Source: a virus (Duplodnaviria > Heunggongvirae > Uroviricota > Caudoviricetes). Taken from it: a DNA stretch of 64,000 nt. Shown in pieces: positions 1-64,000 of this stretch. Position 1 is the stretch's first letter; the number at the start of each line of letters is the position of its first letter. The notes beneath the pieces were generated by a model, which worked only from the letters and a program-made list of their open reading frames with translations, had not been told where the DNA came from and searched no databases. Where the stretch lies: IMG/VR virus record IMGVR_UViG_3300001687_000010; one strand, written 5' to 3'. The position numbers were made by a program, and so were the translations under genes.

Positions 1-226
1 GGTCTTTCATTTCTTTTTGTAATGATTTTACATACTTTAATACTTGTTGCTTGGTCATCGGCTTGCGTTTTTTTGACTTAGAAAACTGGTCGTACCCCGC
101 CAGACCGTGCTGAGTTTTTTCTGTGGTTACTATATACTTGCCGGGTTTATCCTCTCGTGCCGTAACCCTCACTCCGCTAATATATATATCTCCATACTGT
201 TCAGTTAGGTATCTTTTTAGTCTCAT
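1..226 (-). CDS. Putative internal head protein (partial, runs off the window start)
   Basis: Not in the ORF track. Manual translation from the ATG at 226 gives MRLKRYLTEQYGDIYISG..., open to position 1. The N-terminus is identical to that of ORF 1594-2136. Confidence 0.7.
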   Translation of the reverse strand, partial: MRLKRYLTEQYGDIYISGVRVTAREDKPGKYIVTTEKTQHGLAGYDQFSKSKKRKPMTKQQVLKYVKSLQKEMKD

Positions 227-241
227 TTATTTTCTCTTACC

Positions 242-1117
242 TCATTTAAAAAACTCCGATGCGTTTTCAAAGTCACCGTTTTTATCTAATTTTAATTCTA
301 CGTTGACGTTTATATCCGGTTCACTTATTCCCAAGCCGGGGAGATATAAACGTCCGCCGGTTTTTTTATCAGCCAGAAAGAATCCCTTACCTTGCCGTTT
401 AATTTCGTTAGCAGTAGTCTCGTCTGTCCAACTCCATGAGAGACCGCTATTAAGCGACCTCTTTGGCCCTTGGGATGCTATAATAGGATGTTTTATTTTG
501 TAACATTCAACTCTCCATACTCTGGGTGAATGGGTTACATGGTATGTTAATTGTTTTGCGAATAATAAATATTTACTTTTTACAAATTTATCTGACCATA
601 CGGTTGCGCCTATCTTTCCATCGGTTGAATATATTATCATTACTAAACCATCTTTGGCTTGTAGCTTCGGGGACTTTCTAAAATCAGATTCTTTAAACGG
701 CACGTTTAGGCCGGACTCCAGTCTAAGGTTTTTTATATATCCAACAAACTCTGATGTATCATGGTGCCTGCCTAATTTTTTCTTAGTATATAATAATATA
801 TGAACCATCTCATGAAGCATTACAGCTTTTATATCATCTAATTGTAAATCGAAGGTTGTGGACATTGTTATTTTGAGGGAATCCATTTTTATTTCAGCGG
901 CGGCATGAACGGGTATTTCTTCTAAGTATTTTTGCATTAATGAACGGTCTGCTTTACCTCCAGTATATCTTACCGTAGCCAGACCTATTGCACCTTTTAA
1001 TCTCCCACTCCAAGCCAATTTAATATTGGGCAATGCTCCGCCAAAATAATTCCGATTTAATTCGGCATAAAGAGGTTTTAATTTTATATCACCTTCTGCC
1101 CCTTCCCGTATATACAT
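242..1117 (-). CDS. SprT-like zinc metalloprotease
   Basis: LYAELNRNYFGGALP N-terminal pattern, HEMVH (HExxH) and a downstream HH, typical of the SprT family. SD GAGGT. Confidence 0.75.
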   Translation of the reverse strand: MYIREGAEGDIKLKPLYAELNRNYFGGALPNIKLAWSGRLKGAIGLATVRYTGGKADRSLMQKYLEEIPVHAAAEIKMDSLKITMSTTFDLQLDDIKAVMLHEMVHILLYTKKKLGRHHDTSEFVGYIKNLRLESGLNVPFKESDFRKSPKLQAKDGLVMIIYSTDGKIGATVWSDKFVKSKYLLFAKQLTYHVTHSPRVWRVECYKIKHPIIASQGPKRSLNSGLSWSWTDETTANEIKRQGKGFFLADKKTGGRLYLPGLGISEPDINVNVELKLDKNGDFENASEFFK

Positions 1118-1131
1118 TTATACCTCTTCTA

Positions 1132-1386
1132 TTATTTAACCTTTTTTCCATTTTTGAATTTTGCTATTATGTCATTTTCTTTATAATTACCTGTACCAGC
1201 TTCAACAGTATGCACATCACCGCCGAATTTTCCAGTTCCAGAGTCAACAAATACAACTAAAGTTTCTTTGTCAACAAATACAACTAAAGTTTCTTTTACT
1301 CTTTTACTTGTCGCTTTAGCAAATTCCAATTCCTGTTCGATTTGTTCTTTGGTGCTTTTTTCATTTATATATTCACTAAATTTCAT
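1132..1386 (-). CDS. Putative internal head protein with an in-frame 9-aa duplication
   Basis: N-terminus MKFSEYINE; KETLVVFVD occurs twice. Confidence 0.65.
   Translation of the reverse strand: MKFSEYINEKSTKEQIEQELEFAKATSKRVKETLVVFVDKETLVVFVDSGTGKFGGDVHTVEAGTGNYKENDIIAKFKNGKKVK
1243..1296. repeat. Perfect 27-bp tandem duplication
   Basis: gtcaacaaatacaactaaagtttcttt x2 (1243-1269, 1270-1296). Confidence 0.95.
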
Positions 1387-1396
1387 TTTCTATCCC

Positions 1397-1597
1397 CTAT
1401 ACCTCTTCTAAATTATGAACGTGACCGGCAGCGGGTTGAACAAGCCACTGGAATATATTATGAACGTGGTCGTCTGCGCCTTTAGTTCCAATGGTTTTTC
1501 CGTCCCCGTCTTCATTGACCATAGCGGTATGTATATGGCCGGTCTCGTCTGATTTTGTTGTTAGTCCTATTTTGCTTTCGATTAGATATTGTCTCAT
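1397..1597 (-). CDS. Small His-rich putative head protein
   Basis: MRQYLIE N-terminus; GHIH, DHVH and GHVH repeats suggest metal binding. Confidence 0.6.
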   Translation of the reverse strand: MRQYLIESKIGLTTKSDETGHIHTAMVNEDGDGKTIGTKGADDHVHNIFQWLVQPAAGHVHNLEEV

Positions 1598-2136
1598 AAC
1601 TTTTTAAATTTTGCGGCTGATATCGGTTTGCCGTCCACTCGTATTCTGGCAGGGAACTGATTAAACAGAGTCCGCCTTGCTGATACATTAATAATCATTT
1701 GCTGTTCTATATAAACATCATGGCCATCTTTTTTGCCGGATATTCTGAAACTGGTGCCGGTTAGATTATGAATTTCCACGTTATCAAGTAAACCGACCTT
1801 CTCATCAATTTTATCCGCCCATGCTTTTAGGGTATCTTCGGCATAGACTTCTGCGCCTTTATCTATTTTGTTTTTATCAAGTTGTCTGGCCTCACCACTC
1901 CACATTATATTTGATTTAGTCGGTGCCAGATATGGTTTAATCATTTTATCAAAAACATTTACCCATTTGCGGTTATTATAAACGTGTTTCAATTCGGGCC
2001 CTATATCGGCAACCATATCTCTAAATACTCTATCGATATTATCTTTAAAGCGTTTAATTAGTTCCGGTTTATAAGGCTTGAGCATATTAATAATATCTCG
2101 CTCGCTCATTTCTGTTAGGTATCGTTTTAATCGCAT
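1594..2136 (-). CDS. Putative internal head protein
   Basis: MRLKRYLTE N-terminus; AATAAATA late-promoter variant just upstream. Confidence 0.7.
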   Translation of the reverse strand: MRLKRYLTEMSERDIINMLKPYKPELIKRFKDNIDRVFRDMVADIGPELKHVYNNRKWVNVFDKMIKPYLAPTKSNIMWSGEARQLDKNKIDKGAEVYAEDTLKAWADKIDEKVGLLDNVEIHNLTGTSFRISGKKDGHDVYIEQQMIINVSARRTLFNQFPARIRVDGKPISAAKFKKL

Positions 2137-2147
2137 ATCATTAATAT

Positions 2148-2630
2148 TTATTTAATCTTATTATATAATCGAAAATCAGCCTCAAACCTTTTAGCCACTA
2201 TCTTACGCAGGCCATCTGTCCATGTTACGGGATATGATGTGCTTTGATTTTTACGACCTATATTGCCATCCATTATATATCCCCAATCAAACTCAAGACG
2301 CTCGACCAATCCTATGAAATTTATGGGTATATCAAGAGGTCGGGTAAATGGGATAAGGCTATTATACATATTAGAGGTTATCCAGTTTTCAAAAGGCATA
2401 TAGACGTGGTTCTGGCGCATACGATAGCGGTATAAAGATTCAACTCTATCCCACGGATTACGGATGAATGTTAATATTTCGTGCTTGGGATATTTCCTGC
2501 GGTACGCAGAAGCCATAAGCGGCTGTATCGGATTAAGAGGTGCATCCTTCGGGAGCATTGCGATAATACTCGTGGATGCACATTTGTCGTGAACTATAAA
2601 AACTTTTTGGTTATGTAAATAGAATTTCAT
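2148..2630 (-). CDS. Sulfotransferase family 2 protein
   Basis: VHDKCASTSI (5'-PSB-like), TFIRNPWDRVESLY (3'-PB RxP..R..S.Y) and FIGLVERLEFDW motifs. Confidence 0.75.
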   Translation of the reverse strand: MKFYLHNQKVFIVHDKCASTSIIAMLPKDAPLNPIQPLMASAYRRKYPKHEILTFIRNPWDRVESLYRYRMRQNHVYMPFENWITSNMYNSLIPFTRPLDIPINFIGLVERLEFDWGYIMDGNIGRKNQSTSYPVTWTDGLRKIVAKRFEADFRLYNKIK

Positions 2631-2651
2631 ACAATTATTTATTTTTTTATG

Positions 2652-2680
2652 TTTACATACCTATTAAAATATGTTATTAT
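2652..2680 (+). promoter_or_regulatory. sigma70-like early promoter
   Basis: TTTACA-N17-TATTAT upstream of ORF 2724. Confidence 0.7.
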
Positions 2681-2723
2681 ATATTATAAAAAGCCCAAAA
2701 CCCCTTAAAAAAGGAGGATTTTT

Positions 2724-3365
2724 ATGACTATCGATACAAAAAGATGTATACACGGATGCAGTGAGTATTATTCAAATGGAAAGTTTCTTTATTGTGATTG
2801 TGCCATTTGTAGAGGCGAGGTCGGTTTGGTAGGTAATAAAGAATTCCATAGCACTAAAACCGGAGCACATTGGCCTTATGAAGATTATACTCACCCGCAA
2901 GGTATTGATTATTATAGACGTTTGGGGGAGTTAGTCTTTTTAGACCTGACCATCAAATGTACAATGCCCAATACCGAAACCATTACATCTCGATGGGAAG
3001 AGCAAATGGAAGAGGTATATCCCGAATGGCGTGAAAAAGCAGTATCCCCATATTTCAAATATACTCCTCACGGGGGTCAGCATTCTTGGCATTTAGATTA
3101 TATGGCTGAACTTACGCCAGAAGAAATTCTTATCTGGACAGGCCCAATGCAAGAATGGAAAACCGGACACAGACCTACCAATAAAAGTAACTGGATTTTT
3201 TCCCTGTTTACGTTAGGCTTTACTTTCGGTCCGAACCAAGAAAACTTCAGCCGTATAAAAGAACGGATTGCTCGACTGGGGAATGAGTATGCTTCTGAAT
3301 TTGAGGCCGGATATCGGGAAAAAGAAAGCAAAGCCGATGCCCCGATAAACGAAGTGTTTGGTTGA
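2724..3365 (+). CDS. Hypothetical protein
   Basis: 213-aa ORF with strong SD AGGAGG. Confidence 0.75.
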   Translation: MTIDTKRCIHGCSEYYSNGKFLYCDCAICRGEVGLVGNKEFHSTKTGAHWPYEDYTHPQGIDYYRRLGELVFLDLTIKCTMPNTETITSRWEEQMEEVYPEWREKAVSPYFKYTPHGGQHSWHLDYMAELTPEEILIWTGPMQEWKTGHRPTNKSNWIFSLFTLGFTFGPNQENFSRIKERIARLGNEYASEFEAGYREKESKADAPINEVFG

Positions 3366-3369
3366 TTTA

Positions 3370-3398
3370 TTTACAATATATTTTTTGTATAGTATAAT
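3370..3398 (+). promoter_or_regulatory. sigma70-like early promoter
   Basis: TTTACA-N17-TATAAT. Confidence 0.75.
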
Positions 3399-3406
3399 AA
3401 GATATT

Positions 3407-3685
3407 ATGGGCAAAACAGAATTTGGTGAATATAAAAAGTACCTTAGAAATAAAGGTGTCGGAGGTACATTTCGTACCAGAGATTATCGTGGTCTATCCC
3501 GTTGGTCTCGCCAAAGCGTAGACCGATACAGGTCTATGTTTACAAAGGCCGGTTTTTTAAAAATGATAAAACCCGGTGTTTATAAAATAGAAAAAACGAT
3601 TCCACCCGATATTACCACTACTCAACTTCTAAATGAAACTTATGTACCCAAACAGCACTTACCGGATTCTTGGTTTGAGATATAG
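3407..3685 (+). CDS. Hypothetical protein, possible winged-helix DNA-binding protein
   Basis: Basic 92-aa ORF downstream of a promoter; the GFLKMIKPGVYK segment resembles a wing. Confidence 0.6.
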   Translation: MGKTEFGEYKKYLRNKGVGGTFRTRDYRGLSRWSRQSVDRYRSMFTKAGFLKMIKPGVYKIEKTIPPDITTTQLLNETYVPKQHLPDSWFEI

Positions 3686-3694
3686 GAGTGGATT

Positions 3695-3937
3695 ATGTTT
3701 GACGATATATTACCGAAGCCTGTTAAACAATACAATTATACATTTGGTAAGGGAACGGTTGATATTGATTTTATAGAGAAAACCGTCAGAGTAAAATGCC
3801 ATAAAAGTTCAGACCATAATTGGGAAACCATGAAAGGAATGTTTGAGATTATTAATGAAGCCCTTCATGATGATTCCCCGTTTTACGATTTATCTGATGT
3901 AAAAGCATTATTAAAAGACGGATGGAGATTTTCATGA
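3695..3937 (+). CDS. Hypothetical protein
   Basis: ORF with SD GGAG, tightly packed in an operon. Confidence 0.6.
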   Translation: MFDDILPKPVKQYNYTFGKGTVDIDFIEKTVRVKCHKSSDHNWETMKGMFEIINEALHDDSPFYDLSDVKALLKDGWRFS

Positions 3938-4218
3938 ATAAACCAAATCCAGAAATAGTAATAAGACGTAGTGGCTCAAGCCTAAAATTTACCAGTTGGC
4001 TCACCTTAATATTTGTTGTAGCAAAAATAATGGGTTACATAGATTGGTCATGGTGGTGGGTATTTGCACCTACATGGATTCCATTTGCCATAGGCATCGG
4101 TATTATGGTCGTGGGACTGTTTATATTTGGGCTTGTGCTTGCGGGCGCACTTATACTGGATACAATAGATAAAACAAGAGGGAAGCGTGGCAAGAAGAGT
4201 AATAGTCGAATTCGATAA
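3934..4218 (+). CDS. Small two-TM phage membrane protein
   Basis: LTLIFVVAKIMGYIDWSWWWVFAPTWIP, a pattern common in phage membrane proteins. Start chosen at MNKPN. Confidence 0.7.
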   Translation: MNKPNPEIVIRRSGSSLKFTSWLTLIFVVAKIMGYIDWSWWWVFAPTWIPFAIGIGIMVVGLFIFGLVLAGALILDTIDKTRGKRGKKSNSRIR

Positions 4219-4465
4219 TGATACCGCTTTAGGTGTATCCTATCAAGGACATATAAATTTATTTAAACATTTAGCGGAGAATTTTAAAAAGTTTGAAGAG
4301 AATGACCCGCATGAGGGAAGAACTGCAAAGCATATGATGTACTGGATAGAAGACCACGAAGAAAAAGAGGGAGAAGAAGTATGGTACGCAATCATAGCCT
4401 CTAAAGTCCCTCTTCAGTTTAAACGTATAATGGAAGATGTTGTAGGTGATATAGAATTAGACTAA
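4187..4465 (+). CDS. Hypothetical protein
   Basis: ORF with SD GAGG, converging on the tail region. Confidence 0.55.
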   Translation: MARRVIVEFDNDTALGVSYQGHINLFKHLAENFKKFEENDPHEGRTAKHMMYWIEDHEEKEGEEVWYAIIASKVPLQFKRIMEDVVGDIELD

Positions 4466-5275
4466 AGCGAGCAACTTCTCCAGTTGTTCTGCGGTTACTC
4501 TTACTCCCTTATATTCTATAAAATCATCGGTTACAACAAATAGCGGTTTATTATCTCCCATGACTTTTGTTACTTCACCCGGAGTAAACCCTTCATATCC
4601 GACTGCGAGGCCTACAGGATAGCCTTCATATTTTTCGGCTTCAAGTAAACGCCATCCATTATCCAGTCCAATATCAGCACCGTTTACAAGATTAGCCCAT
4701 AGGTTTTTCCATTTATTATCAGTCTTACCTAAATCATATGCACCAGATACAGCAGGAAGGATATCCGCATCTGCATAAACATCACCACCGGCCGATAGCC
4801 ATATATCATTAGTAGTGGCTAATATAAGGTCATTATCAACTGCTCCATCGTACCCTTCAAATAATTCAGGGCCGGTAGATGAGTTGCCAAGTCTAATACC
4901 ACGTCTTCGGGTAACAAAGGCATAATGGCTTGAATCTGGATATGTAGCGGGGTCCCAAACCTGAACTGGCCCATCTGGGAACATAGATATAAAACCAACT
5001 CCAGTGGCATCCGCTTTTACGCCACCAAGTTGTAAATTGCCTCCCACTCGTCTGCAATTAATTAGACCAGCACCTTCATAATCTTTAATTTCAATATAAT
5101 TAGTTGCATCGGCACCAATTTTTACTCCACCTTGGCTTGTGGTACTCATAAGCATACCATTGCCTGATACATGAATATCATTAGTGCTTGATATAACAAG
5201 GTCGTTTAGATTATTGGCTTCTTTGCCGACAAACATATTAGCCGTTGTCGCCCCATTATTTAATTGTCGCCCCAT
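4457..5275 (-). CDS. Tail fibre-associated protein, C-terminal part of a split gene
   Basis: Two NDLV..STNDI..S repeats and DILPAVSGAYDLGKTDNKWKNLW, a motif typical of tail fibres. Becomes in frame with 5256-5852 when one 19-bp copy is removed. Confidence 0.7.
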   Translation of the reverse strand: MGRQLNNGATTANMFVGKEANNLNDLVISSTNDIHVSGNGMLMSTTSQGGVKIGADATNYIEIKDYEGAGLINCRRVGGNLQLGGVKADATGVGFISMFPDGPVQVWDPATYPDSSHYAFVTRRRGIRLGNSSTGPELFEGYDGAVDNDLILATTNDIWLSAGGDVYADADILPAVSGAYDLGKTDNKWKNLWANLVNGADIGLDNGWRLLEAEKYEGYPVGLAVGYEGFTPGEVTKVMGDNKPLFVVTDDFIEYKGVRVTAEQLEKLLALV

Positions 5276-5282
5276 TATTTAA
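5245..5282. repeat. Perfect 19-bp tandem duplication causing a frameshift
   Basis: ttgtcgccccattatttaa x2 (5245-5263, 5264-5282). Confidence 0.95.
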
Positions 5283-5852
5283 TATAAGTTTAGGTACTGT
5301 AACACCACCATCTGGTTGCCTTGCTTGAAGCATGACAGTATCATTATGTATTAATTGTATAGATTCTACAGTATAGCCGCCGGTGCCAATAGCGTCATTT
5401 ATTCTAATTTGACCATTTATACCATTACCGTCTGTAGCTATTACTTTAAAATATCCACCACCTTCTTCAGTATTATTAGAAAAATATATATAATTGTTTG
5501 TATCTACTATTTGGGCATAAAAGATTCCCTCAGTTCCGCTTTGCGTATTTACTCTTAAATAAGTAGTTAAACCATCGAAATCACCGATATACTGGTTTAC
5601 ATCTTCAAATTGTCCACGATTTAATTTATTAGTGTTTATATAGGCAATTGAACCAGCCGATAGATGAATATCATTAGTGCTTGCTACAACAAGGTCATTT
5701 AAGGTTGCTCCATCTTTACTAATAAATATATTATAAAGCCCACCTCCGCCTAAACTCACATTTCCATTATCCAAATAAAGAGCATCTTGTCCACCTATAA
5801 GAATTTTCTCATTTGCTCTAAGTTCTAAATTGCTATTTTTAAATTTTGCCAT
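5256..5852 (-). CDS. Tail fibre-associated protein, N-terminal part of a split gene
   Basis: Contains the ISKDGATLNDLVVASTNDIHLSAG repeat; ends LNNGATIK* inside the duplication. Confidence 0.7.
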   Translation of the reverse strand: MAKFKNSNLELRANEKILIGGQDALYLDNGNVSLGGGGLYNIFISKDGATLNDLVVASTNDIHLSAGSIAYINTNKLNRGQFEDVNQYIGDFDGLTTYLRVNTQSGTEGIFYAQIVDTNNYIYFSNNTEEGGGYFKVIATDGNGINGQIRINDAIGTGGYTVESIQLIHNDTVMLQARQPDGGVTVPKLILNNGATIK

Positions 5853-5892
5853 AGTTTCTCCGTCCTAAGACCGTCTGTTTCCAGACCGAGTA

Positions 5893-8800
5893 TTATCTTA
5901 ATAATTGCCAATCTAATTCAAAGTTAGTTGAATCCAATACACCATTAAATAGGATTTTAAATCCGGCAGTTGTTTTTTCGTATATAACGTGACTATAAAC
6001 TGACGGCGGATTATCAACCGTGTTTACAAGTTGCGTTACGATTTTATATGTTGTATCTGCTTGTGCTACACCGAATGCGATAGATGCGCTTATAGCACCG
6101 GATGTTAATGTTGCTGTTCCAGTTATATTATCCGGTAGGTCAATACCTCCGCTAACGCTTAATGAACCTTCAACAATTACTCTACCTTCAAATACGTTAG
6201 TGCTATTTGCACCGGCTGAGTATAGGTTATATTTGTTAACCCAACTATTAGCGGTTGATTGGTCTTGGATATATAAACCGTATAAATTTTGTAATACACC
6301 AGTTGATGCACCATTTCCCGGTGTTTCTATTAAAATACCATATCCATTTGTAACAGATATTTCACCAGTACCATATTCAAATAATCTAAAATTACCAGCC
6401 ATATAATTAGTTGCTTGATAATCTACCATACCAAATCCGGTATTGGCCCAACCCTGCAATCCAATTACATCTGTTATTTGACCATAATCAGCAGTTGGAG
6501 CACCAGTTGCCCTAACACCTAATACTAAATTACCAGATGCATTTTCTGATGACATATTAGCAGTAATATTTGCGCCTTGAATTTCATCAAATTGAGTGCC
6601 ACCGACATCAGAAGCAAAAAGTAATCCAGTTGATTGGATAGTAGGACCGCTACTTGTATTAGTAACACCACCATATACTCCCCATATGCCAGTTGAATAA
6701 GAACCCGATTCAAAAGCAGTTAATAAAATACCATATGCTGGGGCTGCGCCAAAATCAACAGTTTGAGAACCTATTGATACATGACCGGGGATATATACGC
6801 CTTGATTTGTATTTGCGGTATGTAAATATATATCACCAGAATTGGCCGATACGTGAATATCGTTTGTTGTGCTTGCTACAACAAGGTCATTTAAAATTGC
6901 GCCATCATTGCTAATGAATATATTATCTTCCCATCTCAATTCACCCGGAGAAGATATAATAATGTTTTGTTCTGTAGTTATATCTTTGCCGAAAATCCAT
7001 CTTCTATAATCTGAGTTTACATCATAAACAAGAGCATTAATATCATTATTTGGACCAAGAGTAAAATATGGAAATAAACCAGCATAACCAGCACCAATTT
7101 CAAAATATTCACTATCGGAATCAAAATCAGCGGGCATATATATTCTTAATGAACCACCTGATTGCGAATTGCCACCATAAAGAGCAAGAATACCTCTATT
7201 TTCATCATCTCCGCCGACATTTATAGTGGTACTGCCGCCTGCTGCTGAAACATTTAACGAACTATTGATATATGAGGTTCCTTGTGGGTCAAAAATTGCA
7301 ATATTTCTATCATAAACACTATCGTTACCTATTAATTGAACAAGACCGCCGGAGCGATTGTTTTCAATTATAAAATTATCACCAGACCTATAAATTTGCA
7401 TATAAGATGAACTTATAAAATTTAAAGTTCCACCTTGTATATTGGCATTATGACTTATAGTAAATAGTTGATTGTCTATATCACAAGATAATAGATTTGT
7501 AATACCTTCTCCGTCGAAATAACCAATATCAAAAGCCCCATTAGCTCGGATTACATAATAATCATATGTGTCAAGGTCAGCTCCGTTATAAAGATAGATA
7601 ATACCACCAGTTTCGGCTGCATCTCCATATACATTAATAATTCCCTGTGTTGTGTCATCTTGACCAACTGATAATCCATCAGGTATATGGACTTCGCCAG
7701 CAGATAAGTGAATATCATTTGTGCTTGCTACAACAAGGTCATTTAAATTAGCACCATCTTGGCCAATAAACAAATTAGCAGGATTGGTTCCACCAATATT
7801 TAATTCTAATTTTCCTTTCCATAATTGCCATGTTTGTTCACCGTTATCAAAAAATAAATTATTTTCACCATTCCATCCTATATTAAAATCATCAGTATAA
7901 CTGCTTAATCTATAATTATTTACCACCTGCTGATTAGTATAAATGTTTATCTGCCCACCATTTTTGGCACCGTCTCCATAAACATTAAATATTCCTCTAA
8001 CACCACCATTGGACTTTCCTAAGTTTAATGTGGTGCTTGCATTGTTGGTAATGTTTACAACAGAAGCCGATACATGAATATCGTTTGCTGTATTTTCTAT
8101 AACAAGGTCATTTAAGTTTGCTCCATCTTTACCGATAAATATACTTGCGGGAGATAGGTCTAAACCACCTGTACCTCCGAAATATATTGTATTACCGGCT
8201 GATAGCCATATATTATTTGTATTGGCTACAACAAGGTCATTTGCGTTTGCCGGTTCTTTTCCGACAAAAACGTTTCCTTCAACGGCATTGCTGTTTTGAA
8301 CAATCAAACCACCTTGTCTTGTTCGTGTTACTATGCTATTACCGGAATATTGCTGTACGCCACGTTCCGGTCCTAATTTCATTAGTTTATCATACCTACC
8401 ACTTTCGGCATAGGTGATTCTGATTTGTGCTTTGTTTACACGAACATCACCAGCGGAAATGGACTGAACAATAAACATTAAATAAAGATTTTGAACATCT
8501 GTCCAAGTCCAGTTGCCTGTACCCGGAGCATTTGTATCATCTGTAATATCTATCCAATCCATCCAAGTTGGATACTCATTATAACCGCTTGATAGGTTGA
8601 GAGCAGTTCCATCGTTTGCACCCGGGCCGAATCTTGGTTGTAAATTCATAACTGAGAAGCCAACACAAGTCATCAAGCCTCTCATTTCAACTTTGGTAAT
8701 AGTTCCCAAATTAGTTCCATCACAAGGAGTGCCGTTTAGAATTAAATAACTGCCCGGACTGGTTGAGTTTGCGTATGTGGCTTCATCTGCATCGGTTGCG

Positions 8801-11800
8801 TTATCATGGTTATTCCAACCTTCTCCATCCGTCCATGAGGTGTAACTATATGTAATTGATTGTTCTGGGCCTAATTCATTCGGATTCCAACCGTATGCGG
8901 TAATTGAATTACCACCATATTCATAAAGGTTAACTCCGGGTGCGCCTGCGGATATTACAAGGTTGCCACCGGCATTAACTAAAAACGATTGACCGGCTGA
9001 AATCCATATATCGTTAGTTGTATTTGATATTACAAGGTCATCAATAACGGATGCTTCTTGGCCGATAAATAAATCAGCTCTGGCTCCTGCTAAATCATCA
9101 GATATGGAAACCTTTCTTTCTAAAAATCTCCATGTATGAGATGTTGCCTCATAACGCAATGAATCTGTTTTGATATCAGGGCCTAATGTTAAATCTGCAC
9201 GAGGTGACACTAACGCCGTACCAATATGATAATAGTCAACTATACTATCTTCAGTTGATGAATTATAAACAAGCAACCTACTACCAGTTTTACTTGCGCC
9301 GCCATATAAATATATTTGAGATGAAGAAACACCATCCTGTCCCAAAGATAACTGTAAACCAGTGTTGCCGGGTGCTTTTAAATTAACAAGTCCACTACTG
9401 GCTGATACCCATATAGAATTGTTATTAGTGCTTCCTAATACAAGGTCACCGCCTATTGCGGTTTCATGGCCAATGTATATATAACCTTGTGCTTGATTAT
9501 CAGTATCATAAAACTCTAAACCTTTATTACCATAATCCCAATATGTACCGGCCATTTTTTGAGTTGCGCCATGATTTTCCCATAATACAACTTGATTTGT
9601 TACCGGACTGGTTTCTACATAAGAATTTCCAGTGGAACCAAAATGTATATCATTATTAGATGGGTCAATTTTAATCCATTGGTCTGTACCTGATTGTACA
9701 TAAAATTGCGGCCCGGAACCAACATCCCATCGTGCATATGTTCCGGTTTGATTTCCGATAATTAAAGAACTGGTATTACCATCAATAATTTGAGTAAAGC
9801 CAGTATCTGCATTATACCACGATACGTCAAATATGCCATTATCCATATTGATTGTGGTTTGTTGACCTGCTACTCCAGTTCCGGCTGATAGCCATAAACC
9901 ATTTGTGCTTATTAATACAAGGTCATTTGCAACAGCAGGTTCTTTACCATAAATCATACCATCATCTTGGTTTGTAATTGTAAAACCACGTCTTGTTGAA
10001 AGACGAGCCGTCCCACTATTGTATATCCATCCAATGCCAGAATTTATACCATCATGTTGAAGTTGAAAATTATTATTAGATGTTCGAAGTTGATAATAGG
10101 TTAAATTATTATCATAATGAGGCCAGAACCATATTGACGGCCCTGTACTATTACCAAGAGCTGAACCATATATGTTAATTTGACTTGAACTTTGTGGTCT
10201 TGCTGTTGGTATACCTATATTAAGTATACCTTGTCCATAATCGTTATCTACAGTAGGATGAAATACAGTTAAAGCTGTATCAGAAGAATTGGCAGCTGAA
10301 AGAGCCACAGAACCAACTTGACCAAATGGGTTAGAATGTAAATTATTAAATTCTAAATAACCAGCAGATACCAATATTCTATTATTAATATTAGTACCTA
10401 ATACAATATCATTATCAGATTTTAAAACGGTCGATTTGCCTATATTTTCATGTACAAATAAATGGCCTTTATTTCCTTTGGTATTTAATACAGATAGACC
10501 GCCCACTCTTGATTGTGATACTTTATTGTTTAAATGATATGATTCATTACCGGCGGAATTAAACCTTTTTAATGTATATAAATCAGCCGGTGTAGTTTCG
10601 TTATATGTAACTAATACTTCTGTTTCATATAAATATAAAGGTGCACCGCCGCCATTATAATGAAAGAAGTGCAATTGAAGATTGGCAACATCTGCCCAAG
10701 TCCAGTTTCCTGTTCCCGGCGCATTTGTATCATCTGTAATATCGTGATAATTTCCCCAAGTTGGCGGACCACCCCAATCGGGGTCAAGAGTTGTATCGAT
10801 AGCGGTTCCGGCATCAACACCATTAAAGTAAGGTGTACATGTGCTTGTTTGTCCACCTGTAAAATCGTTCTTCATAAATCTAATTTGAACTGAAACGATT
10901 TCACCAGACCCTGAACTATTATTTGTAGTTAATCTTAATTGTGTATTACTGCCACCCATGCTTGCATATGTAGATGTATTGTTATCAACAGCATTGCCCG
11001 GATTTGTAACACTACCCACAACAGTACCATAATCAGTCCATCTGAATGTATCTTGCATTTGGACTGTGTTTTCTTCGCCCAACCCATATATATTAATACC
11101 CGGTATACCGGCACTAACTATTAAATTTCCACCGGCACTGACTGTAAACGAATTATCAGAACTTCTGACCAATGCCCTATTGTTATTAGTGCCATCAGTT
11201 ATTCTATCATCATCAAATTCGGTTGTTATATTATCTATACGAGCATTTATAACTGCGTCATTATAATCTGAAGTAGCACTAAGAGAAGTTATTTGAGTAT
11301 TAGTATAAGACCTTAATTGATTATCTGCTTCAACTGAGGCTGCCGATACTGTTGATGCCTCAACTAAAAATGAATGGTAAGAATCAAGAGTAACATTATC
11401 ATTAAATTGACCACTTATTAACATAATTCTTCCATCAAAAACAACGGCTGAATTTGCCCCGGCATTAAACATTCCGGTTGGTAAACTATTACTATGCTGT
11501 GACCATGTTTTACCATCATCTGTATAATATACAGTGGTTTGACCTGTTGAGCCGTTAGTAGTTCCACCTATTACATAAAGCCTACCATTATAAACAATAC
11601 AATATGGATATTGTCGATTGGCTGGTAAGGTGCTTATTAGTGTCCATGTTCCGCCTTCATCATCAGAAACATATACTCTATCCGTAGCATCATTATTTCC
11701 GTCTGTGCCACCAATTAGCCATAATCTGTTTTTCCAATCAACAAGTCCTCCGCCATTCAATCCCGGTGTCGGATAAACAGGTAAATCACCTTCTGTCCAT

Positions 11801-12744
11801 GTTACGCCATCTTTGGTTTTTAAGAATTTAGTTGCATCTATGCCGCCTGCTTGTCCACCAGCTACAAATATTTTATTTCTATGAACGCAGTATGAGAAAA
11901 ACCTTCCGCCCGGAAAATTATTTGAAACAAGATTCCAATCTCTACCGTTTTCTGAATTATATACTCCAGTCGGAAATGAAAAATTAGTTAGCTGTCCACC
12001 AAATGTCCATAATTTATTATCAAAAGATAATAATGCGTTTTGTCTAATTTCACCTTGAGGTGCTTGAGCACCAGAAGCTTCTAATGTCCATGTTATACCA
12101 TCTTTAGATGAATATATATCACCAGATGTTGCGCCATCTACAAAAAAGGCATCCCATCCACCATAATTCCATATGCGATTATTAAATACTGTTACGGGGA
12201 ATTCAGCAGCTTCAGAAGGAAGTGATGCAATAGGCAATACATTGGTATGTTTAACCCATCGTCCAGTAAACTTACCTATAACCGATTCTGTATATGAATT
12301 ATCTTGAGGAGTATGTATACCAGCACATATTAAATGAGCATTTAAAGTTGAATTTAATTCTAAATCTGCATTTGAGCTTGCGGCACTTACAGAGGCAATT
12401 TGAGTATTTACCTGTAATATATCATTAGCATGAGCCGCACTTACAGAATTAATAGTAGAGTATATTTGTAAAACATCATTATCGTGAGCTGCGCTTACCG
12501 AAGCAATATCAGTATTATGGGCATCGGTTAATGCGGTTATATCGGCATCATGCGCCCCGCTTATCCATGCTATATTTAAAGTATTACCATCGACTTGTGC
12601 GCCGATAACACTTCCTGTATCTATATATGTGGCAATTTCCTGTACTGTGGTACGTCTGGTTACTCCCTTTTGTACCATTTCTATCAATTCCGCACCGGAT
12701 ATTGCTTGTCCTGCGGTCATTCCTGAAATTTTTAAATTAGCCAT
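5893..12744 (-). CDS. Giant tail fibre / receptor-binding protein (2283 aa) with Kelch propeller and duplicated modules
   Basis: MANLKISGMTAG tail-fibre-type N-terminus, coiled-coil, Kelch repeats (xxGG..Y/W spacing), two copies of a DITDDTNAPGTGNWTW domain, seven NDLV repeats, G/N/S/T-rich composition. Confidence 0.8.
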   Translation of the reverse strand: MANLKISGMTAGQAISGAELIEMVQKGVTRRTTVQEIATYIDTGSVIGAQVDGNTLNIAWISGAHDADITALTDAHNTDIASVSAAHDNDVLQIYSTINSVSAAHANDILQVNTQIASVSAASSNADLELNSTLNAHLICAGIHTPQDNSYTESVIGKFTGRWVKHTNVLPIASLPSEAAEFPVTVFNNRIWNYGGWDAFFVDGATSGDIYSSKDGITWTLEASGAQAPQGEIRQNALLSFDNKLWTFGGQLTNFSFPTGVYNSENGRDWNLVSNNFPGGRFFSYCVHRNKIFVAGGQAGGIDATKFLKTKDGVTWTEGDLPVYPTPGLNGGGLVDWKNRLWLIGGTDGNNDATDRVYVSDDEGGTWTLISTLPANRQYPYCIVYNGRLYVIGGTTNGSTGQTTVYYTDDGKTWSQHSNSLPTGMFNAGANSAVVFDGRIMLISGQFNDNVTLDSYHSFLVEASTVSAASVEADNQLRSYTNTQITSLSATSDYNDAVINARIDNITTEFDDDRITDGTNNNRALVRSSDNSFTVSAGGNLIVSAGIPGINIYGLGEENTVQMQDTFRWTDYGTVVGSVTNPGNAVDNNTSTYASMGGSNTQLRLTTNNSSGSGEIVSVQIRFMKNDFTGGQTSTCTPYFNGVDAGTAIDTTLDPDWGGPPTWGNYHDITDDTNAPGTGNWTWADVANLQLHFFHYNGGGAPLYLYETEVLVTYNETTPADLYTLKRFNSAGNESYHLNNKVSQSRVGGLSVLNTKGNKGHLFVHENIGKSTVLKSDNDIVLGTNINNRILVSAGYLEFNNLHSNPFGQVGSVALSAANSSDTALTVFHPTVDNDYGQGILNIGIPTARPQSSSQINIYGSALGNSTGPSIWFWPHYDNNLTYYQLRTSNNNFQLQHDGINSGIGWIYNSGTARLSTRRGFTITNQDDGMIYGKEPAVANDLVLISTNGLWLSAGTGVAGQQTTINMDNGIFDVSWYNADTGFTQIIDGNTSSLIIGNQTGTYARWDVGSGPQFYVQSGTDQWIKIDPSNNDIHFGSTGNSYVETSPVTNQVVLWENHGATQKMAGTYWDYGNKGLEFYDTDNQAQGYIYIGHETAIGGDLVLGSTNNNSIWVSASSGLVNLKAPGNTGLQLSLGQDGVSSSQIYLYGGASKTGSRLLVYNSSTEDSIVDYYHIGTALVSPRADLTLGPDIKTDSLRYEATSHTWRFLERKVSISDDLAGARADLFIGQEASVIDDLVISNTTNDIWISAGQSFLVNAGGNLVISAGAPGVNLYEYGGNSITAYGWNPNELGPEQSITYSYTSWTDGEGWNNHDNATDADEATYANSTSPGSYLILNGTPCDGTNLGTITKVEMRGLMTCVGFSVMNLQPRFGPGANDGTALNLSSGYNEYPTWMDWIDITDDTNAPGTGNWTWTDVQNLYLMFIVQSISAGDVRVNKAQIRITYAESGRYDKLMKLGPERGVQQYSGNSIVTRTRQGGLIVQNSNAVEGNVFVGKEPANANDLVVANTNNIWLSAGNTIYFGGTGGLDLSPASIFIGKDGANLNDLVIENTANDIHVSASVVNITNNASTTLNLGKSNGGVRGIFNVYGDGAKNGGQINIYTNQQVVNNYRLSSYTDDFNIGWNGENNLFFDNGEQTWQLWKGKLELNIGGTNPANLFIGQDGANLNDLVVASTNDIHLSAGEVHIPDGLSVGQDDTTQGIINVYGDAAETGGIIYLYNGADLDTYDYYVIRANGAFDIGYFDGEGITNLLSCDIDNQLFTISHNANIQGGTLNFISSSYMQIYRSGDNFIIENNRSGGLVQLIGNDSVYDRNIAIFDPQGTSYINSSLNVSAAGGSTTINVGGDDENRGILALYGGNSQSGGSLRIYMPADFDSDSEYFEIGAGYAGLFPYFTLGPNNDINALVYDVNSDYRRWIFGKDITTEQNIIISSPGELRWEDNIFISNDGAILNDLVVASTTNDIHVSANSGDIYLHTANTNQGVYIPGHVSIGSQTVDFGAAPAYGILLTAFESGSYSTGIWGVYGGVTNTSSGPTIQSTGLLFASDVGGTQFDEIQGANITANMSSENASGNLVLGVRATGAPTADYGQITDVIGLQGWANTGFGMVDYQATNYMAGNFRLFEYGTGEISVTNGYGILIETPGNGASTGVLQNLYGLYIQDQSTANSWVNKYNLYSAGANSTNVFEGRVIVEGSLSVSGGIDLPDNITGTATLTSGAISASIAFGVAQADTTYKIVTQLVNTVDNPPSVYSHVIYEKTTAGFKILFNGVLDSTNFELDWQLLR

Positions 12745-13218
12745 TTAATCTCCTACTGTGAAAAAGTCCCATTGGGTATTGGTAACTCTTATTTTCCCAT
12801 CCTCTGTTATTCTTGTTGCGTTCCCTTCGGTAATTCTTATATATCCACCCTCGGTTAATAACTCCCTAAACAATACATACATATACCATAGGGCTTTATA
12901 TTGGGAATTTTGATTTATGAATTCATGTTGGTCATGTCCGGTACTGTTTCGTTTACCTAAATATGAATCACCCGGTCCTTCTATACGGAACCATCCTTCT
13001 CGTACTTCTTGTTCTATACCGTCTTGTAAAAAAACCAAATCATCATAAAGGTCGTGGTCTATTACAAATTGTATCCAGTACCCGACTTCTGCGTTAGTTA
13101 ACCCTCTTACAAAGGTACTCCAATTTATAGTGGGGTCTGTCCATGAATCATCACGGGCTATACCGACTACACGGTCTCGTCCAATACCAGACCCGAATTT
13201 TGTACCTCTTATAGCCAC
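12745..13218 (-). CDS. Tail-associated structural protein (hypothetical)
   Basis: Abuts the fibre gene; C-terminal LLTEGGYIRITEGNATRITEDG motif is typical of proteins beside fibre genes. Confidence 0.6.
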   Translation of the reverse strand: MAIRGTKFGSGIGRDRVVGIARDDSWTDPTINWSTFVRGLTNAEVGYWIQFVIDHDLYDDLVFLQDGIEQEVREGWFRIEGPGDSYLGKRNSTGHDQHEFINQNSQYKALWYMYVLFRELLTEGGYIRITEGNATRITEDGKIRVTNTQWDFFTVGD

Positions 13219-13219
13219 T

Positions 13220-14353
13220 TTATACCTCTGCTAAAAAGCTTCTAATTTTTGTAAGATTATCTAATTGAACCGCACCGGCAATTTGCCCGCCCAATGAATA
13301 AATTTGATTATTAAATACAACAGGCTCAACTCCCACTCTATTTTGTGGATATGTTAAAGGAACTTCTTTCCATTTATTTCCTGTTGTATCCGATACATAA
13401 ATGGTATCTTTCATAACAGTTCCATTTCCAGTATATCCACCTAATGCCCATATCCTATTATTATAAACAACAGCTCCGAAAAAGCTTCTTGTTCCGGGCA
13501 TAGAATCATGTTGAGTCCATGTTATACCATCTGTACTGCTATAAACGGTTGATAATGGGTCATTGTTTTCATTACGTCCACCTATATACCATAGCTTATC
13601 TTGATAAACCAAAAGTTGCCCTAAATCTGTTCCCTTTCCATAAGTGGGGTCGTTTACCGGACCGGCATCTGTACCGACTTCAGTCCATACTCTACCATTG
13701 GTTGAAGTCCATACTTTTTTATAAGTGTTAACAGCATTTGAACCACCAACTATCCAGATTTTGCCTTGATATACAGTAGAGGTAAAATCATAATTATTAG
13801 TTACTCCGGTCATATCACCCAATAAAGTCCAATTTATACCATCTGTACTGCTATATGCTTTATTATTAAAAGCAGGGCCTGTGCCAATTCCGCCGAAAAC
13901 GTAAATAGTATCATTTAATACATGAGCACCGCCACCATATATACCACCTGATATTCCTGCGGAAGCCGTTTGTGTCCAATTTACTCCATCAGGGCTACTC
14001 CATACATCTGTTTTAGGAGTTGCGCCTTCTTTTCCACCTATGAGCCATATCTTACCGTTCCATACAAAAGCATGGCAATCATCTCTCGGAGTTGGTAATG
14101 CGCTATCAGTATCAGTTACGCTTGAGCATATCATAAACGTATCAAAACCGGCCTCAACGGTTTTATAATGTTGAGATTGTGATGCTAACGACATCATTCC
14201 GGTATCTATACGGAAAAACCCATCATTAACTTCGTTTTGTTGCCATGTTGGTAATTGTTTGTAACTATATTTCAAACCATGACTATTTTTATAAGTTCTC
14301 CATATAGCGAGTTGCTCAGAATTTAAGATATGTTTGCTGTTAATGTTACTCAT
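13220..14353 (-). CDS. Kelch-repeat beta-propeller protein
   Basis: About six Kelch blades (GKIWLIGG, IYVFGG, IWIVGG, LWYIGG, IWALGG, IYSLGG; VWSSPDGVNW). Confidence 0.85.
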   Translation of the reverse strand: MSNINSKHILNSEQLAIWRTYKNSHGLKYSYKQLPTWQQNEVNDGFFRIDTGMMSLASQSQHYKTVEAGFDTFMICSSVTDTDSALPTPRDDCHAFVWNGKIWLIGGKEGATPKTDVWSSPDGVNWTQTASAGISGGIYGGGAHVLNDTIYVFGGIGTGPAFNNKAYSSTDGINWTLLGDMTGVTNNYDFTSTVYQGKIWIVGGSNAVNTYKKVWTSTNGRVWTEVGTDAGPVNDPTYGKGTDLGQLLVYQDKLWYIGGRNENNDPLSTVYSSTDGITWTQHDSMPGTRSFFGAVVYNNRIWALGGYTGNGTVMKDTIYVSDTTGNKWKEVPLTYPQNRVGVEPVVFNNQIYSLGGQIAGAVQLDNLTKIRSFLAEV

Positions 14354-14389
14354 ATAACTTTCTCCTTTATTATTTTGAGTATCATTGTA

Positions 14390-14397
14390 TATTTATA
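14390..14397 (-). promoter_or_regulatory. T4-type late promoter TATAAATA
   Basis: Exact TATAAATA 37 nt upstream of the Kelch gene start. Confidence 0.75.
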
Positions 14398-14401
14398 TTT
14401 G

Positions 14402-14430
14402 TTTACAATTTATAATCATTATGTTATTAT
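14402..14430 (+). promoter_or_regulatory. sigma70-like early promoter, divergent from the late promoter
   Basis: TTTACA-N17-TATTAT. Confidence 0.65.
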
Positions 14431-14500
14431 GGGTATTATGTTTTTAGACACACGAGTAATACGAGCAAACTACCGAAATAAAATAGAACGGGAGGCTCGC

Positions 14501-14992
14501 ATGAGTCGAAATAATGAACCACGCCCATCGTGGAAATTGGAGATATTCTTAGTCGGTCAATTTCAATGGGATAGCTGTACTGATTTTTTTATTGCCGAAG
14601 AACATTTAATGTTATACCCGACTGTAAAGAACGAACTCAGTGTCGGCAGAATATGGTGGCAGCGGCTTCATTTAAAAAAACATATACAATTTAACCCGTT
14701 TTATGTTAAACCCGGAGTCGGGCATATGAAACGGGAAAATATTCGCAAGGATATAGAAGATAAACTTGCCGAACTTAATATAGACCCCGGAAAAGTTACG
14801 CCTTTTCAACAATGGGTACGTGATTTAAGGCAGTCATGGGAGATTGATATAAACGGCAAAAAAAGACCTATTCGCTTTACTGATGCGACCTTGGATAAAA
14901 TATATCGGAAGCTGACTATAAGCCCACAGGATGTAAGGGTATGGGTTGGTAAATGGAAGTTAGAGGGGTTAGAAATACCGTGGACCGCATAG
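14501..14992 (+). CDS. Hypothetical protein
   Basis: Part of track ORF 14330-14992; start moved to the ATG after SD GGAGG. Confidence 0.65.
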   Translation: MSRNNEPRPSWKLEIFLVGQFQWDSCTDFFIAEEHLMLYPTVKNELSVGRIWWQRLHLKKHIQFNPFYVKPGVGHMKRENIRKDIEDKLAELNIDPGKVTPFQQWVRDLRQSWEIDINGKKRPIRFTDATLDKIYRKLTISPQDVRVWVGKWKLEGLEIPWTA

Positions 14993-15139
14993 GAAGATTT
15001 ATACTTGTTTAATTAATGAAAAAATATTCACCAAGTCCATTAAGAAATAAAATCATAATTGCAAGCCATAGACGGTCTGGCAGTCATTTTTTTTTGGAGA
15101 TATTGCTGAAGGTCATCCCTGTACGAGTTATTAATCGGA

Positions 15140-15289
15140 TTACTTCGCTAAGTCTTTAATGGAACCATGACCGATATACTTTTTTTGCGCCTTTTTATCA
15201 GGGTCACCCCAGTATTGACGGTTTTTATCCTTATCCTTCTTTTTGGTTTTCTCGCCTAAAAGTTGTTCGATTCTTTCAACGATATCCAT
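15140..15289 (-). CDS. 49-aa basic putative internal head protein
   Basis: Not in the track. MDIVERIEQLLGEKTKKKDK..., SD GGGAG, TATAAATA at 15321-15328. Confidence 0.65.
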   Translation of the reverse strand: MDIVERIEQLLGEKTKKKDKDKNRQYWGDPDKKAQKKYIGHGSIKDLAK

Positions 15290-15320
15290 ATGTTTCTCCC
15301 CGATTAATATTCTCATATTA

Positions 15321-15362
15321 TATTTATATTTTAATTACATTTTTACTCAATTATGGTATAAT
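15321..15362. promoter_or_regulatory. Back-to-back late (minus, TATAAATA) and early (plus, ATTACA-N17-TATAAT) promoters
   Basis: tatttata at 15321-15328; ATTACA 15334-15339; TATAAT 15357-15362. Confidence 0.65.
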
Positions 15363-15390
15363 CATAAAATGAGATCGATAATGGGGAATA

Positions 15391-15915
15391 ATGATTGAAA
15401 AGTTTTCGCCTGAATTAAGCCTGCTGCAAACGATTTATATAAAGACGAGGTATGATAACATGGATGATGTATATGATAATATACACAGATTTATAAACAT
15501 GGATGATGTATTTGTTTACAGGAATGATGAATATTATAAAGATTCCGGTATGGCCAATGATACAAGGGTAAAAAAAATATATGGGGTTAATGACCTGTAT
15601 ACTGATTTTAGAATCGGGGATAAAGTCCGCATACTCAAAACTGGTGGTTTTTATAGCAGTTATTCTGCTATGGCAGGTGCGATGGGTTTGGTACATTGGA
15701 ATAAAGGTGACTGGTCGCTTGATTATCAAGAACTTATAAACTGCATTGGAAAAATAGAAAGTTTAAAAATTCATGAATCAAGAAATAGTATCGTTGCCGG
15801 AGTAACTCTTATAATGGCCCCGTTTAAAATTGGGTCACAGATTTTAATAGATGATAATTGTTTGGAGTTTGTAGAGCATAATGATTTTATTACAGATGAG
15901 GATATAGAAATATAA
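15391..15915 (+). CDS. Hypothetical protein, possible SH3/KOW-like domain
   Basis: FRIGDKVRIL motif. Confidence 0.6.
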   Translation: MIEKFSPELSLLQTIYIKTRYDNMDDVYDNIHRFINMDDVFVYRNDEYYKDSGMANDTRVKKIYGVNDLYTDFRIGDKVRILKTGGFYSSYSAMAGAMGLVHWNKGDWSLDYQELINCIGKIESLKIHESRNSIVAGVTLIMAPFKIGSQILIDDNCLEFVEHNDFITDEDIEI

Positions 15916-15926
15916 ATATATATGTT

Positions 15927-16112
15927 ATGGATAAATTGACGACACCGATGCGCCACTTCATTTTTTCAATCCAAAAGAAAGGTGCGTACTGGCATTATTT
16001 TATTGAGGACTTGGATGGGAATGTTTTAGGCATATCTGAAAAAAAATGGAAGACAAAAAAACCTGCTGAGAACGCAATTGAAAAAATTTATAAGCAAATG
16101 GTAAACTCTTAA
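15927..16112 (+). CDS. Hypothetical protein (YegP-like fold possible)
   Basis: YWHYFIEDLDGNVLGISEKKWKTKKPAENAI pattern. Confidence 0.5.
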   Translation: MDKLTTPMRHFIFSIQKKGAYWHYFIEDLDGNVLGISEKKWKTKKPAENAIEKIYKQMVNS

Positions 16113-16388
16113 TTGACGGGGCTTCACGGCGGATTATATCTACTCTCTAATGATTAGAATTACTTTTTAAAGAATGAATGATATTCGGTGAAAACTGACC
16201 CCGAAATTGGCGTTTTTGGAGGATCCCAGTGAATAACCGTAAGTACCCGAAATTATTACACCCGAGTCCCTATATAAGAGTATTACCCTGCCTTAGAAAG
16301 ACGATTGTGTGGCCTCTGACGGGGTCGGGTTTTTTCTGTAATAAAATAATATATTTACAACGCCGAATGGCGTTCAGTAAGTGAGGCT

Positions 16389-16595
16389 ATGAAATTTAGA
16401 CAATACATACTCGGCCCCGGTTTGGACGAGGCTTCTTATCGGGGCAATATTGGGTTTGAGGAGATGACCCAATTCTACAAAAAAGCCAACCCTAAACAAA
16501 TCAAGCAAATGGAGAAAATTCTGGATGCTTCAGATTGGGACGCATTCGTCCAGCTCATCCAGCAAGTGCTTGGTACACGCCTAAAAAAATCTTAA
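16389..16595 (+). CDS. Putative internal head protein
   Basis: MKFRQYIL...LDE N-terminus; SD GAGG. Confidence 0.6.
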   Translation: MKFRQYILGPGLDEASYRGNIGFEEMTQFYKKANPKQIKQMEKILDASDWDAFVQLIQQVLGTRLKKS

Positions 16596-16602
16596 TACCC
16601 TG

Positions 16603-16631
16603 TTTACATTTTTTAATCCATAGTATATAAT
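16603..16631 (+). promoter_or_regulatory. sigma70-like early promoter
   Basis: TTTACA-N17-TATAAT. Confidence 0.7.
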
Positions 16632-16962
16632 GGTGGCTATGTTTAATGGTACTGTAATATATCAACGTGGGAAACGTCTATTTAATTTAGGAGACCTTTA
16701 CCTTGACCTCGGCAAGGGTAAAAAGGATACGTTGTTTATAACACATATGAATTGGACGTTACGGTATAATATTAAACAACGTAAACAATTAGAAGGCAAT
16801 GGCCCTTTTGACCTAAATTATAGACCGCAAGATTTTATAACCATACAACAACTTGCTGAAGTATATGGCAAGAAATTCCGCAAAAGTTCATTAAAGAGGC
16901 TTTATGATTTTCTCGGCACTAAAAAAGTTTGGGTCCATATTAAAGAGCACAACTTCAAATAA
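16630..16962 (+). CDS. Hypothetical protein
   Basis: ORF track; the start is uncertain because it overlaps the -10 box. Confidence 0.5.
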   Translation: MVAMFNGTVIYQRGKRLFNLGDLYLDLGKGKKDTLFITHMNWTLRYNIKQRKQLEGNGPFDLNYRPQDFITIQQLAEVYGKKFRKSSLKRLYDFLGTKKVWVHIKEHNFK

Positions 16963-16972
16963 GGAGACTAAA

Positions 16973-17362
16973 ATGTATTTATGGGTCATTATTAGAAATG
17001 ATGACGATACCTTTACCGTGACTGAAATCGAAAATGGTACGGTTGTCTATGACGATGATGATGTTAACCTAATTACCGAAATTAAAGTCGGTAAATGGTG
17101 CGATATTTGTTTTGAAGAGGATGAGCCAGAAGGAGCGGCACCGGGTACAATAAAACGCCACCGTCTCCAGAATCGGGAAGAAGTAGAGCAAGTGCTTTCT
17201 GATTTTAATATGAAAATCGAAGATTTTGATACTGTATCTGATTTTGCCATAAGGTGCGGATTTAGTATTACACAATCTGCCGAAGACGATTTGACGCTAT
17301 GGGCGGCCGGTAAACAAGTATGGATTCATTATTATAAAAGCGATTTTGATACTGATGATTAA
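16973..17362 (+). CDS. Acidic hypothetical protein
   Basis: Start at MYLWV after SD AAGGAG. Confidence 0.65.
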   Translation: MYLWVIIRNDDDTFTVTEIENGTVVYDDDDVNLITEIKVGKWCDICFEEDEPEGAAPGTIKRHRLQNREEVEQVLSDFNMKIEDFDTVSDFAIRCGFSITQSAEDDLTLWAAGKQVWIHYYKSDFDTDD

Positions 17363-17672
17363 GGTATATATTACAAATAAGTCCACGGGCCGTCCATTAA
17401 AAAATGTGATAGCCCATCCACATCCAAGTAAACCGTCTATATCGTTAGAATATGAAAAGACTGATATAAGGATACGGGGCGTATGGGAAATTCTTCCTGT
17501 TGGTTATCTTAGGAGTAAAATCCCAACGAACCCACCTATGTATTCAATTGTATATCATCCCCACCTTGATAAGAATGCGATAGGGGATTATTATCTTAGA
17601 AAGGATTTTCATATTGCAGACGGTGACCGTTCCAATTCTATCCTGCCTGACGATTTATTTGAAATTTTTTAA
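17346..17672 (+). CDS. Hypothetical protein
   Basis: ORF track; ends ILPDDLFEIF. Confidence 0.55.
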   Translation: MILMIKVYITNKSTGRPLKNVIAHPHPSKPSISLEYEKTDIRIRGVWEILPVGYLRSKIPTNPPMYSIVYHPHLDKNAIGDYYLRKDFHIADGDRSNSILPDDLFEIF

Positions 17673-17721
17673 AAAAAAGCTAAAGTTTTCTCTTGACTTG
17701 CCAATAATTAGTATATAAGAT
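17670..17721 (+). promoter_or_regulatory. Strong early promoter, extended class (copy 1)
   Basis: A-tract + aagttttctcTTGACT-N17-TAAGAT. Confidence 0.75.
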
Positions 17722-17756
17722 AAAGGTAAACTAAAACACTAACGAAGGGAGTTAGT

Positions 17757-18647
17757 ATGAGCGGTCAAGATAAAATTTTTGAGATGGTTACGGATACCAT
17801 CGTAAACAAACTGGAAGAGGGAACGATTCCGTGGCATAAGCCGTGGACGGGTACAATCGGTATGCCTCGCAATCTGGTTAGCAACAAAAACTATCGGGGC
17901 ATTAACATCCTTTTATTAGGGCTTCAGGGTTACGGCTCACCGTACTGGGTTTCTTTTAGGCAAGCGAGTAAACTCGGTGGCCATATTAGAAAGGGTGAGG
18001 CCGGTACGATTATCGTTTTCTGGAAATGGTTTGAAAAGGAAGAAGAAGTTGTAAACCCTGATACTGGGCTTACCGAAATTAAAAAGGTTAATATCCCGTT
18101 TTTACGTTATTACAGGGTATGGAACGTTGAGCAATGCGAAGGGCTAAAACATAAACGGTTAGAACCGCAGACCGATGGGCGAGAAGTTGAAGTTAATACC
18201 ACTGCGGAAACCATCTGGGACGGATGGGAGCATCCCGAAGTAAGAACAAACGGGGGACGGGCGTTTTACCATATAGGGGATGATTATATAGGTATGCCCG
18301 AACAAGCCACCTTCGATACCGATGACGATTATTACTCAACCCTGTTCCACGAAGGCATCCATAGTACAGGGCATCCTGACCGATTAAATAGACCGAGTAT
18401 CGTAAGGGATAAGGATTATGGCGTAGACGATTATAGCAAGGAAGAACTGGTAGCCGAAATAGGGGCTTGCTACCTTGCTACGATGGTCGGAATCGAGCGC
18501 ACGATTGATAACTCGGTTGCTTATATTAATGGATGGCTTAACAAACTTAAAAGCGACAAGCGGATGGTGGTATATGCAGCTGCTCAAGCCGAAAAAGCGG
18601 CCGAATATATTTTAAACAACGGGAAGGGAGAAACCGATAATGAGTAA
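17757..18647 (+). CDS. ardC: ArdC-like antirestriction protein (N-terminal ssDNA-binding domain + zincin-like MPTase domain)
   Basis: IPWHKPW, NLVSNKNYRGIN, WVSFRQA, YYSTLFHEGIHSTGH and YSKEELVAEIGA motifs. Confidence 0.9.
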   Translation: MSGQDKIFEMVTDTIVNKLEEGTIPWHKPWTGTIGMPRNLVSNKNYRGINILLLGLQGYGSPYWVSFRQASKLGGHIRKGEAGTIIVFWKWFEKEEEVVNPDTGLTEIKKVNIPFLRYYRVWNVEQCEGLKHKRLEPQTDGREVEVNTTAETIWDGWEHPEVRTNGGRAFYHIGDDYIGMPEQATFDTDDDYYSTLFHEGIHSTGHPDRLNRPSIVRDKDYGVDDYSKEELVAEIGACYLATMVGIERTIDNSVAYINGWLNKLKSDKRMVVYAAAQAEKAAEYILNNGKGETDNE

Positions 18648-18912
18648 TATGCGACCTACCATAAAGGAGATGGAACAAGCGGTAATAGAGCATCAGGAGC
18701 ATATGGAAAAAATCCTTAACGAAGAACGTGCTCGAAAACTGGAAGAAGAACTGGACGCCATACCTTCCCTTGAAGAAGAACGTGACGAGATTCGGGAAGG
18801 CGCACATAAAATTATGAGGGTATGGGCTTCTAAAAAGGGACGGGAATTCTTTATCCCCAACCATCCTGACGTTATCGCAAAATACGAGAAAGAAGGATAC
18901 GAGATATGTTAG
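18640..18912 (+). CDS. Coiled-coil hypothetical protein
   Basis: Translationally coupled ORF with SD GGAG. Confidence 0.6.
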   Translation: MSNMRPTIKEMEQAVIEHQEHMEKILNEERARKLEEELDAIPSLEEERDEIREGAHKIMRVWASKKGREFFIPNHPDVIAKYEKEGYEIC

Positions 18913-19130
18913 AATTTAAAAACAAAATGGCATCCGCAACATTCGGTATAATGCTAACGGAAGCATGGGACAGGAAAATCTGCATTAAATGCCAGAACCC
19001 GATGTGGAAGATGCGTTTAACCCAGTTCGATATAAAGGAATGGAAAATTAGTGGACTCTGCCCGACCTGTTGGGGTGAGATTATGGGCGCAATCGAAACC
19101 ATAGACGCAAATGAAGATAATAACACTTAA
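18906..19130 (+). CDS. Small zinc-finger protein
   Basis: CIKC...CPTC. Confidence 0.65.
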   Translation: MLEFKNKMASATFGIMLTEAWDRKICIKCQNPMWKMRLTQFDIKEWKISGLCPTCWGEIMGAIETIDANEDNNT

Positions 19131-19277
19131 TCCACAATATAATATACCGGAGCTAAAGGAAAAAATCCGACAGGTCGTCCGTGAGCATACGGGTACTAAA
19201 GAAGATATATATATTAGCGTTATATATTATGAAGCGCATACGTTTAAAAAACCACCTAAAAAGAAAGGAAGAAAAAA

Positions 19278-19460
19278 ATGATTAAAAAGACTATCACGGT
19301 AACGGATTTAAGGAACGTAAACGGTGATTCGGATGCATCTTTTAAGGTTGCGAAGATTACAAATTCCGTGGATTATACAATCGATGAATATATGTCCGTG
19401 GATGAAGTTCAGGTTCTTTGCAACAAACCCGACTGGACGGTTAACATTGTTGGACGGTAA
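19278..19460 (+). CDS. Hypothetical protein
   Basis: ORF track; coupled to an upstream small ORF. Confidence 0.5.
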   Translation: MIKKTITVTDLRNVNGDSDASFKVAKITNSVDYTIDEYMSVDEVQVLCNKPDWTVNIVGR

Positions 19461-19598
19461 GGGGGGGGATTGTTATGCGGTTTACAAAAGCGGAAACCAA
19501 AATACTTAAAAAACTGGTCGCCGGATTATCGTGGGATGTTAGAAATCTATCCCAAGCCGAAAAAAGGATAATTAAAAAAATATTAGCAAAATAGTTTA

Positions 19599-19627
19599 TT
19601 TACAATTTCCTCATTATATAGTATAAT
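19599..19627 (+). promoter_or_regulatory. sigma70-like promoter for the Ro60-like locus
   Basis: TTTACA-N17-TATAAT; the predicted start at ~19634 lies just before hairpin R1. Confidence 0.8.
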
Positions 19628-19641
19628 GGTACTTTATTTCA

Positions 19642-19699
19642 AGGTTGGTTACAGCAATCAATAAAACATTACCTTTGAATAATGATGAATACCAACCTG
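19642..19699 (+). ncRNA. Y-RNA-like hairpin R1 (putative)
   Basis: AGGTTGG/CCAACCT 7-bp terminal stem, TTA-CAGCAA, inner stem CATTA/TAATG with loop CCTTTGAA. Confidence 0.6.
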
Positions 19700-19724
19700 T
19701 ACTCACTTCTTAGGGGGAAATATC

Positions 19725-21182
19725 ATGAAAACAAAAGAAGGTGCATTCGCACATAACCATTCTTACAACCACGCACTTGAATTTTTTAGCAAAGCCGGTT
19801 CTCTTTTTAATAAAAGGGGAAGCTTTTATGGCAAACAGGCTACGGCAGTCGAATTGTTTAAGCCTGCATGGGCTGAAGACCCAGAGGTAGCTTTAAAACT
19901 TGCCTTATGGCTTCGTGACTGCCGAGGTGGAGCAGGGAATCGTTCAGGCGGACGTGAATGCTTTCGTTATATAGCCCAAACTGACCCTGAATGGTTAGCG
20001 GTAAACCTAAAACAACTTCCCGATTTAGGTCGATGGGATGACCTACGAGCAGTATATGGTACGCAGTTAGAAGCTGATGCGGCTCAAATGTGGGCAGTTG
20101 CTATTAGGGATGAAAATGTTCTGGCTGCAAAATGGGCGGATAGAAACAAGGACAATCCAGTCCGTCAATTTATGGGTCTATCTAAAGCCGATTTTAGACG
20201 CTTACTCGCAAGGGTGCGTCAAAGCCATATCGTTGAGACCAAAATGTGCCGTAAGGAATATAACGCTATTAATTATGAGACCGTTCCGTCTGTGGCGATG
20301 TCCAGATATACTAACGCCTTTAAGAAAAACGACCCTGAACGATTTGAAGAATTTAAGAGTAAAATCGAAAAGGGTGAGGCTAAAGTACACGCCGATGTTC
20401 TGTTTCCGCACGACTGCGTTAGAACCGCAAGACACGGTGATAGAAAAATGGCCGATGCTCAATTCGATGCGTTGCCGAATTATTTAGACGGTACGGACGA
20501 AAAGATTATCGTTATATCCGATACATCTGGCTCGATGGGAACAGTGGTGGCTGGTTCTGTATGTGCAATGGACGTATCGCAAGGTATGGCTTTATATTGC
20601 TCAAGCAGATTGCCAGAGGATAGTCCGTTCTATAAACGCTTTATCGGATTTTGCTCTGAAGGTACGTTTAAGGAATGGCGTGGGATGACCTTCTCACAGG
20701 CTGTGCATAACCGTAAGGTATTTGATGGGGCTGTTGGCTCAACCCGTATTGACTTGGCCTTGGATTTAATTCTCGATATTGCCAAAAAACGTAATATTGA
20801 CCAGTCATTAATGCCGACAACTTTGCTTATCGTATCGGATATGCAGTTCCATCAAGGTGCTCGCCCTGCCAAATCAGCGTCCAGACATAATTACAATTAC
20901 TGGTATGATGAAGCAGATGCGAAAAGTGCCGGGGTTATAGATACCGAAGTTGAAATGTGTTTAACCCACTGGGACGAGGCCGGTTATATAAGACCTAAAA
21001 TTGTATACTGGAATACCGCAGGATATAGCGGACAACAGGCTACGGTTGAGGGCAGAAACGTGGGCTTAATATCAGGTTTTAGCCCAAGTGTATTAAAGGC
21101 GATATTCGGTGGTACGGATTTTTCACCTTTAGGTATTATGATGAGGGCTTTAGAAAAATACCAAGTAGAATCGCCTATATAA
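19725..21182 (+). CDS. TROVE + vWA domain protein (DUF2828 / Ro60-related RNA-binding protein)
   Basis: WLRDCRGGAGNR, GRWDDL, LAAKWADR, LFPHD, MIDAS-like DTSGSM, IVSDMQF, IVYWN and ISGFSP motifs. Confidence 0.85.
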   Translation: MKTKEGAFAHNHSYNHALEFFSKAGSLFNKRGSFYGKQATAVELFKPAWAEDPEVALKLALWLRDCRGGAGNRSGGRECFRYIAQTDPEWLAVNLKQLPDLGRWDDLRAVYGTQLEADAAQMWAVAIRDENVLAAKWADRNKDNPVRQFMGLSKADFRRLLARVRQSHIVETKMCRKEYNAINYETVPSVAMSRYTNAFKKNDPERFEEFKSKIEKGEAKVHADVLFPHDCVRTARHGDRKMADAQFDALPNYLDGTDEKIIVISDTSGSMGTVVAGSVCAMDVSQGMALYCSSRLPEDSPFYKRFIGFCSEGTFKEWRGMTFSQAVHNRKVFDGAVGSTRIDLALDLILDIAKKRNIDQSLMPTTLLIVSDMQFHQGARPAKSASRHNYNYWYDEADAKSAGVIDTEVEMCLTHWDEAGYIRPKIVYWNTAGYSGQQATVEGRNVGLISGFSPSVLKAIFGGTDFSPLGIMMRALEKYQVESPI

Positions 21183-21191
21183 ACGATTTGA

Positions 21192-21259
21192 AGGATGGAT
21201 TCAGCAAACCATACAACATAGAAGACTAATAATCTTTAATTGTTACCACCACCATCCTG
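21192..21259 (+). ncRNA. Y-RNA-like hairpin R2 (putative)
   Basis: AGGATGG/CCATCCT 7-bp stem, ATT-CAGCAA, inner stem GAAGA/TCTTT with 7-nt loop CTAATAA. Confidence 0.6.
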
Positions 21260-21285
21260 AAAGTTACAACCCTTAGAGATATTTA

Positions 21286-21343
21286 AGACTGGGTTCAGCA
21301 AACCACTATGACGCATAGATAGGGAACTGTCGGAACCAGTCTG
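21286..21343 (+). ncRNA. Y-RNA-like hairpin R3 (putative)
   Basis: AGACTGG/CCAGTCT 7-bp stem, GTT-CAGCAA, inner hairpins CTATG/CATAG and ATAG-GGAA-CTGT. Confidence 0.6.
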
Positions 21344-21382
21344 AGTAATACCAGATGGTTCCCTATCACTCAACTCCTTTCT

Positions 21383-21409
21383 GGGGATGGTTTCGGCCAT
21401 CCCCTTTTT
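21383..21409 (+). terminator. Intrinsic terminator closing the Ro60-like/hairpin transcript
   Basis: GGGGATGG-TTTCGG-CCATCCCC followed by TTTTT. Confidence 0.85.
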
Positions 21410-21450
21410 GTTTCTATTTACAACTCCTAAAAAATATGTTACAATATATA

Positions 21451-21511
21451 GAAAAAAAGTGAAAAAAGACTCAAGTTTTCTCTTGACTGGCCGATATTCC
21501 TGTTGTAACAT
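21451..21511 (+). promoter_or_regulatory. Strong early promoter, extended class (copy 2)
   Basis: gaaaaaaagtgaaaaaagactcaagttttctcTTGACT-N17-TAACAT. Confidence 0.75.
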
Positions 21512-21541
21512 ACAGGTATAACCTAAAAAAAGGAGATAAAA

Positions 21542-21871
21542 ATGAGCCATTTAGTTGATAACGATTTAGATTATTTTTTATGCGATGACTGCGGAGCGGC
21601 TTTTTCCGTATTTAACGAGATTTTTAGCACGGGTTACGTTAAAAGAACCATTAGCCCGACTAATATGCTGTTTAGGGGAGTATGCACGGCTTGCGGTTCT
21701 CCACGTATTTTTGCTGACCCTGCCGCTGATTACGAAGATGAAGACCCGGCCGATAGCATTGCGCCTAACGAGAATGAAGAAGATGACATGAGTTACGAAG
21801 AAATGTTTGAACGGTCGGCGGCCTTTAACGATATTAATGATATGATAGCGGAGATGAGAAATGACCTATAA
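21542..21871 (+). CDS. Zinc-ribbon protein with acidic C-terminus
   Basis: CDDC...CTAC; SD AGGAG. Confidence 0.7.
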   Translation: MSHLVDNDLDYFLCDDCGAAFSVFNEIFSTGYVKRTISPTNMLFRGVCTACGSPRIFADPAADYEDEDPADSIAPNENEEDDMSYEEMFERSAAFNDINDMIAEMRNDL

Positions 21872-22184
21872 CCTTTATAAAATTAGGGTACATGATACGC
21901 TTTACCTTTGTGACGATACGACCCTTGCCGATGTTAGGGCTATCGCAATTAAAGCCTTAAAACAGGGACGGGAAGTTAAATGGTTTGACGGCAGAACCCA
22001 ATGGTTAAGTTGGGATGTTGTTTTAGACCTTGACAAACACGCTTCCGATATATATACTTGGGATAAATCGTATGACAGGGTTTTGCATGAGGTGATTTTG
22101 CATACCAAAGCAAAGGATAAAAACGCACCACTCGATGGCGAAATAACCCATCGTAAAATCGGGGAAGTTTACCGTAAATTTTAA
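21861..22184 (+). CDS. Hypothetical protein
   Basis: Coupled ORF. Confidence 0.6.
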   Translation: MTYNLYKIRVHDTLYLCDDTTLADVRAIAIKALKQGREVKWFDGRTQWLSWDVVLDLDKHASDIYTWDKSYDRVLHEVILHTKAKDKNAPLDGEITHRKIGEVYRKF

Positions 22185-22195
22185 GGGAGATAAAA

Positions 22196-22576
22196 ATGAA
22201 TACATTCGCTAAAATGACAAAAGCCAAAAAAGGCGAACTGGAAGTTGCCCTTGCGGAATATCTGCATAGGTTAACCGGACTCGATGATGTTAGGGTATCG
22301 GTTGAAGTTGACCGCACGGATAATAAGGGTGAATATTTATCCGTTGAATCCAATGAACTGGCGAGCTACCAATATCCGAAAATGTTTAAAAGCCTAAAGG
22401 TCGGTTCCTTTGGTGGGGGATGGGTTCCTGATTTTAAAAGAAATGAAGATGTATACTGGGTTCCGCTTCGATATCGCTACGAGCATTTTAGTGGTGGACG
22501 TAACGGCTCAGAAATCGCCACCTTCTGGATTGCTAAAGATGGCACCATCGTTAACTATAAAAACGAACTGGAGTAA
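22196..22576 (+). CDS. Hypothetical phage protein
   Basis: SD GGGAG; GSFGG and YRYEHFSGGRNG motifs. Confidence 0.7.
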   Translation: MNTFAKMTKAKKGELEVALAEYLHRLTGLDDVRVSVEVDRTDNKGEYLSVESNELASYQYPKMFKSLKVGSFGGGWVPDFKRNEDVYWVPLRYRYEHFSGGRNGSEIATFWIAKDGTIVNYKNELE

Positions 22577-22578
22577 AA

Positions 22579-22761
22579 ATGGCTAAAAGAAACGGCACAT
22601 GGATTCCTGAGATTAAGGTTTATTGTAAAGAATGTGGTGACTGGGTAAAAGAGTCCGATACCGAATTTGTAGATATCGCAGAGGATATTCAAGGTGCGGA
22701 CATTTTGACCTTCGTTTGCCCGTTTTGTAATACCGTACAAAAATCAAGGAGATACGGATAA
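22579..22761 (+). CDS. Small zinc-ribbon protein
   Basis: CKEC...CPFC. Confidence 0.65.
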   Translation: MAKRNGTWIPEIKVYCKECGDWVKESDTEFVDIAEDIQGADILTFVCPFCNTVQKSRRYG

Positions 22762-23126
22762 TGAATAACGAAGGATTTACCCTTATAGAGCTAATAGCCG
22801 TTATGATAGTTTTAGCGGTTATGGCTACCATAGCCATTGTTAAGTTTATTGACTTTGACGATACGGCTGAACAACAAGCTCTTAATACGGCTATCCGAAT
22901 CCTTAACACTAACGAAAAAATGGTCTGGTCGGATATAAAGATTAGTACGGGATGGGTTGGTGATGAGGAGACGGCTTCAGCCGTGGAATATGATTTAGGG
23001 GATAAATTCAAGTGGCTTAATGGCCCGAATCTGGATGGCGGAATTTTGGGAATGACTTCCGCAAAAGTTAACCTAAAACGGAGTCCGTCCACTAACGCAA
23101 ATCCTGCTATATGGGAAAGAATATGA
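22761..23126 (+). CDS. Type IV pilin-like protein (class III signal peptide)
   Basis: MNNEG|FTLIELIAVMIVLAVMATIAI, a canonical prepilin cleavage/N-methylation motif with E5. Confidence 0.85.
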   Translation: MNNEGFTLIELIAVMIVLAVMATIAIVKFIDFDDTAEQQALNTAIRILNTNEKMVWSDIKISTGWVGDEETASAVEYDLGDKFKWLNGPNLDGGILGMTSAKVNLKRSPSTNANPAIWERI

Positions 23127-23287
23127 AAACTTTAATCGCTTTAATGTTTGCTTTTTTAATCGGGTGTGCTCATAATCCCACTCCGGTTAGTCATGAGGTT
23201 GTTATTAAGTTTGAAAGCGAGATTCCGATTAATGTATCGGTATATAAAAGTTGTGAAGGTAATTGGAATTTTTGTAAATGGCAATAA
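23123..23287 (+). CDS. Small lipoprotein (54 aa)
   Basis: Not in the track. MKTLIALMFAFLIG-C lipobox; ATGA overlap with the pilin stop codon. Confidence 0.65.
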   Translation: MKTLIALMFAFLIGCAHNPTPVSHEVVIKFESEIPINVSVYKSCEGNWNFCKWQ

Positions 23288-23305
23288 AAGTTAAAGGAAT
23301 AAAAA

Positions 23306-23497
23306 ATGGATAAAATTATTAAAACCATCAAAGCATTTTTTTGGATTTTAACACTCAAACGAGATGATGCTTATAGCGGTGGTTCAGTTCATATTGCTTA
23401 TTTGCATACTGCTGTAAAAGGGCTGATATGGCTATGGGTATGTTTTTTTGGTGCAATGTTTTTACGGATTATTATAACCATAGTGGGGTTGTTTTAA
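23306..23497 (+). CDS. Small membrane protein
   Basis: Hydrophobic C-terminal helix; SD AAGGA. Confidence 0.55.
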   Translation: MDKIIKTIKAFFWILTLKRDDAYSGGSVHIAYLHTAVKGLIWLWVCFFGAMFLRIIITIVGLF

Positions 23498-23510
23498 GGA
23501 GAAAATAATC

Positions 23511-23571
23511 GAAAAAAAGTGAAAAAAAGACTCAAGTTTCCCTTGACTTTACCGATATTGTGTTATAGGAT
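23511..23571 (+). promoter_or_regulatory. Strong early promoter, extended class (copy 3)
   Basis: gaaaaaaagtgaaaaaaagactcaagtttcccTTGACT-N17-TAGGAT. Confidence 0.75.
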
Positions 23572-23601
23572 ATAGATATAACATACAAAAGGGAGATAAA
23601 A

Positions 23602-24873
23602 ATGCAACATACCGAAACAATATTAAAATGGAAGGTTGACAAACTTACGGCTAAAATCGACAAACTGAACCGTAAAGCGGTCAAACTCGGTTGCGAACCC
23701 ATCGACCTAAAAATCGATAACGAGCACATCCTTGAATACTGGGATACCTTAGATAACGGCAAAGAGGTTAAAAAGGTTAAGGTTCTGGTTGATGTTACGC
23801 TTACCTATAATATCCCGATAGTAGACGGATGGAAACTGGTTTGTAACTTCGATGCGGCTCCTAAAGAGGATACCGGAGAACTTGTTATTTTTACGAGCAA
23901 GGTTCCTGACGAAGAATTACCGGAAGCCTTCCTTAATAAAAATGAAATTCACTGCGACCACTGCGGTCATAACCGTTTTCGTAAAAAATCTTACCTGATG
24001 CGCAACATCGACTCCGGTGAATACAAAGAGGTGGGGAGCACTTGCGTAAAAGATTTTTTCGGCCATGACCCTAAAGGCTTTTTGCTATACGCCGCAATCG
24101 ATTTTGAAGGCGTTATAAACGATATAGAATATGACGACCATAGAGACCCTTGCGGTTACGGTTACGATGGTGGAATCCATTTACCGACTTATTTAGCAAC
24201 CGCTTCAGCCGTTATTAGAGAATACGGTTGGGTTAGCAAGGGCAAGGCTTGGAAGGTATGGCAAGAAGAAGAACGCCACATCGAATCTACCGCTTCTCAA
24301 ATTATAACGGAAATTTATCCGCCTCGCCCGATTCCCCGTAACTGGAAGTTTGTTGAGGTTACGGAAGCCGATATGGAATTAGCCGAAGCCTGTATCCTTT
24401 ATTTTAAGGATATTGACCCCAAAGATAACGATTACCTTGCTAACTGCCAGAAGGTAGCCGATATCGGATACGTTATCCGCAAGATGGAAGGCGTAGCGGC
24501 TTCGATGATACCGACTTATAAACGGACTCTGCTTACCGAAGAAGAATTAAAGCGGAAACAGGAGCGCAAGGTTAGCAATTATATCGGTGAAGTAGGCCAG
24601 CGCATAGAGAACGTAAAAGTTGAATGCGTATATACCTTAGAAGTTGCGAGCGACTTCGGTACGAGCGTCCTTTACATTTTAGTAGATGAGGACGGTAACG
24701 TATACAAAACCTTTTATAGCGGATACAAATGGAGCATGGTTAAAGGCGACAAAGGGACGCTTAAAGGTACGGTTAAAAAGCACGAAGAATATAAAAACGA
24801 AAAAAATACGATGCTTACTCGGGTACAGATTACCGATATTATTACGCCAGAAGGGGAGCACGTAGAATCATAG
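23602..24873 (+). CDS. Conserved phage protein with a Zn site (CDHC...VGSTC) and a probable C-terminal OB fold
   Basis: CDHCGHNRFRKKSY and VGSTCVKDF motifs; C-terminal GTVKKHEEYKNEKNTMLTR. Confidence 0.75.
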   Translation: MQHTETILKWKVDKLTAKIDKLNRKAVKLGCEPIDLKIDNEHILEYWDTLDNGKEVKKVKVLVDVTLTYNIPIVDGWKLVCNFDAAPKEDTGELVIFTSKVPDEELPEAFLNKNEIHCDHCGHNRFRKKSYLMRNIDSGEYKEVGSTCVKDFFGHDPKGFLLYAAIDFEGVINDIEYDDHRDPCGYGYDGGIHLPTYLATASAVIREYGWVSKGKAWKVWQEEERHIESTASQIITEIYPPRPIPRNWKFVEVTEADMELAEACILYFKDIDPKDNDYLANCQKVADIGYVIRKMEGVAASMIPTYKRTLLTEEELKRKQERKVSNYIGEVGQRIENVKVECVYTLEVASDFGTSVLYILVDEDGNVYKTFYSGYKWSMVKGDKGTLKGTVKKHEEYKNEKNTMLTRVQITDIITPEGEHVES

Positions 24874-24882
24874 GAGAACGGG

Positions 24883-25095
24883 ATGAGATTAAAAGACGTT
24901 AATATACCGGATACTGATTTAATCGAAAAAATGCGGAAAAAGGTAGCCGAGCGCAAAAACGTAAAAATAAAATATGTTGATTATATAGGCGCACAGGACT
25001 ATGACGATATGGGATGGGGTTTTTATTTTAACATCACAGATAAAAAACATCCCGAGTTTATGTCCACGCTTATGGAAAGGTACAGACCTTTATAA
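24883..25095 (+). CDS. Hypothetical protein
   Basis: SD GGAG. Confidence 0.55.
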   Translation: MRLKDVNIPDTDLIEKMRKKVAERKNVKIKYVDYIGAQDYDDMGWGFYFNITDKKHPEFMSTLMERYRPL

Positions 25096-25173
25096 AATAG
25101 CCTCACAAACGCCACGTGTGGCCGAATTTGGGGTTTAAAAACGACATACCTAAACCGATAAGGGGGATATTAA

Positions 25174-25398
25174 ATGTCCGAGAAACGCTTTAAAGGTTTT
25201 ATTTACCTGATGGTTATGTTTTTAATGATGATGCTTATGGGAACAGTGGTTACAAAAGGTACATATATTAAAAAAACGACCAGAGCAAATCGGCAAACTA
25301 CCGTTTTTGTCGGAAAGGATACGGGAGCATCGATTAAATTTAAAACTATTAAACCGATTCATAAAACCGAAACCCTAATAATGAAAAGGAGTTATTAA
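25174..25398 (+). CDS. Membrane-anchored protein, possible pilin-like leader
   Basis: MSEKRFKG|FIYLMVMFLMMMLMG: basic leader, G|F site, hydrophobic helix, no E5. Confidence 0.55.
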   Translation: MSEKRFKGFIYLMVMFLMMMLMGTVVTKGTYIKKTTRANRQTTVFVGKDTGASIKFKTIKPIHKTETLIMKRSY

Positions 25399-25399
25399 A

Positions 25400-26683
25400 A
25401 TGATAGTGGAATGGTTTAAAAGGTTTATTAATAGGCATATTATTTGCACTTGTGAGCATCCCGATGTTTGTTTCGATTGTAATAAGGGCAATGAATCTTG
25501 CTATGTTCCCGGCCAGTGTGATTTAATTAAATGCCATATTGAACCCGATGAAGGATGGCCACGACCTAACCAAAAAGGATACGTCCTTATATCCGTAATG
25601 CTCATCCTCTGCCTTTTAACTATTATTGGGATAGCGTCCACCAATATAAGCAATACCGAATTGGCCATATCGGTTAACGAATCCATTTATCAAATGAATA
25701 TTTATGGCGCAGAGGCCGGTTTAGAAGTTGCTCCCGATTATTTAAAAGCAAACCTTACCCGTGCGGACTGGGATAATCCAGATTGGGAAGGCGGAGATAG
25801 TGATACTTTAGGTAATAATGTAACCTATACATATGTTATAAACCATTGGAAAGACGCTGATGGTAATATAATCCGAATGGGTGACGTGGACGGGGATTAT
25901 TTATGGGAACGAAACACGACCATAGGTGTACCGTTTGAAGTGGTACAAAGTGAAGGAACCCATCCACGTGGTGGAAAAACTAAATTAGAACATATATGGG
26001 AACCCGTTCCGCCTTACGTTATGCCCGAAGCGGCCTTATGGGTTAATAATATGGTAAATGGTAACGGTGTATCTGGTGCGATTGTCGGGGAAGGACCGGG
26101 GGATTCTTCGTTGCTATCTAAAGATTATTACGATAGTGATTATAATTGCCCTGCCGTACCGGATATTAAATACGAGTTAATGCCACCTGATATTAAATTC
26201 TCCGGTAATACCGGAGAAACTGAAACCTATGAATTAGCAGGGGCTACATATCCATTTCCGCAAGTAAAAGAAGCTTTAACTCATAACAAATATTGGGAAG
26301 TTGCTTCTACATTGGGTAATAAACTTCCGGCCACAATCGATTTAGGAACGCTCGATGACCCTGTTATTATTATTATCGATACCGGAAGTGATGTTAGCCT
26401 AAATCAAAACATCGTAGGCGCAGGAATTTTATACGTTGAAGGAGATTTAACCATATCTGGTAATTTTAGTTGGGAAGGATTGGTACTGGTAAACGGCAAT
26501 GTAACTTTTAATGGTGGTGGGGCAGCAAACTCCACTATGGTACGGGGTTCGGTGGTTGCGTCAGGAGACGCTGCAGCCATAAACGGTTCCGTGGATTTGA
26601 TATATGACTGCGAAGTTATGTCTAATTTACATGATAGTTTTTTAGCCTATAAGCGGACGCCAACTTGGAGATTTGTAAGATGA
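25400..26683 (+). CDS. PilX-like minor pilin / pilus assembly protein with a Cys-rich leader
   Basis: NQKG|YVLISVMLILCLLTIIGIASTNISNTE...YGAEAGLE matches the PilX N-terminus; C-terminal GAGILYVEGDLTISGNFSWEGLVLVNG beta-rich repeats. Confidence 0.8.
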   Translation: MIVEWFKRFINRHIICTCEHPDVCFDCNKGNESCYVPGQCDLIKCHIEPDEGWPRPNQKGYVLISVMLILCLLTIIGIASTNISNTELAISVNESIYQMNIYGAEAGLEVAPDYLKANLTRADWDNPDWEGGDSDTLGNNVTYTYVINHWKDADGNIIRMGDVDGDYLWERNTTIGVPFEVVQSEGTHPRGGKTKLEHIWEPVPPYVMPEAALWVNNMVNGNGVSGAIVGEGPGDSSLLSKDYYDSDYNCPAVPDIKYELMPPDIKFSGNTGETETYELAGATYPFPQVKEALTHNKYWEVASTLGNKLPATIDLGTLDDPVIIIIDTGSDVSLNQNIVGAGILYVEGDLTISGNFSWEGLVLVNGNVTFNGGGAANSTMVRGSVVASGDAAAINGSVDLIYDCEVMSNLHDSFLAYKRTPTWRFVR

Positions 26684-26871
26684 AAAAACGCTATTTTATC
26701 GAACTTGTAAAAGTCCGTGATGAGCGAGTTGTTTATAAAGGCTTGGTATGGACGACCAGTATGCCCAGACTCGTTGAAGAACTCGCATATAAGGGTTATA
26801 TGGTAACAACATATTACGAATGGGCTATCGGTTGTCAGCCCAAAATAATCCAGTTAGGGGAGATAAAATGA
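26680..26871 (+). CDS. Hypothetical protein
   Basis: Coupled ORF (MKKRYFIEL). Confidence 0.5.
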   Translation: MKKRYFIELVKVRDERVVYKGLVWTTSMPRLVEELAYKGYMVTTYYEWAIGCQPKIIQLGEIK

Positions 26872-26985
26872 AAAAAATGAAAAAATGTTGTCGGGAGAAT
26901 AAACCAAACGGCTATAATCCTCACCATATCTATATGTGCCCAGATTGTCAGACGGTACATCCGCCCGAAAAAAAGGAGAATTAAA

Positions 26986-27237
26986 ATGAAACTCGATTTT
27001 TCAGAATTAATTACAAAGTTAAAATCTCTTGAAACGGCTTTTAATAAAGCAGAAGACCCTGTAACACGTTTCGCTATTCTTGAAACCATCAATCATATCG
27101 GGGAAAAGGAAATTCCGATACGTGATTTTTGGTATAATCAGTATCGCAGGGCTACACTTAAAACATTCGGTGCGAACCCTGATGCAGACCCAAGTTCAGC
27201 AGAAGTATATGCATTGCGGCCTAACCGCACGGCCTGA
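26986..27237 (+). CDS. Hypothetical protein
   Basis: SD AGGAG. Confidence 0.6.
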   Translation: MKLDFSELITKLKSLETAFNKAEDPVTRFAILETINHIGEKEIPIRDFWYNQYRRATLKTFGANPDADPSSAEVYALRPNRTA

Positions 27238-27321
27238 AGTACCCGGAATTAAACCGTATTGCTGAATATTAATAGCAAACCATCCATCAGCTTCTTTGGC
27301 AGGTATGAAATAAAATAATTG

Positions 27322-27350
27322 TTTACAATTCCGCCTTATTATAGTATAAT
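27322..27350 (+). promoter_or_regulatory. sigma70-like early promoter
   Basis: TTTACA-N17-TATAAT. Confidence 0.75.
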
Positions 27351-27356
27351 GTATCC

Positions 27357-27596
27357 ATGATTACGCCTTCACCACCTACCGAAGACGAAAAAATCGCTAT
27401 GGTTGTTTGTAACGATAGGGTTTTATTTGAGATATCGGAGCAGAAAAACCGCAAGTGGACTTTTCTTATTAAAGGGGAAGGGCGTAAAATCAAAATGAAA
27501 GACTTACCCTTAAATAAAGCGCATAAATTGTTAATGCGAGCTATAAACATTAGAGCTGAATGGGAGAAAGAAAATGACTTGGGCAAATCAAAATGA
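27357..27596 (+). CDS. Hypothetical protein
   Basis: ORF track; start uncertain. Confidence 0.5.
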   Translation: MITPSPPTEDEKIAMVVCNDRVLFEISEQKNRKWTFLIKGEGRKIKMKDLPLNKAHKLLMRAINIRAEWEKENDLGKSK

Positions 27597-27966
27597 CCCG
27601 ACTTTTGAAAAGCAGATAGTTTTTGAACTAAACGAAGAAGCCTTAAAACGGATTCTCCAGTCATATATACGGGAAGTTAAAAAAGAACCCGTACCGGAAA
27701 TAGATGACCTTAAACTGCTTTTTCATGTTGGGGATGAGCGCACTGAAGACGGGACGGTATATTTTAGCTTTACCCAAAAGGATTTAGACGAATATTTAGA
27801 CCCTAAAGACGATTTTAATAGCGACCCGGATGATGAGAATAGCGAGAATAGCATTGATACTTGGAATTCTGTTAGCGTACTGCCGTGCGGAAAAGATTCA
27901 TGCCCAGTTGCAGAGGACAAGGTTCCACTTGAGGATGATAATTGGGAACTTGATAATACAGAATGA
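27574..27966 (+). CDS. Acidic hypothetical protein
   Basis: SD GGGAG. Confidence 0.6.
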   Translation: MTWANQNDPTFEKQIVFELNEEALKRILQSYIREVKKEPVPEIDDLKLLFHVGDERTEDGTVYFSFTQKDLDEYLDPKDDFNSDPDDENSENSIDTWNSVSVLPCGKDSCPVAEDKVPLEDDNWELDNTE

Positions 27967-28544
27967 AATTAATTGATATAGCTTTTGACCTTGACGGGTG
28001 TTTGGTTGATATAATGCCCGTTGTTAAAAAACTACTTAAAGAAAAACATGGGGCAGAAATGCTCCCCATAAAAAAATGGCGGATTTATACCGAGCCATTC
28101 CTACCGGATAATCTAATATGGGAGTGCATCCACGAATCTTACGAACAAATGGATGATATTGTTATTCTCCCCGGCGCACACGAGTTACTCTATAAACTTT
28201 TTTGCCTGTCGGACGGGGATGACCCTGTTAAAATCATTACGGCTCGGCCACCTAAACGAGCGGCCAATGCTACCTACCAATTTTTAAGTGAATATTTATG
28301 CGACTTTCCTTATGAACTGGTTATCACTTCAAACCATAGTAAATTACCGTACCTTAACCGATATAAGTATTACGTGGACGATAAACGGATTAACGCCATT
28401 GAGTTAGCCAGTGAGGGCATACACGTCTTTATGCCTAAATGGGAGTATAATACATTAGGAGTTAGAGAATATCCTAATATAACGCTAATAGACGGGGTTA
28501 AAGACCTAATTCCACGAGCAGAGGAGTTTATTAAGACCATATGA
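27963..28544 (+). CDS. HAD-family 5'(3')-deoxyribonucleotidase-like protein
   Basis: DLDGCLVD motif I, IITAR motif II, YYVDD motif IV. Confidence 0.8.
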   Translation: MKLIDIAFDLDGCLVDIMPVVKKLLKEKHGAEMLPIKKWRIYTEPFLPDNLIWECIHESYEQMDDIVILPGAHELLYKLFCLSDGDDPVKIITARPPKRAANATYQFLSEYLCDFPYELVITSNHSKLPYLNRYKYYVDDKRINAIELASEGIHVFMPKWEYNTLGVREYPNITLIDGVKDLIPRAEEFIKTI

Positions 28545-28786
28545 ATACTTTGGATGTGCAGGTTGGTGGAGACCATTATAAAACGATGGGCTTACAACCT
28601 TGGGAAATTATAGAAGCGAATAAATTGGATTTTTGGGAAGGAAATGCATTAAAATATTTATTAAGATGGCGTACTGATAAAGGCAGACCCGAGGAAGACC
28701 TCGACAAGGTTATTCATTATATAGAGCATATAAAGAATTTATATAAAAAAGGATATTATGCGACTTCTCCAGAATCGCTTACTTAA
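28541..28786 (+). CDS. DUF3310 family protein
   Basis: QVGGDHYK..QPWE..FWEGNALKYLLR..K..EDLDK. Confidence 0.85.
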   Translation: MNTLDVQVGGDHYKTMGLQPWEIIEANKLDFWEGNALKYLLRWRTDKGRPEEDLDKVIHYIEHIKNLYKKGYYATSPESLT

Positions 28787-29027
28787 TTTTGGTTGACCAT
28801 GTCTGGAAGCCTATTGCCGCACCGATAATAGAAGTAAATGCAAAATATATCCAAGCCGATGCTTCGGCTATAATTTGCAATCTGGATTCAGGTACAAAAA
28901 ACCATAAAGCAATGGTAAATCCTATTAATGCTCCCATAGATACCCAAGCCAAACCTACTTTATTCTCAAATCTTTGCCTTTCTAATTTACCGTTAACCTT
29001 TTTTTCACCCAAACCAGTATCTTCCAT
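28779..29027 (-). CDS. Small two-TM membrane protein (holin-like)
   Basis: Two hydrophobic helices; located at the end of the late baseplate operon. Confidence 0.5.
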   Translation of the reverse strand: MEDTGLGEKKVNGKLERQRFENKVGLAWVSMGALIGFTIALWFFVPESRLQIIAEASAWIYFAFTSIIGAAIGFQTWSTKIK

Positions 29028-29036
29028 TTTTACTCC

Positions 29037-29981
29037 TTAGTTATTAAAGTTTTCATTAACTGTTTTATTAGTTCGTATAATATCTTGCTGTTTACCAATA
29101 ATTCTTTGGTCTGCTTGTGTTATTTCAGTTGTCGGGTTTTGTGAAGATGATGTTACATTTACGAGGCTTCCCTCTGTAATTGTGGTCTCAAATAACGGGG
29201 ACATATCCCTAAATTCTATGGTTAAATCACATACAGTCGGATAACCATCTATATATGGTGCTTTCCAAGTAGGCTGAACGCTTAAACAAGCGGCATAATC
29301 GCAATCCAATAGCCCCGGTGGGTCGGTTCTAATAGAGAATATATGCGGAAAATCGATAGCAATAGCCCCTAATGAGCGAGGAGCTGAGTATTTTTGTAAT
29401 AATTTAACTGCATTAACAACTGTATTTCCACCTTCTGAGTCCGCCAGAGTAATCTCAAATTGCCATTGTCGTCTTTGAGAACCCGTATATGATAGCGGAG
29501 TATCAACTTTAAATTTAGGAATACGATAACTTGCAAGACCGGCATTTGTTAACAATGATTTAATTCTTTGACCAGTTGGGAGTTTTTTGGTTGCGCTAAA
29601 AGCCCGTCCGACAGAACTAACGATACCGGCTACCTTTTCAACACCCGCTTCAACCGTTAAAACCTTTTCCAACAAACGAGATTGTATAGATTGATATTCC
29701 TGCCATTCGTGCATATGCTGTTCTAAAATTGATAGAGGCGCAAGAAACTTAAATAAGGTTTTTCTTTTACCAGTTCTAATTTGACCACGACCGGCAGTTA
29801 TGATAGATTCTACCTCCATAGCCTGAAAACATAACCATAATGCATTTTTAAAATTAGCATGGGGGAATCTCCGGCCCGGGATTTTTATAAACGGAACTTC
29901 TGTAAATTGATTTTTAACTTGTGCATTTCGGGCCGATATTTTTTCTTGTACCACTCTATCTTGATTTTTAAATACTGGCAT
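29037..29981 (-). CDS. Baseplate tail-tube cap, T4 gp48-like
   Basis: YTGSQRRQWQFEITL, FPHIFSI and DGYP..CDLTIEFRDM motifs; position next to the tape measure gene. Confidence 0.65.
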   Translation of the reverse strand: MPVFKNQDRVVQEKISARNAQVKNQFTEVPFIKIPGRRFPHANFKNALWLCFQAMEVESIITAGRGQIRTGKRKTLFKFLAPLSILEQHMHEWQEYQSIQSRLLEKVLTVEAGVEKVAGIVSSVGRAFSATKKLPTGQRIKSLLTNAGLASYRIPKFKVDTPLSYTGSQRRQWQFEITLADSEGGNTVVNAVKLLQKYSAPRSLGAIAIDFPHIFSIRTDPPGLLDCDYAACLSVQPTWKAPYIDGYPTVCDLTIEFRDMSPLFETTITEGSLVNVTSSSQNPTTEITQADQRIIGKQQDIIRTNKTVNENFNN

Positions 29982-29982
29982 T

Positions 29983-31611
29983 TTAATTTCCTTGTAAATC
30001 TAATATCGCTAAATTTTGCATTGTTGCGGGGTCATTAATACTCTCCGGTATTGATTGGCCTGCAACATCATTACGATTTAAGCCTATTGAAGCCATCGAT
30101 TCTGCCGCCGCTTTCATTGCTTGATTATATAACTCTTGCTGTTGTTTAGGTAAATCTTTTATTGACCAATCTAAATCCCTTAAAGTATCCCTTAATTCTT
30201 TACGTTCTTTTTCTGCTTCTGGTCCTCTTTTATCTGATAATTCTCTTAATTTAGCACCTAAATTAGCTCTATGTCGTACTATTTCTGTCGCTTGTTCGGC
30301 TGAAGTTATACCAGTGGTTTGTACCATTGCTGTTGCTTCCCGTACCTTTCTCAATCTCACATTTGTTGTTTCTAAACCTAATTTTTCCGCAATCCAATCT
30401 ATTTTATCCTGCCACCAATCTCTTAATTTATACCACCAACCAATTGTAGCATCTATTAAATTTTGAATAGCTTTATTAGTAACGCTTAATTGCTCTCGGA
30501 AAGCATCGTCTGATAAATATTTACTTGGTTTAAAATTTATACCAAGCCAACTAAGTAAGGCATCACCTATCCATCCTAAAAGTTTACGGGGCAAACTGGT
30601 TAATGCCACCGCACCCTCAATAGATGCTTCATCCAATCCGCCTCCACCTTTAATAACTCTTATCCACGCTTTAAGTGCGTTACCTATCATATAACCAAGT
30701 GCGCCTATAAGACCGAATCGCAAAAGCAAAGGACCGAGACCGCCCATAGAACGAAGAAGTGCGCTGACAAGCCCGCCGCCACCGGGTGCAAGCAAATCTC
30801 CAAGTTTTTCAAATATACCTTTCTTTCCTGCTTTTTTAGAAATTTTTGAAACCCTTTCTCCTTTAACAAGATACTCTATACCTTCACGCATTTTTGCAAT
30901 ATTTTTGGCCATGCGTTTTTCTCTATCTTCCTTTCTCCGCATTGTTATAGCATCCCAAACCGAAGATACTGCACCTTTTATAAAATTATAAGTAGTTTTA
31001 ACAGCATCCAATGCCCAGTCAATAACTTCAGCAACCGGACCAAGAACTTCTCTAACGTGTCTACCAATACCCTGTGCCACTCTTACCATACCGGCCATAA
31101 ACTTCTGTGTGGATTCCTTTTCCCAAAAGTTTTTGCCGATTTGATATAACTTAGAGCTATCCTTCCATCTCTGGATTCTTTCTTTAACTGATTGTTTAAT
31201 ACCTTCTTTCCATTCTCTAACTCTATCACCCCATTGAATCATTATAGATTCAAAACGGCTAAAACCTAATTCTCGTATAACCTCACGTTTTAAGTTAGCA
31301 CCACCTTGCTCTAAAAGGATATTAGCATTTTTTATATATTTTTGAGTAGATATAACCTGTTTTTCAAGCGCAGAACGACCTTTCTTTCCTTCGTCTGCTT
31401 TTTTCTCAGCAGTCTGGGCATATTTTTTAAGTTTTTCTAAATTCTTATCAATATTTTTTTGATTCTTTTCATCTTTTTCTGCTTGTTCTTGGGCTTTTTT
31501 GGTAAGAATATCAAGATTTTTCTTCTGGTCTTGATTGGACTTTACATTCTGCCCAATTTGAACAACCAAAGTTTTAATATTTTTATCTATTGATTGAAAA
31601 TAATCAGTCAT
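29983..31611 (-). CDS. Tape measure / baseplate hub protein (T4 gp29-like)
   Basis: 542-aa helical protein with a Gly-rich hydrophobic centre, located between gp26-like and gp48-like genes. Confidence 0.6.
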   Translation of the reverse strand: MTDYFQSIDKNIKTLVVQIGQNVKSNQDQKKNLDILTKKAQEQAEKDEKNQKNIDKNLEKLKKYAQTAEKKADEGKKGRSALEKQVISTQKYIKNANILLEQGGANLKREVIRELGFSRFESIMIQWGDRVREWKEGIKQSVKERIQRWKDSSKLYQIGKNFWEKESTQKFMAGMVRVAQGIGRHVREVLGPVAEVIDWALDAVKTTYNFIKGAVSSVWDAITMRRKEDREKRMAKNIAKMREGIEYLVKGERVSKISKKAGKKGIFEKLGDLLAPGGGGLVSALLRSMGGLGPLLLRFGLIGALGYMIGNALKAWIRVIKGGGGLDEASIEGAVALTSLPRKLLGWIGDALLSWLGINFKPSKYLSDDAFREQLSVTNKAIQNLIDATIGWWYKLRDWWQDKIDWIAEKLGLETTNVRLRKVREATAMVQTTGITSAEQATEIVRHRANLGAKLRELSDKRGPEAEKERKELRDTLRDLDWSIKDLPKQQQELYNQAMKAAAESMASIGLNRNDVAGQSIPESINDPATMQNLAILDLQGN

Positions 31612-31625
31612 AAAATCTCCAATAA

Positions 31626-31663
31626 AAAAAGTCTAAAAGTGTTTTGTACCCTTTAGACTTTTT
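31626..31663. terminator. Terminator-like hairpin upstream of the tape measure gene
   Basis: AAAAAGTCTAAA/TTTAGACTTTTT 12-bp inverted repeat with T tails on both strands. Confidence 0.65.
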
Positions 31664-31677
31664 AAATCCGTTAGCCA

Positions 31678-31851
31678 TTAAAGGCTAAGTGCGGCACCTG
31701 CTTGAATCATTTCTAATTTTTGTTTCTCTCTTTTTAATGCTAAATCCACTAAAGCGTATCGTTCAAAATCTGCTAAATGGTTTGATTCTGATATTGATAT
31801 TCCGTATTCCGCTAATAAGAATTGCTCCTCCATTAACGATTCTAAATTCAT
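31678..31851 (-). CDS. gp51-like 57-aa ORF, probably the -1 frameshift extension of gp26
   Basis: Not in the track. MNLESLMEEQFLLAEYGISISESNHLADFERYALV...; no clear SD; open in the -1 frame back to the slippery site. Confidence 0.65.
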   Translation of the reverse strand: MNLESLMEEQFLLAEYGISISESNHLADFERYALVDLALKREKQKLEMIQAGAALSL

Positions 31852-31865
31852 ACCAAATAAACTAA

Positions 31866-32738
31866 TTATAAAAAAAAATTATCTGGCGATGTATCTATTT
31901 CTTCAGTATGCTGGCAGGATTTACATTTAATTTCGATTTCCATATCTACGCCAAAGTCGTATATATCGTGCCATTCTAATATTTTTTCATACAAAAAAGT
32001 TGGGATGTTTTCGACAAAGTATTTTTTATTTATTAAGTCCGGTCTTTGTTTTCCATCTGGTGTTATAATTTGCTCTATACTCGCTGCCAGCATCCACATA
32101 GCCAGTTCTGATTCTGCAACTAAATCGCTTGTTTTATCATCTGCTGCGCCTAATATTTTAAATATCTCTTTTTCATCCGAAATTTTAAGATGGCGCATGG
32201 ACACAGAAATGTTCTCATCCAGTTTTACTATCGGGTTAACATCCTCTGGCATGGATGTAATTTTAACTTTATCTAAATCGATAGAAATAATGTTTTGTGA
32301 GTTACATTCTGTACAATTGTATTGAAATTGATAATTAGAACCTTTAGTTTGCTTTCTAATTTCTAAAGTTAAATATGCTCTATCTTTAATATACAGATTA
32401 TCTATATTATAATCAATTAAAAGGTCTTGTAATAGTCCATAAATAGCATCAGTCATATCCTCTATTTTAGTTGTATCTACTGTAACAAGCCTTTTAAAAT
32501 GGGCGGCGGTGATTGGTTTAAATTTTACGGTTTCTCCACTACCCGGAAGTGTACAGCTAAATTTATATACGTTTAGGTATTTCCTAAAATCGGTGACCTC
32601 TGCTTCGGGAGCTTCTTCGATTTCTTCTTCCTCGATAACAGGGTCACCGAGCGTCTCCTGTATTTTTTCAGGTTGTTTTACAGGTTTCTTTTCAACCCTC
32701 TGAATCGGGCCTTTCACCTTACGAGTTCTTTGTACCAT
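31866..32738 (-). CDS. Baseplate hub subunit / tail assembly chaperone, T4 gp26-like
   Basis: LPGSGETVKFKP, DRAYLTLEIRKQTKG, CTEC and CKSC motifs; TATAAATA at 32764-32771. Confidence 0.8.
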   Translation of the reverse strand: MVQRTRKVKGPIQRVEKKPVKQPEKIQETLGDPVIEEEEIEEAPEAEVTDFRKYLNVYKFSCTLPGSGETVKFKPITAAHFKRLVTVDTTKIEDMTDAIYGLLQDLLIDYNIDNLYIKDRAYLTLEIRKQTKGSNYQFQYNCTECNSQNIISIDLDKVKITSMPEDVNPIVKLDENISVSMRHLKISDEKEIFKILGAADDKTSDLVAESELAMWMLAASIEQIITPDGKQRPDLINKKYFVENIPTFLYEKILEWHDIYDFGVDMEIEIKCKSCQHTEEIDTSPDNFFL

Positions 32739-32766
32739 TTTACCTCACTGCTTATTTTACTTTTAT

Positions 32767-33138
32767 TTATAGGGCTATTGCGGCTATAATTACGATAGCC
32801 AAAACTACGCCACCGGCTAAAATATACCACTTATATTTCTTAAAAAAGCCTTCGGCATCGTCTGCGAATTCGCCAATATCCTCTTTGATATCATCAATTT
32901 TGCTTTCGACTTTATCCTTAATTTCGTTAAACTCCGCTTCCATTTTTTCCAAATTCTTTTTAATCTCATCTTGGAAATTTTCAGTAGCGTTTTCAAGAAG
33001 GTCTTTGTAGGTTTCAAGCAAATTTTGTAGGTCTTTAAGTTTACCCTGAAACTCTGCTTCGGCCTTTGCTTTTAACTCTTTAATTTTAGCCTCAAGCTCA
33101 TCAATTTTTTCTTTTAATTCATCAATAAAATCACTCAT
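32767..33138 (-). CDS. Coiled-coil protein with a C-terminal membrane anchor
   Basis: Apolipoprotein-like amphipathic repeats followed by WYILAGGVVLAIVIIAAIAL. Confidence 0.7.
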   Translation of the reverse strand: MSDFIDELKEKIDELEAKIKELKAKAEAEFQGKLKDLQNLLETYKDLLENATENFQDEIKKNLEKMEAEFNEIKDKVESKIDDIKEDIGEFADDAEGFFKKYKWYILAGGVVLAIVIIAAIAL

Positions 33139-33163
33139 TTAATATCTCCTTACAAAATATTTA

Positions 33164-33700
33164 TTAACTACCAGTTGGGTTTGTTATTTCATGATACTGG
33201 TATCTAAGTGTAACGTCAAATTGCGTAATTTCTGCCGTAGCGTAGTCCAAGTTAGCGGCGGCAATATCTTGCGGCCAAGCATCGTGTAACTTAAACTCCA
33301 AAATCGGGTCGCCATCATAACCGACAAGCTGTAATCTCTGGTCTACCATATACTCACTAATTAGCGCATATTCATTCGTTACAGGATTGTGGATTAAATT
33401 TGCCCATTTTTCAAAATTCTGACGGATATAGGCATTATAATCAGTATTAAAAGTAATTTGAATAGCGTTAAATGTATGCTTGCTCGCTATAAAAAAGTCA
33501 TAGCCTTGCCAATTTAGCGTCAATTCTTCAAGAGTTGTCTGAGGCATCTGGGCGGTCTTAACCAAATATACAGACCTTTCATTATTCATATCTCCGGTAA
33601 CTGCGTCCGCAGGAAATGCCGGGATGAAATAAAATAAATTAGACCTCTGGCCATCCCTAAAATTACTTTTAAATCCGTCAATTGTAAATCTGACTGGCAT
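33164..33700 (-). CDS. Tail tube protein, T4 gp19-like
   Basis: RSNLFYF, TAQMPQTTL, ITFNTD, DAWPQDI..LDY and FDVTLRYQY motifs; TATAAATA at 33723-33730. Confidence 0.9.
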   Translation of the reverse strand: MPVRFTIDGFKSNFRDGQRSNLFYFIPAFPADAVTGDMNNERSVYLVKTAQMPQTTLEELTLNWQGYDFFIASKHTFNAIQITFNTDYNAYIRQNFEKWANLIHNPVTNEYALISEYMVDQRLQLVGYDGDPILEFKLHDAWPQDIAAANLDYATAEITQFDVTLRYQYHEITNPTGS

Positions 33701-33725
33701 GTTTCATTCTCCTATTATTAACTAT

Positions 33726-35567
33726 TTATATTCCGCTTGTTGGGGTCTGACCGGCCGCTACTAATTCGGTAAATGATGCTCCCGTCTTAGTTGCTATAAA
33801 GTTAAGTACGATAAATTCTGCCGCTCTTGTCGGCTTAATATAAATATCGCACCATAATTCATTACGGTCAATCCTTTCTGCCGTATTATTTGTGCTATCA
33901 CATACGACTAAGAAGTCGTAAATACCACGTCTGCTTCTAACGTCTCTTAGGAACGGCTCAATCATATTGATAAGCTGTAACCTTGTAAACGTATCATTCG
34001 GTTCAAACAAGAAGTATTTAACCGCAGTGGCAATAGCCTTTTCCAGTACGATAAATAAACGTCTTACGTTAACACGGTTAAACGCAGAACTCTTATCGAG
34101 CATTGTTTTCTGGCCCCATATTACCTTACCTTGACCTGCGAATGATACTAACGGGTTAATACCGTTTTTATAAAGAATATCACGTTTAGCCAAGTTAGGA
34201 TTAAAGGCTAATTTACGAATGTTGGTAATGATTCCACGGTTTAAACCGGCCGGTGCAAACCAAGGGTCACTTACGTCATCGGTATTAGCATAAATACCGG
34301 CAACATGACCGGCCGCCGGAATCCAACGATAACGTCCGTTCCATTTATCGTAAATCTCAAGCCAGTTACCGTATAATGCGGCATAGCTTGTGTTTTCATT
34401 TAAGCCCGTTGATACAAAACTACCCTGTTGGAATCTCCAATCTCTACAATCGGTTGTTTCATTTCCACGGTTGTTTACGACCAAAGTTGAAGGTACGTCA
34501 AGAATTGCCATCGTATCCTTTCTGTCTTCGGCTATTTGAATAAGAGTTTGTTTAACCGTAGATGATTTATCACTATCAATAAGCAAATTGATATCAATTT
34601 CTTCAGGGTCTTCGTAAAGCTCATAAGCCGCTATAATATCTGCATCGGTTACGTTGGTTGAGGCAGTGTTTTGTCCGCCACCAAAACTTACATAATCCGT
34701 CATATACAATCCGCTCATATCCGTATTTGGTTTTAAACTGCTTACACTAATAGCCATTCTAACGTACTTAGAATTTTGTGCTAAGAACCTTTCGCAGAAA
34801 ATGTTAGTACCTTCATCGTCAATCTTTCTGTCGTTAACAGATACAAGCCACGCTTCCCTAATAAAATAAGTAGGACTGGCGTTTTCTATCTGGTCTTGGT
34901 CAGCCGTTTTAACGATTACTAAAAATTCGGTATTAGATGATGAATCAAATGAAACATCAATCGCTTCAATATCGTCATATAACTCTGTAGACATACCTGA
35001 TATTGAATTTCCCTTTCGTACATTATCGTATGTATCACTACCGATAAGCGCAACCTTAATAAAATTGCCCCATTTACCACGAGTTGCCGCTATTAAAGAC
35101 ATATTGCTACCATAATCACCTGAAGATGGGTCAAAAGGTGCACTTTCGTCACCAAATTCATCAGGGTCTTCAGAAGCAAAATCGCTTAAAATATAAGCAT
35201 TATTTGTTGTAAAAGCAGTTGCTGAAGAAGCACCACCTGAAACAGCAGGCGGATTGGAACCGGATGTTGCTATATTTAAATGATAACCGGCAAATGTTGC
35301 ACTCGGTGCCATAACTGCTGTACAGTATAGCTTATTGCCATATTTTAAGTATCCTGTTGCGGATAAGATATCTTTATATGAACCGGAAGTAGGTTCGCCA
35401 AAAATATCAATTAGCTCATCAATATTTGTAATAAGTTGCTTTTTTAATTCAGGGCCTTTATATGGGTCTCTAATTGCGAGTACACCAATAGAGGTTGCTA
35501 CCGCTGGTATTGTTGTGGAAAGGTCAATTTCATTAACGTCCACAAGAGGGCTAAGATATAAAGCCAT
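33726..35567 (-). CDS. Tail sheath protein, T4 gp18-like
   Basis: SPLVDVNEIDLS, PWFAPAGLNRG, WGQKTM, RVNVRRLF, FEPND and YIKPTRAAEFI motifs. Confidence 0.95.
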   Translation of the reverse strand: MALYLSPLVDVNEIDLSTTIPAVATSIGVLAIRDPYKGPELKKQLITNIDELIDIFGEPTSGSYKDILSATGYLKYGNKLYCTAVMAPSATFAGYHLNIATSGSNPPAVSGGASSATAFTTNNAYILSDFASEDPDEFGDESAPFDPSSGDYGSNMSLIAATRGKWGNFIKVALIGSDTYDNVRKGNSISGMSTELYDDIEAIDVSFDSSSNTEFLVIVKTADQDQIENASPTYFIREAWLVSVNDRKIDDEGTNIFCERFLAQNSKYVRMAISVSSLKPNTDMSGLYMTDYVSFGGGQNTASTNVTDADIIAAYELYEDPEEIDINLLIDSDKSSTVKQTLIQIAEDRKDTMAILDVPSTLVVNNRGNETTDCRDWRFQQGSFVSTGLNENTSYAALYGNWLEIYDKWNGRYRWIPAAGHVAGIYANTDDVSDPWFAPAGLNRGIITNIRKLAFNPNLAKRDILYKNGINPLVSFAGQGKVIWGQKTMLDKSSAFNRVNVRRLFIVLEKAIATAVKYFLFEPNDTFTRLQLINMIEPFLRDVRSRRGIYDFLVVCDSTNNTAERIDRNELWCDIYIKPTRAAEFIVLNFIATKTGASFTELVAAGQTPTSGI

Positions 35568-35627
35568 GTTCTCCTCCTAAATTTCTTATAAAAATCTTCA
35601 ATTATTATTTATATATTTTATTATTTT

Positions 35628-36131
35628 TTAGGGGTTCTCCTGAAGTTTAAAATAATCATATATAAAAGTAACGCCAGATTCGAGTAAAACTTCTGACTCT
35701 TTATGGGATAATGAAACCTCTTGAATGTTTTGAGGCCACATTCCCACAAATTGAACCCCTAATATATTGTTATTAAAGTTATCAATAATACGAAGTGAAG
35801 CATCCACTGCAAAATTCTCATACAGTTCTAACATTTTATCGCTATTATTGGATATATACGCCATCCATTTATATAACAATTTCCAGTTATTAAATTGAGC
35901 GTCCACTATAAACTGCGTATTTAAAAACGGGCCCTCTGCTATTTTACGTTTTGCGCCCTGCCACATCGACTCTATCGGGTTTAAATTGACGGCCGGTAAT
36001 ATAACGCTTGTAATGTTAAGTATAAGCGGCTCATTAGCCTGTAATGTTACCTGAGTCGGTAATAGCGGAAATGTTAACTCAAAATTAGCAGGGGTTGCTT
36101 TGTTTAGACCCAATCCTTCGCATATTGCCAT
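35628..36131 (-). CDS. Tail tube terminator, T4 gp3-like
   Basis: PANFELTFP, NITSVILPAVN and VTFIYDYF; tube-family fold located upstream of the sheath gene. Confidence 0.65.
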   Translation of the reverse strand: MAICEGLGLNKATPANFELTFPLLPTQVTLQANEPLILNITSVILPAVNLNPIESMWQGAKRKIAEGPFLNTQFIVDAQFNNWKLLYKWMAYISNNSDKMLELYENFAVDASLRIIDNFNNNILGVQFVGMWPQNIQEVSLSHKESEVLLESGVTFIYDYFKLQENP

Positions 36132-36373
36132 TACATTTCTCCAAAATCATGACTAATTTCATATTCTAAATCATCAAGTAAGGATAAAATCTTTTTTATA
36201 TCCCCAAGCCATTGAGTAAAATCTTGATTACGTTTCATAGTGCTTTCAAGTGTACCCACCATCCCTTGAGTTTTCATAATGCCATCCATAACTTTTTTAT
36301 AAACTTTCATATTTCGAGCAAGTAAAGGATGTGCCGCTTCTGTTTTGGGTAAATATTTTTCATATGTATTCAT
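36131..36373 (-). CDS. Putative internal head protein
   Basis: MNTYEKYL N-terminus. Confidence 0.55.
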   Translation of the reverse strand: MNTYEKYLPKTEAAHPLLARNMKVYKKVMDGIMKTQGMVGTLESTMKRNQDFTQWLGDIKKILSLLDDLEYEISHDFGEM

Positions 36374-37209
36374 TATCCATAAAACTCCTCTTTAGTCTCC
36401 ATATATGCGGCCGATACTCCTAACGCTTGTGTTCGGCCAATTCTATTACCAAATTGAAACAACTCGTATGTATAAAAGTGGTCTTCCGGCGTAGCCCCTG
36501 CGCTTATAGCTACAAAACGTTGAGTCTCTCCAGAAGCTCCGCTTGTAAAAGTGCTTGAATTATCCCTTGCGTTAAAAGTTGTCTCGTTTGTATAATAATT
36601 AAGGTAAATTTTACCGATGGTTCCGACTGTTTCAACGGGTCTGAATAAGTAAGTCTGCACCTGAAACTCCAAAGTCCATTTTAAAACTCTGAAATTATCG
36701 TCCGTCCACTCTAATTCAGTCTCCGGTGTTGCCGATGTAAAGATAACTTTAACGTCAAAAGTAGCATCCAACTCCTCAATATATAGGCGCATAAAGACAT
36801 ATGGCTGAAAATACGGCAGTATTTGCTCTAATATCTGGTCGATATCCGTCATATATAAGCCCCAAATACCCACTTGAAAACTAATATCATAGGGTACGGG
36901 GTTTAAAAAACGGGTTAAGTCCCCACCATCAGTCTGTGAAACGCATATAGAACGGTATTTGTTGGTTGCCCGTTCCAGTGAATACTCTATACTGGACATC
37001 GTTACGCTTATAATCGGCAACATTTCATCGTCTTTTCGCTCATTTAGCCAGTACCAAATCTTCTCTTTCATGCCAAATTTTAAAGGCACTTCGATATATT
37101 TATCAAATACACCTTTCTGCGTGTACCGTGCTATCTTTATATCGTTAAACATATCAAGGAATTGTGTAATAGTCTTCCTTAATGCTTTATAATAATAATA
37201 TTGTTTCAT
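36373..37209 (-). CDS. Tail sheath stabiliser / completion protein, T4 gp15-like
   Basis: YYKALRKTITQFLDMFNDI, IEVPLKFG, PVPYDISF and EQILPYFQP motifs. Confidence 0.9.
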   Translation of the reverse strand: MKQYYYYKALRKTITQFLDMFNDIKIARYTQKGVFDKYIEVPLKFGMKEKIWYWLNERKDDEMLPIISVTMSSIEYSLERATNKYRSICVSQTDGGDLTRFLNPVPYDISFQVGIWGLYMTDIDQILEQILPYFQPYVFMRLYIEELDATFDVKVIFTSATPETELEWTDDNFRVLKWTLEFQVQTYLFRPVETVGTIGKIYLNYYTNETTFNARDNSSTFTSGASGETQRFVAISAGATPEDHFYTYELFQFGNRIGRTQALGVSAAYMETKEEFYG

Positions 37210-37598
37210 TTGCTTACATTCATAAGAACCCTAATTAAAGTTGCTATATCTCCCTGAAGTCCTTTCCATGTTTTATCAATGTAATTTAATTTCGATGTAA
37301 AATTTTTATATCTTTTTTCAACTATATTTTTTGGCGTAGATGCATCTGGATATGAATATGCATTCTCAATTGCATTCTCAATAGAGTTTAAAAGATTGCC
37401 CATGCTCTTATTAACATCCCCTAAAAATCTATGAGTATGTTCTATTTGTTCTTCCAATACACCTCTGCTTGATTTTTTACATTTAGGACAAAAGCCTCTA
37501 TTTTTTTCCCATGCTTTTTTGGTTGAAACCTCATCGCATTCTAAACAGGCAATTTTTTCAACCTTTTTTTCATTTAGATATTCTTTAAATTTGCTCAT
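37206..37598 (-). CDS. Putative internal head protein with a Zn ribbon
   Basis: MSKFKEYLNE; CLEC..CPKC. Confidence 0.6.
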   Translation of the reverse strand: MSKFKEYLNEKKVEKIACLECDEVSTKKAWEKNRGFCPKCKKSSRGVLEEQIEHTHRFLGDVNKSMGNLLNSIENAIENAYSYPDASTPKNIVEKRYKNFTSKLNYIDKTWKGLQGDIATLIRVLMNVSK

Positions 37599-38269
37599 TA
37601 GTATCCGTATATGCTGGTATCTGTATCTGTTCCATAGTCGTAGATACCGTCACTTGCCTCCTCTATTTCATCATTTTCCCCGAAAGCGGATAACGCATTA
37701 GTTAAAGTGGTTGCGTCTATTTCCAGTGTCGGTTCACGTTTATATCGTGTTATTTCTTTAGCGGATTCGCTTTGTTCGCTAAAGCGGTATGGTCTAAGTA
37801 TAAAACCCCATCCCAATTTTTTAAGTTGAAATATACTCTCTTCCTCGTGAACATCCACTACCTCATAAGCTCTATCGTTCCATATTGTAACTAAAACATC
37901 TCCGGGTTTAGGATGATAGCCTGCGCTAACGTCACGGGAAAATGTATATTTAGGTGTACTGGCGTATTGAATTATATCCTCAGAATTAGTTCCATACGCA
38001 GTTGTTAAAGTCGGCTCTTCCGATACCTCATATAAAAGTTTAGTTCTTAAAGGGGTTCGGTAAACCGTATTTTGATAACGAGGTTCCCCATAAAGATTAT
38101 CGATTTGGATTCTCCCCTCGTCCCTCATATAATAATCAGTTTCTATACCGGCCACATCCGTGAACTCGACAATATATCCTTCCCATAAATCGTGTTCACG
38201 GTTCTGGCTACCTTGAGGAAGGTCGTATAGATTCCATTTAGGCTTAGTTGCCTTAGATACTGTGGTCAT
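37598..38269 (-). CDS. Neck protein, T4 gp14-like
   Basis: EHDLWEGYIVEF...G...YY...DNLYGE; PKPGDVL..WNDRAYEV. Confidence 0.8.
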   Translation of the reverse strand: MTTVSKATKPKWNLYDLPQGSQNREHDLWEGYIVEFTDVAGIETDYYMRDEGRIQIDNLYGEPRYQNTVYRTPLRTKLLYEVSEEPTLTTAYGTNSEDIIQYASTPKYTFSRDVSAGYHPKPGDVLVTIWNDRAYEVVDVHEEESIFQLKKLGWGFILRPYRFSEQSESAKEITRYKREPTLEIDATTLTNALSAFGENDEIEEASDGIYDYGTDTDTSIYGY

Positions 38270-38270
38270 A

Positions 38271-38567
38271 TTATCTCATTTGGCTTCTAATAGCAGAAAT
38301 TGATGCTTCCATATCCCTTGCAGTCATTGTAAACTGCCGAGCTTGGTTAACTAATTCAGCATAACCATCCTCTAACCTATACCAATCATCATTTTGAACT
38401 GTTCGAGTAAGGCTTTTTTGTACAAATCGAGAAAACAAAGCGGTATCTGATTCGTATTTTTTAACAGATTGACCATATTGTTTGGCCATATCTATAACCT
38501 TTTGTATATTTTTAAGCATTCCGTCTAAAGATTTTTCTTCTGTTAAATATTTTTCAAAAGTATTCAT
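38271..38567 (-). CDS. Putative internal head protein
   Basis: MNTFEKYLTE. Confidence 0.65.
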   Translation of the reverse strand: MNTFEKYLTEEKSLDGMLKNIQKVIDMAKQYGQSVKKYESDTALFSRFVQKSLTRTVQNDDWYRLEDGYAELVNQARQFTMTARDMEASISAIRSQMR

Positions 38568-38899
38568 TTCTTATTCTCCAATATTTGCATTTGCGCCTTC
38601 ATCATTTCAACGAGAAGGTCTTTAATATCGTTTAGGCTTTTTTCCATTTTAGCAAGCCTATCGCCACTCATGCCACCTTCGTTAAGCATACCCTGTTGCT
38701 TACGGCTTACACGCCTATCAACTTCGGCCATAAAAGCCTTTTCCTGCGCCGACAAGCCGTCATCTATCCCTGAATCGGGGTCAGGTATACCCATTTCGTC
38801 ATAAGGCGTAGGTTGCTTAATCTGCCCCGTTGTCGTTTTACGCTTATTGGGGTCTCTTAACATCTTTTCATACTTATCTGCTATTTCTAATAAACCCAT
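38564..38899 (-). CDS. Hypothetical protein
   Basis: SD AGGAG; contains MLNE. Confidence 0.6.
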   Translation of the reverse strand: MGLLEIADKYEKMLRDPNKRKTTTGQIKQPTPYDEMGIPDPDSGIDDGLSAQEKAFMAEVDRRVSRKQQGMLNEGGMSGDRLAKMEKSLNDIKDLLVEMMKAQMQILENKK

Positions 38900-38909
38900 T
38901 AATTACTCC

Positions 38910-39251
38910 TTATATATAATTTAACGCATCTTTAAGTGCCGTATGCAAACCCTTTACTCCCCATTTTTGTCCCATATCAATATACAAAAAATCCCGAGGG
39001 TTTTGTAACAAAGAACCTAAAGACCAGCCAGATGGTACAACACTATATTTATTAAAACCACCTTTATCAAAAGATTGTTCAATATACAAAAGCCATTTGC
39101 CTTTTTCTTGGACAATTACTGCTCTATAAGGTTGTTTTAAATCTTGGCCATTGGAAGTACCAACGATTTGCGCTTTCTTTAAAACAATCCCGTTAGGCAA
39201 AGCCGGTGTTCCTTCAGTTAAATAATTATCTATCCTATCTAAAGTTTTCAT
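38910..39251 (-). CDS. Putative internal head protein
   Basis: Start moved to MKTLDRIDNYLTE (SD AAGGAG). Confidence 0.6.
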   Translation of the reverse strand: MKTLDRIDNYLTEGTPALPNGIVLKKAQIVGTSNGQDLKQPYRAVIVQEKGKWLLYIEQSFDKGGFNKYSVVPSGWSLGSLLQNPRDFLYIDMGQKWGVKGLHTALKDALNYI

Positions 39252-39262
39252 ACTTGCTCTCC

Positions 39263-40087
39263 TTAAAATCCTATCTCTATGCCCCAACCTTCAAAGGTTT
39301 CTTCATCCTTTAGGCGTTCTTCGAGAGCATCCTTCTCCTCCTTGCCCTCGGATATAAGGTCTCCACCATCTAAAGCGACACCCTGATTACCAATCGAGGC
39401 AAAATTCTCAAATTTTCGTCTTATTAAGCCCAATTTTATTTTACATAACGCTACAGAGTATTCCAAAATCCAATCTAAACCGTAAAAATCTTCATCCGTA
39501 TCACCCGGAGACCAAAAATCCTGAAGTCCCATAGTATTATAAGTACTGCCCTCAATCATCATTGCCCGTATTAATATAAATCCCGGGGAATCCCAAGTGC
39601 CATCTGTTAACACTAAAGCATTACCACTTGGTGGCGCAGGGTGAATTTCTAATTCATTTGTAAAACGCCGATAATGATAATTATATTTATCCGGTGTATA
39701 TTTACGAACCGTTTCTAAAAAATCCCTTGCGATATGATAAGATACCAAAGTATAGCCAGCACCGCCGGTATCATAAAGCATTTCATACATACCTTGATTA
39801 TACAAATAGTTATCTACTGTAAATAAAGTATTAATAGCACCAGTTGAACCGGCCGCTTGATAGTCTATTACTTCGGTTACTCCTATCGGCAGGTCGTAAA
39901 AGTTTTGACCGGCTGATAACATTAAAGTAAACCATTGCTCCGTTACCGCTTGCCCGATTGCCCATTTAATAAATTTCTGGCGAGCTAAATCTATGGAGTC
40001 ATATATCTGGCTATCATCTAACTCCACTTTAACCATCGGGAATCCAAGCTCCCGTTTTATGCGTTCTGCGAGTTCTTTTTTAGTCAT
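39263..40087 (-). CDS. Neck protein, T4 gp13-like
   Basis: LAERIKRELGFPMVKVELDDSQI, WILEYSVALCK, LDGGDLISEG. Confidence 0.9.
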   Translation of the reverse strand: MTKKELAERIKRELGFPMVKVELDDSQIYDSIDLARQKFIKWAIGQAVTEQWFTLMLSAGQNFYDLPIGVTEVIDYQAAGSTGAINTLFTVDNYLYNQGMYEMLYDTGGAGYTLVSYHIARDFLETVRKYTPDKYNYHYRRFTNELEIHPAPPSGNALVLTDGTWDSPGFILIRAMMIEGSTYNTMGLQDFWSPGDTDEDFYGLDWILEYSVALCKIKLGLIRRKFENFASIGNQGVALDGGDLISEGKEEKDALEERLKDEETFEGWGIEIGF

Positions 40088-40863
40088 TATCTAATTTTCC
40101 TTAAATAATGCGTAATTATTTTATACGCTTCTTTATCAGGTATCATCTTTGATAAAAATTTAGTACGTTCTTTTTTAACTAACCTTGAAATATTAGCAAT
40201 TGAAATACCCGTTTGTTGTGCTATATGTAATACCAAATCAGCATCAGTGCTTGCCTCATCGTTATGTAAAAGCGAAGCAATAAATCTTACTTTATCCCCT
40301 GTAAATTTTGCCTCACCTAATATAACTTTAGCCTGTCCGACCTGTTTATCAAGTTCTTTAAGTTTATCCATTAATTTTTTATTCTTTTTAATCTCTTTGG
40401 ATATAGGGTCGTCCCCGAGTTTAACCTTTTCATCAATTTTATAAAAACTAATTGCGCCTACTTTTTCTGCGGTAAATCCGATTCCACGTGCTTTTAGATT
40501 TTTACGCAATTGCGCCATCATTTTTTTATCCCATCCAGATAAATTAATAGCCAATTTCTTTTTATCCCAATATGTATTAGCCGCTTCAGCTCCGGTTTCT
40601 GAGTATTGGCTTAATTTGCCTTTCGGTCCACCCCAGACATCGGCTATTGCGGCCTTTACATCTTTGGTAACTTGACTTTCATTCATTTTTTTTGCTGCTT
40701 TTTGAAGTAACCGTACCGCATTCGGTCCTCTAATTGATTGTAAAGTATCCAACGCTTTTTGATATTCTTGTTTAGATTTAGCGTTTAATACTGCCATATA
40801 TAAAGGGTCATTGCCAAATTCTTTACGCATTTGTTGTTCATTTAAGTATTTTTTAAATCTCAT
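40087..40863 (-). CDS. Putative internal head protein (several x-x-E sites)
   Basis: MRFKKYLNE; internal MNE, IDE and LGE sites suggest a processed polyprotein. Confidence 0.6.
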   Translation of the reverse strand: MRFKKYLNEQQMRKEFGNDPLYMAVLNAKSKQEYQKALDTLQSIRGPNAVRLLQKAAKKMNESQVTKDVKAAIADVWGGPKGKLSQYSETGAEAANTYWDKKKLAINLSGWDKKMMAQLRKNLKARGIGFTAEKVGAISFYKIDEKVKLGDDPISKEIKKNKKLMDKLKELDKQVGQAKVILGEAKFTGDKVRFIASLLHNDEASTDADLVLHIAQQTGISIANISRLVKKERTKFLSKMIPDKEAYKIITHYLRKIR

Positions 40864-41153
40864 TTCTTTCCCCATTCGGCAATATAACTTTTATCCATGC
40901 CTTGATTTAATCTAATTCCTGCCCATACAAGCTCATGTTCCGGTCCTAAATGGTCGTTTACTCCTCCGGGTTTAATTGAGTCATTATACATTTTAACCCA
41001 CTTGGCTAAGTTTTGCTCTGTGGGCTTTCCTGCTTGTTTACTTTCCCAAGCAGATGGAGTGCTTGACCATTTCGGGCTTTTTAATTTAACATCGACAACG
41101 TATTTAGGGGTCGTTGACCTACCCTCGTTTAGATATTTTTCAAAAGTCTTCAT
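40860..41153 (-). CDS. Putative internal head protein
   Basis: MKTFEKYLNE. Confidence 0.65.
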   Translation of the reverse strand: MKTFEKYLNEGRSTTPKYVVDVKLKSPKWSSTPSAWESKQAGKPTEQNLAKWVKMYNDSIKPGGVNDHLGPEHELVWAGIRLNQGMDKSYIAEWGKK

Positions 41154-41191
41154 ATATTGCTCCAATTTATAGTTATCATATCTATTTATTT

Positions 41192-42745
41192 TTAATCGGT
41201 AAAACTGTTTGACTGCTCAAGCCACGACCAATCTTCTATAAAATCTTCAATATCCGCCAGAATTCCCCAAACATCCTCTTCCCGGCGGTCTATAAACTTA
41301 TAATTTTCATCTAAAATATTCATTTCAAAGAGGTAACATCCCCACATAAGTGCCATAACAAGGTCATCATGGGTATCTTTACCGAAAAACTTGCCATCCT
41401 CTTCGATAAATGAGCCGAGTTCCATAAGGGTTCGCTCATCATATATGCGTAAACTGCCGTCCTCTATAATCTTTTTCATAAGCAGGGCGGCTTTTGTTTT
41501 AGTTCCCTTCTCTCCGCCTGTCGACCTGATGCCAATATTCTTTATTTTAGAACCAGAGTTAATAAGGTTTTCGTACTCATATTCCCACCATAAGCGGTTT
41601 ACAACCGGAGCACCCTCGCCATTATTCTCTACCATAATGAATGCGCTATTATAATATATGGCTAAACGATATATAACATCCGAAAAATCATATACATCCG
41701 TCATATTATCCTGAAATACGGCAATTTGCGTCATTTTAATCGGCACTACACTTTCGATTTTAAGCACATGAATACAAGAATGGTTTTCACCAGTACCTTT
41801 TGCCGGGTCAACGCCTAAAACATATACCGCATTATCTATTGGTTTCTCCCATACTCTAAGTCGATTCTGCAAGTCAAGCATAACAGGTGCTTTATCTTGG
41901 GTTAAAATTACCGATAAAACCTCCGGTTTAATAAGAGTATTGGTCGAACCGATAAACTCAACCGCAAATTCTTGGGCAAACTTCTGCGGTCCTAAGTTCA
42001 TTAATTGTTCTTCCGCCCATTCTTCATCACGGCCGGGAACCTCTTCCCACGAAACTCTCGTATGAGCAAACGTATTACGCTTACTTTCAGCGTCCACATA
42101 TAGCTTATGGAATATGTTAAATAGACCATTCGGGGTCGAGATAATAATAATCTTGGATTTTCGGGAGGCCGAAATGGTAGGATAGTTGGCAGCCCAGAAC
42201 TCTTCCGCTTGATTTTCCGGTACAAAGGCAAACTCATCGCATACCAGTAGGTTCATTGCTTCACCACGGAATGCGTCCGCAGAGGTTGCGCTAATAACGA
42301 TACGGGTTCCGTTATCAAAAACGATAGCGGTCTCCTGATATTTAACAACTCCGGGTTTTAACCAATTCGGGAGCTGTTCATACATACGTTTAATTCGGCT
42401 TAGTATCATTTTAGCCGATGATTCTTTATTTGATACTATACCAACGGTCTTATCCTTATGAAACATAGCAAACCACAACACGTATGCCCCGACAATGGTC
42501 GTTTTACCACTTTGACGGCTACATAGGGCTATATTAAATCTATGTTTCTGAAATTTTTTAAGGAGTGTCCACTGATAACCATACGGCTCAAACTGGACTT
42601 CACCCATATCTGGATTAACGATTTTTACATACTTAATAAAATACGTTACATCCTTTGAGCACTTCTGGAGTTCGGAAATTTGCTCTACATCATATTCTAA
42701 CTCATCGTGCGGTCTCTTTACCGCACCGTCATACTTAATTGGCAT
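41192..42745 (-). CDS. terL: Terminase large subunit, T4 gp17-like
   Basis: SRQSGKTT Walker A, LLVCDEFAF Walker B, IISTPNG, LGVDPAKG and HDDLVMAL nuclease motifs. Confidence 0.97.
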   Translation of the reverse strand: MPIKYDGAVKRPHDELEYDVEQISELQKCSKDVTYFIKYVKIVNPDMGEVQFEPYGYQWTLLKKFQKHRFNIALCSRQSGKTTIVGAYVLWFAMFHKDKTVGIVSNKESSAKMILSRIKRMYEQLPNWLKPGVVKYQETAIVFDNGTRIVISATSADAFRGEAMNLLVCDEFAFVPENQAEEFWAANYPTISASRKSKIIIISTPNGLFNIFHKLYVDAESKRNTFAHTRVSWEEVPGRDEEWAEEQLMNLGPQKFAQEFAVEFIGSTNTLIKPEVLSVILTQDKAPVMLDLQNRLRVWEKPIDNAVYVLGVDPAKGTGENHSCIHVLKIESVVPIKMTQIAVFQDNMTDVYDFSDVIYRLAIYYNSAFIMVENNGEGAPVVNRLWWEYEYENLINSGSKIKNIGIRSTGGEKGTKTKAALLMKKIIEDGSLRIYDERTLMELGSFIEEDGKFFGKDTHDDLVMALMWGCYLFEMNILDENYKFIDRREEDVWGILADIEDFIEDWSWLEQSNSFTD

Positions 42746-42789
42746 GAAAAAAATACCTCCGATATTTACAACTATCAGAGGTATTTATA
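42746..42789 (-). promoter_or_regulatory. Terminator / SD-sequestering hairpin overlapping a late promoter
   Basis: Minus strand: AAATACCTCTGATA-GTTGTAAA-TATCGGAGGTATTT-TTTT-C-ATG; TATAAATA at 42789-42782. Confidence 0.8.
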
Positions 42790-42810
42790 AATTAGATAAA
42801 GGTTTTTGGT

Positions 42811-44430
42811 TTATGGTGTAAAAATATTTGGATAAACTGCTTTAGCTATCAAAGGCGTTAAAGGATTGCCCGTATCAGCCGGAGCATCGGGAAGGTCTGC
42901 AGCCTCTTCAACTTCGTGTTTATTTTCTTTACGCTTAATTAATACAGGCTTTTTCTGAAATACAGTTTCAAGGATAATCTCCTTACCCCATAAATCGTAA
43001 ATATGGTTTAACGTCTTTTTGGTATATTCCAGTTGAAGCTCCGCACCGGCATATTGATGTTTAAGGTATAATTTGCCTGCGCCTTCATAATCCACGTTTA
43101 CTATTTCAACTTGAGGTATATGGCTATGGGCAAAACTGGCTACAATTAAATCCCGAATCTGCTTGTTATCGTGATTAGTTACGATAAGGTCATATGACAT
43201 CGGATTCTCCTTACCCACAAAAATATAAAGGTCAAGGTCATCAACCAATTCAACGGTTAAAAAGTTCTGCATAAAAAACCAATCTTGGTATGATTTAAGC
43301 ACTTTAAACATTTGATTGTGGCCGTCCATTGCTTTGGTATCCCAATTTTCTTTAACTTTTCGGTCTTGGCAATCTTCCCAATCCCGTCCATGTCGGCCTT
43401 TATCCCATCGGGTAACTATATCTTCCCATATTTTGCTTCCGATGAGATAAGGATTCATAGCGGTTCGGTGCTTGGCCTTAACGAGCGCATTGGCAAAATT
43501 ATATTCCGCATGAGCTGTTCTATCCAGAGTACCTTCGGTAAACAGGTCACGCATTAATTTTTCATGCCAATATGTTGCGAAACCTTCGTTCATATATTTG
43601 GTTTTAAGCTGTGGCCAAAAATACTGCCCTTCAGTCCGCAAAATCTCCAGTACATCTTTTTGCCAGTCTTCCAGTTTACGGGAATAATCTATAACATATC
43701 GGAGCAAATCACCGGCCGGTTCAATGGGCGTTTGGTTTTTAATCCTGCGCCATAGTTTTTGGTTATAAAGTTGAATATCCTGTTTAACTTTTTCTTCATC
43801 ATCATGGGAAGTGGTTAAATCAGCATAATCGCTTTTATTGATTTTGTGGTCTTTGCGCTTCTGCATTTCAAATACCCGTGCCTTTTTCTCATCTTCGGTT
43901 TGGGTATCAAATGGTGAAGAATGAAATTGCAAAGAATGTCCGGCATCTATGGTCATTTCCAGTTCATCAATCCCATAGGCTTTTTCATATTCGTTTAGCC
44001 GTTTACGAGCATTATCCATAATCTGGATAATATCCTTCCGGGTATTCTGGAAGTATTTATTCATAGTAAAAAACGCCACGTGACCTATCACGTGCGCCAT
44101 AACGAGGCATTGAACCCCGAAGGTATTGCTTTTCATAAGGTACGCACGTGAGGGGTCTGAATTAATTACAACCTCATACGGCAACCCATCGTACATATTT
44201 TCATTTATGGTACGAATTCGCTCATAATCCCGTCCGTATTTCCAGTTAGAAATGTTACCGGGAATGCGGTACGCCATAATCTCAAACATTTTCTGGTCTG
44301 GAATAACGTCCCATTCAATCTGGCAATAATTTAAACCGTAACCTTCGGCTAACTGGTTAAGGCGGTCTTCAATTTTAATCAGCCGTTGTAAATCATTGTT
44401 AGGAACTGGTTTATCCGGTTTATTATCCAT
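42811..44430 (-). CDS. spoVR: SpoVR / YcgB family protein
   Basis: YEVVINSDP, LVMAHVIGHVAFF, TKYMNEGFATYWH, NPYLIG motifs. Confidence 0.92.
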   Translation of the reverse strand: MDNKPDKPVPNNDLQRLIKIEDRLNQLAEGYGLNYCQIEWDVIPDQKMFEIMAYRIPGNISNWKYGRDYERIRTINENMYDGLPYEVVINSDPSRAYLMKSNTFGVQCLVMAHVIGHVAFFTMNKYFQNTRKDIIQIMDNARKRLNEYEKAYGIDELEMTIDAGHSLQFHSSPFDTQTEDEKKARVFEMQKRKDHKINKSDYADLTTSHDDEEKVKQDIQLYNQKLWRRIKNQTPIEPAGDLLRYVIDYSRKLEDWQKDVLEILRTEGQYFWPQLKTKYMNEGFATYWHEKLMRDLFTEGTLDRTAHAEYNFANALVKAKHRTAMNPYLIGSKIWEDIVTRWDKGRHGRDWEDCQDRKVKENWDTKAMDGHNQMFKVLKSYQDWFFMQNFLTVELVDDLDLYIFVGKENPMSYDLIVTNHDNKQIRDLIVASFAHSHIPQVEIVNVDYEGAGKLYLKHQYAGAELQLEYTKKTLNHIYDLWGKEIILETVFQKKPVLIKRKENKHEVEEAADLPDAPADTGNPLTPLIAKAVYPNIFTP

Positions 44431-44442
44431 TGGTTCACTCCT

Positions 44443-45756
44443 TTACTTTTTTTGCTTTTCAAAAAGCATATGTTTTAAAGCAGGGAATACGTGGTCTCTG
44501 CTTTGAATAATGGATAGCAAAAATCGTTTTTCGTCATTCTTAAAAAAGGATGTTCCGCTATCTTTGGTCTCGCTAAAATTCCACGTCTTTTGAATCTCGT
44601 CTAAAAGAACGTGCCAGTTACCGTACATCATATCCTCTAACCTGATTTCGACATAAGATAACATATTAATATCTTTAGCAAGCATCTCTCCCATACGTCC
44701 TACTGTCAATTTGGGGTCCCAGTCTTCACCGTCTGAAATATAAACGCAATATACGTTCCATTCTTCAACGGGAAATTCGGTATCTATAATATAGTTGCCC
44801 AATTCAAACGCACTGGCGCAAGAGGTTCCACCTGATTCGCCTTTATGGAAAAAGGTATCCTCATCAACCACTTGAGCGTCCGTTGTATGGGTAATAAATT
44901 TGATTTCCACGTTATCATAACACTTTTTAAGAAATTCAACAAGCCAAAATAACATTGAACGGGCGAGATATTTTTTATCTCGGGTCATTGAACCGGATAC
45001 GTCCATCATACAAATAACAACCGCTTGTGATTGGTATTCAACATCGGGTTCAATTTGCTTATAACGCAGGTCATCATCGTTAATATAAACACCGTCCTGA
45101 CGTTCCTTAACTTTATCAGCCGCAATTAATTCTAAGGCTTCGTTAATATCACCATGCGCTTGCCGTAATGCGTTATTAGCGGTATCTTCATCACAACCGG
45201 ATTCTTCCATTATCTCGTGGACAAATGCGGTCATACGTTTTACGGCTTCGAGCAGGGTGCGTTTTTTATGAAGTCGTGGTCTAATACCTTTTTTGGATAT
45301 GGTCTCAAATTTCCATCCTTTAGGCACGAGCTGTTTTGCCTTTGTTTTATCTTCAATCCACGGCAAACCTAAATCCTCAAACATAATCTGGATAAGATAA
45401 TCGATATCGACTTCAACATCCATATAATCAACACCGGGAATATTTCCGGGTTTATCGGGGTCACCGTCCCCGTCTCCGTCTTTGGGCTTACTATCAATTA
45501 CATCGCCCGGTCCGGAATCCCCTTGACCGACTCCACCGACTCCGCCGTCGTTTTGTCCGTGTACAAAACGATAATCTTTCAAACCCCTAACTGGAATCCT
45601 TACTTTTTTACCACGCTTTTTAGTAATAATGGATTCTTCGGCAATAACATCACGGACGTTTTTGCGAATGGCATCATCTATTTTTTCGTGGTGACGTTCG
45701 GCGTCTTTTTGTCCCTTTTCCGAAAAGTCCCACTCATCATGAACTACTATGCTCAT
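44443..45756 (-). CDS. yeaH: YeaH / YhbH (DUF444) vWA protein
   Basis: DAERHHEKI, DDLRYK, MMDVSGSM, FITHTTDA, ESGGT..ASA and SDGED motifs. Confidence 0.92.
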   Translation of the reverse strand: MSIVVHDEWDFSEKGQKDAERHHEKIDDAIRKNVRDVIAEESIITKKRGKKVRIPVRGLKDYRFVHGQNDGGVGGVGQGDSGPGDVIDSKPKDGDGDGDPDKPGNIPGVDYMDVEVDIDYLIQIMFEDLGLPWIEDKTKAKQLVPKGWKFETISKKGIRPRLHKKRTLLEAVKRMTAFVHEIMEESGCDEDTANNALRQAHGDINEALELIAADKVKERQDGVYINDDDLRYKQIEPDVEYQSQAVVICMMDVSGSMTRDKKYLARSMLFWLVEFLKKCYDNVEIKFITHTTDAQVVDEDTFFHKGESGGTSCASAFELGNYIIDTEFPVEEWNVYCVYISDGEDWDPKLTVGRMGEMLAKDINMLSYVEIRLEDMMYGNWHVLLDEIQKTWNFSETKDSGTSFFKNDEKRFLLSIIQSRDHVFPALKHMLFEKQKK

Positions 45757-45952
45757 CGGTATCTCCTTCCGTTTCTTTTTTATTTGTTGCCGTAAACCCT
45801 AAAGTTCGAGTTTGTTTTTCTTCATTAAAAACTTTTACCTTTTCAATCCAAGCCGGTATCTTATCAAAATCTAAAAATTTAGCGGAATGAGTTGAAGCTT
45901 CGGCATCGCAATCTTTATTGTCTATCGTTATTTTAACTGTTATCATTCTCAT
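45737..45952 (-). CDS. Hypothetical protein inside the prkA operon
   Basis: SD AGGAG. Confidence 0.5.
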   Translation of the reverse strand: MRMITVKITIDNKDCDAEASTHSAKFLDFDKIPAWIEKVKVFNEEKQTRTLGFTATNKKETEGDTDEHSSS

Positions 45953-45963
45953 CTCCTAAAAAG

Positions 45964-46000
45964 AAGCCCCGCCTGCGCTTGAACATCACAGGCAGGGCTT
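45964..46000. terminator. Hairpin downstream of prkA
   Basis: AAGCCC..GCCTG / CAGGCAGGGCTT interrupted stem flanked by A/T runs. Confidence 0.5.
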
Positions 46001-46028
46001 TTATGAGACCAGTTGGACTGGTAGGTAT

Positions 46029-48059
46029 TTAGGTCTTACGCAAAATCTCCCCGACAAAGGCCAGAAGCATATTAGCGCAATTTTCGCAGTAGCCCTTTTC
46101 CAGAAGCGTCTTAAACGCTCGGCTCCGATGGCTTTTTGCCTTCGGGTTTGTATTGGTCGGGGATGCAATACTCAAGTTAACGACATTCTTTAGGTCACCC
46201 ATAAGTTTTTTCTCAATGGCTTCCCGTAATGGCGCATAACTATCAAACTTGAATTCTTCACCGGATTCCAGTGCCGTTGATTTATGTACAAAGATACCAT
46301 TTCTAAAGGTATCTTTTGAAGCGGCCGGTACGCCGATAAGTTCTTCAAGGCTTCGCATTAAGGTATCATCGGGGTCGCTATATTCGCCGGTAACGGAGTC
46401 CATAACCTTTTCCTTTTTACAGAAGGCTTCGCAGTGCTCCATATAGCGGTTAAATAGCTCTTGCGCCTGTTCGTCATAGGCGTATAAGAAGCCCCGATTA
46501 ACTTCTTTTTTAGCCAGTTCTTTAAATTCCGAAACCACCGATTGTTTATCGGCCATAAGGGTATTAAGGTAATTTTTAATATCCTCATCCTTAATACCAA
46601 CGTGATGCTCGAAATTATGTTTTAAGGTACGGATAAGGTCTATCGGACTAACACAACCCTTCCAGACTCTCTTTTCCCCGTCCTTAAATTTGGCATCGGG
46701 ATTTTCATTTCGACCGAGGGCGATGTTTAAGGCGTTAATAATAAAACGTGGACTGATACCTTCCATACCTTCGCCCAGTTTTTTGCCTTCTTCACGAAGG
46801 GCTTTAACGTCTATATCGGTCTTTTTAAATTCGTCCGATACTTCGCCATCATAAAGCTTCATCTTCTGGATGGGGCTTGTGACTTTGGTCGATTTTTTAA
46901 GCCGTGATAATACGGCAAATTCGGCGGCAATCCGCAGGGTATGAGGAGCGATATGGATATCACGGAAGTCGGACTCCGCAATCATCTTTTCGTAAATTTT
47001 AATCTCCTCGCTAACCTTGAGATTCCACGGAACCTTTACAACGTACATTCTGTCGTGTAAAGCTTCGTTTTTCTTTTCGGAACGGAAGCTGTCATATTCC
47101 GTCTGGTTGGTATGGCTTAAAATGCTTGTATCAATATACATCTGCGGAAAACCGGGTGCTTTAATCAACTGCTCTTGGGCGGCTGAAATTAAAACGTAAT
47201 GGAATTTAATATCCGCTTTTAAAATTTCGATGTATTCGATAATTCCACCATTGGCAACCTGAAGTTCGCCGTCAAACTGATAACCACGTGGGTCGGTTTC
47301 ACCGAATCGGGCAATTTTAGCCATGTTAACACGTCCGATAAGCTCGGTAACGTCTTGGCTTTTTGGGTCGGATGGCTGAAACGTACCAATACAGGTTCGT
47401 TTCTGTTCCGATATATGAATCTGCTCTACCGGAATTTCTTCCCATTTTACAATGCCGTTTTCATCGGTGTATTTTTCTTCGATTTCCTGTTGACAATGTG
47501 GGCATAAGAAACCTTCAATTTTAACACCTAACTGCTCTTCCCAAAAAGGTCTATCCTCTTCGGGAATAAGGTGTAAGGGTTCTTCGTGAATCGGGCATCC
47601 TTTAATGGCGTATTTTTCGGTTTCATCACGCTCAAGCCCTTTTTTAATAAGGCCTGCGATTGTTGATTTACCTGATGATACAGGCCCCATCATAAGAAGG
47701 ATACGCTTGCCCGTTTCGGTTCTTCGTGCGGCCGCTTTCATAAAGCGGAGCAAATCATGCAGGGCTTCAAGGGGACGGTCACCGAAAATCTTGCCCTTGA
47801 AAAAATTATACTGGACAAGGTCTTCGTAACCTTGTGTTTTTAGCGCAGGGTCTACCGGACTCGTACCGTGTTTCATAATCATATTATAAATACGTCCGGG
47901 CGCAAAGTTAGCAATTTCGGGATTTTCCTGTACCTTTTCCAGATACGCAATAACTGGCCCTTCCCAGTTAGCCCGACCTTTACCTGTTTTTCTCTGTTCG
48001 AGAATAACCTTTCTAAAGTCGTCTGATTTCATCATTTTGTCCATTAGGTCTCCTTTCAT
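46029..48059 (-). CDS. prkA: PrkA / YeaG family AAA+ serine protein kinase
   Basis: LLMMGPVSSGKST, CPIHEEPLHLIP, DPKSQDVTELIG, ANGGIIEYIEILK, HTNQTEY, EALHDR and GISPRF motifs. Confidence 0.95.
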   Translation of the reverse strand: MKGDLMDKMMKSDDFRKVILEQRKTGKGRANWEGPVIAYLEKVQENPEIANFAPGRIYNMIMKHGTSPVDPALKTQGYEDLVQYNFFKGKIFGDRPLEALHDLLRFMKAAARRTETGKRILLMMGPVSSGKSTIAGLIKKGLERDETEKYAIKGCPIHEEPLHLIPEEDRPFWEEQLGVKIEGFLCPHCQQEIEEKYTDENGIVKWEEIPVEQIHISEQKRTCIGTFQPSDPKSQDVTELIGRVNMAKIARFGETDPRGYQFDGELQVANGGIIEYIEILKADIKFHYVLISAAQEQLIKAPGFPQMYIDTSILSHTNQTEYDSFRSEKKNEALHDRMYVVKVPWNLKVSEEIKIYEKMIAESDFRDIHIAPHTLRIAAEFAVLSRLKKSTKVTSPIQKMKLYDGEVSDEFKKTDIDVKALREEGKKLGEGMEGISPRFIINALNIALGRNENPDAKFKDGEKRVWKGCVSPIDLIRTLKHNFEHHVGIKDEDIKNYLNTLMADKQSVVSEFKELAKKEVNRGFLYAYDEQAQELFNRYMEHCEAFCKKEKVMDSVTGEYSDPDDTLMRSLEELIGVPAASKDTFRNGIFVHKSTALESGEEFKFDSYAPLREAIEKKLMGDLKNVVNLSIASPTNTNPKAKSHRSRAFKTLLEKGYCENCANMLLAFVGEILRKT

Positions 48060-48077
48060 TTTATTTGAGGTATACCG

Positions 48078-48106
48078 ATTATACCATTACCATAATAAAA
48101 TGTAAA
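48078..48106 (-). promoter_or_regulatory. sigma70-like early promoter for prkA-yeaH-spoVR
   Basis: TTTACA (48106-48101)-N17-TATAAT (48083-48078). Confidence 0.8.
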
Positions 48107-48123
48107 CGGCTAATTTTGTTTTA

Positions 48124-48606
48124 TTAATTATCAGTTGATTCTTTTTCTGAATCAGATTCATTGCCCCTACTTTCTAAGAGCTTGAGGACATCTTCACGGG
48201 ACGCTATGATTAAATTTTGATTTTTTGGGCGGTCAATTTTATATGATTTTATTTGGACTTCCTTTTCTTTTAACAAAGCCAGTTTTTTCCGTATATCCAA
48301 ATATTTGTTATAATTAGCATTATCAATTAATTTAGAACTGGCGGCAGTTATGGAGTTGATTATTTGACCGGCGACCTCCACCAATCGGGCGGAAAAGTTA
48401 CCGCTTTCCATCTCCTCTTTAACCATATCCAATATTTCATTTGCCCTTTCTATATTATTACGAAGGGCAGTTATATCAGAGGTTTCTTCTTCCCATTCTA
48501 ACTCAAACGGGTCAGGCCCCTCATCCACGATTTCCGGTTCAACCACTTCGGGTTCGGCCGGAATATCAAATTGTTCTTCTAAATTTTGCCTATTCAAAGT
48601 TGGCAC
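48124..48606 (-). CDS. terS: Terminase small subunit, T4 gp16-like
   Basis: SARLVEVAGQII and C-terminal NQNLIIASREDVLKLL patterns. Probable GTG start at 48606 after GAGGAGG; TATAAATA at 48676-48683. Confidence 0.7.
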   Translation of the reverse strand: MPTLNRQNLEEQFDIPAEPEVVEPEIVDEGPDPFELEWEEETSDITALRNNIERANEILDMVKEEMESGNFSARLVEVAGQIINSITAASSKLIDNANYNKYLDIRKKLALLKEKEVQIKSYKIDRPKNQNLIIASREDVLKLLESRGNESDSEKESTDN

Positions 48607-48715
48607 TACATCCTCCTCAACGCCCCACATCTATCTAAAAGTTCACACAAGGTTTAGAGTTCGGGGCTTCAAAGATATTTATAATTATACCACAAAATTT
48701 ATGGATTGTAAATGA

Positions 48716-48750
48716 AGAGAAAAGCCCCGTCCCTTGCGGAACGAGGCTTT
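48716..48750 (-). terminator. Intrinsic terminator after the major capsid gene
   Basis: AAAGCCTCGTTCC-GCAA-GGGACGGGGCTTTT. Confidence 0.8.
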
Positions 48751-48781
48751 AATTTTTTTTAACTAACTAAAAATCTGGTTT

Positions 48782-50005
48782 TTACGCAGGAAGGTTAGTT
48801 AGGCTTACTTTCTGGTAATAATTCTTGCTACCAAACAAGTGGTCGTGAATTCCGTAACGGCTCATCAATCCAAGTGCAGGATTAAAAGAATCCTCAAAGG
48901 TCGCACGAGAAGCAAGTAGCTGAATATACGGCAAATAAATAACGCCAGTATCATACTCACTTGGGCCTTTGTAACCAACGATAAATTGGTTGCTACTCTG
49001 GAAGGTATCACGGTATACGCTTAGTCTACCGTCAAGGGAACCGATTCGAGAAATTCCAACAGCAGAAGTATTAACATTTCCGGGTACCGGCGCAATTGTA
49101 AATGCCGCCATTGACTCAAATATCGCTACTGAGTACGGGTCACCTACAATCCAGTTACCTGAACCACGTCTTGTGTTAATAGCAATCTGTTGTGCTCTGC
49201 GGAGAATGTAGTGATATAGTTCTCTATATCTTTCCATTTCCCATCTACCACCGGGTACGCCTGTTCCTGAAGCGGCTTGGTAATTCCAAGTCAAGTCATA
49301 GTTAGCACCACCGGCTACGCAGACTGCGTCAATTTTCTCGATGAGTTCACGGTCAATTTCTGCCGTAATTTCATAAGCAAGAATATCCATCATTTCCTCT
49401 TCGAGGTTAAGACCGTGCATTGCTTTAAGGTCTTGGGCTACCTCAAGAGACCAACGGCTTCTTAACTTACGGGTTTTGGCTTCAATCTGTGCCTTCTCAA
49501 CGGTCATATTAATTTCATTAATATGTGTTCCGGCACCGACACCTAAACCAACGTCATTACCAACACCTGCGCCTGCTTTTGAACCCAACGCTTCACCGGC
49601 TGATGTTACATAAGAACCTGAGTAAGAGCTATCGATTGTATTGTAACCAAGTTCAGTGGTATTTGCGGTATAATTACCGGCAGTCGTACCAGCTCTAAAA
49701 CGAAGAGCAAATGCCAATCCAACAGGACCGGTCATCGGCTGAACACCTACTAAATCGTGAGCTACTAATTCAGGGAATGTACGTCTAACCATCGGTACTG
49801 CGATTTTGTGAAAAATACCTGAAGTCGGATAACCGGCTTTCGTACCGAATGAGTCATTAGGATAGGCATAGGTTGTGGCTTCTTGCAACCAGTTATGCTG
49901 ATTCTCAAGCATAATTGCGGTTGACTTGCGGACATTGGTATTACGGATTTCATTGCCCTCATTAAGAACCTCTTCCCACTTTTGCATTAGTTCTCTAATG
50001 TCCAT
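48782..50005 (-). CDS. Major capsid protein, T4 gp23-like
   Basis: VRRTFPELVAHDLVGVQPMTGPVGLAFALR, AKTRKLRSRWSLEVAQDLKAMHG, EIDRE and GYKGPSEYD motifs. Confidence 0.97.
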   Translation of the reverse strand: MDIRELMQKWEEVLNEGNEIRNTNVRKSTAIMLENQHNWLQEATTYAYPNDSFGTKAGYPTSGIFHKIAVPMVRRTFPELVAHDLVGVQPMTGPVGLAFALRFRAGTTAGNYTANTTELGYNTIDSSYSGSYVTSAGEALGSKAGAGVGNDVGLGVGAGTHINEINMTVEKAQIEAKTRKLRSRWSLEVAQDLKAMHGLNLEEEMMDILAYEITAEIDRELIEKIDAVCVAGGANYDLTWNYQAASGTGVPGGRWEMERYRELYHYILRRAQQIAINTRRGSGNWIVGDPYSVAIFESMAAFTIAPVPGNVNTSAVGISRIGSLDGRLSVYRDTFQSSNQFIVGYKGPSEYDTGVIYLPYIQLLASRATFEDSFNPALGLMSRYGIHDHLFGSKNYYQKVSLTNLPA

Positions 50006-50055
50006 TTACTTTTTTCCTCCTTTAAATATTTGAACAGCTTTTAATTAAACGCTTT

Positions 50056-50904
50056 TTATGAAATTTTGTTTTCTTTTAAAACTTGTAAGTACCGCTTTGT
50101 GTACTCAGCGAAGGGGCTTGTATCTTCTTTCATATCGCCCTTCTTCTTTTTGTCGCCGTCCTCATCTTCTTCATCTTCTTCATCGAGTTCGGCCTTTCCT
50201 TTCCCTTCTTCAACTTGGTCTTCGTTGTTTTTCGGGTCAGACTTTTTCTTTTGCTTTTCGATTACGTCCTCTCCTTCATCATCACCAACGTTTACGGGTT
50301 CAAACCGTTCACTATCGGCAATAACTTGGAATTTACGGTCAATCTCAGCTTTGTCAGTTACGCCACTTAGAATATCAAAAATTTGTGCTTTTTGACTTTC
50401 TGTTAGCCCCTGACATTTCTTGTGCAAATAAAGTTCTGCAGCCATTTCCTGTGCATCGCCTTTAAGCTCAAGGTTTTCTTGGATTGTCTTGTCCATCTGC
50501 TTGCGGAGACCTACGATTTCTTCTTTAGCCTCTTTAAGTAGACTCTTAACTTCTTCATCAAGCAATCCTTGGTCAACGCTCAAGCGCACTTTAAATTGCT
50601 CAATAAGGTCATGATATAGCTCGCCTTTTTTCGCATACTCCAAAACCTCTTCTGGAATCTTAAGCTCTTCTTCAAAAACTCCGTCTACGAAGTTAGAAAA
50701 TTTGCCGGTCATATCGTTTTTATACTCGTCAAATTTTAGCTCATATTCTTCCACGAGCTGTTCCTTCGCTTCTTCCAGTTTGGATTCGAGTAACTCTTTG
50801 GCCTTAACATCAATGACGGTATTGAGCTTCTCGGTTAAGTCAGCCTGTACTGCTTCATCAAGCTTGTCTGCACCAAGTAGTTCCAAGATTTTGGTCAAGT
50901 CCAT
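50056..50904 (-). CDS. Prohead scaffold / core protein, T4 gp22-like
   Basis: Acidic coiled-coil between gp21 and gp23; C-terminal YTKRYL; TATAAATA at 50944-50951. Confidence 0.85.
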   Translation of the reverse strand: MDLTKILELLGADKLDEAVQADLTEKLNTVIDVKAKELLESKLEEAKEQLVEEYELKFDEYKNDMTGKFSNFVDGVFEEELKIPEEVLEYAKKGELYHDLIEQFKVRLSVDQGLLDEEVKSLLKEAKEEIVGLRKQMDKTIQENLELKGDAQEMAAELYLHKKCQGLTESQKAQIFDILSGVTDKAEIDRKFQVIADSERFEPVNVGDDEGEDVIEKQKKKSDPKNNEDQVEEGKGKAELDEEDEEDEDGDKKKKGDMKEDTSPFAEYTKRYLQVLKENKIS

Positions 50905-50994
50905 TAAGCTAATACCTCCTTGTAAGATTTACTCAAATATATTTATTTATAGTACCATATTTGTTAAAATTGGTTGTAAGTTAGGGATATGATA

Positions 50995-51027
50995 GAGAAA
51001 ACCCGAATCCTAATGAATTCGGGTTTC
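50995..51027 (-). terminator. Intrinsic terminator
   Basis: AAACCCGAAT/ATTCGGGTTT stem followed by TTTTCTC on the minus strand. Confidence 0.75.
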
Positions 51028-51060
51028 GTGAGGGATAGGGGAACTGTCGGAATTTATATA

Positions 51061-51312
51061 TTATATATACTTTCCTAAAATCATATTGTTAAAAAATTGT
51101 AAGGATTTTTTAGCATTAACAAGGTCTTTAGAAAGCATCCCTGTTTCGCCATTAAATGAATTCATTTCTCTTACTAAATTTGATATATGGTCACCAACAC
51201 CATAATAAGCATCTCTTAATCTTGTAAAATCTCTACTATCCATATTTTTAAATGCTTCTCTTATATCTTTATCAGTCTCAGACGCCTCGGTTAAATATTT
51301 TTCAAAGTTCAT
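51061..51312 (-). CDS. Putative internal head protein
   Basis: MNFEKYLTE. Confidence 0.65.
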   Translation of the reverse strand: MNFEKYLTEASETDKDIREAFKNMDSRDFTRLRDAYYGVGDHISNLVREMNSFNGETGMLSKDLVNAKKSLQFFNNMILGKYI

Positions 51313-51320
51313 TTTATCTC

Positions 51321-51785
51321 CTATGCATAACTGCTTGAAAATTTAGGCTTACCGTCCCATTTAGAACACCATCCATGACCGGACGGGGAGTTAATATAAA
51401 CTGAACCAGAGCTAATGCCCCATCTTTTTGTAATAGCGGAACCTTTAAATTTCCCTTTTAGTGGAGTTGTCTGGCCACTCATAAATCCGGTTTCTTTATA
51501 TTTACCGTTTATGGGTCTAATTTTAACGGATTTACCACTACCCGTAATTTGTACGACCTGCCACCAGTCTATATTAGTCTGGTCATAACCCCAAGAATCG
51601 TAAAATATATCCCCGACAGCTATCGGTACTTCAGCAGGCTCTTGTTTTACTCCGGGCTTTTTTTGGTCTCCTTGTGTTCTGGTAGTTGTAAACCCTTTAA
51701 AGTCCTTACCGACTTTACCTCTACTTCTAAGAAGGTCTATATCGGATTGGCTTAGTTTTTCATCTATCCTTTCTAATATATCCAT
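51321..51785 (-). CDS. Putative internal head protein (conserved phage family)
   Basis: MDILERIDEKL; VGDIFYDSWGYDQTNIDWWQVV. Confidence 0.65.
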   Translation of the reverse strand: MDILERIDEKLSQSDIDLLRSRGKVGKDFKGFTTTRTQGDQKKPGVKQEPAEVPIAVGDIFYDSWGYDQTNIDWWQVVQITGSGKSVKIRPINGKYKETGFMSGQTTPLKGKFKGSAITKRWGISSGSVYINSPSGHGWCSKWDGKPKFSSSYA

Positions 51786-51786
51786 T

Positions 51787-52035
51787 TTAAGTATCCATAT
51801 CCATTATAATATACCCACGGGCCTGAGCATCATGCCTTACATCCCCGACCATATCAGTTCCGGCCGGAAATTCATGACTATTAGACCAGAGCACCTCACC
51901 GTCATTGTTTACATAAATCATCGGGCTTCGTTTATTCCAAAAATTCATCATTTCATATGACGTGCCTGCGCCACTGGACTCGTCTAATTTTTCTTTTTTA
52001 GGTGTTAGGTATTTTTCTATTAGGTCCGTTCTCAT
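51787..52035 (-). CDS. Putative internal head protein
   Basis: LIEKYLTP..LDE. Confidence 0.55.
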   Translation of the reverse strand: MRTDLIEKYLTPKKEKLDESSGAGTSYEMMNFWNKRSPMIYVNNDGEVLWSNSHEFPAGTDMVGDVRHDAQARGYIIMDMDT

Positions 52036-52057
52036 TAGGTAAAATTCTCAACCATTA

Positions 52058-52681
52058 TTAGTTTTTCTCCGTTAATTGTAACCATTTAACAATCGTACTG
52101 GTCGGTCTTTTTAGAATTCCCTGTAAACGGTCAAGAGTATCTGCCATCTCCTGCTCTTCCGGGGTCATGCCCATAGCCATATTAGGAAGTACCCAATCAC
52201 GTCCTTCATAAACACCGTTTACCCATGACGGATGGTTACTTGGGTCTGTTACCATATCCCAAGTAATAAGATTAAAGTCCTCATTTACCGTACCATCTTC
52301 GGCCACTGAGCCAAGTCCACGACTTGAGATTCCCATAGAACCTTCTTTAATAAGGGTTTTAGCAATCTCGCCATGAGGTGTATCGAGTACCTTAGATTTA
52401 CCGTATAGGTCATTGCCTCTCCATTCCAACATAGTAGTTAGAATAGCAATTCTCTCAGGGTTGACTTCCGGGTTCGGTGGATGACCAAGTTCACCCCATA
52501 GGGTTTTCTTTTCAATCTTTTCCTGAACCTTACCCACTTCCCTTTCAAGCACCGACTTTTTATATACACGGTTGTTATTGTTTTTGCGTTCCGCAGAACT
52601 GTAGATACCTACGATATGAACCCCTTTGCTTTTGGACTCAACGAGTTCAAAATCATAACTGGTTTCTGTTATAAGTTTCAT
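52058..52681 (-). CDS. Prohead core protease, T4 gp21-like
   Basis: MKLITE, NNNNRVY, GELGHP, GISSRGLGS and WDMVTDPS motifs. Confidence 0.95.
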   Translation of the reverse strand: MKLITETSYDFELVESKSKGVHIVGIYSSAERKNNNNRVYKKSVLEREVGKVQEKIEKKTLWGELGHPPNPEVNPERIAILTTMLEWRGNDLYGKSKVLDTPHGEIAKTLIKEGSMGISSRGLGSVAEDGTVNEDFNLITWDMVTDPSNHPSWVNGVYEGRDWVLPNMAMGMTPEEQEMADTLDRLQGILKRPTSTIVKWLQLTEKN

Positions 52682-52701
52682 TTGTTTCTCCCTCTTTCTC
52701 C

Positions 52702-53049
52702 TTACTTAAACATTGCTTTGGACGTATTATAAATCCATTTTGCTTGGTCGGGTGAAAAGCTACCATTTTTCTTAAAATAATCTCTTAACCCTCTGGCCAT
52801 TTTAAGAATTTCATTTTTTGGGTCGGGTTTATCACCAGATTCCAATGCGCCGAGAATAGCATCTAAACTCTTTTTAGCATCTTCAGTGGAACCCTCGTCT
52901 ACCTTTTTCTCTGCTAAATCGATTCCGGTCTTATCTTTAATCCAATCTACTTTAGCGTCCGTAATCTCCTTGCGTAAAATTTCTTGAGCATCGGTAAACT
53001 CATCGTTCTCAAAATGGTCTAATGCCTTTCTAATTCTTTCAGTATCCAT
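52702..53049 (-). CDS. Prohead core protein (gp67/gp68 position)
   Basis: Located between portal and protease; TATAAATA at 53082-53089. Confidence 0.55.
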   Translation of the reverse strand: MDTERIRKALDHFENDEFTDAQEILRKEITDAKVDWIKDKTGIDLAEKKVDEGSTEDAKKSLDAILGALESGDKPDPKNEILKMARGLRDYFKKNGSFSPDQAKWIYNTSKAMFK

Positions 53050-53073
53050 ACGTTTTACTCCTTATATGATAAT

Positions 53074-54705
53074 TCAATTATTATTTATATAAACTATATC
53101 TTCTTTTAATCTTCTATCAGACCAACTGCCGCCGCCACTATCGGCTTCTTCTTCGGCAAACCCAAGTTTTTTATCCTTTTTAAGCCCCTCCACGTTCTTC
53201 GTAATATCATCTTCCGTCCAGTGGAGCATTTCTTTCATCAGGTAATACTTGCTAATTTCAGGTCTGTCGGCTAATGCCTGATAGTTATTAAAACGGGATT
53301 CTAAGAAGTTTTGTTCCATTTGCTCCTTGTAATTTGAAGGCGGATTTAGCGTAACTTTTATTTTTTTAATATCTAAATCATACTGCTTCGCCAGTCCTTT
53401 AAACTCAAGGTGGATTAAGAACAGTCTTGTAAACTCCCGGCAGAATTTATTCTGCTGACGTTCTAAAAATTTAGCCCATTTGACCTCGTCCCGGCCAATC
53501 TCTCCGGTACTATTTCCGCCAAACATAATATCCGAAGAACTCTTATTCTGTTCAGCTTCAACTCGGCTCATTGGGTATTTTAGCGCACGGTACATCTTTC
53601 GGGCGAAATAATAAATATCATCTAATTCTGCGAATCCGGCCGGGTTACCTCCTACCGTTTCAATCTGGCTACCTCTGCCTTCCGATGATTGTGGAAGATA
53701 GAAGTTTTCAAGCATCGAGAAAATCTCCGGTTCGTGCGTTAATTGACCGCTTTTCGGGTCATATGTTTGTTTACGGGTTAGTTTATTTTTAATCTTTTCA
53801 ACGTATTTTAACGCCTTATCTCGTGGCATATTGCCCGTATCAATTCTAAATACGAGTCTTTCGGGGGCCCGAATAAGACGGTAAATAACGACTGAAGTTT
53901 CTAAAAGTTTTAATTGGTTATATGGAACCCTAACTTTTTCCAAATAACCGAATATTTCTTGTTTTGTCCGGCCATAAATGCCGTAATTTAAAAATCCTAT
54001 CTGTTCAGGGTTAAATAGCACTACATCATTGCGCTTTTCGGCCTCCTCAATTGACTTAGGTCGGCCGCTGTCCCTTTTTAAATACTGCATGAAAGCCAAA
54101 ATCTTGCCGGTTGTCGGGTCATATATATAATCCATAGACTCTGACGGCAGTTTCTTTATATTAACTATGCCTTTTTGTTTTTTCTTAGTATTGATTACAC
54201 GTTCGTAATAACATCTGCCGTCTATATAATAGGTACGGAACATATCCCACAAAATATCTAAAAAGTTATCGAGCTGTTTATAAAACAAGTCATTAAATTC
54301 TCGTGTTATATTGTTTACGATATTCTCGTTTTTAGCTAATTCGGGGTCAACTATTTCAAGATGGATATAGCGGTCATCGTGGTCAACCTGAGTGGATTCG
54401 TTAGTGGCGTCCTCAATTACATCGGCAATTTCTGTATAATCAGCCATCTGGCGATATTCCAAAATCTTATTAAACTCATTTTCGTACATTCTATTAATAT
54501 AACTATTATAGAACGTATTAAATGAGGCCAATGTAATATTCGCTACGCCCGGAATTGTGGCCAAATGCTCCCAGCCTTCACCTCTTTCAGCGTGTAGCAT
54601 ATCGTCTGTACGTTTGTCCCCGACTGCGGTAAAAGCAGGAATGGATTCGTGTACCATTTCTGTGCTTTCTTCTTCGGAGTTTTTAAACCAATCTAATACA
54701 CCCAT
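53074..54705 (-). CDS. Portal protein, T4 gp20-like
   Basis: YYIDGR, YNQLKLLETSVVIYRLIRAPERLVFRIDTGNMP, SMLENFYLP and GTEI-like GSQIETVGG motifs; TATAAATA at 54722-54729. Confidence 0.97.
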   Translation of the reverse strand: MGVLDWFKNSEEESTEMVHESIPAFTAVGDKRTDDMLHAERGEGWEHLATIPGVANITLASFNTFYNSYINRMYENEFNKILEYRQMADYTEIADVIEDATNESTQVDHDDRYIHLEIVDPELAKNENIVNNITREFNDLFYKQLDNFLDILWDMFRTYYIDGRCYYERVINTKKKQKGIVNIKKLPSESMDYIYDPTTGKILAFMQYLKRDSGRPKSIEEAEKRNDVVLFNPEQIGFLNYGIYGRTKQEIFGYLEKVRVPYNQLKLLETSVVIYRLIRAPERLVFRIDTGNMPRDKALKYVEKIKNKLTRKQTYDPKSGQLTHEPEIFSMLENFYLPQSSEGRGSQIETVGGNPAGFAELDDIYYFARKMYRALKYPMSRVEAEQNKSSSDIMFGGNSTGEIGRDEVKWAKFLERQQNKFCREFTRLFLIHLEFKGLAKQYDLDIKKIKVTLNPPSNYKEQMEQNFLESRFNNYQALADRPEISKYYLMKEMLHWTEDDITKNVEGLKKDKKLGFAEEEADSGGGSWSDRRLKEDIVYINNN

Positions 54706-54724
54706 ATTTTCTCCCTAAACTTAT

Positions 54725-54889
54725 TTATACAACTGATATCTCAAATGTTAAAAATTGAGTACTATTTAGTATATTTATATCGTTTGTTAGCTCAAGACTT
54801 AACGATGGCGCAGATATTTTAGGTTTTAGGTCATCATTAGTTAGCTCAAACGTGAGCAATGGCTCTTCGTTGTTATTAATCTCCATCAT
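54725..54889 (-). CDS. 54-aa ORF with three L(T/S)(F/L)E(L/I)(T/S) repeats
   Basis: Not in the track. ATGA overlap with the gp2 stop codon; fills the gp2-portal gap. Confidence 0.45.
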   Translation of the reverse strand: MMEINNNEEPLLTFELTNDDLKPKISAPSLSLELTNDINILNSTQFLTFEISVV

Positions 54890-55407
54890 CTATCCTTGCG
54901 TTTCGGGGCCTTTCCGGTTTTACGAATCCCTTTAGCCCGTTTAAAAACTCCCCTTAGTTTATTAATAATGGATGCTTTAACTTTCTTACTAAAATCTTTA
55001 GAATATGTGCTTACAACTGCTTTCTCAAAATCCTGAAATGGTATTTCAACGGGCTGTGATATATATGTTTTAGGACGGGTTAAATATCTGCGTACTGCGT
55101 GTTGTATATAAGGATATTTACGCTTTATTAATTCCCATCTAAATTTTGGATTATCTGTTTTGCTTAATATTTGAAGCCAATCTTTAGCGAATTTTTTACG
55201 GTGAGCACGTGGAATATAGGTAAAATTTATAGCTTGAAATAGACTCCAATTATGTTTAGAGACATCATGTACACCTTGTAAATGATACATTAATATAATA
55301 GTCGGTTTTGGGTCATTCTCCCATGCGGAATATTTGAACGAATACACGTGACCGCTTTTCCAGTTTACACCTTTAAATTTCTTTTTATAAACTCTGCGTA
55401 CTGCCAT
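54886..55407 (-). CDS. DNA end protector, T4 gp2-like
   Basis: GHVYSFKY..DPKP.II, AINFTYIP..R and HAVRRYL motifs; adjacent to gp4. Confidence 0.7.
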   Translation of the reverse strand: MAVRRVYKKKFKGVNWKSGHVYSFKYSAWENDPKPTIILMYHLQGVHDVSKHNWSLFQAINFTYIPRAHRKKFAKDWLQILSKTDNPKFRWELIKRKYPYIQHAVRRYLTRPKTYISQPVEIPFQDFEKAVVSTYSKDFSKKVKASIINKLRGVFKRAKGIRKTGKAPKRKDR

Positions 55408-55709
55408 TATCCATATCTTATATCAACTTTATTGACTCTGCCTATACTGTTATATTCAATTGTTGATTTTATTGTATCTTTAAGTTCCTTTTCACCTCGG
55501 ACGGCAAACCCACCAAATCTTACTTCCAATTCAAGTTCGATTTTGTTTTTACCTTCACGACCCATAGCGTTTAATCGTATTCCGTCTTTATGTGCAAATG
55601 CCTGTCCGATTTTACGGTCAATATCAGATGGAAGTTTCATTACAGGGCTAAAAGTTACCACTGCGAATATTAATTCTGTCCCCTCTTTTATATAATCCCT
55701 AAACTTCAT
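55407..55709 (-). CDS. Putative internal head protein
   Basis: MKFRDYIKE. Confidence 0.6.
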   Translation of the reverse strand: MKFRDYIKEGTELIFAVVTFSPVMKLPSDIDRKIGQAFAHKDGIRLNAMGREGKNKIELELEVRFGGFAVRGEKELKDTIKSTIEYNSIGRVNKVDIRYG

Positions 55710-56158
55710 TTATTAAACAACTCCTTCTCGGTTAAAACCTTAAATTCCATACCCATCTTTTTACAATAATCAGAAGCGGCTTTAAATTTAGCCGCATTCC
55801 GTGCGTACATTAACTGTCTTTCCATTAGGGTATTCTTAGATTTTTTACCTCTCCTCGGTGGTCTGGTTTCTCTATAAGGTTTAATTTCTATTAAGTATTT
55901 ACGTCCGCCAGTTTCCATATAAACATCAGGGTAATAACGCCTCAAAGCAGGCTTGCCTTTATGTAACGTGGTCGGGTCTTGATATTTAATCTCTACGCTT
56001 TCCGAAGACCATTTATCAATTGCCGGATTTACATCACACCATTGATAAAATAGGCGTTCCCACGAACTACGCACAAGTATAGGATATTTACCTATGTATT
56101 TCTGTGGATTTTTGGGAACAAATTCTTTAGTGTTCTTCGTATGACGTTTTATATACAT
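55706..56158 (-). CDS. Head completion nuclease, T4 gp4-like (TnsA fold)
   Basis: PKNPQKYIG, RSSWE, WSSE..I.Y, RRYYPD and LIEIKP motifs. Confidence 0.92.
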   Translation of the reverse strand: MYIKRHTKNTKEFVPKNPQKYIGKYPILVRSSWERLFYQWCDVNPAIDKWSSESVEIKYQDPTTLHKGKPALRRYYPDVYMETGGRKYLIEIKPYRETRPPRRGKKSKNTLMERQLMYARNAAKFKAASDYCKKMGMEFKVLTEKELFNK

Positions 56159-56165
56159 TATTCCC

Positions 56166-56756
56166 TTATACTTTAATTCCGAATTCTAATTGAAAATCAT
56201 GTTTAGACATAGTCCACCACGGTTGCCAACCTTTACCTTTTCCTTTTTCAAAAACGGTTACAGTATCAGAAAATGCATCTTTCCACTCTGGACTTTCTGC
56301 TTCTGGATTTCCGATAACATACGCCTGAGTTGCATTTATGAGTTTAGCCCCTTTCGGCAATTTTCTTTCAGAATAATTACCTTTTAAAGCCTTCCCACGC
56401 TTTAATGCTTCCATCATACCGTCACCTTCGGTATATTCAGCATCCTCATCTTCACCATCTCCTGTATCATAAGTTAAATCAACATTCTCTGGTGGTTCTG
56501 TTTGACCGGCACCTCTGGCGACCTGAAGCAACTTTTCTCCGGCCAATGCACTAACGACAGGGTCATCATCAAGTTCACGATATAAAATCTCTTGCCAAAG
56601 AACATCATCAGTCGGGTTACGTCTAAATTTAGCAAGCAGTTCTTCATCCGTATAGTCCTGTGCTATATATTCGCTAACTTGTTTAGTGGAATCCGCTAAG
56701 TATAAATTAATCTTTTTTATAACGCTCATTTCAGTCTCCTTAATATTATTGTCCAA
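56166..56756 (-). CDS. Putative internal head protein
   Basis: MSVIKKINLYLAD internal start is likely. Confidence 0.5.
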   Translation of the reverse strand: MDNNIKETEMSVIKKINLYLADSTKQVSEYIAQDYTDEELLAKFRRNPTDDVLWQEILYRELDDDPVVSALAGEKLLQVARGAGQTEPPENVDLTYDTGDGEDEDAEYTEGDGMMEALKRGKALKGNYSERKLPKGAKLINATQAYVIGNPEAESPEWKDAFSDTVTVFEKGKGKGWQPWWTMSKHDFQLEFGIKV

Positions 56757-56796
56757 GCCCTCTACCCGGAGGGGTCACGCATTTTTTTTGAACAGG

Positions 56797-57276
56797 TCAC
56801 CATTTTTGTCCGGGTGGACATTTTTGGTCTTCTTCTTCTATTCCGGCATCCTTTTCCATCTTTTTTAAACGGTCATAATAGTCCGGTATTTCATCAAGGT
56901 GGTCTAAAGCAATTTCAGCCGCTAATTTTTTATCATCAACGTGCTCCATTTCAACTTTAGTTCCCATTTCAATTTGTTTTTTAATTTTATCAACCGATAT
57001 GCCATGTTTTTTGGCTATATCCTCTGGTGTTTTATTATCGGCTTTTCCGCCTTTTATTTTATCCTCGGATAGGTTTTTATCAACCTTAACGTACTGCGTT
57101 AATATAGCATATATATGCTCCTCAAATTTATGAGGGTCTATACCCATATCTTCCGCAAAATCATGAACAGCATCATCTGAAGGATTAGGGTTTTTCTTAA
57201 AAAACTCTTTAATTTTAGCTTTGATATCGCCGTCTTTTTTTGCTTCTTCTTCTCTTAAAAAATTTCTTAGTTTCAT
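56797..57276 (-). CDS. DUF5661-like protein with a head-targeting leader
   Basis: MKLRNFLREEE; MGTKVEMEH..LAAEIALDHLDEIPDYYDRL. Confidence 0.7.
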   Translation of the reverse strand: MKLRNFLREEEAKKDGDIKAKIKEFFKKNPNPSDDAVHDFAEDMGIDPHKFEEHIYAILTQYVKVDKNLSEDKIKGGKADNKTPEDIAKKHGISVDKIKKQIEMGTKVEMEHVDDKKLAAEIALDHLDEIPDYYDRLKKMEKDAGIEEEDQKCPPGQKW

Positions 57277-57503
57277 GTGTTATACTCCACTTTATGACGG
57301 CCAGTCGGGGTCTTACGTTGTTTAGCCATAATAGGTTCCATTCTATCTCGCACTTTACCATCGGCAGACCGTTCTAAATCTTTTTTCTTTTTCTTGACCT
57401 TTACCGGGTTTTGACGGTAATACTGGTCGGCATATATCTTTTTAGTTTTAGCCGTTTTTTTGGCTTTTATTTCCTCGTCTATTAACCAGTCTCTAAACTT
57501 CAT
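57273..57503 (-). CDS. Basic putative internal head protein
   Basis: MKFRDWLIDEE. Confidence 0.6.
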   Translation of the reverse strand: MKFRDWLIDEEIKAKKTAKTKKIYADQYYRQNPVKVKKKKKDLERSADGKVRDRMEPIMAKQRKTPTGRHKVEYNT

Positions 57504-58039
57504 TATTTACCTTTTCTTAAATCCATCCATTGCATTTTTCCAGCAAGATTCTCAGTTGTTCCATATTTTCTAAAATCAAAAAGGTCTTCAAGCTCTTTAT
57601 TCAATTTTTTAAAATTTACTTTTGAATTAAGTAAATTTAATACATCTTTTTCAGAACCATTTGCTAAACCCTCTCTATATTTAGGTGTAGTTTTTATAAA
57701 AACTTTCGGTAATGGACTTCTCATTTGCATATTGCTTATGGCCAATGGAGTTCTACTTTTATCTCTAAAACCGCCGCCCGCAAAGTCCCAGCGACCTTCA
57801 ATAACTTGAGTATTAGGATTAAAATCAAAAAATAATTCTAAAGAATGATTATTCCCATACCCATCTTTAGTCGGCCAGCCCACTTTAAAGAAATAATTAT
57901 CTTTATTTTGTAAAATTATCTGATTAAGTTTATCTGCCGCTCCTTCATCATCCATCATAAAATCACGGCCGCAATGTGGACAAACAATTTTTTGTGATGC
58001 TTCGTTTAAATGTTCATCAATTCTATCTAATATACTCAA
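57503..58039 (-). CDS. Putative internal head protein with a Zn knuckle
   Basis: MSILDRIDEHLNE; CPHC. Confidence 0.6.
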   Translation of the reverse strand: MSILDRIDEHLNEASQKIVCPHCGRDFMMDDEGAADKLNQIILQNKDNYFFKVGWPTKDGYGNNHSLELFFDFNPNTQVIEGRWDFAGGGFRDKSRTPLAISNMQMRSPLPKVFIKTTPKYREGLANGSEKDVLNLLNSKVNFKKLNKELEDLFDFRKYGTTENLAGKMQWMDLRKGK

Positions 58040-58239
58040 AGCAAACCTCCCTCTCGTATTTCCTCTATTTTCTCTTTAACTTCTGGCATAAGACCGGATA
58101 TAATCTCCTCTATCTTATCTTTAGGTGATTCGGTGATAAGCTCTAACGCCTCATCTAAGGTTAAAATTCGGTATTTAAGTTTTTCTTTAAAATCGACCTC
58201 ATATAGGTATCGATTTAATCTGGTAAGAGTCGTTACCAT
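58036..58239 (-). CDS. Hypothetical protein
   Basis: LNRYLYE. Confidence 0.5.
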   Translation of the reverse strand: MVTTLTRLNRYLYEVDFKEKLKYRILTLDEALELITESPKDKIEEIISGLMPEVKEKIEEIREGGLL

Positions 58240-58523
58240 TCTTGTACCTCTAATTGTGTAATATGGTAATAGGTACTGCCGCTTTTTTTAATCTGCCATA
58301 TTACCTTATAGTCACCGGCAGTTCCGGTAACTGTTGTATCTATTTTTTTAGTAACCACGTTTTCTGATACGGCCGCCGATGCCGCCACTACCGTTGTGCC
58401 GTTTTCGTTTTTAATGTTCACTGCGGCGGCACTGGGCGCAAAAGCGTTACCATCTTGGTCGTGTATGGTTAACTGTAAGTCCCTAACCTCATTTATATAA
58501 AATGCTTGGTATGTTTCGGCCAT
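58233..58523 (-). CDS. Small Ig-like / beta-sandwich structural protein
   Basis: LQLTIHDQDG..PSAA.V.I...G..YKVIWQI pattern. Confidence 0.5.
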   Translation of the reverse strand: MAETYQAFYINEVRDLQLTIHDQDGNAFAPSAAAVNIKNENGTTVVAASAAVSENVVTKKIDTTVTGTAGDYKVIWQIKKSGSTYYHITQLEVQEW

Positions 58524-59119
58524 TATGCTGATTTAACTCCATCAATATTCAAACCCCAAGTTCCTTCAGGTACAAGTTTATTTAATGTCGAAACTGCTTT
58601 TTTTAGATTATCAATTTTTTTTCTATCACTCGCACTAAATCTTCTTTCTTGATTAGTCGGTTTTTGAATATAAGTAACAAAAAAATCGTGACCCTCGTTT
58701 GTTAATGAATATTCTATCATATCAGTTCTTTCATTTACGCCTTGTGTTTCTTCGGGCGGTCCGGGCGGTCCTTGCTCTGGTGGGTTATTTTGAAATGCAG
58801 CCCGATTTGCGAAATTAGCATGACCTTGACTGCGAGGAATTGTTTTGCCTCCGCCATCGATAGTGGCCGCTATCCGTTTCATAGCCATTAAAAATTCTGA
58901 ATGCTCTTTATTGGCGTCCGCTAACATCTGGTACAGTTTTTGCTGATAGGTCGGATTATCGTCTATTTTCTCAATTTTCTTTTCGACCTCATCAATAAAA
59001 TCATCAATTTTATCGTCAAGAATCTGTACACTGCGCCTTACGCCTTTAGAGCTTTCGTTAAGAATGTTGTCCTCATATTTACGTTGAATATCTTCATTTG
59101 CCCATTTAACTGCTCTCAT
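58523..59119 (-). CDS. Putative head protein
   Basis: ILNE and VNE sites; AATAAATA runs upstream. Confidence 0.55.
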   Translation of the reverse strand: MRAVKWANEDIQRKYEDNILNESSKGVRRSVQILDDKIDDFIDEVEKKIEKIDDNPTYQQKLYQMLADANKEHSEFLMAMKRIAATIDGGGKTIPRSQGHANFANRAAFQNNPPEQGPPGPPEETQGVNERTDMIEYSLTNEGHDFFVTYIQKPTNQERRFSASDRKKIDNLKKAVSTLNKLVPEGTWGLNIDGVKSA

Positions 59120-59193
59120 ACTAAAATTCTCCTAATTTAGTTCTGATATTATATCAGTCATTATTTATTTATTTATTATGTAATATAAAAAAA

Positions 59194-59201
59194 TATAAAT
59201 A
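59194..59201 (+). promoter_or_regulatory. T4-type late promoter
   Basis: TATAAATA upstream of the PAS gene. Confidence 0.7.
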
Positions 59202-59236
59202 TAAATTGATAAAATAGAGGTGTAGGAGTCTATCAA

Positions 59237-59686
59237 GTGAAACAAAATTGCGAAGAAATACTAAAAGAATCACCAAGCCCAATTATCGTTTATGATTCAA
59301 CCGACAAATTGGTATATGTAAACCCATCTTTTGAAATTCTAACTGGTTGGAATGAAGAAGAGGTTATAGGTCAAAAGTTACCATTTCCGTGGTGGCCCCA
59401 AGACCTTATACCAGATATTATGACTAAATTTCGAAATGCTGTTCATAAAGGATTGCGGAATAAAGAAATGCGTTATATATCAAAATGCGGGCATGATTTT
59501 TACGTGGATGAAAATATGTCCAGAATAAACGGCAATGGTCAATGTATTTCCACTTGGACTGATATAACAAATGATGTTTTGGGAAGAATTAAAATGGAAA
59601 CTATGCTTCGTAATGCTACCGCCCGAATGGAAAATTTAATAGCAGAGCAGAGAATAGTTAACGCTTCGATTATGGCACGAATGTAA
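59237..59686 (+). CDS. Stand-alone PAS/PAC domain protein
   Basis: SPSPIIVYDSTDKLVYVNPSFEILTGWNEEEVIGQ ... TWTDIT. Confidence 0.85.
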   Translation: MKQNCEEILKESPSPIIVYDSTDKLVYVNPSFEILTGWNEEEVIGQKLPFPWWPQDLIPDIMTKFRNAVHKGLRNKEMRYISKCGHDFYVDENMSRINGNGQCISTWTDITNDVLGRIKMETMLRNATARMENLIAEQRIVNASIMARM

Positions 59687-59689
59687 GGA

Positions 59690-60112
59690 GTGGAAATGGA
59701 CGAAAAATTATTGGATTTATTTGGGGGTTTTTTAAATAAGACCGTGGAGTTACATACTGAATCTAAAGTAGCACTTGGTCTTATCAATAAAGATTTGGGA
59801 GAAATAAAGGAAACTTTAGGTAAAAGCGATAGAACGATTATGAGTTTACTTCATGGATTAGAGAAAAAAGGCGACTCCGACCAAGTAAAAAACTTTATTG
59901 AAACTTATACAAAACGAAATTATACAGATAACGAAATACAGGATTTAGGGCATCACGTTGAGCAAGTTAACGATATGCACAAATTTTCTATGAAATTAAA
60001 AGGCCGACTGGCTATAACAGCCGCTTTAATTGCGGCAATTATTGGTATAGCCACGCTCGGTGAAAAAATAGTAGCCCTATGGGAATTTTTAGTTAGTTTA
60101 GGAGGAGTATAA
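59690..60112 (+). CDS. Coiled-coil protein with a C-terminal TM helix (holin-like)
   Basis: LAITAALIAAIIGIATLG. Confidence 0.5.
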   Translation: MEMDEKLLDLFGGFLNKTVELHTESKVALGLINKDLGEIKETLGKSDRTIMSLLHGLEKKGDSDQVKNFIETYTKRNYTDNEIQDLGHHVEQVNDMHKFSMKLKGRLAITAALIAAIIGIATLGEKIVALWEFLVSLGGV

Positions 60113-60403
60113 ATGAAGGTTTTAGAAGAATACGTTAAAAAAGCAATGAAAGAATGTGAGCCGGTAAATGAAGAAAATCTGGGTATGAATGCTTCCGAAG
60201 CTCAAATGTGGGTTTTTTTAGAAAGAATGCCTATAAAAGAATTAGATTTTATTATTAAAGCGGTTAATAATAGTAAGAAAATTATAAAAACTAAAAAAAA
60301 TGGTTGGGGAGGTTTCAATGAGGTTATTCAGGAATTAAGTGTTATACAAAAAACCGCCGCATCATTAGAAAAAGAATTAATGAATTATAGACGTAGGAGT
60401 TAA
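60113..60403 (+). CDS. Hypothetical, possibly head-targeted
   Basis: MKVLEEYV..VNEE. Confidence 0.5.
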   Translation: MKVLEEYVKKAMKECEPVNEENLGMNASEAQMWVFLERMPIKELDFIIKAVNNSKKIIKTKKNGWGGFNEVIQELSVIQKTAASLEKELMNYRRRS

Positions 60404-60405
60404 TT

Positions 60406-61104
60406 ATGCCAGCACCACCACGAGCCGGTGAGGAAAAAGACGATTTTTTAGGCCGGTGTATACCATTTTACGTTAAAGAGGGCAAACCTCAAGACCAAGC
60501 AGTCGCTATTTGTTATAGTATGTGGAGACGCAAGGACGAAGAACGTATTATTAAAAAAATAGATATGTTCTTAGGAGAAACCGAAGGAGGAGCAACCACC
60601 ACCGGGGACGTGGCCATAAATACATCCGGTAAGGGATACCCAATAACCAGACGAATAAAGAAAAAGAAAAAGAAAACCGATGAAACCATTGTAACAGGCG
60701 GTCCTTATTTAAGCGGAACTTCAACTGCGGCCGGTTCTGGTCAAACCAGAGTGGTCGGGGATAAGGATAATGAAATAGACGCATTAAAAACTAAACCTAA
60801 CGCACGGTTTAATAAACTATTAGGAGCATATATTAGTGAAGCAAAATATATCCCAAATATGAAATATTGGCCGGATGATGCAGATGATATTATAGATTAT
60901 AAAGCGGCCGGTCGAGAGTTTGCCGAAATAGCCAGAATAGCAAAAGATTTGCCAACACAAATGAGAGATGTTACGGCTTCTATTGGATGGGCTATGGAAA
61001 AAAATGATAAAAGAAAGGTCGCATTATTAGTAAAAAGATTTCCTAATGATATTATAGGTGGAACGGGTACTTTAAATCGAATAATAAAATGGATTAAAAG
61101 TTAA
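60406..61104 (+). CDS. Head-associated protein with a P..GE.K.DF..RC...QA.AIC N-terminal motif
   Basis: This motif is common in phage head morphogenesis proteins; internal LGE and ISE sites. Confidence 0.6.
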   Translation: MPAPPRAGEEKDDFLGRCIPFYVKEGKPQDQAVAICYSMWRRKDEERIIKKIDMFLGETEGGATTTGDVAINTSGKGYPITRRIKKKKKKTDETIVTGGPYLSGTSTAAGSGQTRVVGDKDNEIDALKTKPNARFNKLLGAYISEAKYIPNMKYWPDDADDIIDYKAAGREFAEIARIAKDLPTQMRDVTASIGWAMEKNDKRKVALLVKRFPNDIIGGTGTLNRIIKWIKS

Positions 61105-61115
61105 AGGATAAAATT

Positions 61116-61430
61116 ATGAGTGAAAAATTTAGACAATATTTAACAGAATCAAAAGTGGCGAGAACCATTTTAGACCAGATACGGGCTTTAGATAAGTATG
61201 CTCTACCGGCTTGGGGAGCAAAGGATTTTGTAAGTTTTGATAAGGGTATCCAATTTGACGTCCGAGGTTCTAAACATCGTGGTCGGGTTATCGTGGGTTT
61301 AGATAAAGGCGACCTTTATAGTATTGAGATAGGCAAAATAAACAGAGCTAACGATTGGGTATCGATTAAGAAAAATAAAGGTATACAAGCGGCAAATTTA
61401 GTTACCGCAATAGACGAATTGGTAGGATAA
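61116..61430 (+). CDS. Putative internal head protein
   Basis: MSEKFRQYLTE; VARTILDQI. Confidence 0.65.
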   Translation: MSEKFRQYLTESKVARTILDQIRALDKYALPAWGAKDFVSFDKGIQFDVRGSKHRGRVIVGLDKGDLYSIEIGKINRANDWVSIKKNKGIQAANLVTAIDELVG

Positions 61431-61476
61431 CCAATATAAATATAAGGGAATAACCTGTATAAGGAGACAGATAAAA

Positions 61477-61854
61477 ATGAGCGATTTAGAGGGTGCGACT
61501 CAACTGGAAACTTTTAAAAAACATTTGAATGCGCTAAAGGAAAAGGGTGTTGATATTAATCCCGAAAAAGTGGTTGACGAGGTTATGGCTCCTCCCACAG
61601 AAGCCCCTGAAAAGGATTCGTTTGATAGGAAACGATGGGCTATGCTTAAAACGCAGTTAAATAAACTGCTTGATGATTTTGAGCATTTTTATGGGGATAA
61701 AGGTAGAGGTATCGGAGTAACGGTGCATATTACTAAAGCCAATAATGCTGATAGGTTTACCGAAAAATTTGAATACGATAAAAATATGGTGTTATTACAT
61801 ATACAAGATATCGGTACTAAAGGTAAATATGAGCCGGTAGTGCCGGGAGAATAA
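61477..61854 (+). CDS. Hypothetical protein
   Basis: TATAAATA at 61435-61442; SD AAGGAG. Confidence 0.65.
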   Translation: MSDLEGATQLETFKKHLNALKEKGVDINPEKVVDEVMAPPTEAPEKDSFDRKRWAMLKTQLNKLLDDFEHFYGDKGRGIGVTVHITKANNADRFTEKFEYDKNMVLLHIQDIGTKGKYEPVVPGE

Positions 61855-61855
61855 A

Positions 61856-62296
61856 ATGGATTGTAATGGATGTACTTTGTGCTGTAAATTGTTATGGGTA
61901 AAACCGTTAAACAAAAAAGCAGGCGTAGAATGTGAGCATTGTGAAACGGGCAAAGGTTGTAAAATATATGAAGACCGCCCGGACGCTTGTAAAGAATATC
62001 AATGTGTTTATTATACAGCTAAAGAAGGGCCGATAGAATTAAGGCCGGATAATTGTGGGATTGTTTTTAACCAATTAACAAATAATGTTATATCAGGGGA
62101 CGTTGACCCCAAAATCGAAGAATTAAACGAATTTGTAAAAAACCAAATCCATAGTTTTTTAGATAAGGGGCTATCGGTTGTTTTATTTAATGTTAAATTC
62201 GATACGCCTTTTATTATTCCTGCCTTTGGTCGGCCATTAGATAGCGTATGGACTGAAGCCTATAATGCCATTAAGGGATGTAAAAATGGAATGTGA
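61856..62296 (+). CDS. CxxCxxCC (YkgJ-like) cysteine-cluster protein, paralog 1
   Basis: CNGCTLCCK...CEHC...CKIYEDRPDACKEYQC...LRPDNCG. Confidence 0.8.
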   Translation: MDCNGCTLCCKLLWVKPLNKKAGVECEHCETGKGCKIYEDRPDACKEYQCVYYTAKEGPIELRPDNCGIVFNQLTNNVISGDVDPKIEELNEFVKNQIHSFLDKGLSVVLFNVKFDTPFIIPAFGRPLDSVWTEAYNAIKGCKNGM

Positions 62297-62741
62297 TGGA
62301 TGTACTTTGTGCTGTAAGGTATTAGATATCCCGTGGATGAATTCACCTGCCGGGGAATATTGTAAAGAATGTGAACCCGGAGTCGGTTGTAAAATATGGG
62401 ATAGCGTACCGGAACATTGTAAAAAATATAATTGCGCCTATCGTTTAGTTGAAAAGGTTAACATAAATTTAAGGCCGGATAAAAGCGGAGTGGTTTTTGA
62501 AAAAGCAACCGATAAGATATTTTTCGGGACTATTACCGAAGGTGTTTATATGTTAAATGAAGAAACAATAGCACAAATAAATAAATTTTTAGAAAAAGGA
62601 TTCTCGGTAGTTTTACGGCATTTAGAAATACGAGAACATTGTGTTTTTAATACAGAAGATAGAACGTCAGATGACGTATGGAAGGAATATAAAGAAGCGG
62701 TAAATAAATGGCAGGAATTCCAGCATATAAAACAGACTTAA
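62286..62741 (+). CDS. CxxCxxCC (YkgJ-like) cysteine-cluster protein, paralog 2
   Basis: MECDGCTLCCK...CKEC...CKIWDSVPEHCKKYNC...LRPDKSG. Confidence 0.8.
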   Translation: MECDGCTLCCKVLDIPWMNSPAGEYCKECEPGVGCKIWDSVPEHCKKYNCAYRLVEKVNINLRPDKSGVVFEKATDKIFFGTITEGVYMLNEETIAQINKFLEKGFSVVLRHLEIREHCVFNTEDRTSDDVWKEYKEAVNKWQEFQHIKQT

Positions 62742-64000
62742 AAGATATTAGTTTAAATGATGCGGTAGGAACTTGGGTTGAAATGCAAAACCATAAAGGT
62801 GGTGGTTCTCCCGTACAGGAACAAGACTATTTTATTCAGGGAACTGCTTGTGTATCACAATCAACTGGTACTTCTACCGGAACAGCGGCAGGAATGGCTA
62901 TGGATTATACCACACCCATACCCTCATGGCGAAGTGGATATGTTATTCTTATGTGGCAAGTTCTTTTGGCCGGTAATGCCGTTTTTCCATATGCTCAAGG
63001 TGGTTTGCGGATAGCAATAGGTTCTTCTAACACTGCTTATAATTTATGGAGAGTCGGTGGTTCAGATTTAGGAAGAAATCCATATGGTGGATGGCAAAAT
63101 ATAGCAGTCGACCCAACTTTATCTCCTGATTATGTAGAGGGTACACCAGCGGCCGGTGTTTATCAATGGTTCGGGAGTTTACCAAATTTGGCCGCTCAGA
63201 TTTCTAAAGGAAATCCACATGGAGTTGATGCGTTACGTTGGGGCCGGGGTGCTCTTAATGTATCAGCCGGTGAACCAAACAACCCTGCGACATTTAGAGG
63301 CATGGTTGCGGCAAACGATGCACAAGCTAATAGATGGGGTTTATTTCAAGGACAACCCGGTGGTTATTTATGGAAAGGAAAGATGCAAATCGGCAGTTCC
63401 TTTTCAGCGGCGACATCCGCATATTTTGTGGATGCTAACGCTAATATTACAGTAGATAATACGCCTAAAACATATCGTGAATTTAATAAAATTGAATTCG
63501 GAAATACTGCTTCTTATATATACTGGACAGGTGTAAATGTTCAAGCCGCTTCAGCTACACAATTATCTCGTGGTATTTTTGAAATAGCAGAAGATTGTGA
63601 CGCAACTTTAGATACTTGTGTTTTTACAGATATGGATTATTTTACATTCTTATCTATTAATCAGAGTATTCTTAATACCACATTTAGACGTTGTAATAAT
63701 GTTTTACAAAGCGGTGCGGTATTTACATCTTGTGTTTTTGAAGAAAGTACCGCAGGGATTGCCTTATCAGCAAACTCTCTTAATTATATTACATACTGCG
63801 ATTTCACAAGAGCAACAAATAGAGGTGGGCAAAGTCACGCTATATCTTGCAATATATCCGGTTCTTATAATTTTTACGGTAATACATTTAATGATTATGG
63901 CGCAAGCGGAACCGTATCAGCAGCTTTTTATAACAACTCGGGTGGGCTTATAACACTAAATGTTTTTGATGGTGGTGATTCTCCGACAGTTTATAATGCC
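62708..64000 (+). CDS. Large virion structural protein (partial), probable beta-helix C-terminal part
   Basis: Not in the track. Manual translation MAGIPAYKTDL... stays open to the window end (431 codons); G/T/N/S-rich, with CxF repeats. Confidence 0.8.
   Translation, partial: MAGIPAYKTDLKDISLNDAVGTWVEMQNHKGGGSPVQEQDYFIQGTACVSQSTGTSTGTAAGMAMDYTTPIPSWRSGYVILMWQVLLAGNAVFPYAQGGLRIAIGSSNTAYNLWRVGGSDLGRNPYGGWQNIAVDPTLSPDYVEGTPAAGVYQWFGSLPNLAAQISKGNPHGVDALRWGRGALNVSAGEPNNPATFRGMVAANDAQANRWGLFQGQPGGYLWKGKMQIGSSFSAATSAYFVDANANITVDNTPKTYREFNKIEFGNTASYIYWTGVNVQAASATQLSRGIFEIAEDCDATLDTCVFTDMDYFTFLSINQSILNTTFRRCNNVLQSGAVFTSCVFEESTAGIALSANSLNYITYCDFTRATNRGGQSHAISCNISGSYNFYGNTFNDYGASGTVSAAFYNNSGGLITLNVFDGGDSPTVYNA

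What the first reader, a model, noticed from the sequence alone, without database searches (positions are those of the whole stretch)
42811..48106. Complete PrkA-YeaH-SpoVR operon inserted between the small and large terminase genes
Seen: terS (48124-48606) is followed by a sigma70-like promoter, prkA, a small ORF, yeaH, spoVR and then terL. All three genes are full length and in the bacterial order. Established: T4 genes 16 and 17 are adjacent. PrkA/YeaG (AAA+ kinase), YeaH/YhbH (vWA) and SpoVR/YcgB form a conserved cellular trio linked to sporulation in Bacillus and to stationary-phase/nitrogen-starvation survival in E. coli. Inference: an early-expressed, host-derived stress/dormancy module that reprograms host physiology, or an AAA+/vWA chaperone co-opted by the phage.
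Basis: partly seen in the sequence, partly recalled or inferred. Interest (0 to 1): 0.75.

Follow-up and report, generated by a model that had tools for sequence, protein, structure and literature searches.

The report
Phage PrkA-YeaH-SpoVR module between terminase genes
An uncultured T4-like phage carries intact, strongly conserved copies of the bacterial PrkA/YeaH/SpoVR starvation module between its two DNA-packaging genes. The module is inherited across a whole phage clade rather than being an assembly error, and it most plausibly breaks down host proteins to feed the infection, but phage copies of this trio have been seen before.

Summary
On the minus strand the order is MCP, terS, prkA, a 71-codon ORF, yeaH (DUF444), spoVR, terL, and all three module genes are full length with intact motifs.

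It is not a chimera. In a TerL-anchored survey, 51 of 54 related IMG/VR loci have spoVR upstream of terL. All three proteins form one phage clade next to six cellular MAG sequences. Their divergence tracks TerL and MCP, and dN/dS is 0.02-0.06, as low as for the capsid protein.

A strong sigma70-type promoter (TTTACA-N17-TATAAT) precedes prkA and is kept in nine relatives. That motif class otherwise marks this phage's early-like region. Hairpins follow prkA and spoVR, and terL has its own T4-type late motif. In Thermus phage Lalka27a the homologous trio is experimentally middle class, between late head genes and late terL.

New here:
- A predicted YeaH-SpoVR complex: ipSAE 0.81, best control 0.01; the mark was reached by 58 of 80 solved complexes and 2 of 110 mismatched pairs.
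- A zincin-like fold for SpoVR, which remains inconclusive.

Best reading: a YeaG/SpdA-like ATP-driven protein-turnover machine that serves the infection. The function is inferred, not shown.

This scan has already found the same module on other DNA, and a few phage genomes annotate it. I class it as a new member of a known kind.

The parts
48721..48750 (-). Terminator-like hairpin after the major capsid gene
   Evidence: 13-bp stem followed by a T-run. -21.6 kcal/mol, z -5.7.
48684..48712 (-). Sigma70-type promoter motif upstream of terS
   Evidence: TTTACA-17-TATAAT with TG, 11/12 to consensus. One of 6 exact copies in the window against 0.2 expected.
48676..48683 (-). T4-type late promoter motif TATAAATA upstream of terS
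   Evidence: Fully intergenic, 46 nt before the start codon. 7 of 18 such motifs sit in this promoter position, binomial p 1.7e-8.
48124..48630 (-). terS, T4 gp16-like small terminase subunit
   Evidence: PHROG 445 1.1e-7. Phage 44RR gp16 is the first-ranked PDB hit by profile (E 0.018) and by fold. The model has a long helical hairpin.
48078..48106 (-). Sigma70-type promoter motif upstream of prkA
   Evidence: TTTACA-17-TATAAT with TG. The exact motif is kept upstream of prkA in L001, L006, L007, L009, L013, L015, L020, L029 and L034.
46029..48059 (-). prkA (yeaG-like): AAA+ ATPase with the PrkA C-terminal domain
   Evidence: PF08298 4.9e-108 and PF06798 2e-62. PDB 9xip 3.3e-114 over residues 29-673. 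Walker A G125-P-V-x-x-G130-K131-S132 is invariant. dN/dS 0.042.
45958..45999 (-). Terminator-like hairpin after prkA
   Evidence: GC-rich stem of 12-13 bp followed by UUCUUUUU. -27.2 kcal/mol, z -3.9.
45737..45952 (-). 71-codon ORF of unknown function; its end overlaps the yeaH start by 20 nt
   Evidence: No family hit. AGGAG ribosome-binding site. Kept only in the nearest relatives L001/L005 and L008. dN/dS 0.19.
44443..45756 (-). yeaH (yhbH-like): DUF444 protein with a vWA domain
   Evidence: PF04285 6.3e-95. MIDAS residues D252, S254, S256, T311 and D342 are invariant in 46 sequences. dN/dS 0.022. The N-terminal segment is predicted to bind SpoVR.
42811..44430 (-). spoVR (ycgB-like)
   Evidence: PF04293 2.2e-97 and PF24755 2.9e-13. 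Invariant H113, H117, E282 and H289. Model pLDDT 84.6. Zincin-like fold matches, Z up to 11.5. dN/dS 0.059.
42782..42789 (-). T4-type late promoter motif TATAAATA upstream of terL
   Evidence: Fully intergenic, 37 nt before the terL ATG. Overlaps the 5' arm of the hairpin.
42751..42786 (-). Hairpin between spoVR and terL, followed by a U-run; its 3' arm holds the terL Shine-Dalgarno GGAGG
   Evidence: 14-bp stem, -18.2 kcal/mol, z -6.8.
41192..42745 (-). terL, T4-type large terminase subunit
   Evidence: PF03237 9.1e-20 and PF17289 1.1e-8. PHROG large terminase families down to 5.9e-57.

Best explanation
This is a functional, vertically inherited auxiliary module of a clade of uncultured T4-like phages with contigs up to about 190 kb.

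Origin. One ancestor of the clade shared a prkA-yeaH-spoVR operon with bacteria. The nearest cellular versions are in Spirochaetota and 'delta-proteobacterial' MAGs. The direction of transfer is not resolved. The phage lineage has kept the operon between terS and terL ever since, with rare losses.

Expression (inferred). In this phage the module is wired as its own transcription unit inside the late structural block. A host sigma70-type promoter precedes prkA. A hairpin after prkA should lower yeaH and spoVR expression. A hairpin after spoVR should stop read-through and mask the terL ribosome-binding site. terL is then started from its own T4-type late promoter, which lies inside that hairpin. 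I infer expression from early or middle infection onward.

Mechanism (inferred, about 45%). The three proteins work like the cellular system. PrkA is the AAA+ motor. YeaH is a vWA/MIDAS adaptor whose conserved N-terminal segment clamps SpoVR. SpoVR is a metal-binding, zincin-like partner. [quoted passage not shown] By analogy, the phage module would switch on or speed up that turnover, releasing amino acids and energy for virion synthesis in slow-growing or nutrient-poor hosts.

What is shown: presence, integrity, inheritance, purifying selection and motif architecture. What is inferred: timing, complex formation and the proteolysis role.
For: Integrity:
- Pfam hits lie far above the cut-offs.
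- The Walker A motif, the vWA MIDAS residues and the SpoVR His/Glu residues are invariant.
- PrkA matches a solved PrkA structure, 9xip, at 3.3e-114.

Inheritance:
- The order terS-prkA-yeaH-spoVR-terL is kept in about 55 IMG/VR contigs from many samples.
- In the TerL-anchored survey, 51 of 54 loci have spoVR upstream of terL.
- The phage clade is monophyletic in the PrkA, YeaH and SpoVR trees (SH-aLRT 99-100). In all three it groups with the same six cellular sequences.
- Mantel correlations between the trio and TerL or MCP are r 0.63-0.85, p <= 0.0005.
- GC and codon use are within the phage's own range.

Selection:
- dN/dS is 0.042 for PrkA, 0.022 for YeaH and 0.059 for SpoVR, against 0.066 for MCP and 0.082 for TerL.
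- Mean pairwise identity of PrkA (0.69) equals that of MCP (0.70).
- Homing endonuclease ORFs sit between the trio genes in relatives.

Expression architecture:
- Six exact TTTACA-N17-TATAAT motifs against 0.2 expected. Four are in early-like regions, one precedes terS and one precedes prkA.
- The motif upstream of prkA is kept in nine relatives.
- TATAAATA is enriched in promoter position, p 1.7e-8. It is present before terS and terL and absent before the trio genes.
- Three stable hairpins flank the unit.
- In Thermus phage Lalka27a, the DUF444, SpoVR and PrkA homologues are middle class with their own mapped promoter, between late head genes and late terL (10.64898/2026.04.20.719267).

Mechanism:
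- E. coli YeaG is required for starvation-induced, largely non-specific cytoplasmic proteolysis that supplies amino acids and ATP (PMC13684143).
- B. subtilis PrkA shows ATP-dependent proteolysis in vitro (PMC9512850).
- The YeaH-SpoVR complex is predicted with ipSAE 0.81 and best control 0.01. The mark was reached by 58 of 80 solved complexes and 2 of 110 mismatched pairs. Runs agree in at least 89% of contacts, and partner pLDDT is at least 82.
- The predicted contacts fall on invariant residues: YeaH D18, R21, H22 and F64; SpoVR W63, G66, P439 and H458.
- No solved YeaH or SpoVR homologue exists by sequence, so the pass is unlikely to come from memory of a known complex.
Against: - No transcript, protein or activity data exist for this phage. 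The host is unknown.
- Promoter and terminator calls are motif and folding predictions.
- In about half of the clade prkA overlaps terS with no promoter between them. Timing may therefore differ within the clade.
- B. anthracis PrkA had negligible protease and kinase activity in vitro (PMC13001217).
- The E. coli work shows dependence on YeaG, not that YeaG is the protease. It says nothing about YeaH or YcgB.
- SpoVR lacks the catalytic Glu of HExxH; its motif is H-V-I-G-H.
- The link between SpoVR and peptidases has no sequence-level support (hhalign probability 13%).
- The trio has been lost in some relatives (L002, L337), so it is not essential.
- All three proteins score far below the NCBIfam equivalog cut-offs, so function may have drifted.
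Confidence: 0.45

Rival explanations
1. Signalling or dormancy reprogramming. PrkA would act as a Ser/Thr kinase or regulator that pushes the host into, or holds it out of, a stress, persister or sporulation-like state, so as to prolong productive infection.
For: The family is historically annotated as a serine kinase (Pfam PF06798; NCBIfam name). The cellular trio is tied to stationary phase, nitrogen starvation and sporulation (PMC13684143 references; PMC13001217). The host-type promoter before prkA allows expression before late genes.
Against: [quoted passage not shown] It was negligible for B. anthracis PrkA. The nearest cellular relatives are not from spore formers. Retention of all three genes under dN/dS 0.02-0.06, together with a predicted YeaH-SpoVR complex, fits a multi-part machine better than a lone kinase.
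Confidence: 0.2
2. A phage-directed chaperone or protease. The AAA+/vWA/SpoVR machine would act on the phage's own head or packaging proteins, for example in prohead maturation or terminase or portal assembly. That would explain why it travels with terS and terL.
For: The terS-trio-terL block is kept in 51 of 54 relatives. It stays intact when the flanks are rearranged, as in L029 and L034. In many relatives prkA overlaps terS. In unrelated Thermus phages the trio again lies beside portal or TerL. From general knowledge, AAA+/vWA pairs are often assembly chaperones.
Against: In Lalka27a the homologues are middle class while the flanking head genes and terL are late. The names 'vWA' and 'AAA family' do not recur in its virion protein table. 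In this window, a separate promoter and hairpins insulate the trio from terL. A second phage clade (L060-L083) and phage RsoM2USA carry the trio away from recognisable packaging genes. Trio-less relatives keep homologous head and terminase genes (L002, L337). The junction also holds unrelated ORFs in L002, so it may simply tolerate insertions.
Confidence: 0.15
3. Counter-defence. The module would remove or disable host defence proteins, or defeat a starvation or abortive-infection response of the host.
For: Expression from a host-type promoter is possible. The window's early-like block carries an anti-restriction gene, so this phage does invest in counter-defence. A proteolytic machine could in principle be aimed at defence proteins.
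Against: There is no specific evidence. The trio sits in the structural block, not with the early small ORFs. The cellular system acts non-specifically. The PADLOC library was not searched.
Confidence: 0.08
4. Assembly chimera or host contamination: a bacterial operon mis-joined into a phage contig.
For: Only the cellular affinity of the three genes and a slightly higher GC for prkA (0.433 against a window mean of 0.397).
Against: The same junctions recur in dozens of independent assemblies. The trio co-diverges with TerL and MCP. The phage clade is monophyletic. The phage's own promoter and late motifs lie in the junctions.
Confidence: 0.01

Closest known systems
Cellular prkA-yeaH-spoVR operon of six Spirochaetota and 'delta-proteobacterial'/Myxococcota MAGs (loci L084-L089)
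   Same: Same three genes, same order, tightly packed. They group with the phage clade in all three trees, SH-aLRT 99-100. Identity is 54-57% for PrkA and 38-45% for YeaH and SpoVR.
   Different: No phage genes are detected beside them. They lack the 71-codon ORF and the phage promoter and hairpin layout. The direction of transfer is unresolved because the trees are unrooted.
E. coli yeaG(spdA)-yeaH plus ycgB, and Bacillus prkA-yhbH plus spoVR
   Same: Same Pfam families and the same conserved motifs. These systems are the source of the functional model: starvation-induced proteolysis (PMC13684143) and ATP-dependent proteolysis in vitro (PMC9512850).
   Different: The phage proteins score far below the NCBIfam equivalog cut-offs: 291 against 576, 334 against 468 and 220 against 679. 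From general knowledge, the third gene is unlinked in E. coli and Bacillus and the genes are under RpoS or sporulation sigma factors. Here all three are linked and sit behind phage-type signals.
Thermus phages Lalka27a/27b/8, phiYS40 and TMA
   Same: Phage-borne DUF444, SpoVR and PrkA next to portal or TerL. In Lalka27a the trio is a middle-class unit with its own promoter inside a late block. This parallels the layout inferred here.
   Different: The order is permuted (yeaH-spoVR-prkA). PrkA identity is only 31-35% and the lineage is separate in the PrkA tree, on long branches. The hosts and phage types are unrelated, and phiYS40 has an extra 616-aa ORF inside the trio.
Ralstonia jumbo phage RsoM2USA and a second IMG/VR phage clade (L060-L083)
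   Same: Complete trios in phage genomes. The RsoM2USA paper annotates PrkA and SpoVR (PMC8504454).
   Different: Identity is 26-38%. They are separate lineages in the trees. The second clade has the order yeaH-spoVR-prkA and is not next to recognisable packaging genes. The contigs reach 361 kb.
AAA+/vWA chaperone pairs such as MoxR-type RavA-ViaA and CbbQ-CbbO (from general knowledge)
   Same: An AAA+ ATPase is encoded next to a vWA/MIDAS protein that serves as an adaptor.
   Different: PrkA has its own AAA+ subfamily and an extra C-terminal domain. A third partner, SpoVR, is obligatory here and is predicted to bind the YeaH N-terminus, not the vWA domain. Membership was not tested.

Membership tests
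PrkA/YeaG family (AAA+ ATPase with PrkA C-terminal domain) | Both Pfam domains, AAA_PrkA and PrkA C-terminal, above the gathering score | tested here: met
   361.8 and 211.6 bits against cut-offs of 25. Matches solved structure 9xip at 3.3e-114 over residues 29-673.
PrkA/YeaG family (AAA+ ATPase with PrkA C-terminal domain) | Intact Walker A P-loop | tested here: met
   G125, P126, V127, G130, K131 and S132 are invariant in 10 phage PrkAs. The motif reads GPVSSGKST in the translation.
PrkA/YeaG family (AAA+ ATPase with PrkA C-terminal domain) | Equivalog of the enterobacterial protein (NCBIfam NF011999) | tested here: not met
   291 bits against a cut-off of 576. It is a family member but not an equivalog.
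PrkA/YeaG family (AAA+ ATPase with PrkA C-terminal domain) | ATPase, protease or kinase activity | not testable with these tools
   Needs biochemistry. The literature disagrees (PMC9512850 against PMC13001217).
YeaH/YhbH (DUF444, vWA) | DUF444 above the gathering score | tested here: met
   319.1 bits against 27. The best NCBIfam hit is spore_yhbH at 334 bits, below its equivalog cut-off of 468.
YeaH/YhbH (DUF444, vWA) | Complete MIDAS metal site (DxSxS, T, D) | tested here: met
   D252, S254, S256, T311 and D342 are invariant in 46 sequences.
SpoVR/YcgB | SpoVR and SpoVR_C domains above the gathering score | tested here: met
   326.8 and 50 bits against cut-offs of 27 and 27.6. NCBIfam PRK11767 scores 220 bits, below its equivalog cut-off of 679.
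Linked prkA-yeaH-spoVR module | All three genes adjacent on one strand | tested here: met
   The same order occurs in the sister cellular loci.
Linked prkA-yeaH-spoVR module | Physical association of the components | tested here: inconclusive
   YeaH-SpoVR prediction: ipSAE 0.81, best control 0.01. The mark was reached by 58 of 80 solved complexes and 2 of 110 mismatched pairs. This is a model, not a measurement. PrkA was not tested because of the size limit.
Zincin (gluzincin) metallopeptidases, considered for SpoVR | Zincin catalytic-domain fold | tested here: inconclusive
   In the wide VIA-align search almost all of the top 50 chains are zincin peptidases or DUF885. Z is 11.5 with rmsd 3.7 over 194 residues for 3o0y, and about 9 for M1 aminopeptidases. 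Z in this range can arise by chance for helical models. Foldseek found nothing.
Zincin (gluzincin) metallopeptidases, considered for SpoVR | HExxH motif with the catalytic Glu | tested here: not met
   The invariant motif is H113-V-I-G-H117, with Val in the Glu position. hhalign places the M1 HExxH on R265-Q269 instead.
Zincin (gluzincin) metallopeptidases, considered for SpoVR | Third metal ligand Glu on a later helix (NEG motif as in M1) | tested here: inconclusive
   The invariant N281-E282-G283 in MNEGFA aligns with WLNEGFA of M1 domains taken from genomes. hhalign P-value 0.002, probability 13%. There is no HMM-level hit.
T4-type terminase pair (gp16/gp17) | Large subunit with Terminase_6N and Terminase_6C | tested here: met
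   71.7 and 35.6 bits against cut-offs of 22 and 22.6.
T4-type terminase pair (gp16/gp17) | Small subunit related to gp16 | tested here: met
   PHROG 445 1.1e-7. Phage 44RR gp16 ranks first by profile (E 0.018) and by fold (E 0.43). Each result is weak alone, but they agree.

The most novel reading that the evidence does not exclude
The phage runs its own version of the newly described YeaG/SpdA starvation proteolysis programme, a viral 'autophagy-like' step. From middle infection, PrkA (the motor), YeaH (an adaptor that clamps SpoVR through its N-terminus) and SpoVR (a zincin-derived metal protein) would turn the host cytoplasmic proteome into amino acids and ATP for virion synthesis. This would let T4-like phages reproduce in starved, slow-growing sediment or anaerobic hosts. 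It would be a protein-level counterpart of host DNA degradation for nucleotides.
Probability: 0.3. Interest if true: 0.8.

Novelty: new member of a known kind. Interest (0 to 1): 0.55.

Why it matters
PrkA, YeaH and SpoVR form one of the most widespread bacterial modules whose mechanism is still unclear. A 2026 study (PMC13684143) tied YeaG to bulk protein recycling during starvation.

A large clade of T4-like phages has kept the whole trio under selection as strict as on its capsid protein. That says the module pays off during infection. It also offers a compact, co-evolving three-gene set for working out the mechanism.

- YeaH's conserved N-terminus is predicted to grip SpoVR.
- SpoVR may be a zincin-derived metal protein.

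If the proteolysis reading holds, it adds protein recycling to the ways phages cope with starved hosts. This matters for phage ecology in nutrient-poor habitats.

The find is not unique. Thermus phages, one jumbo phage and earlier windows of this scan carry the trio too.

Tried and rejected
- Megablast of the 8.8-kb region against GenBank phages: no match.
- No whole genome is held for this window. Read coverage and expression could therefore not be checked directly.
- No tRNA genes in the window, so no host clue from that source.
- SpoVR against the PDB by Foldseek: nothing at E <= 0.001. SpoVR profile against PDB sequences: nothing even at E 10. Pfam scan of 48 SpoVR sequences at E 10: no peptidase family recurs. 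hhalign against M1 domains: probability only 13%. The peptidase link is therefore left as a lead.
- I asked whether the link to packaging genes is general. The neighbours of the second phage clade showed no packaging genes, so it is not.
- TATAAATA is not enriched by raw count (18 against 14 expected). Only its position is enriched.
- I tried to use trio-less relatives as outgroups. In the TerL tree they nest among trio-bearing rows, on long branches and with a weak root. Loss is more likely than late gain, but this is not firm.
- A chimeric assembly is rejected on synteny, co-divergence and composition.
- One paper search was set too loosely and gave nothing useful. The 'YeaG cryo-EM' search returned only unrelated papers. 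No paper was found for PDB 9xip.
- PrkA with YeaH could not be sent to the complex predictor, because together they exceed the 1000-residue limit.

Full report
**What is there**

The window is part of a T4-like myovirus. A roughly 30-kb minus-strand block encodes, in transcription order:
- a gp2-like DNA end protector, portal, prohead protease, scaffold and gp23-like major capsid protein;
- then terS, prkA, a 71-codon ORF, yeaH, spoVR and terL;
- then the head-tail adaptor, sheath stabiliser, tail tube, sheath and baseplate hub.

PrkA (676 aa) carries both PrkA Pfam domains (4.9e-108 and 2e-62). YeaH (437 aa) is DUF444 (6.3e-95). SpoVR (539 aa) has the SpoVR and SpoVR_C domains.

The small terminase call rests on three results that agree:
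- PHROG 445 at 1.1e-7.
- Phage 44RR gp16 is the first-ranked PDB hit by profile, E 0.018.
- The same protein ranks first by fold.

**Not a chimera; an inherited part of a phage clade**

- A search with PrkA found about 55 IMG/VR contigs from many samples with the order terS-prkA-yeaH-spoVR-terL. PrkA identity is 60-97% and TerL identity 50-94%.
- A wider search found 375 viral stretches that encode a PrkA relative. The best 80 are all at least 59% identical to this one, on contigs up to 189 kb.
- A survey anchored on TerL, and so independent of the trio, gave 54 related loci with at least 2.5 kb upstream. Of these, 51 have spoVR upstream on the same strand.
- The exceptions are L296 and L316, which have only about 3 kb of upstream sequence, and L337, where terS lies 700 nt from terL. 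L002 (TerL 47% identical) also lacks the trio and has two reverse-strand ORFs in the junction.
- In a TerL tree the trio-less rows nest among trio-bearing ones. This suggests rare loss, but the branches are long and the root is weak.
- GC, GC3 and codon use of the three genes lie within the spread of the window's other genes.

**Phylogeny and selection**

- In separate PrkA, YeaH and SpoVR trees the phage clade is one group (SH-aLRT 99-100). In each tree it shares a branch (99-100) with the same six cellular sequences, from Spirochaetota and 'delta-proteobacterial'/Myxococcota MAGs. Those loci carry the same gene order and no detected phage genes.
- The trio therefore moved as a unit, once, between cells and this phage lineage. 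The unrooted trees do not give the direction.
- A second IMG/VR clade with the order yeaH-spoVR-prkA, the Thermus phages and the jumbo phage RsoM2USA are separate lineages.
- Within the clade, pairwise identities of the trio proteins correlate with those of TerL and MCP (Mantel r 0.63-0.85, p <= 0.0005).
- PrkA is as conserved as the capsid protein (mean identity 0.69 against 0.70).
- Against the closest relative, dN/dS is 0.042 for PrkA, 0.022 for YeaH and 0.059 for SpoVR. The values for MCP and TerL are 0.066 and 0.082.
- Relatives carry HNH and zinc-finger endonuclease ORFs, and once an epimerase gene, between the trio genes.

**Motifs**

- The Walker A loop of PrkA is invariant.
- The full MIDAS set of YeaH (D252, S254, S256, T311, D342) is invariant.
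- H113, H117, E282 and H289 of SpoVR are invariant.
- All three proteins score far below the NCBIfam equivalog cut-offs. They are a diverged subfamily, not copies of the E. coli or Bacillus proteins.

**Expression layout (inferred from sequence)**

- The exact motif TTTACA-N17-TATAAT occurs six times in the window against 0.2 expected by chance.
- Four copies lie just upstream of plus-strand genes in regions of small ORFs. These regions hold an anti-restriction gene and an RNA-binding protein gene, so they look early.
- The other two copies lie upstream of terS and upstream of prkA.
- The copy before prkA is kept exactly in nine relatives with only 66-97% PrkA identity. In the other half of the clade prkA abuts or overlaps terS, and a similar motif often sits before terS instead.
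- The T4 late-promoter word TATAAATA is not more frequent than chance overall. However, 7 of 18 copies are fully intergenic and 5-46 nt upstream of a same-strand start codon (binomial p 1.7e-8). These include the copies before terS, terL, the scaffold gene and the sheath gene. None precedes prkA, yeaH or spoVR.
- Stable hairpins with U-runs follow the capsid gene (-21.6 kcal/mol), prkA (-27.2) and spoVR (-18.2).
- The last hairpin holds the terL ribosome-binding site in its 3' arm, and the terL late motif overlaps its 5' arm. A transcript arriving from spoVR would fold it. A transcript started at the late promoter would lack most of the 5' arm. This would uncouple terL from the trio.

**Independent experimental parallel**

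In Thermus phage Lalka27a, genes 12-14 are annotated as a vWA protein, a hypothetical protein and an AAA ATPase. In the near-identical Lalka27b they hit DUF444, SpoVR and the PrkA domains in Pfam. In Lalka27a these genes are classed as middle and have their own mapped promoter, P12-M. The portal and minor head genes before them and terL after them are late (10.64898/2026.04.20.719267). The names of the vWA and AAA proteins do not recur in that paper's virion table.

**Mechanism**

The literature has shifted:
- B. subtilis PrkA was reported to be an ATP-dependent protease and not a kinase (PMC9512850).
- B. anthracis PrkA showed neither activity in vitro (PMC13001217).
- In E. coli, YeaG (renamed SpdA) is required for a starvation-induced, largely non-specific breakdown of cytoplasmic proteins that supplies amino acids and ATP (PMC13684143).

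1. YeaH and SpoVR are predicted to bind.
   - ipSAE is 0.81 (median of three runs) and the best control is 0.01.
   - The mark was reached by 58 of 80 solved complexes and 2 of 110 mismatched pairs.
   - Runs agree in at least 89% of contacts, and partner pLDDT is at least 82.
   - My own alignments were used, so the calibration counts hold only roughly.
   - The interface uses YeaH residues 2-25 and 58-92, including the invariant D18, R21, H22 and F64. On SpoVR it uses residues 37-70, 399-419 and 438-476, including the invariant W63, G66, P439 and H458. The vWA domain is left free.
   - No solved homologue of either protein exists by sequence.
2. SpoVR may have a zincin-like fold.
   - A confident model (pLDDT 84.6) gave no Foldseek match.
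   - In the wide VIA-align search, almost all of the top 50 chains are zincin metallopeptidases or DUF885. Z is 11.5 with rmsd 3.7 over 194 residues at best, and about 9 for M1 aminopeptidases.
   - The invariant MNEGFA aligns with the WLNEGFA helix of M1 peptidases (hhalign P 0.002, probability 13%).
   - However, the His motif is H-V-I-G-H, without the catalytic Glu, and no sequence method supports the link.
   - I therefore call SpoVR 'zincin-like, possibly non-catalytic' and leave it open.

**Verdict**

The most likely account is a selected auxiliary machine that works like the cellular one and promotes turnover of host proteins during infection. It is probably expressed before, and independently of, terL.

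My rough odds:

| Claim | Odds |
|---|---|
| The module is real, functional and inherited | about 0.95 |
| It has its own transcription unit in this phage | about 0.6 |
| Its role is protein turnover | about 0.45 |
| Rival: signalling or dormancy control | 0.2 |
| Rival: action on the phage's own head or packaging proteins | 0.15 |
| Rival: counter-defence | 0.08 |
| Rival: assembly chimera | 0.01 |

**Novelty**

PHROGs already holds families for all three proteins. Thermus phage and RsoM2USA genomes annotate them. Earlier windows of this scan reported the same arrangement on other DNA. This is a new member of a known kind. Its value lies in the strength of the conservation data and in the testable leads on mechanism.

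Noticed in passing
window 3370-3398, 16603-16631, 19599-19627, 27322-27350 (+); 48078-48106, 48684-48712 (-): Six exact copies of TTTACA-N17-TATAAT against 0.2 expected. Most have T(A/G)G before the -10 hexamer, and each lies just upstream of a same-strand gene. This looks like the phage's set of strong host-sigma70 promoters.
   Followed up: partly
window 14330-29040 (+): Early-like block of many small ORFs. It holds an anti-restriction protein (17757-18647, PHROG 7245, 5e-72) and a 485-aa 'RNA-binding protein' (19725-21182, PHROG 850, 1e-99).
   Followed up: no
window 5893-12744 (-): A 2283-aa ORF with no PHROG match at E 0.001. It is followed by a 377-aa ORF (13220-14353) with a weak virion-structural-protein hit.
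   Followed up: no
window 42751-42789 (-): The terL late-promoter word overlaps the 5' arm of a 14-bp hairpin whose 3' arm holds the terL Shine-Dalgarno sequence. Read-through transcripts would fold and mask it, and late-started transcripts would not. This is a possible switch that insulates terL from upstream transcription.
   Followed up: partly
window 42811-44430 (-), SpoVR model mea9cf0002c7d: SpoVR, a family with no solved structure by sequence, gives a confident model. Its best structural neighbours are almost all zincin metallopeptidases or DUF885. It has invariant HxxxH and NEG(F/W)A motifs but no catalytic Glu. I found no paper that makes this link.
   Followed up: partly
L007 11121-11837; L036 6514-7134 and 9228-10103; L045 3050-3655; L010 6331-7368; L019 13377-15050 and 16576-17559: Relatives carry HNH and CapR/treble-clef zinc-finger endonuclease-like ORFs between the trio genes. 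One relative has an NAD-dependent epimerase/dehydratase between spoVR and terL.
   Followed up: partly
L029 and L034: In two relatives the flanks are rearranged: the adaptor gene lies inverted upstream of terS, and the capsid gene lies inverted downstream of terL. The terS-trio-terL block stays intact.
   Followed up: no
L060-L083; also L097, L107, L108, L115: A second phage clade on contigs up to 361 kb carries the trio in the order yeaH-spoVR-prkA at about 35% identity. The same permuted order occurs in some Bacillota MAGs and in Thermus phages.
   Followed up: partly
window 45737-45952 (-): A 71-codon ORF between prkA and yeaH has a good ribosome-binding site and dN/dS 0.19. It is kept only in the nearest relatives and matches no family.
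   Followed up: partly
PDB 9xip, 9xiq, 9xir: Three recent PDB entries, 30 chains in all, of a 692-aa 'Serine protein kinase' match PrkA at 3.3e-114. I found no paper for them. They may show the oligomeric state of the family.
   Followed up: no
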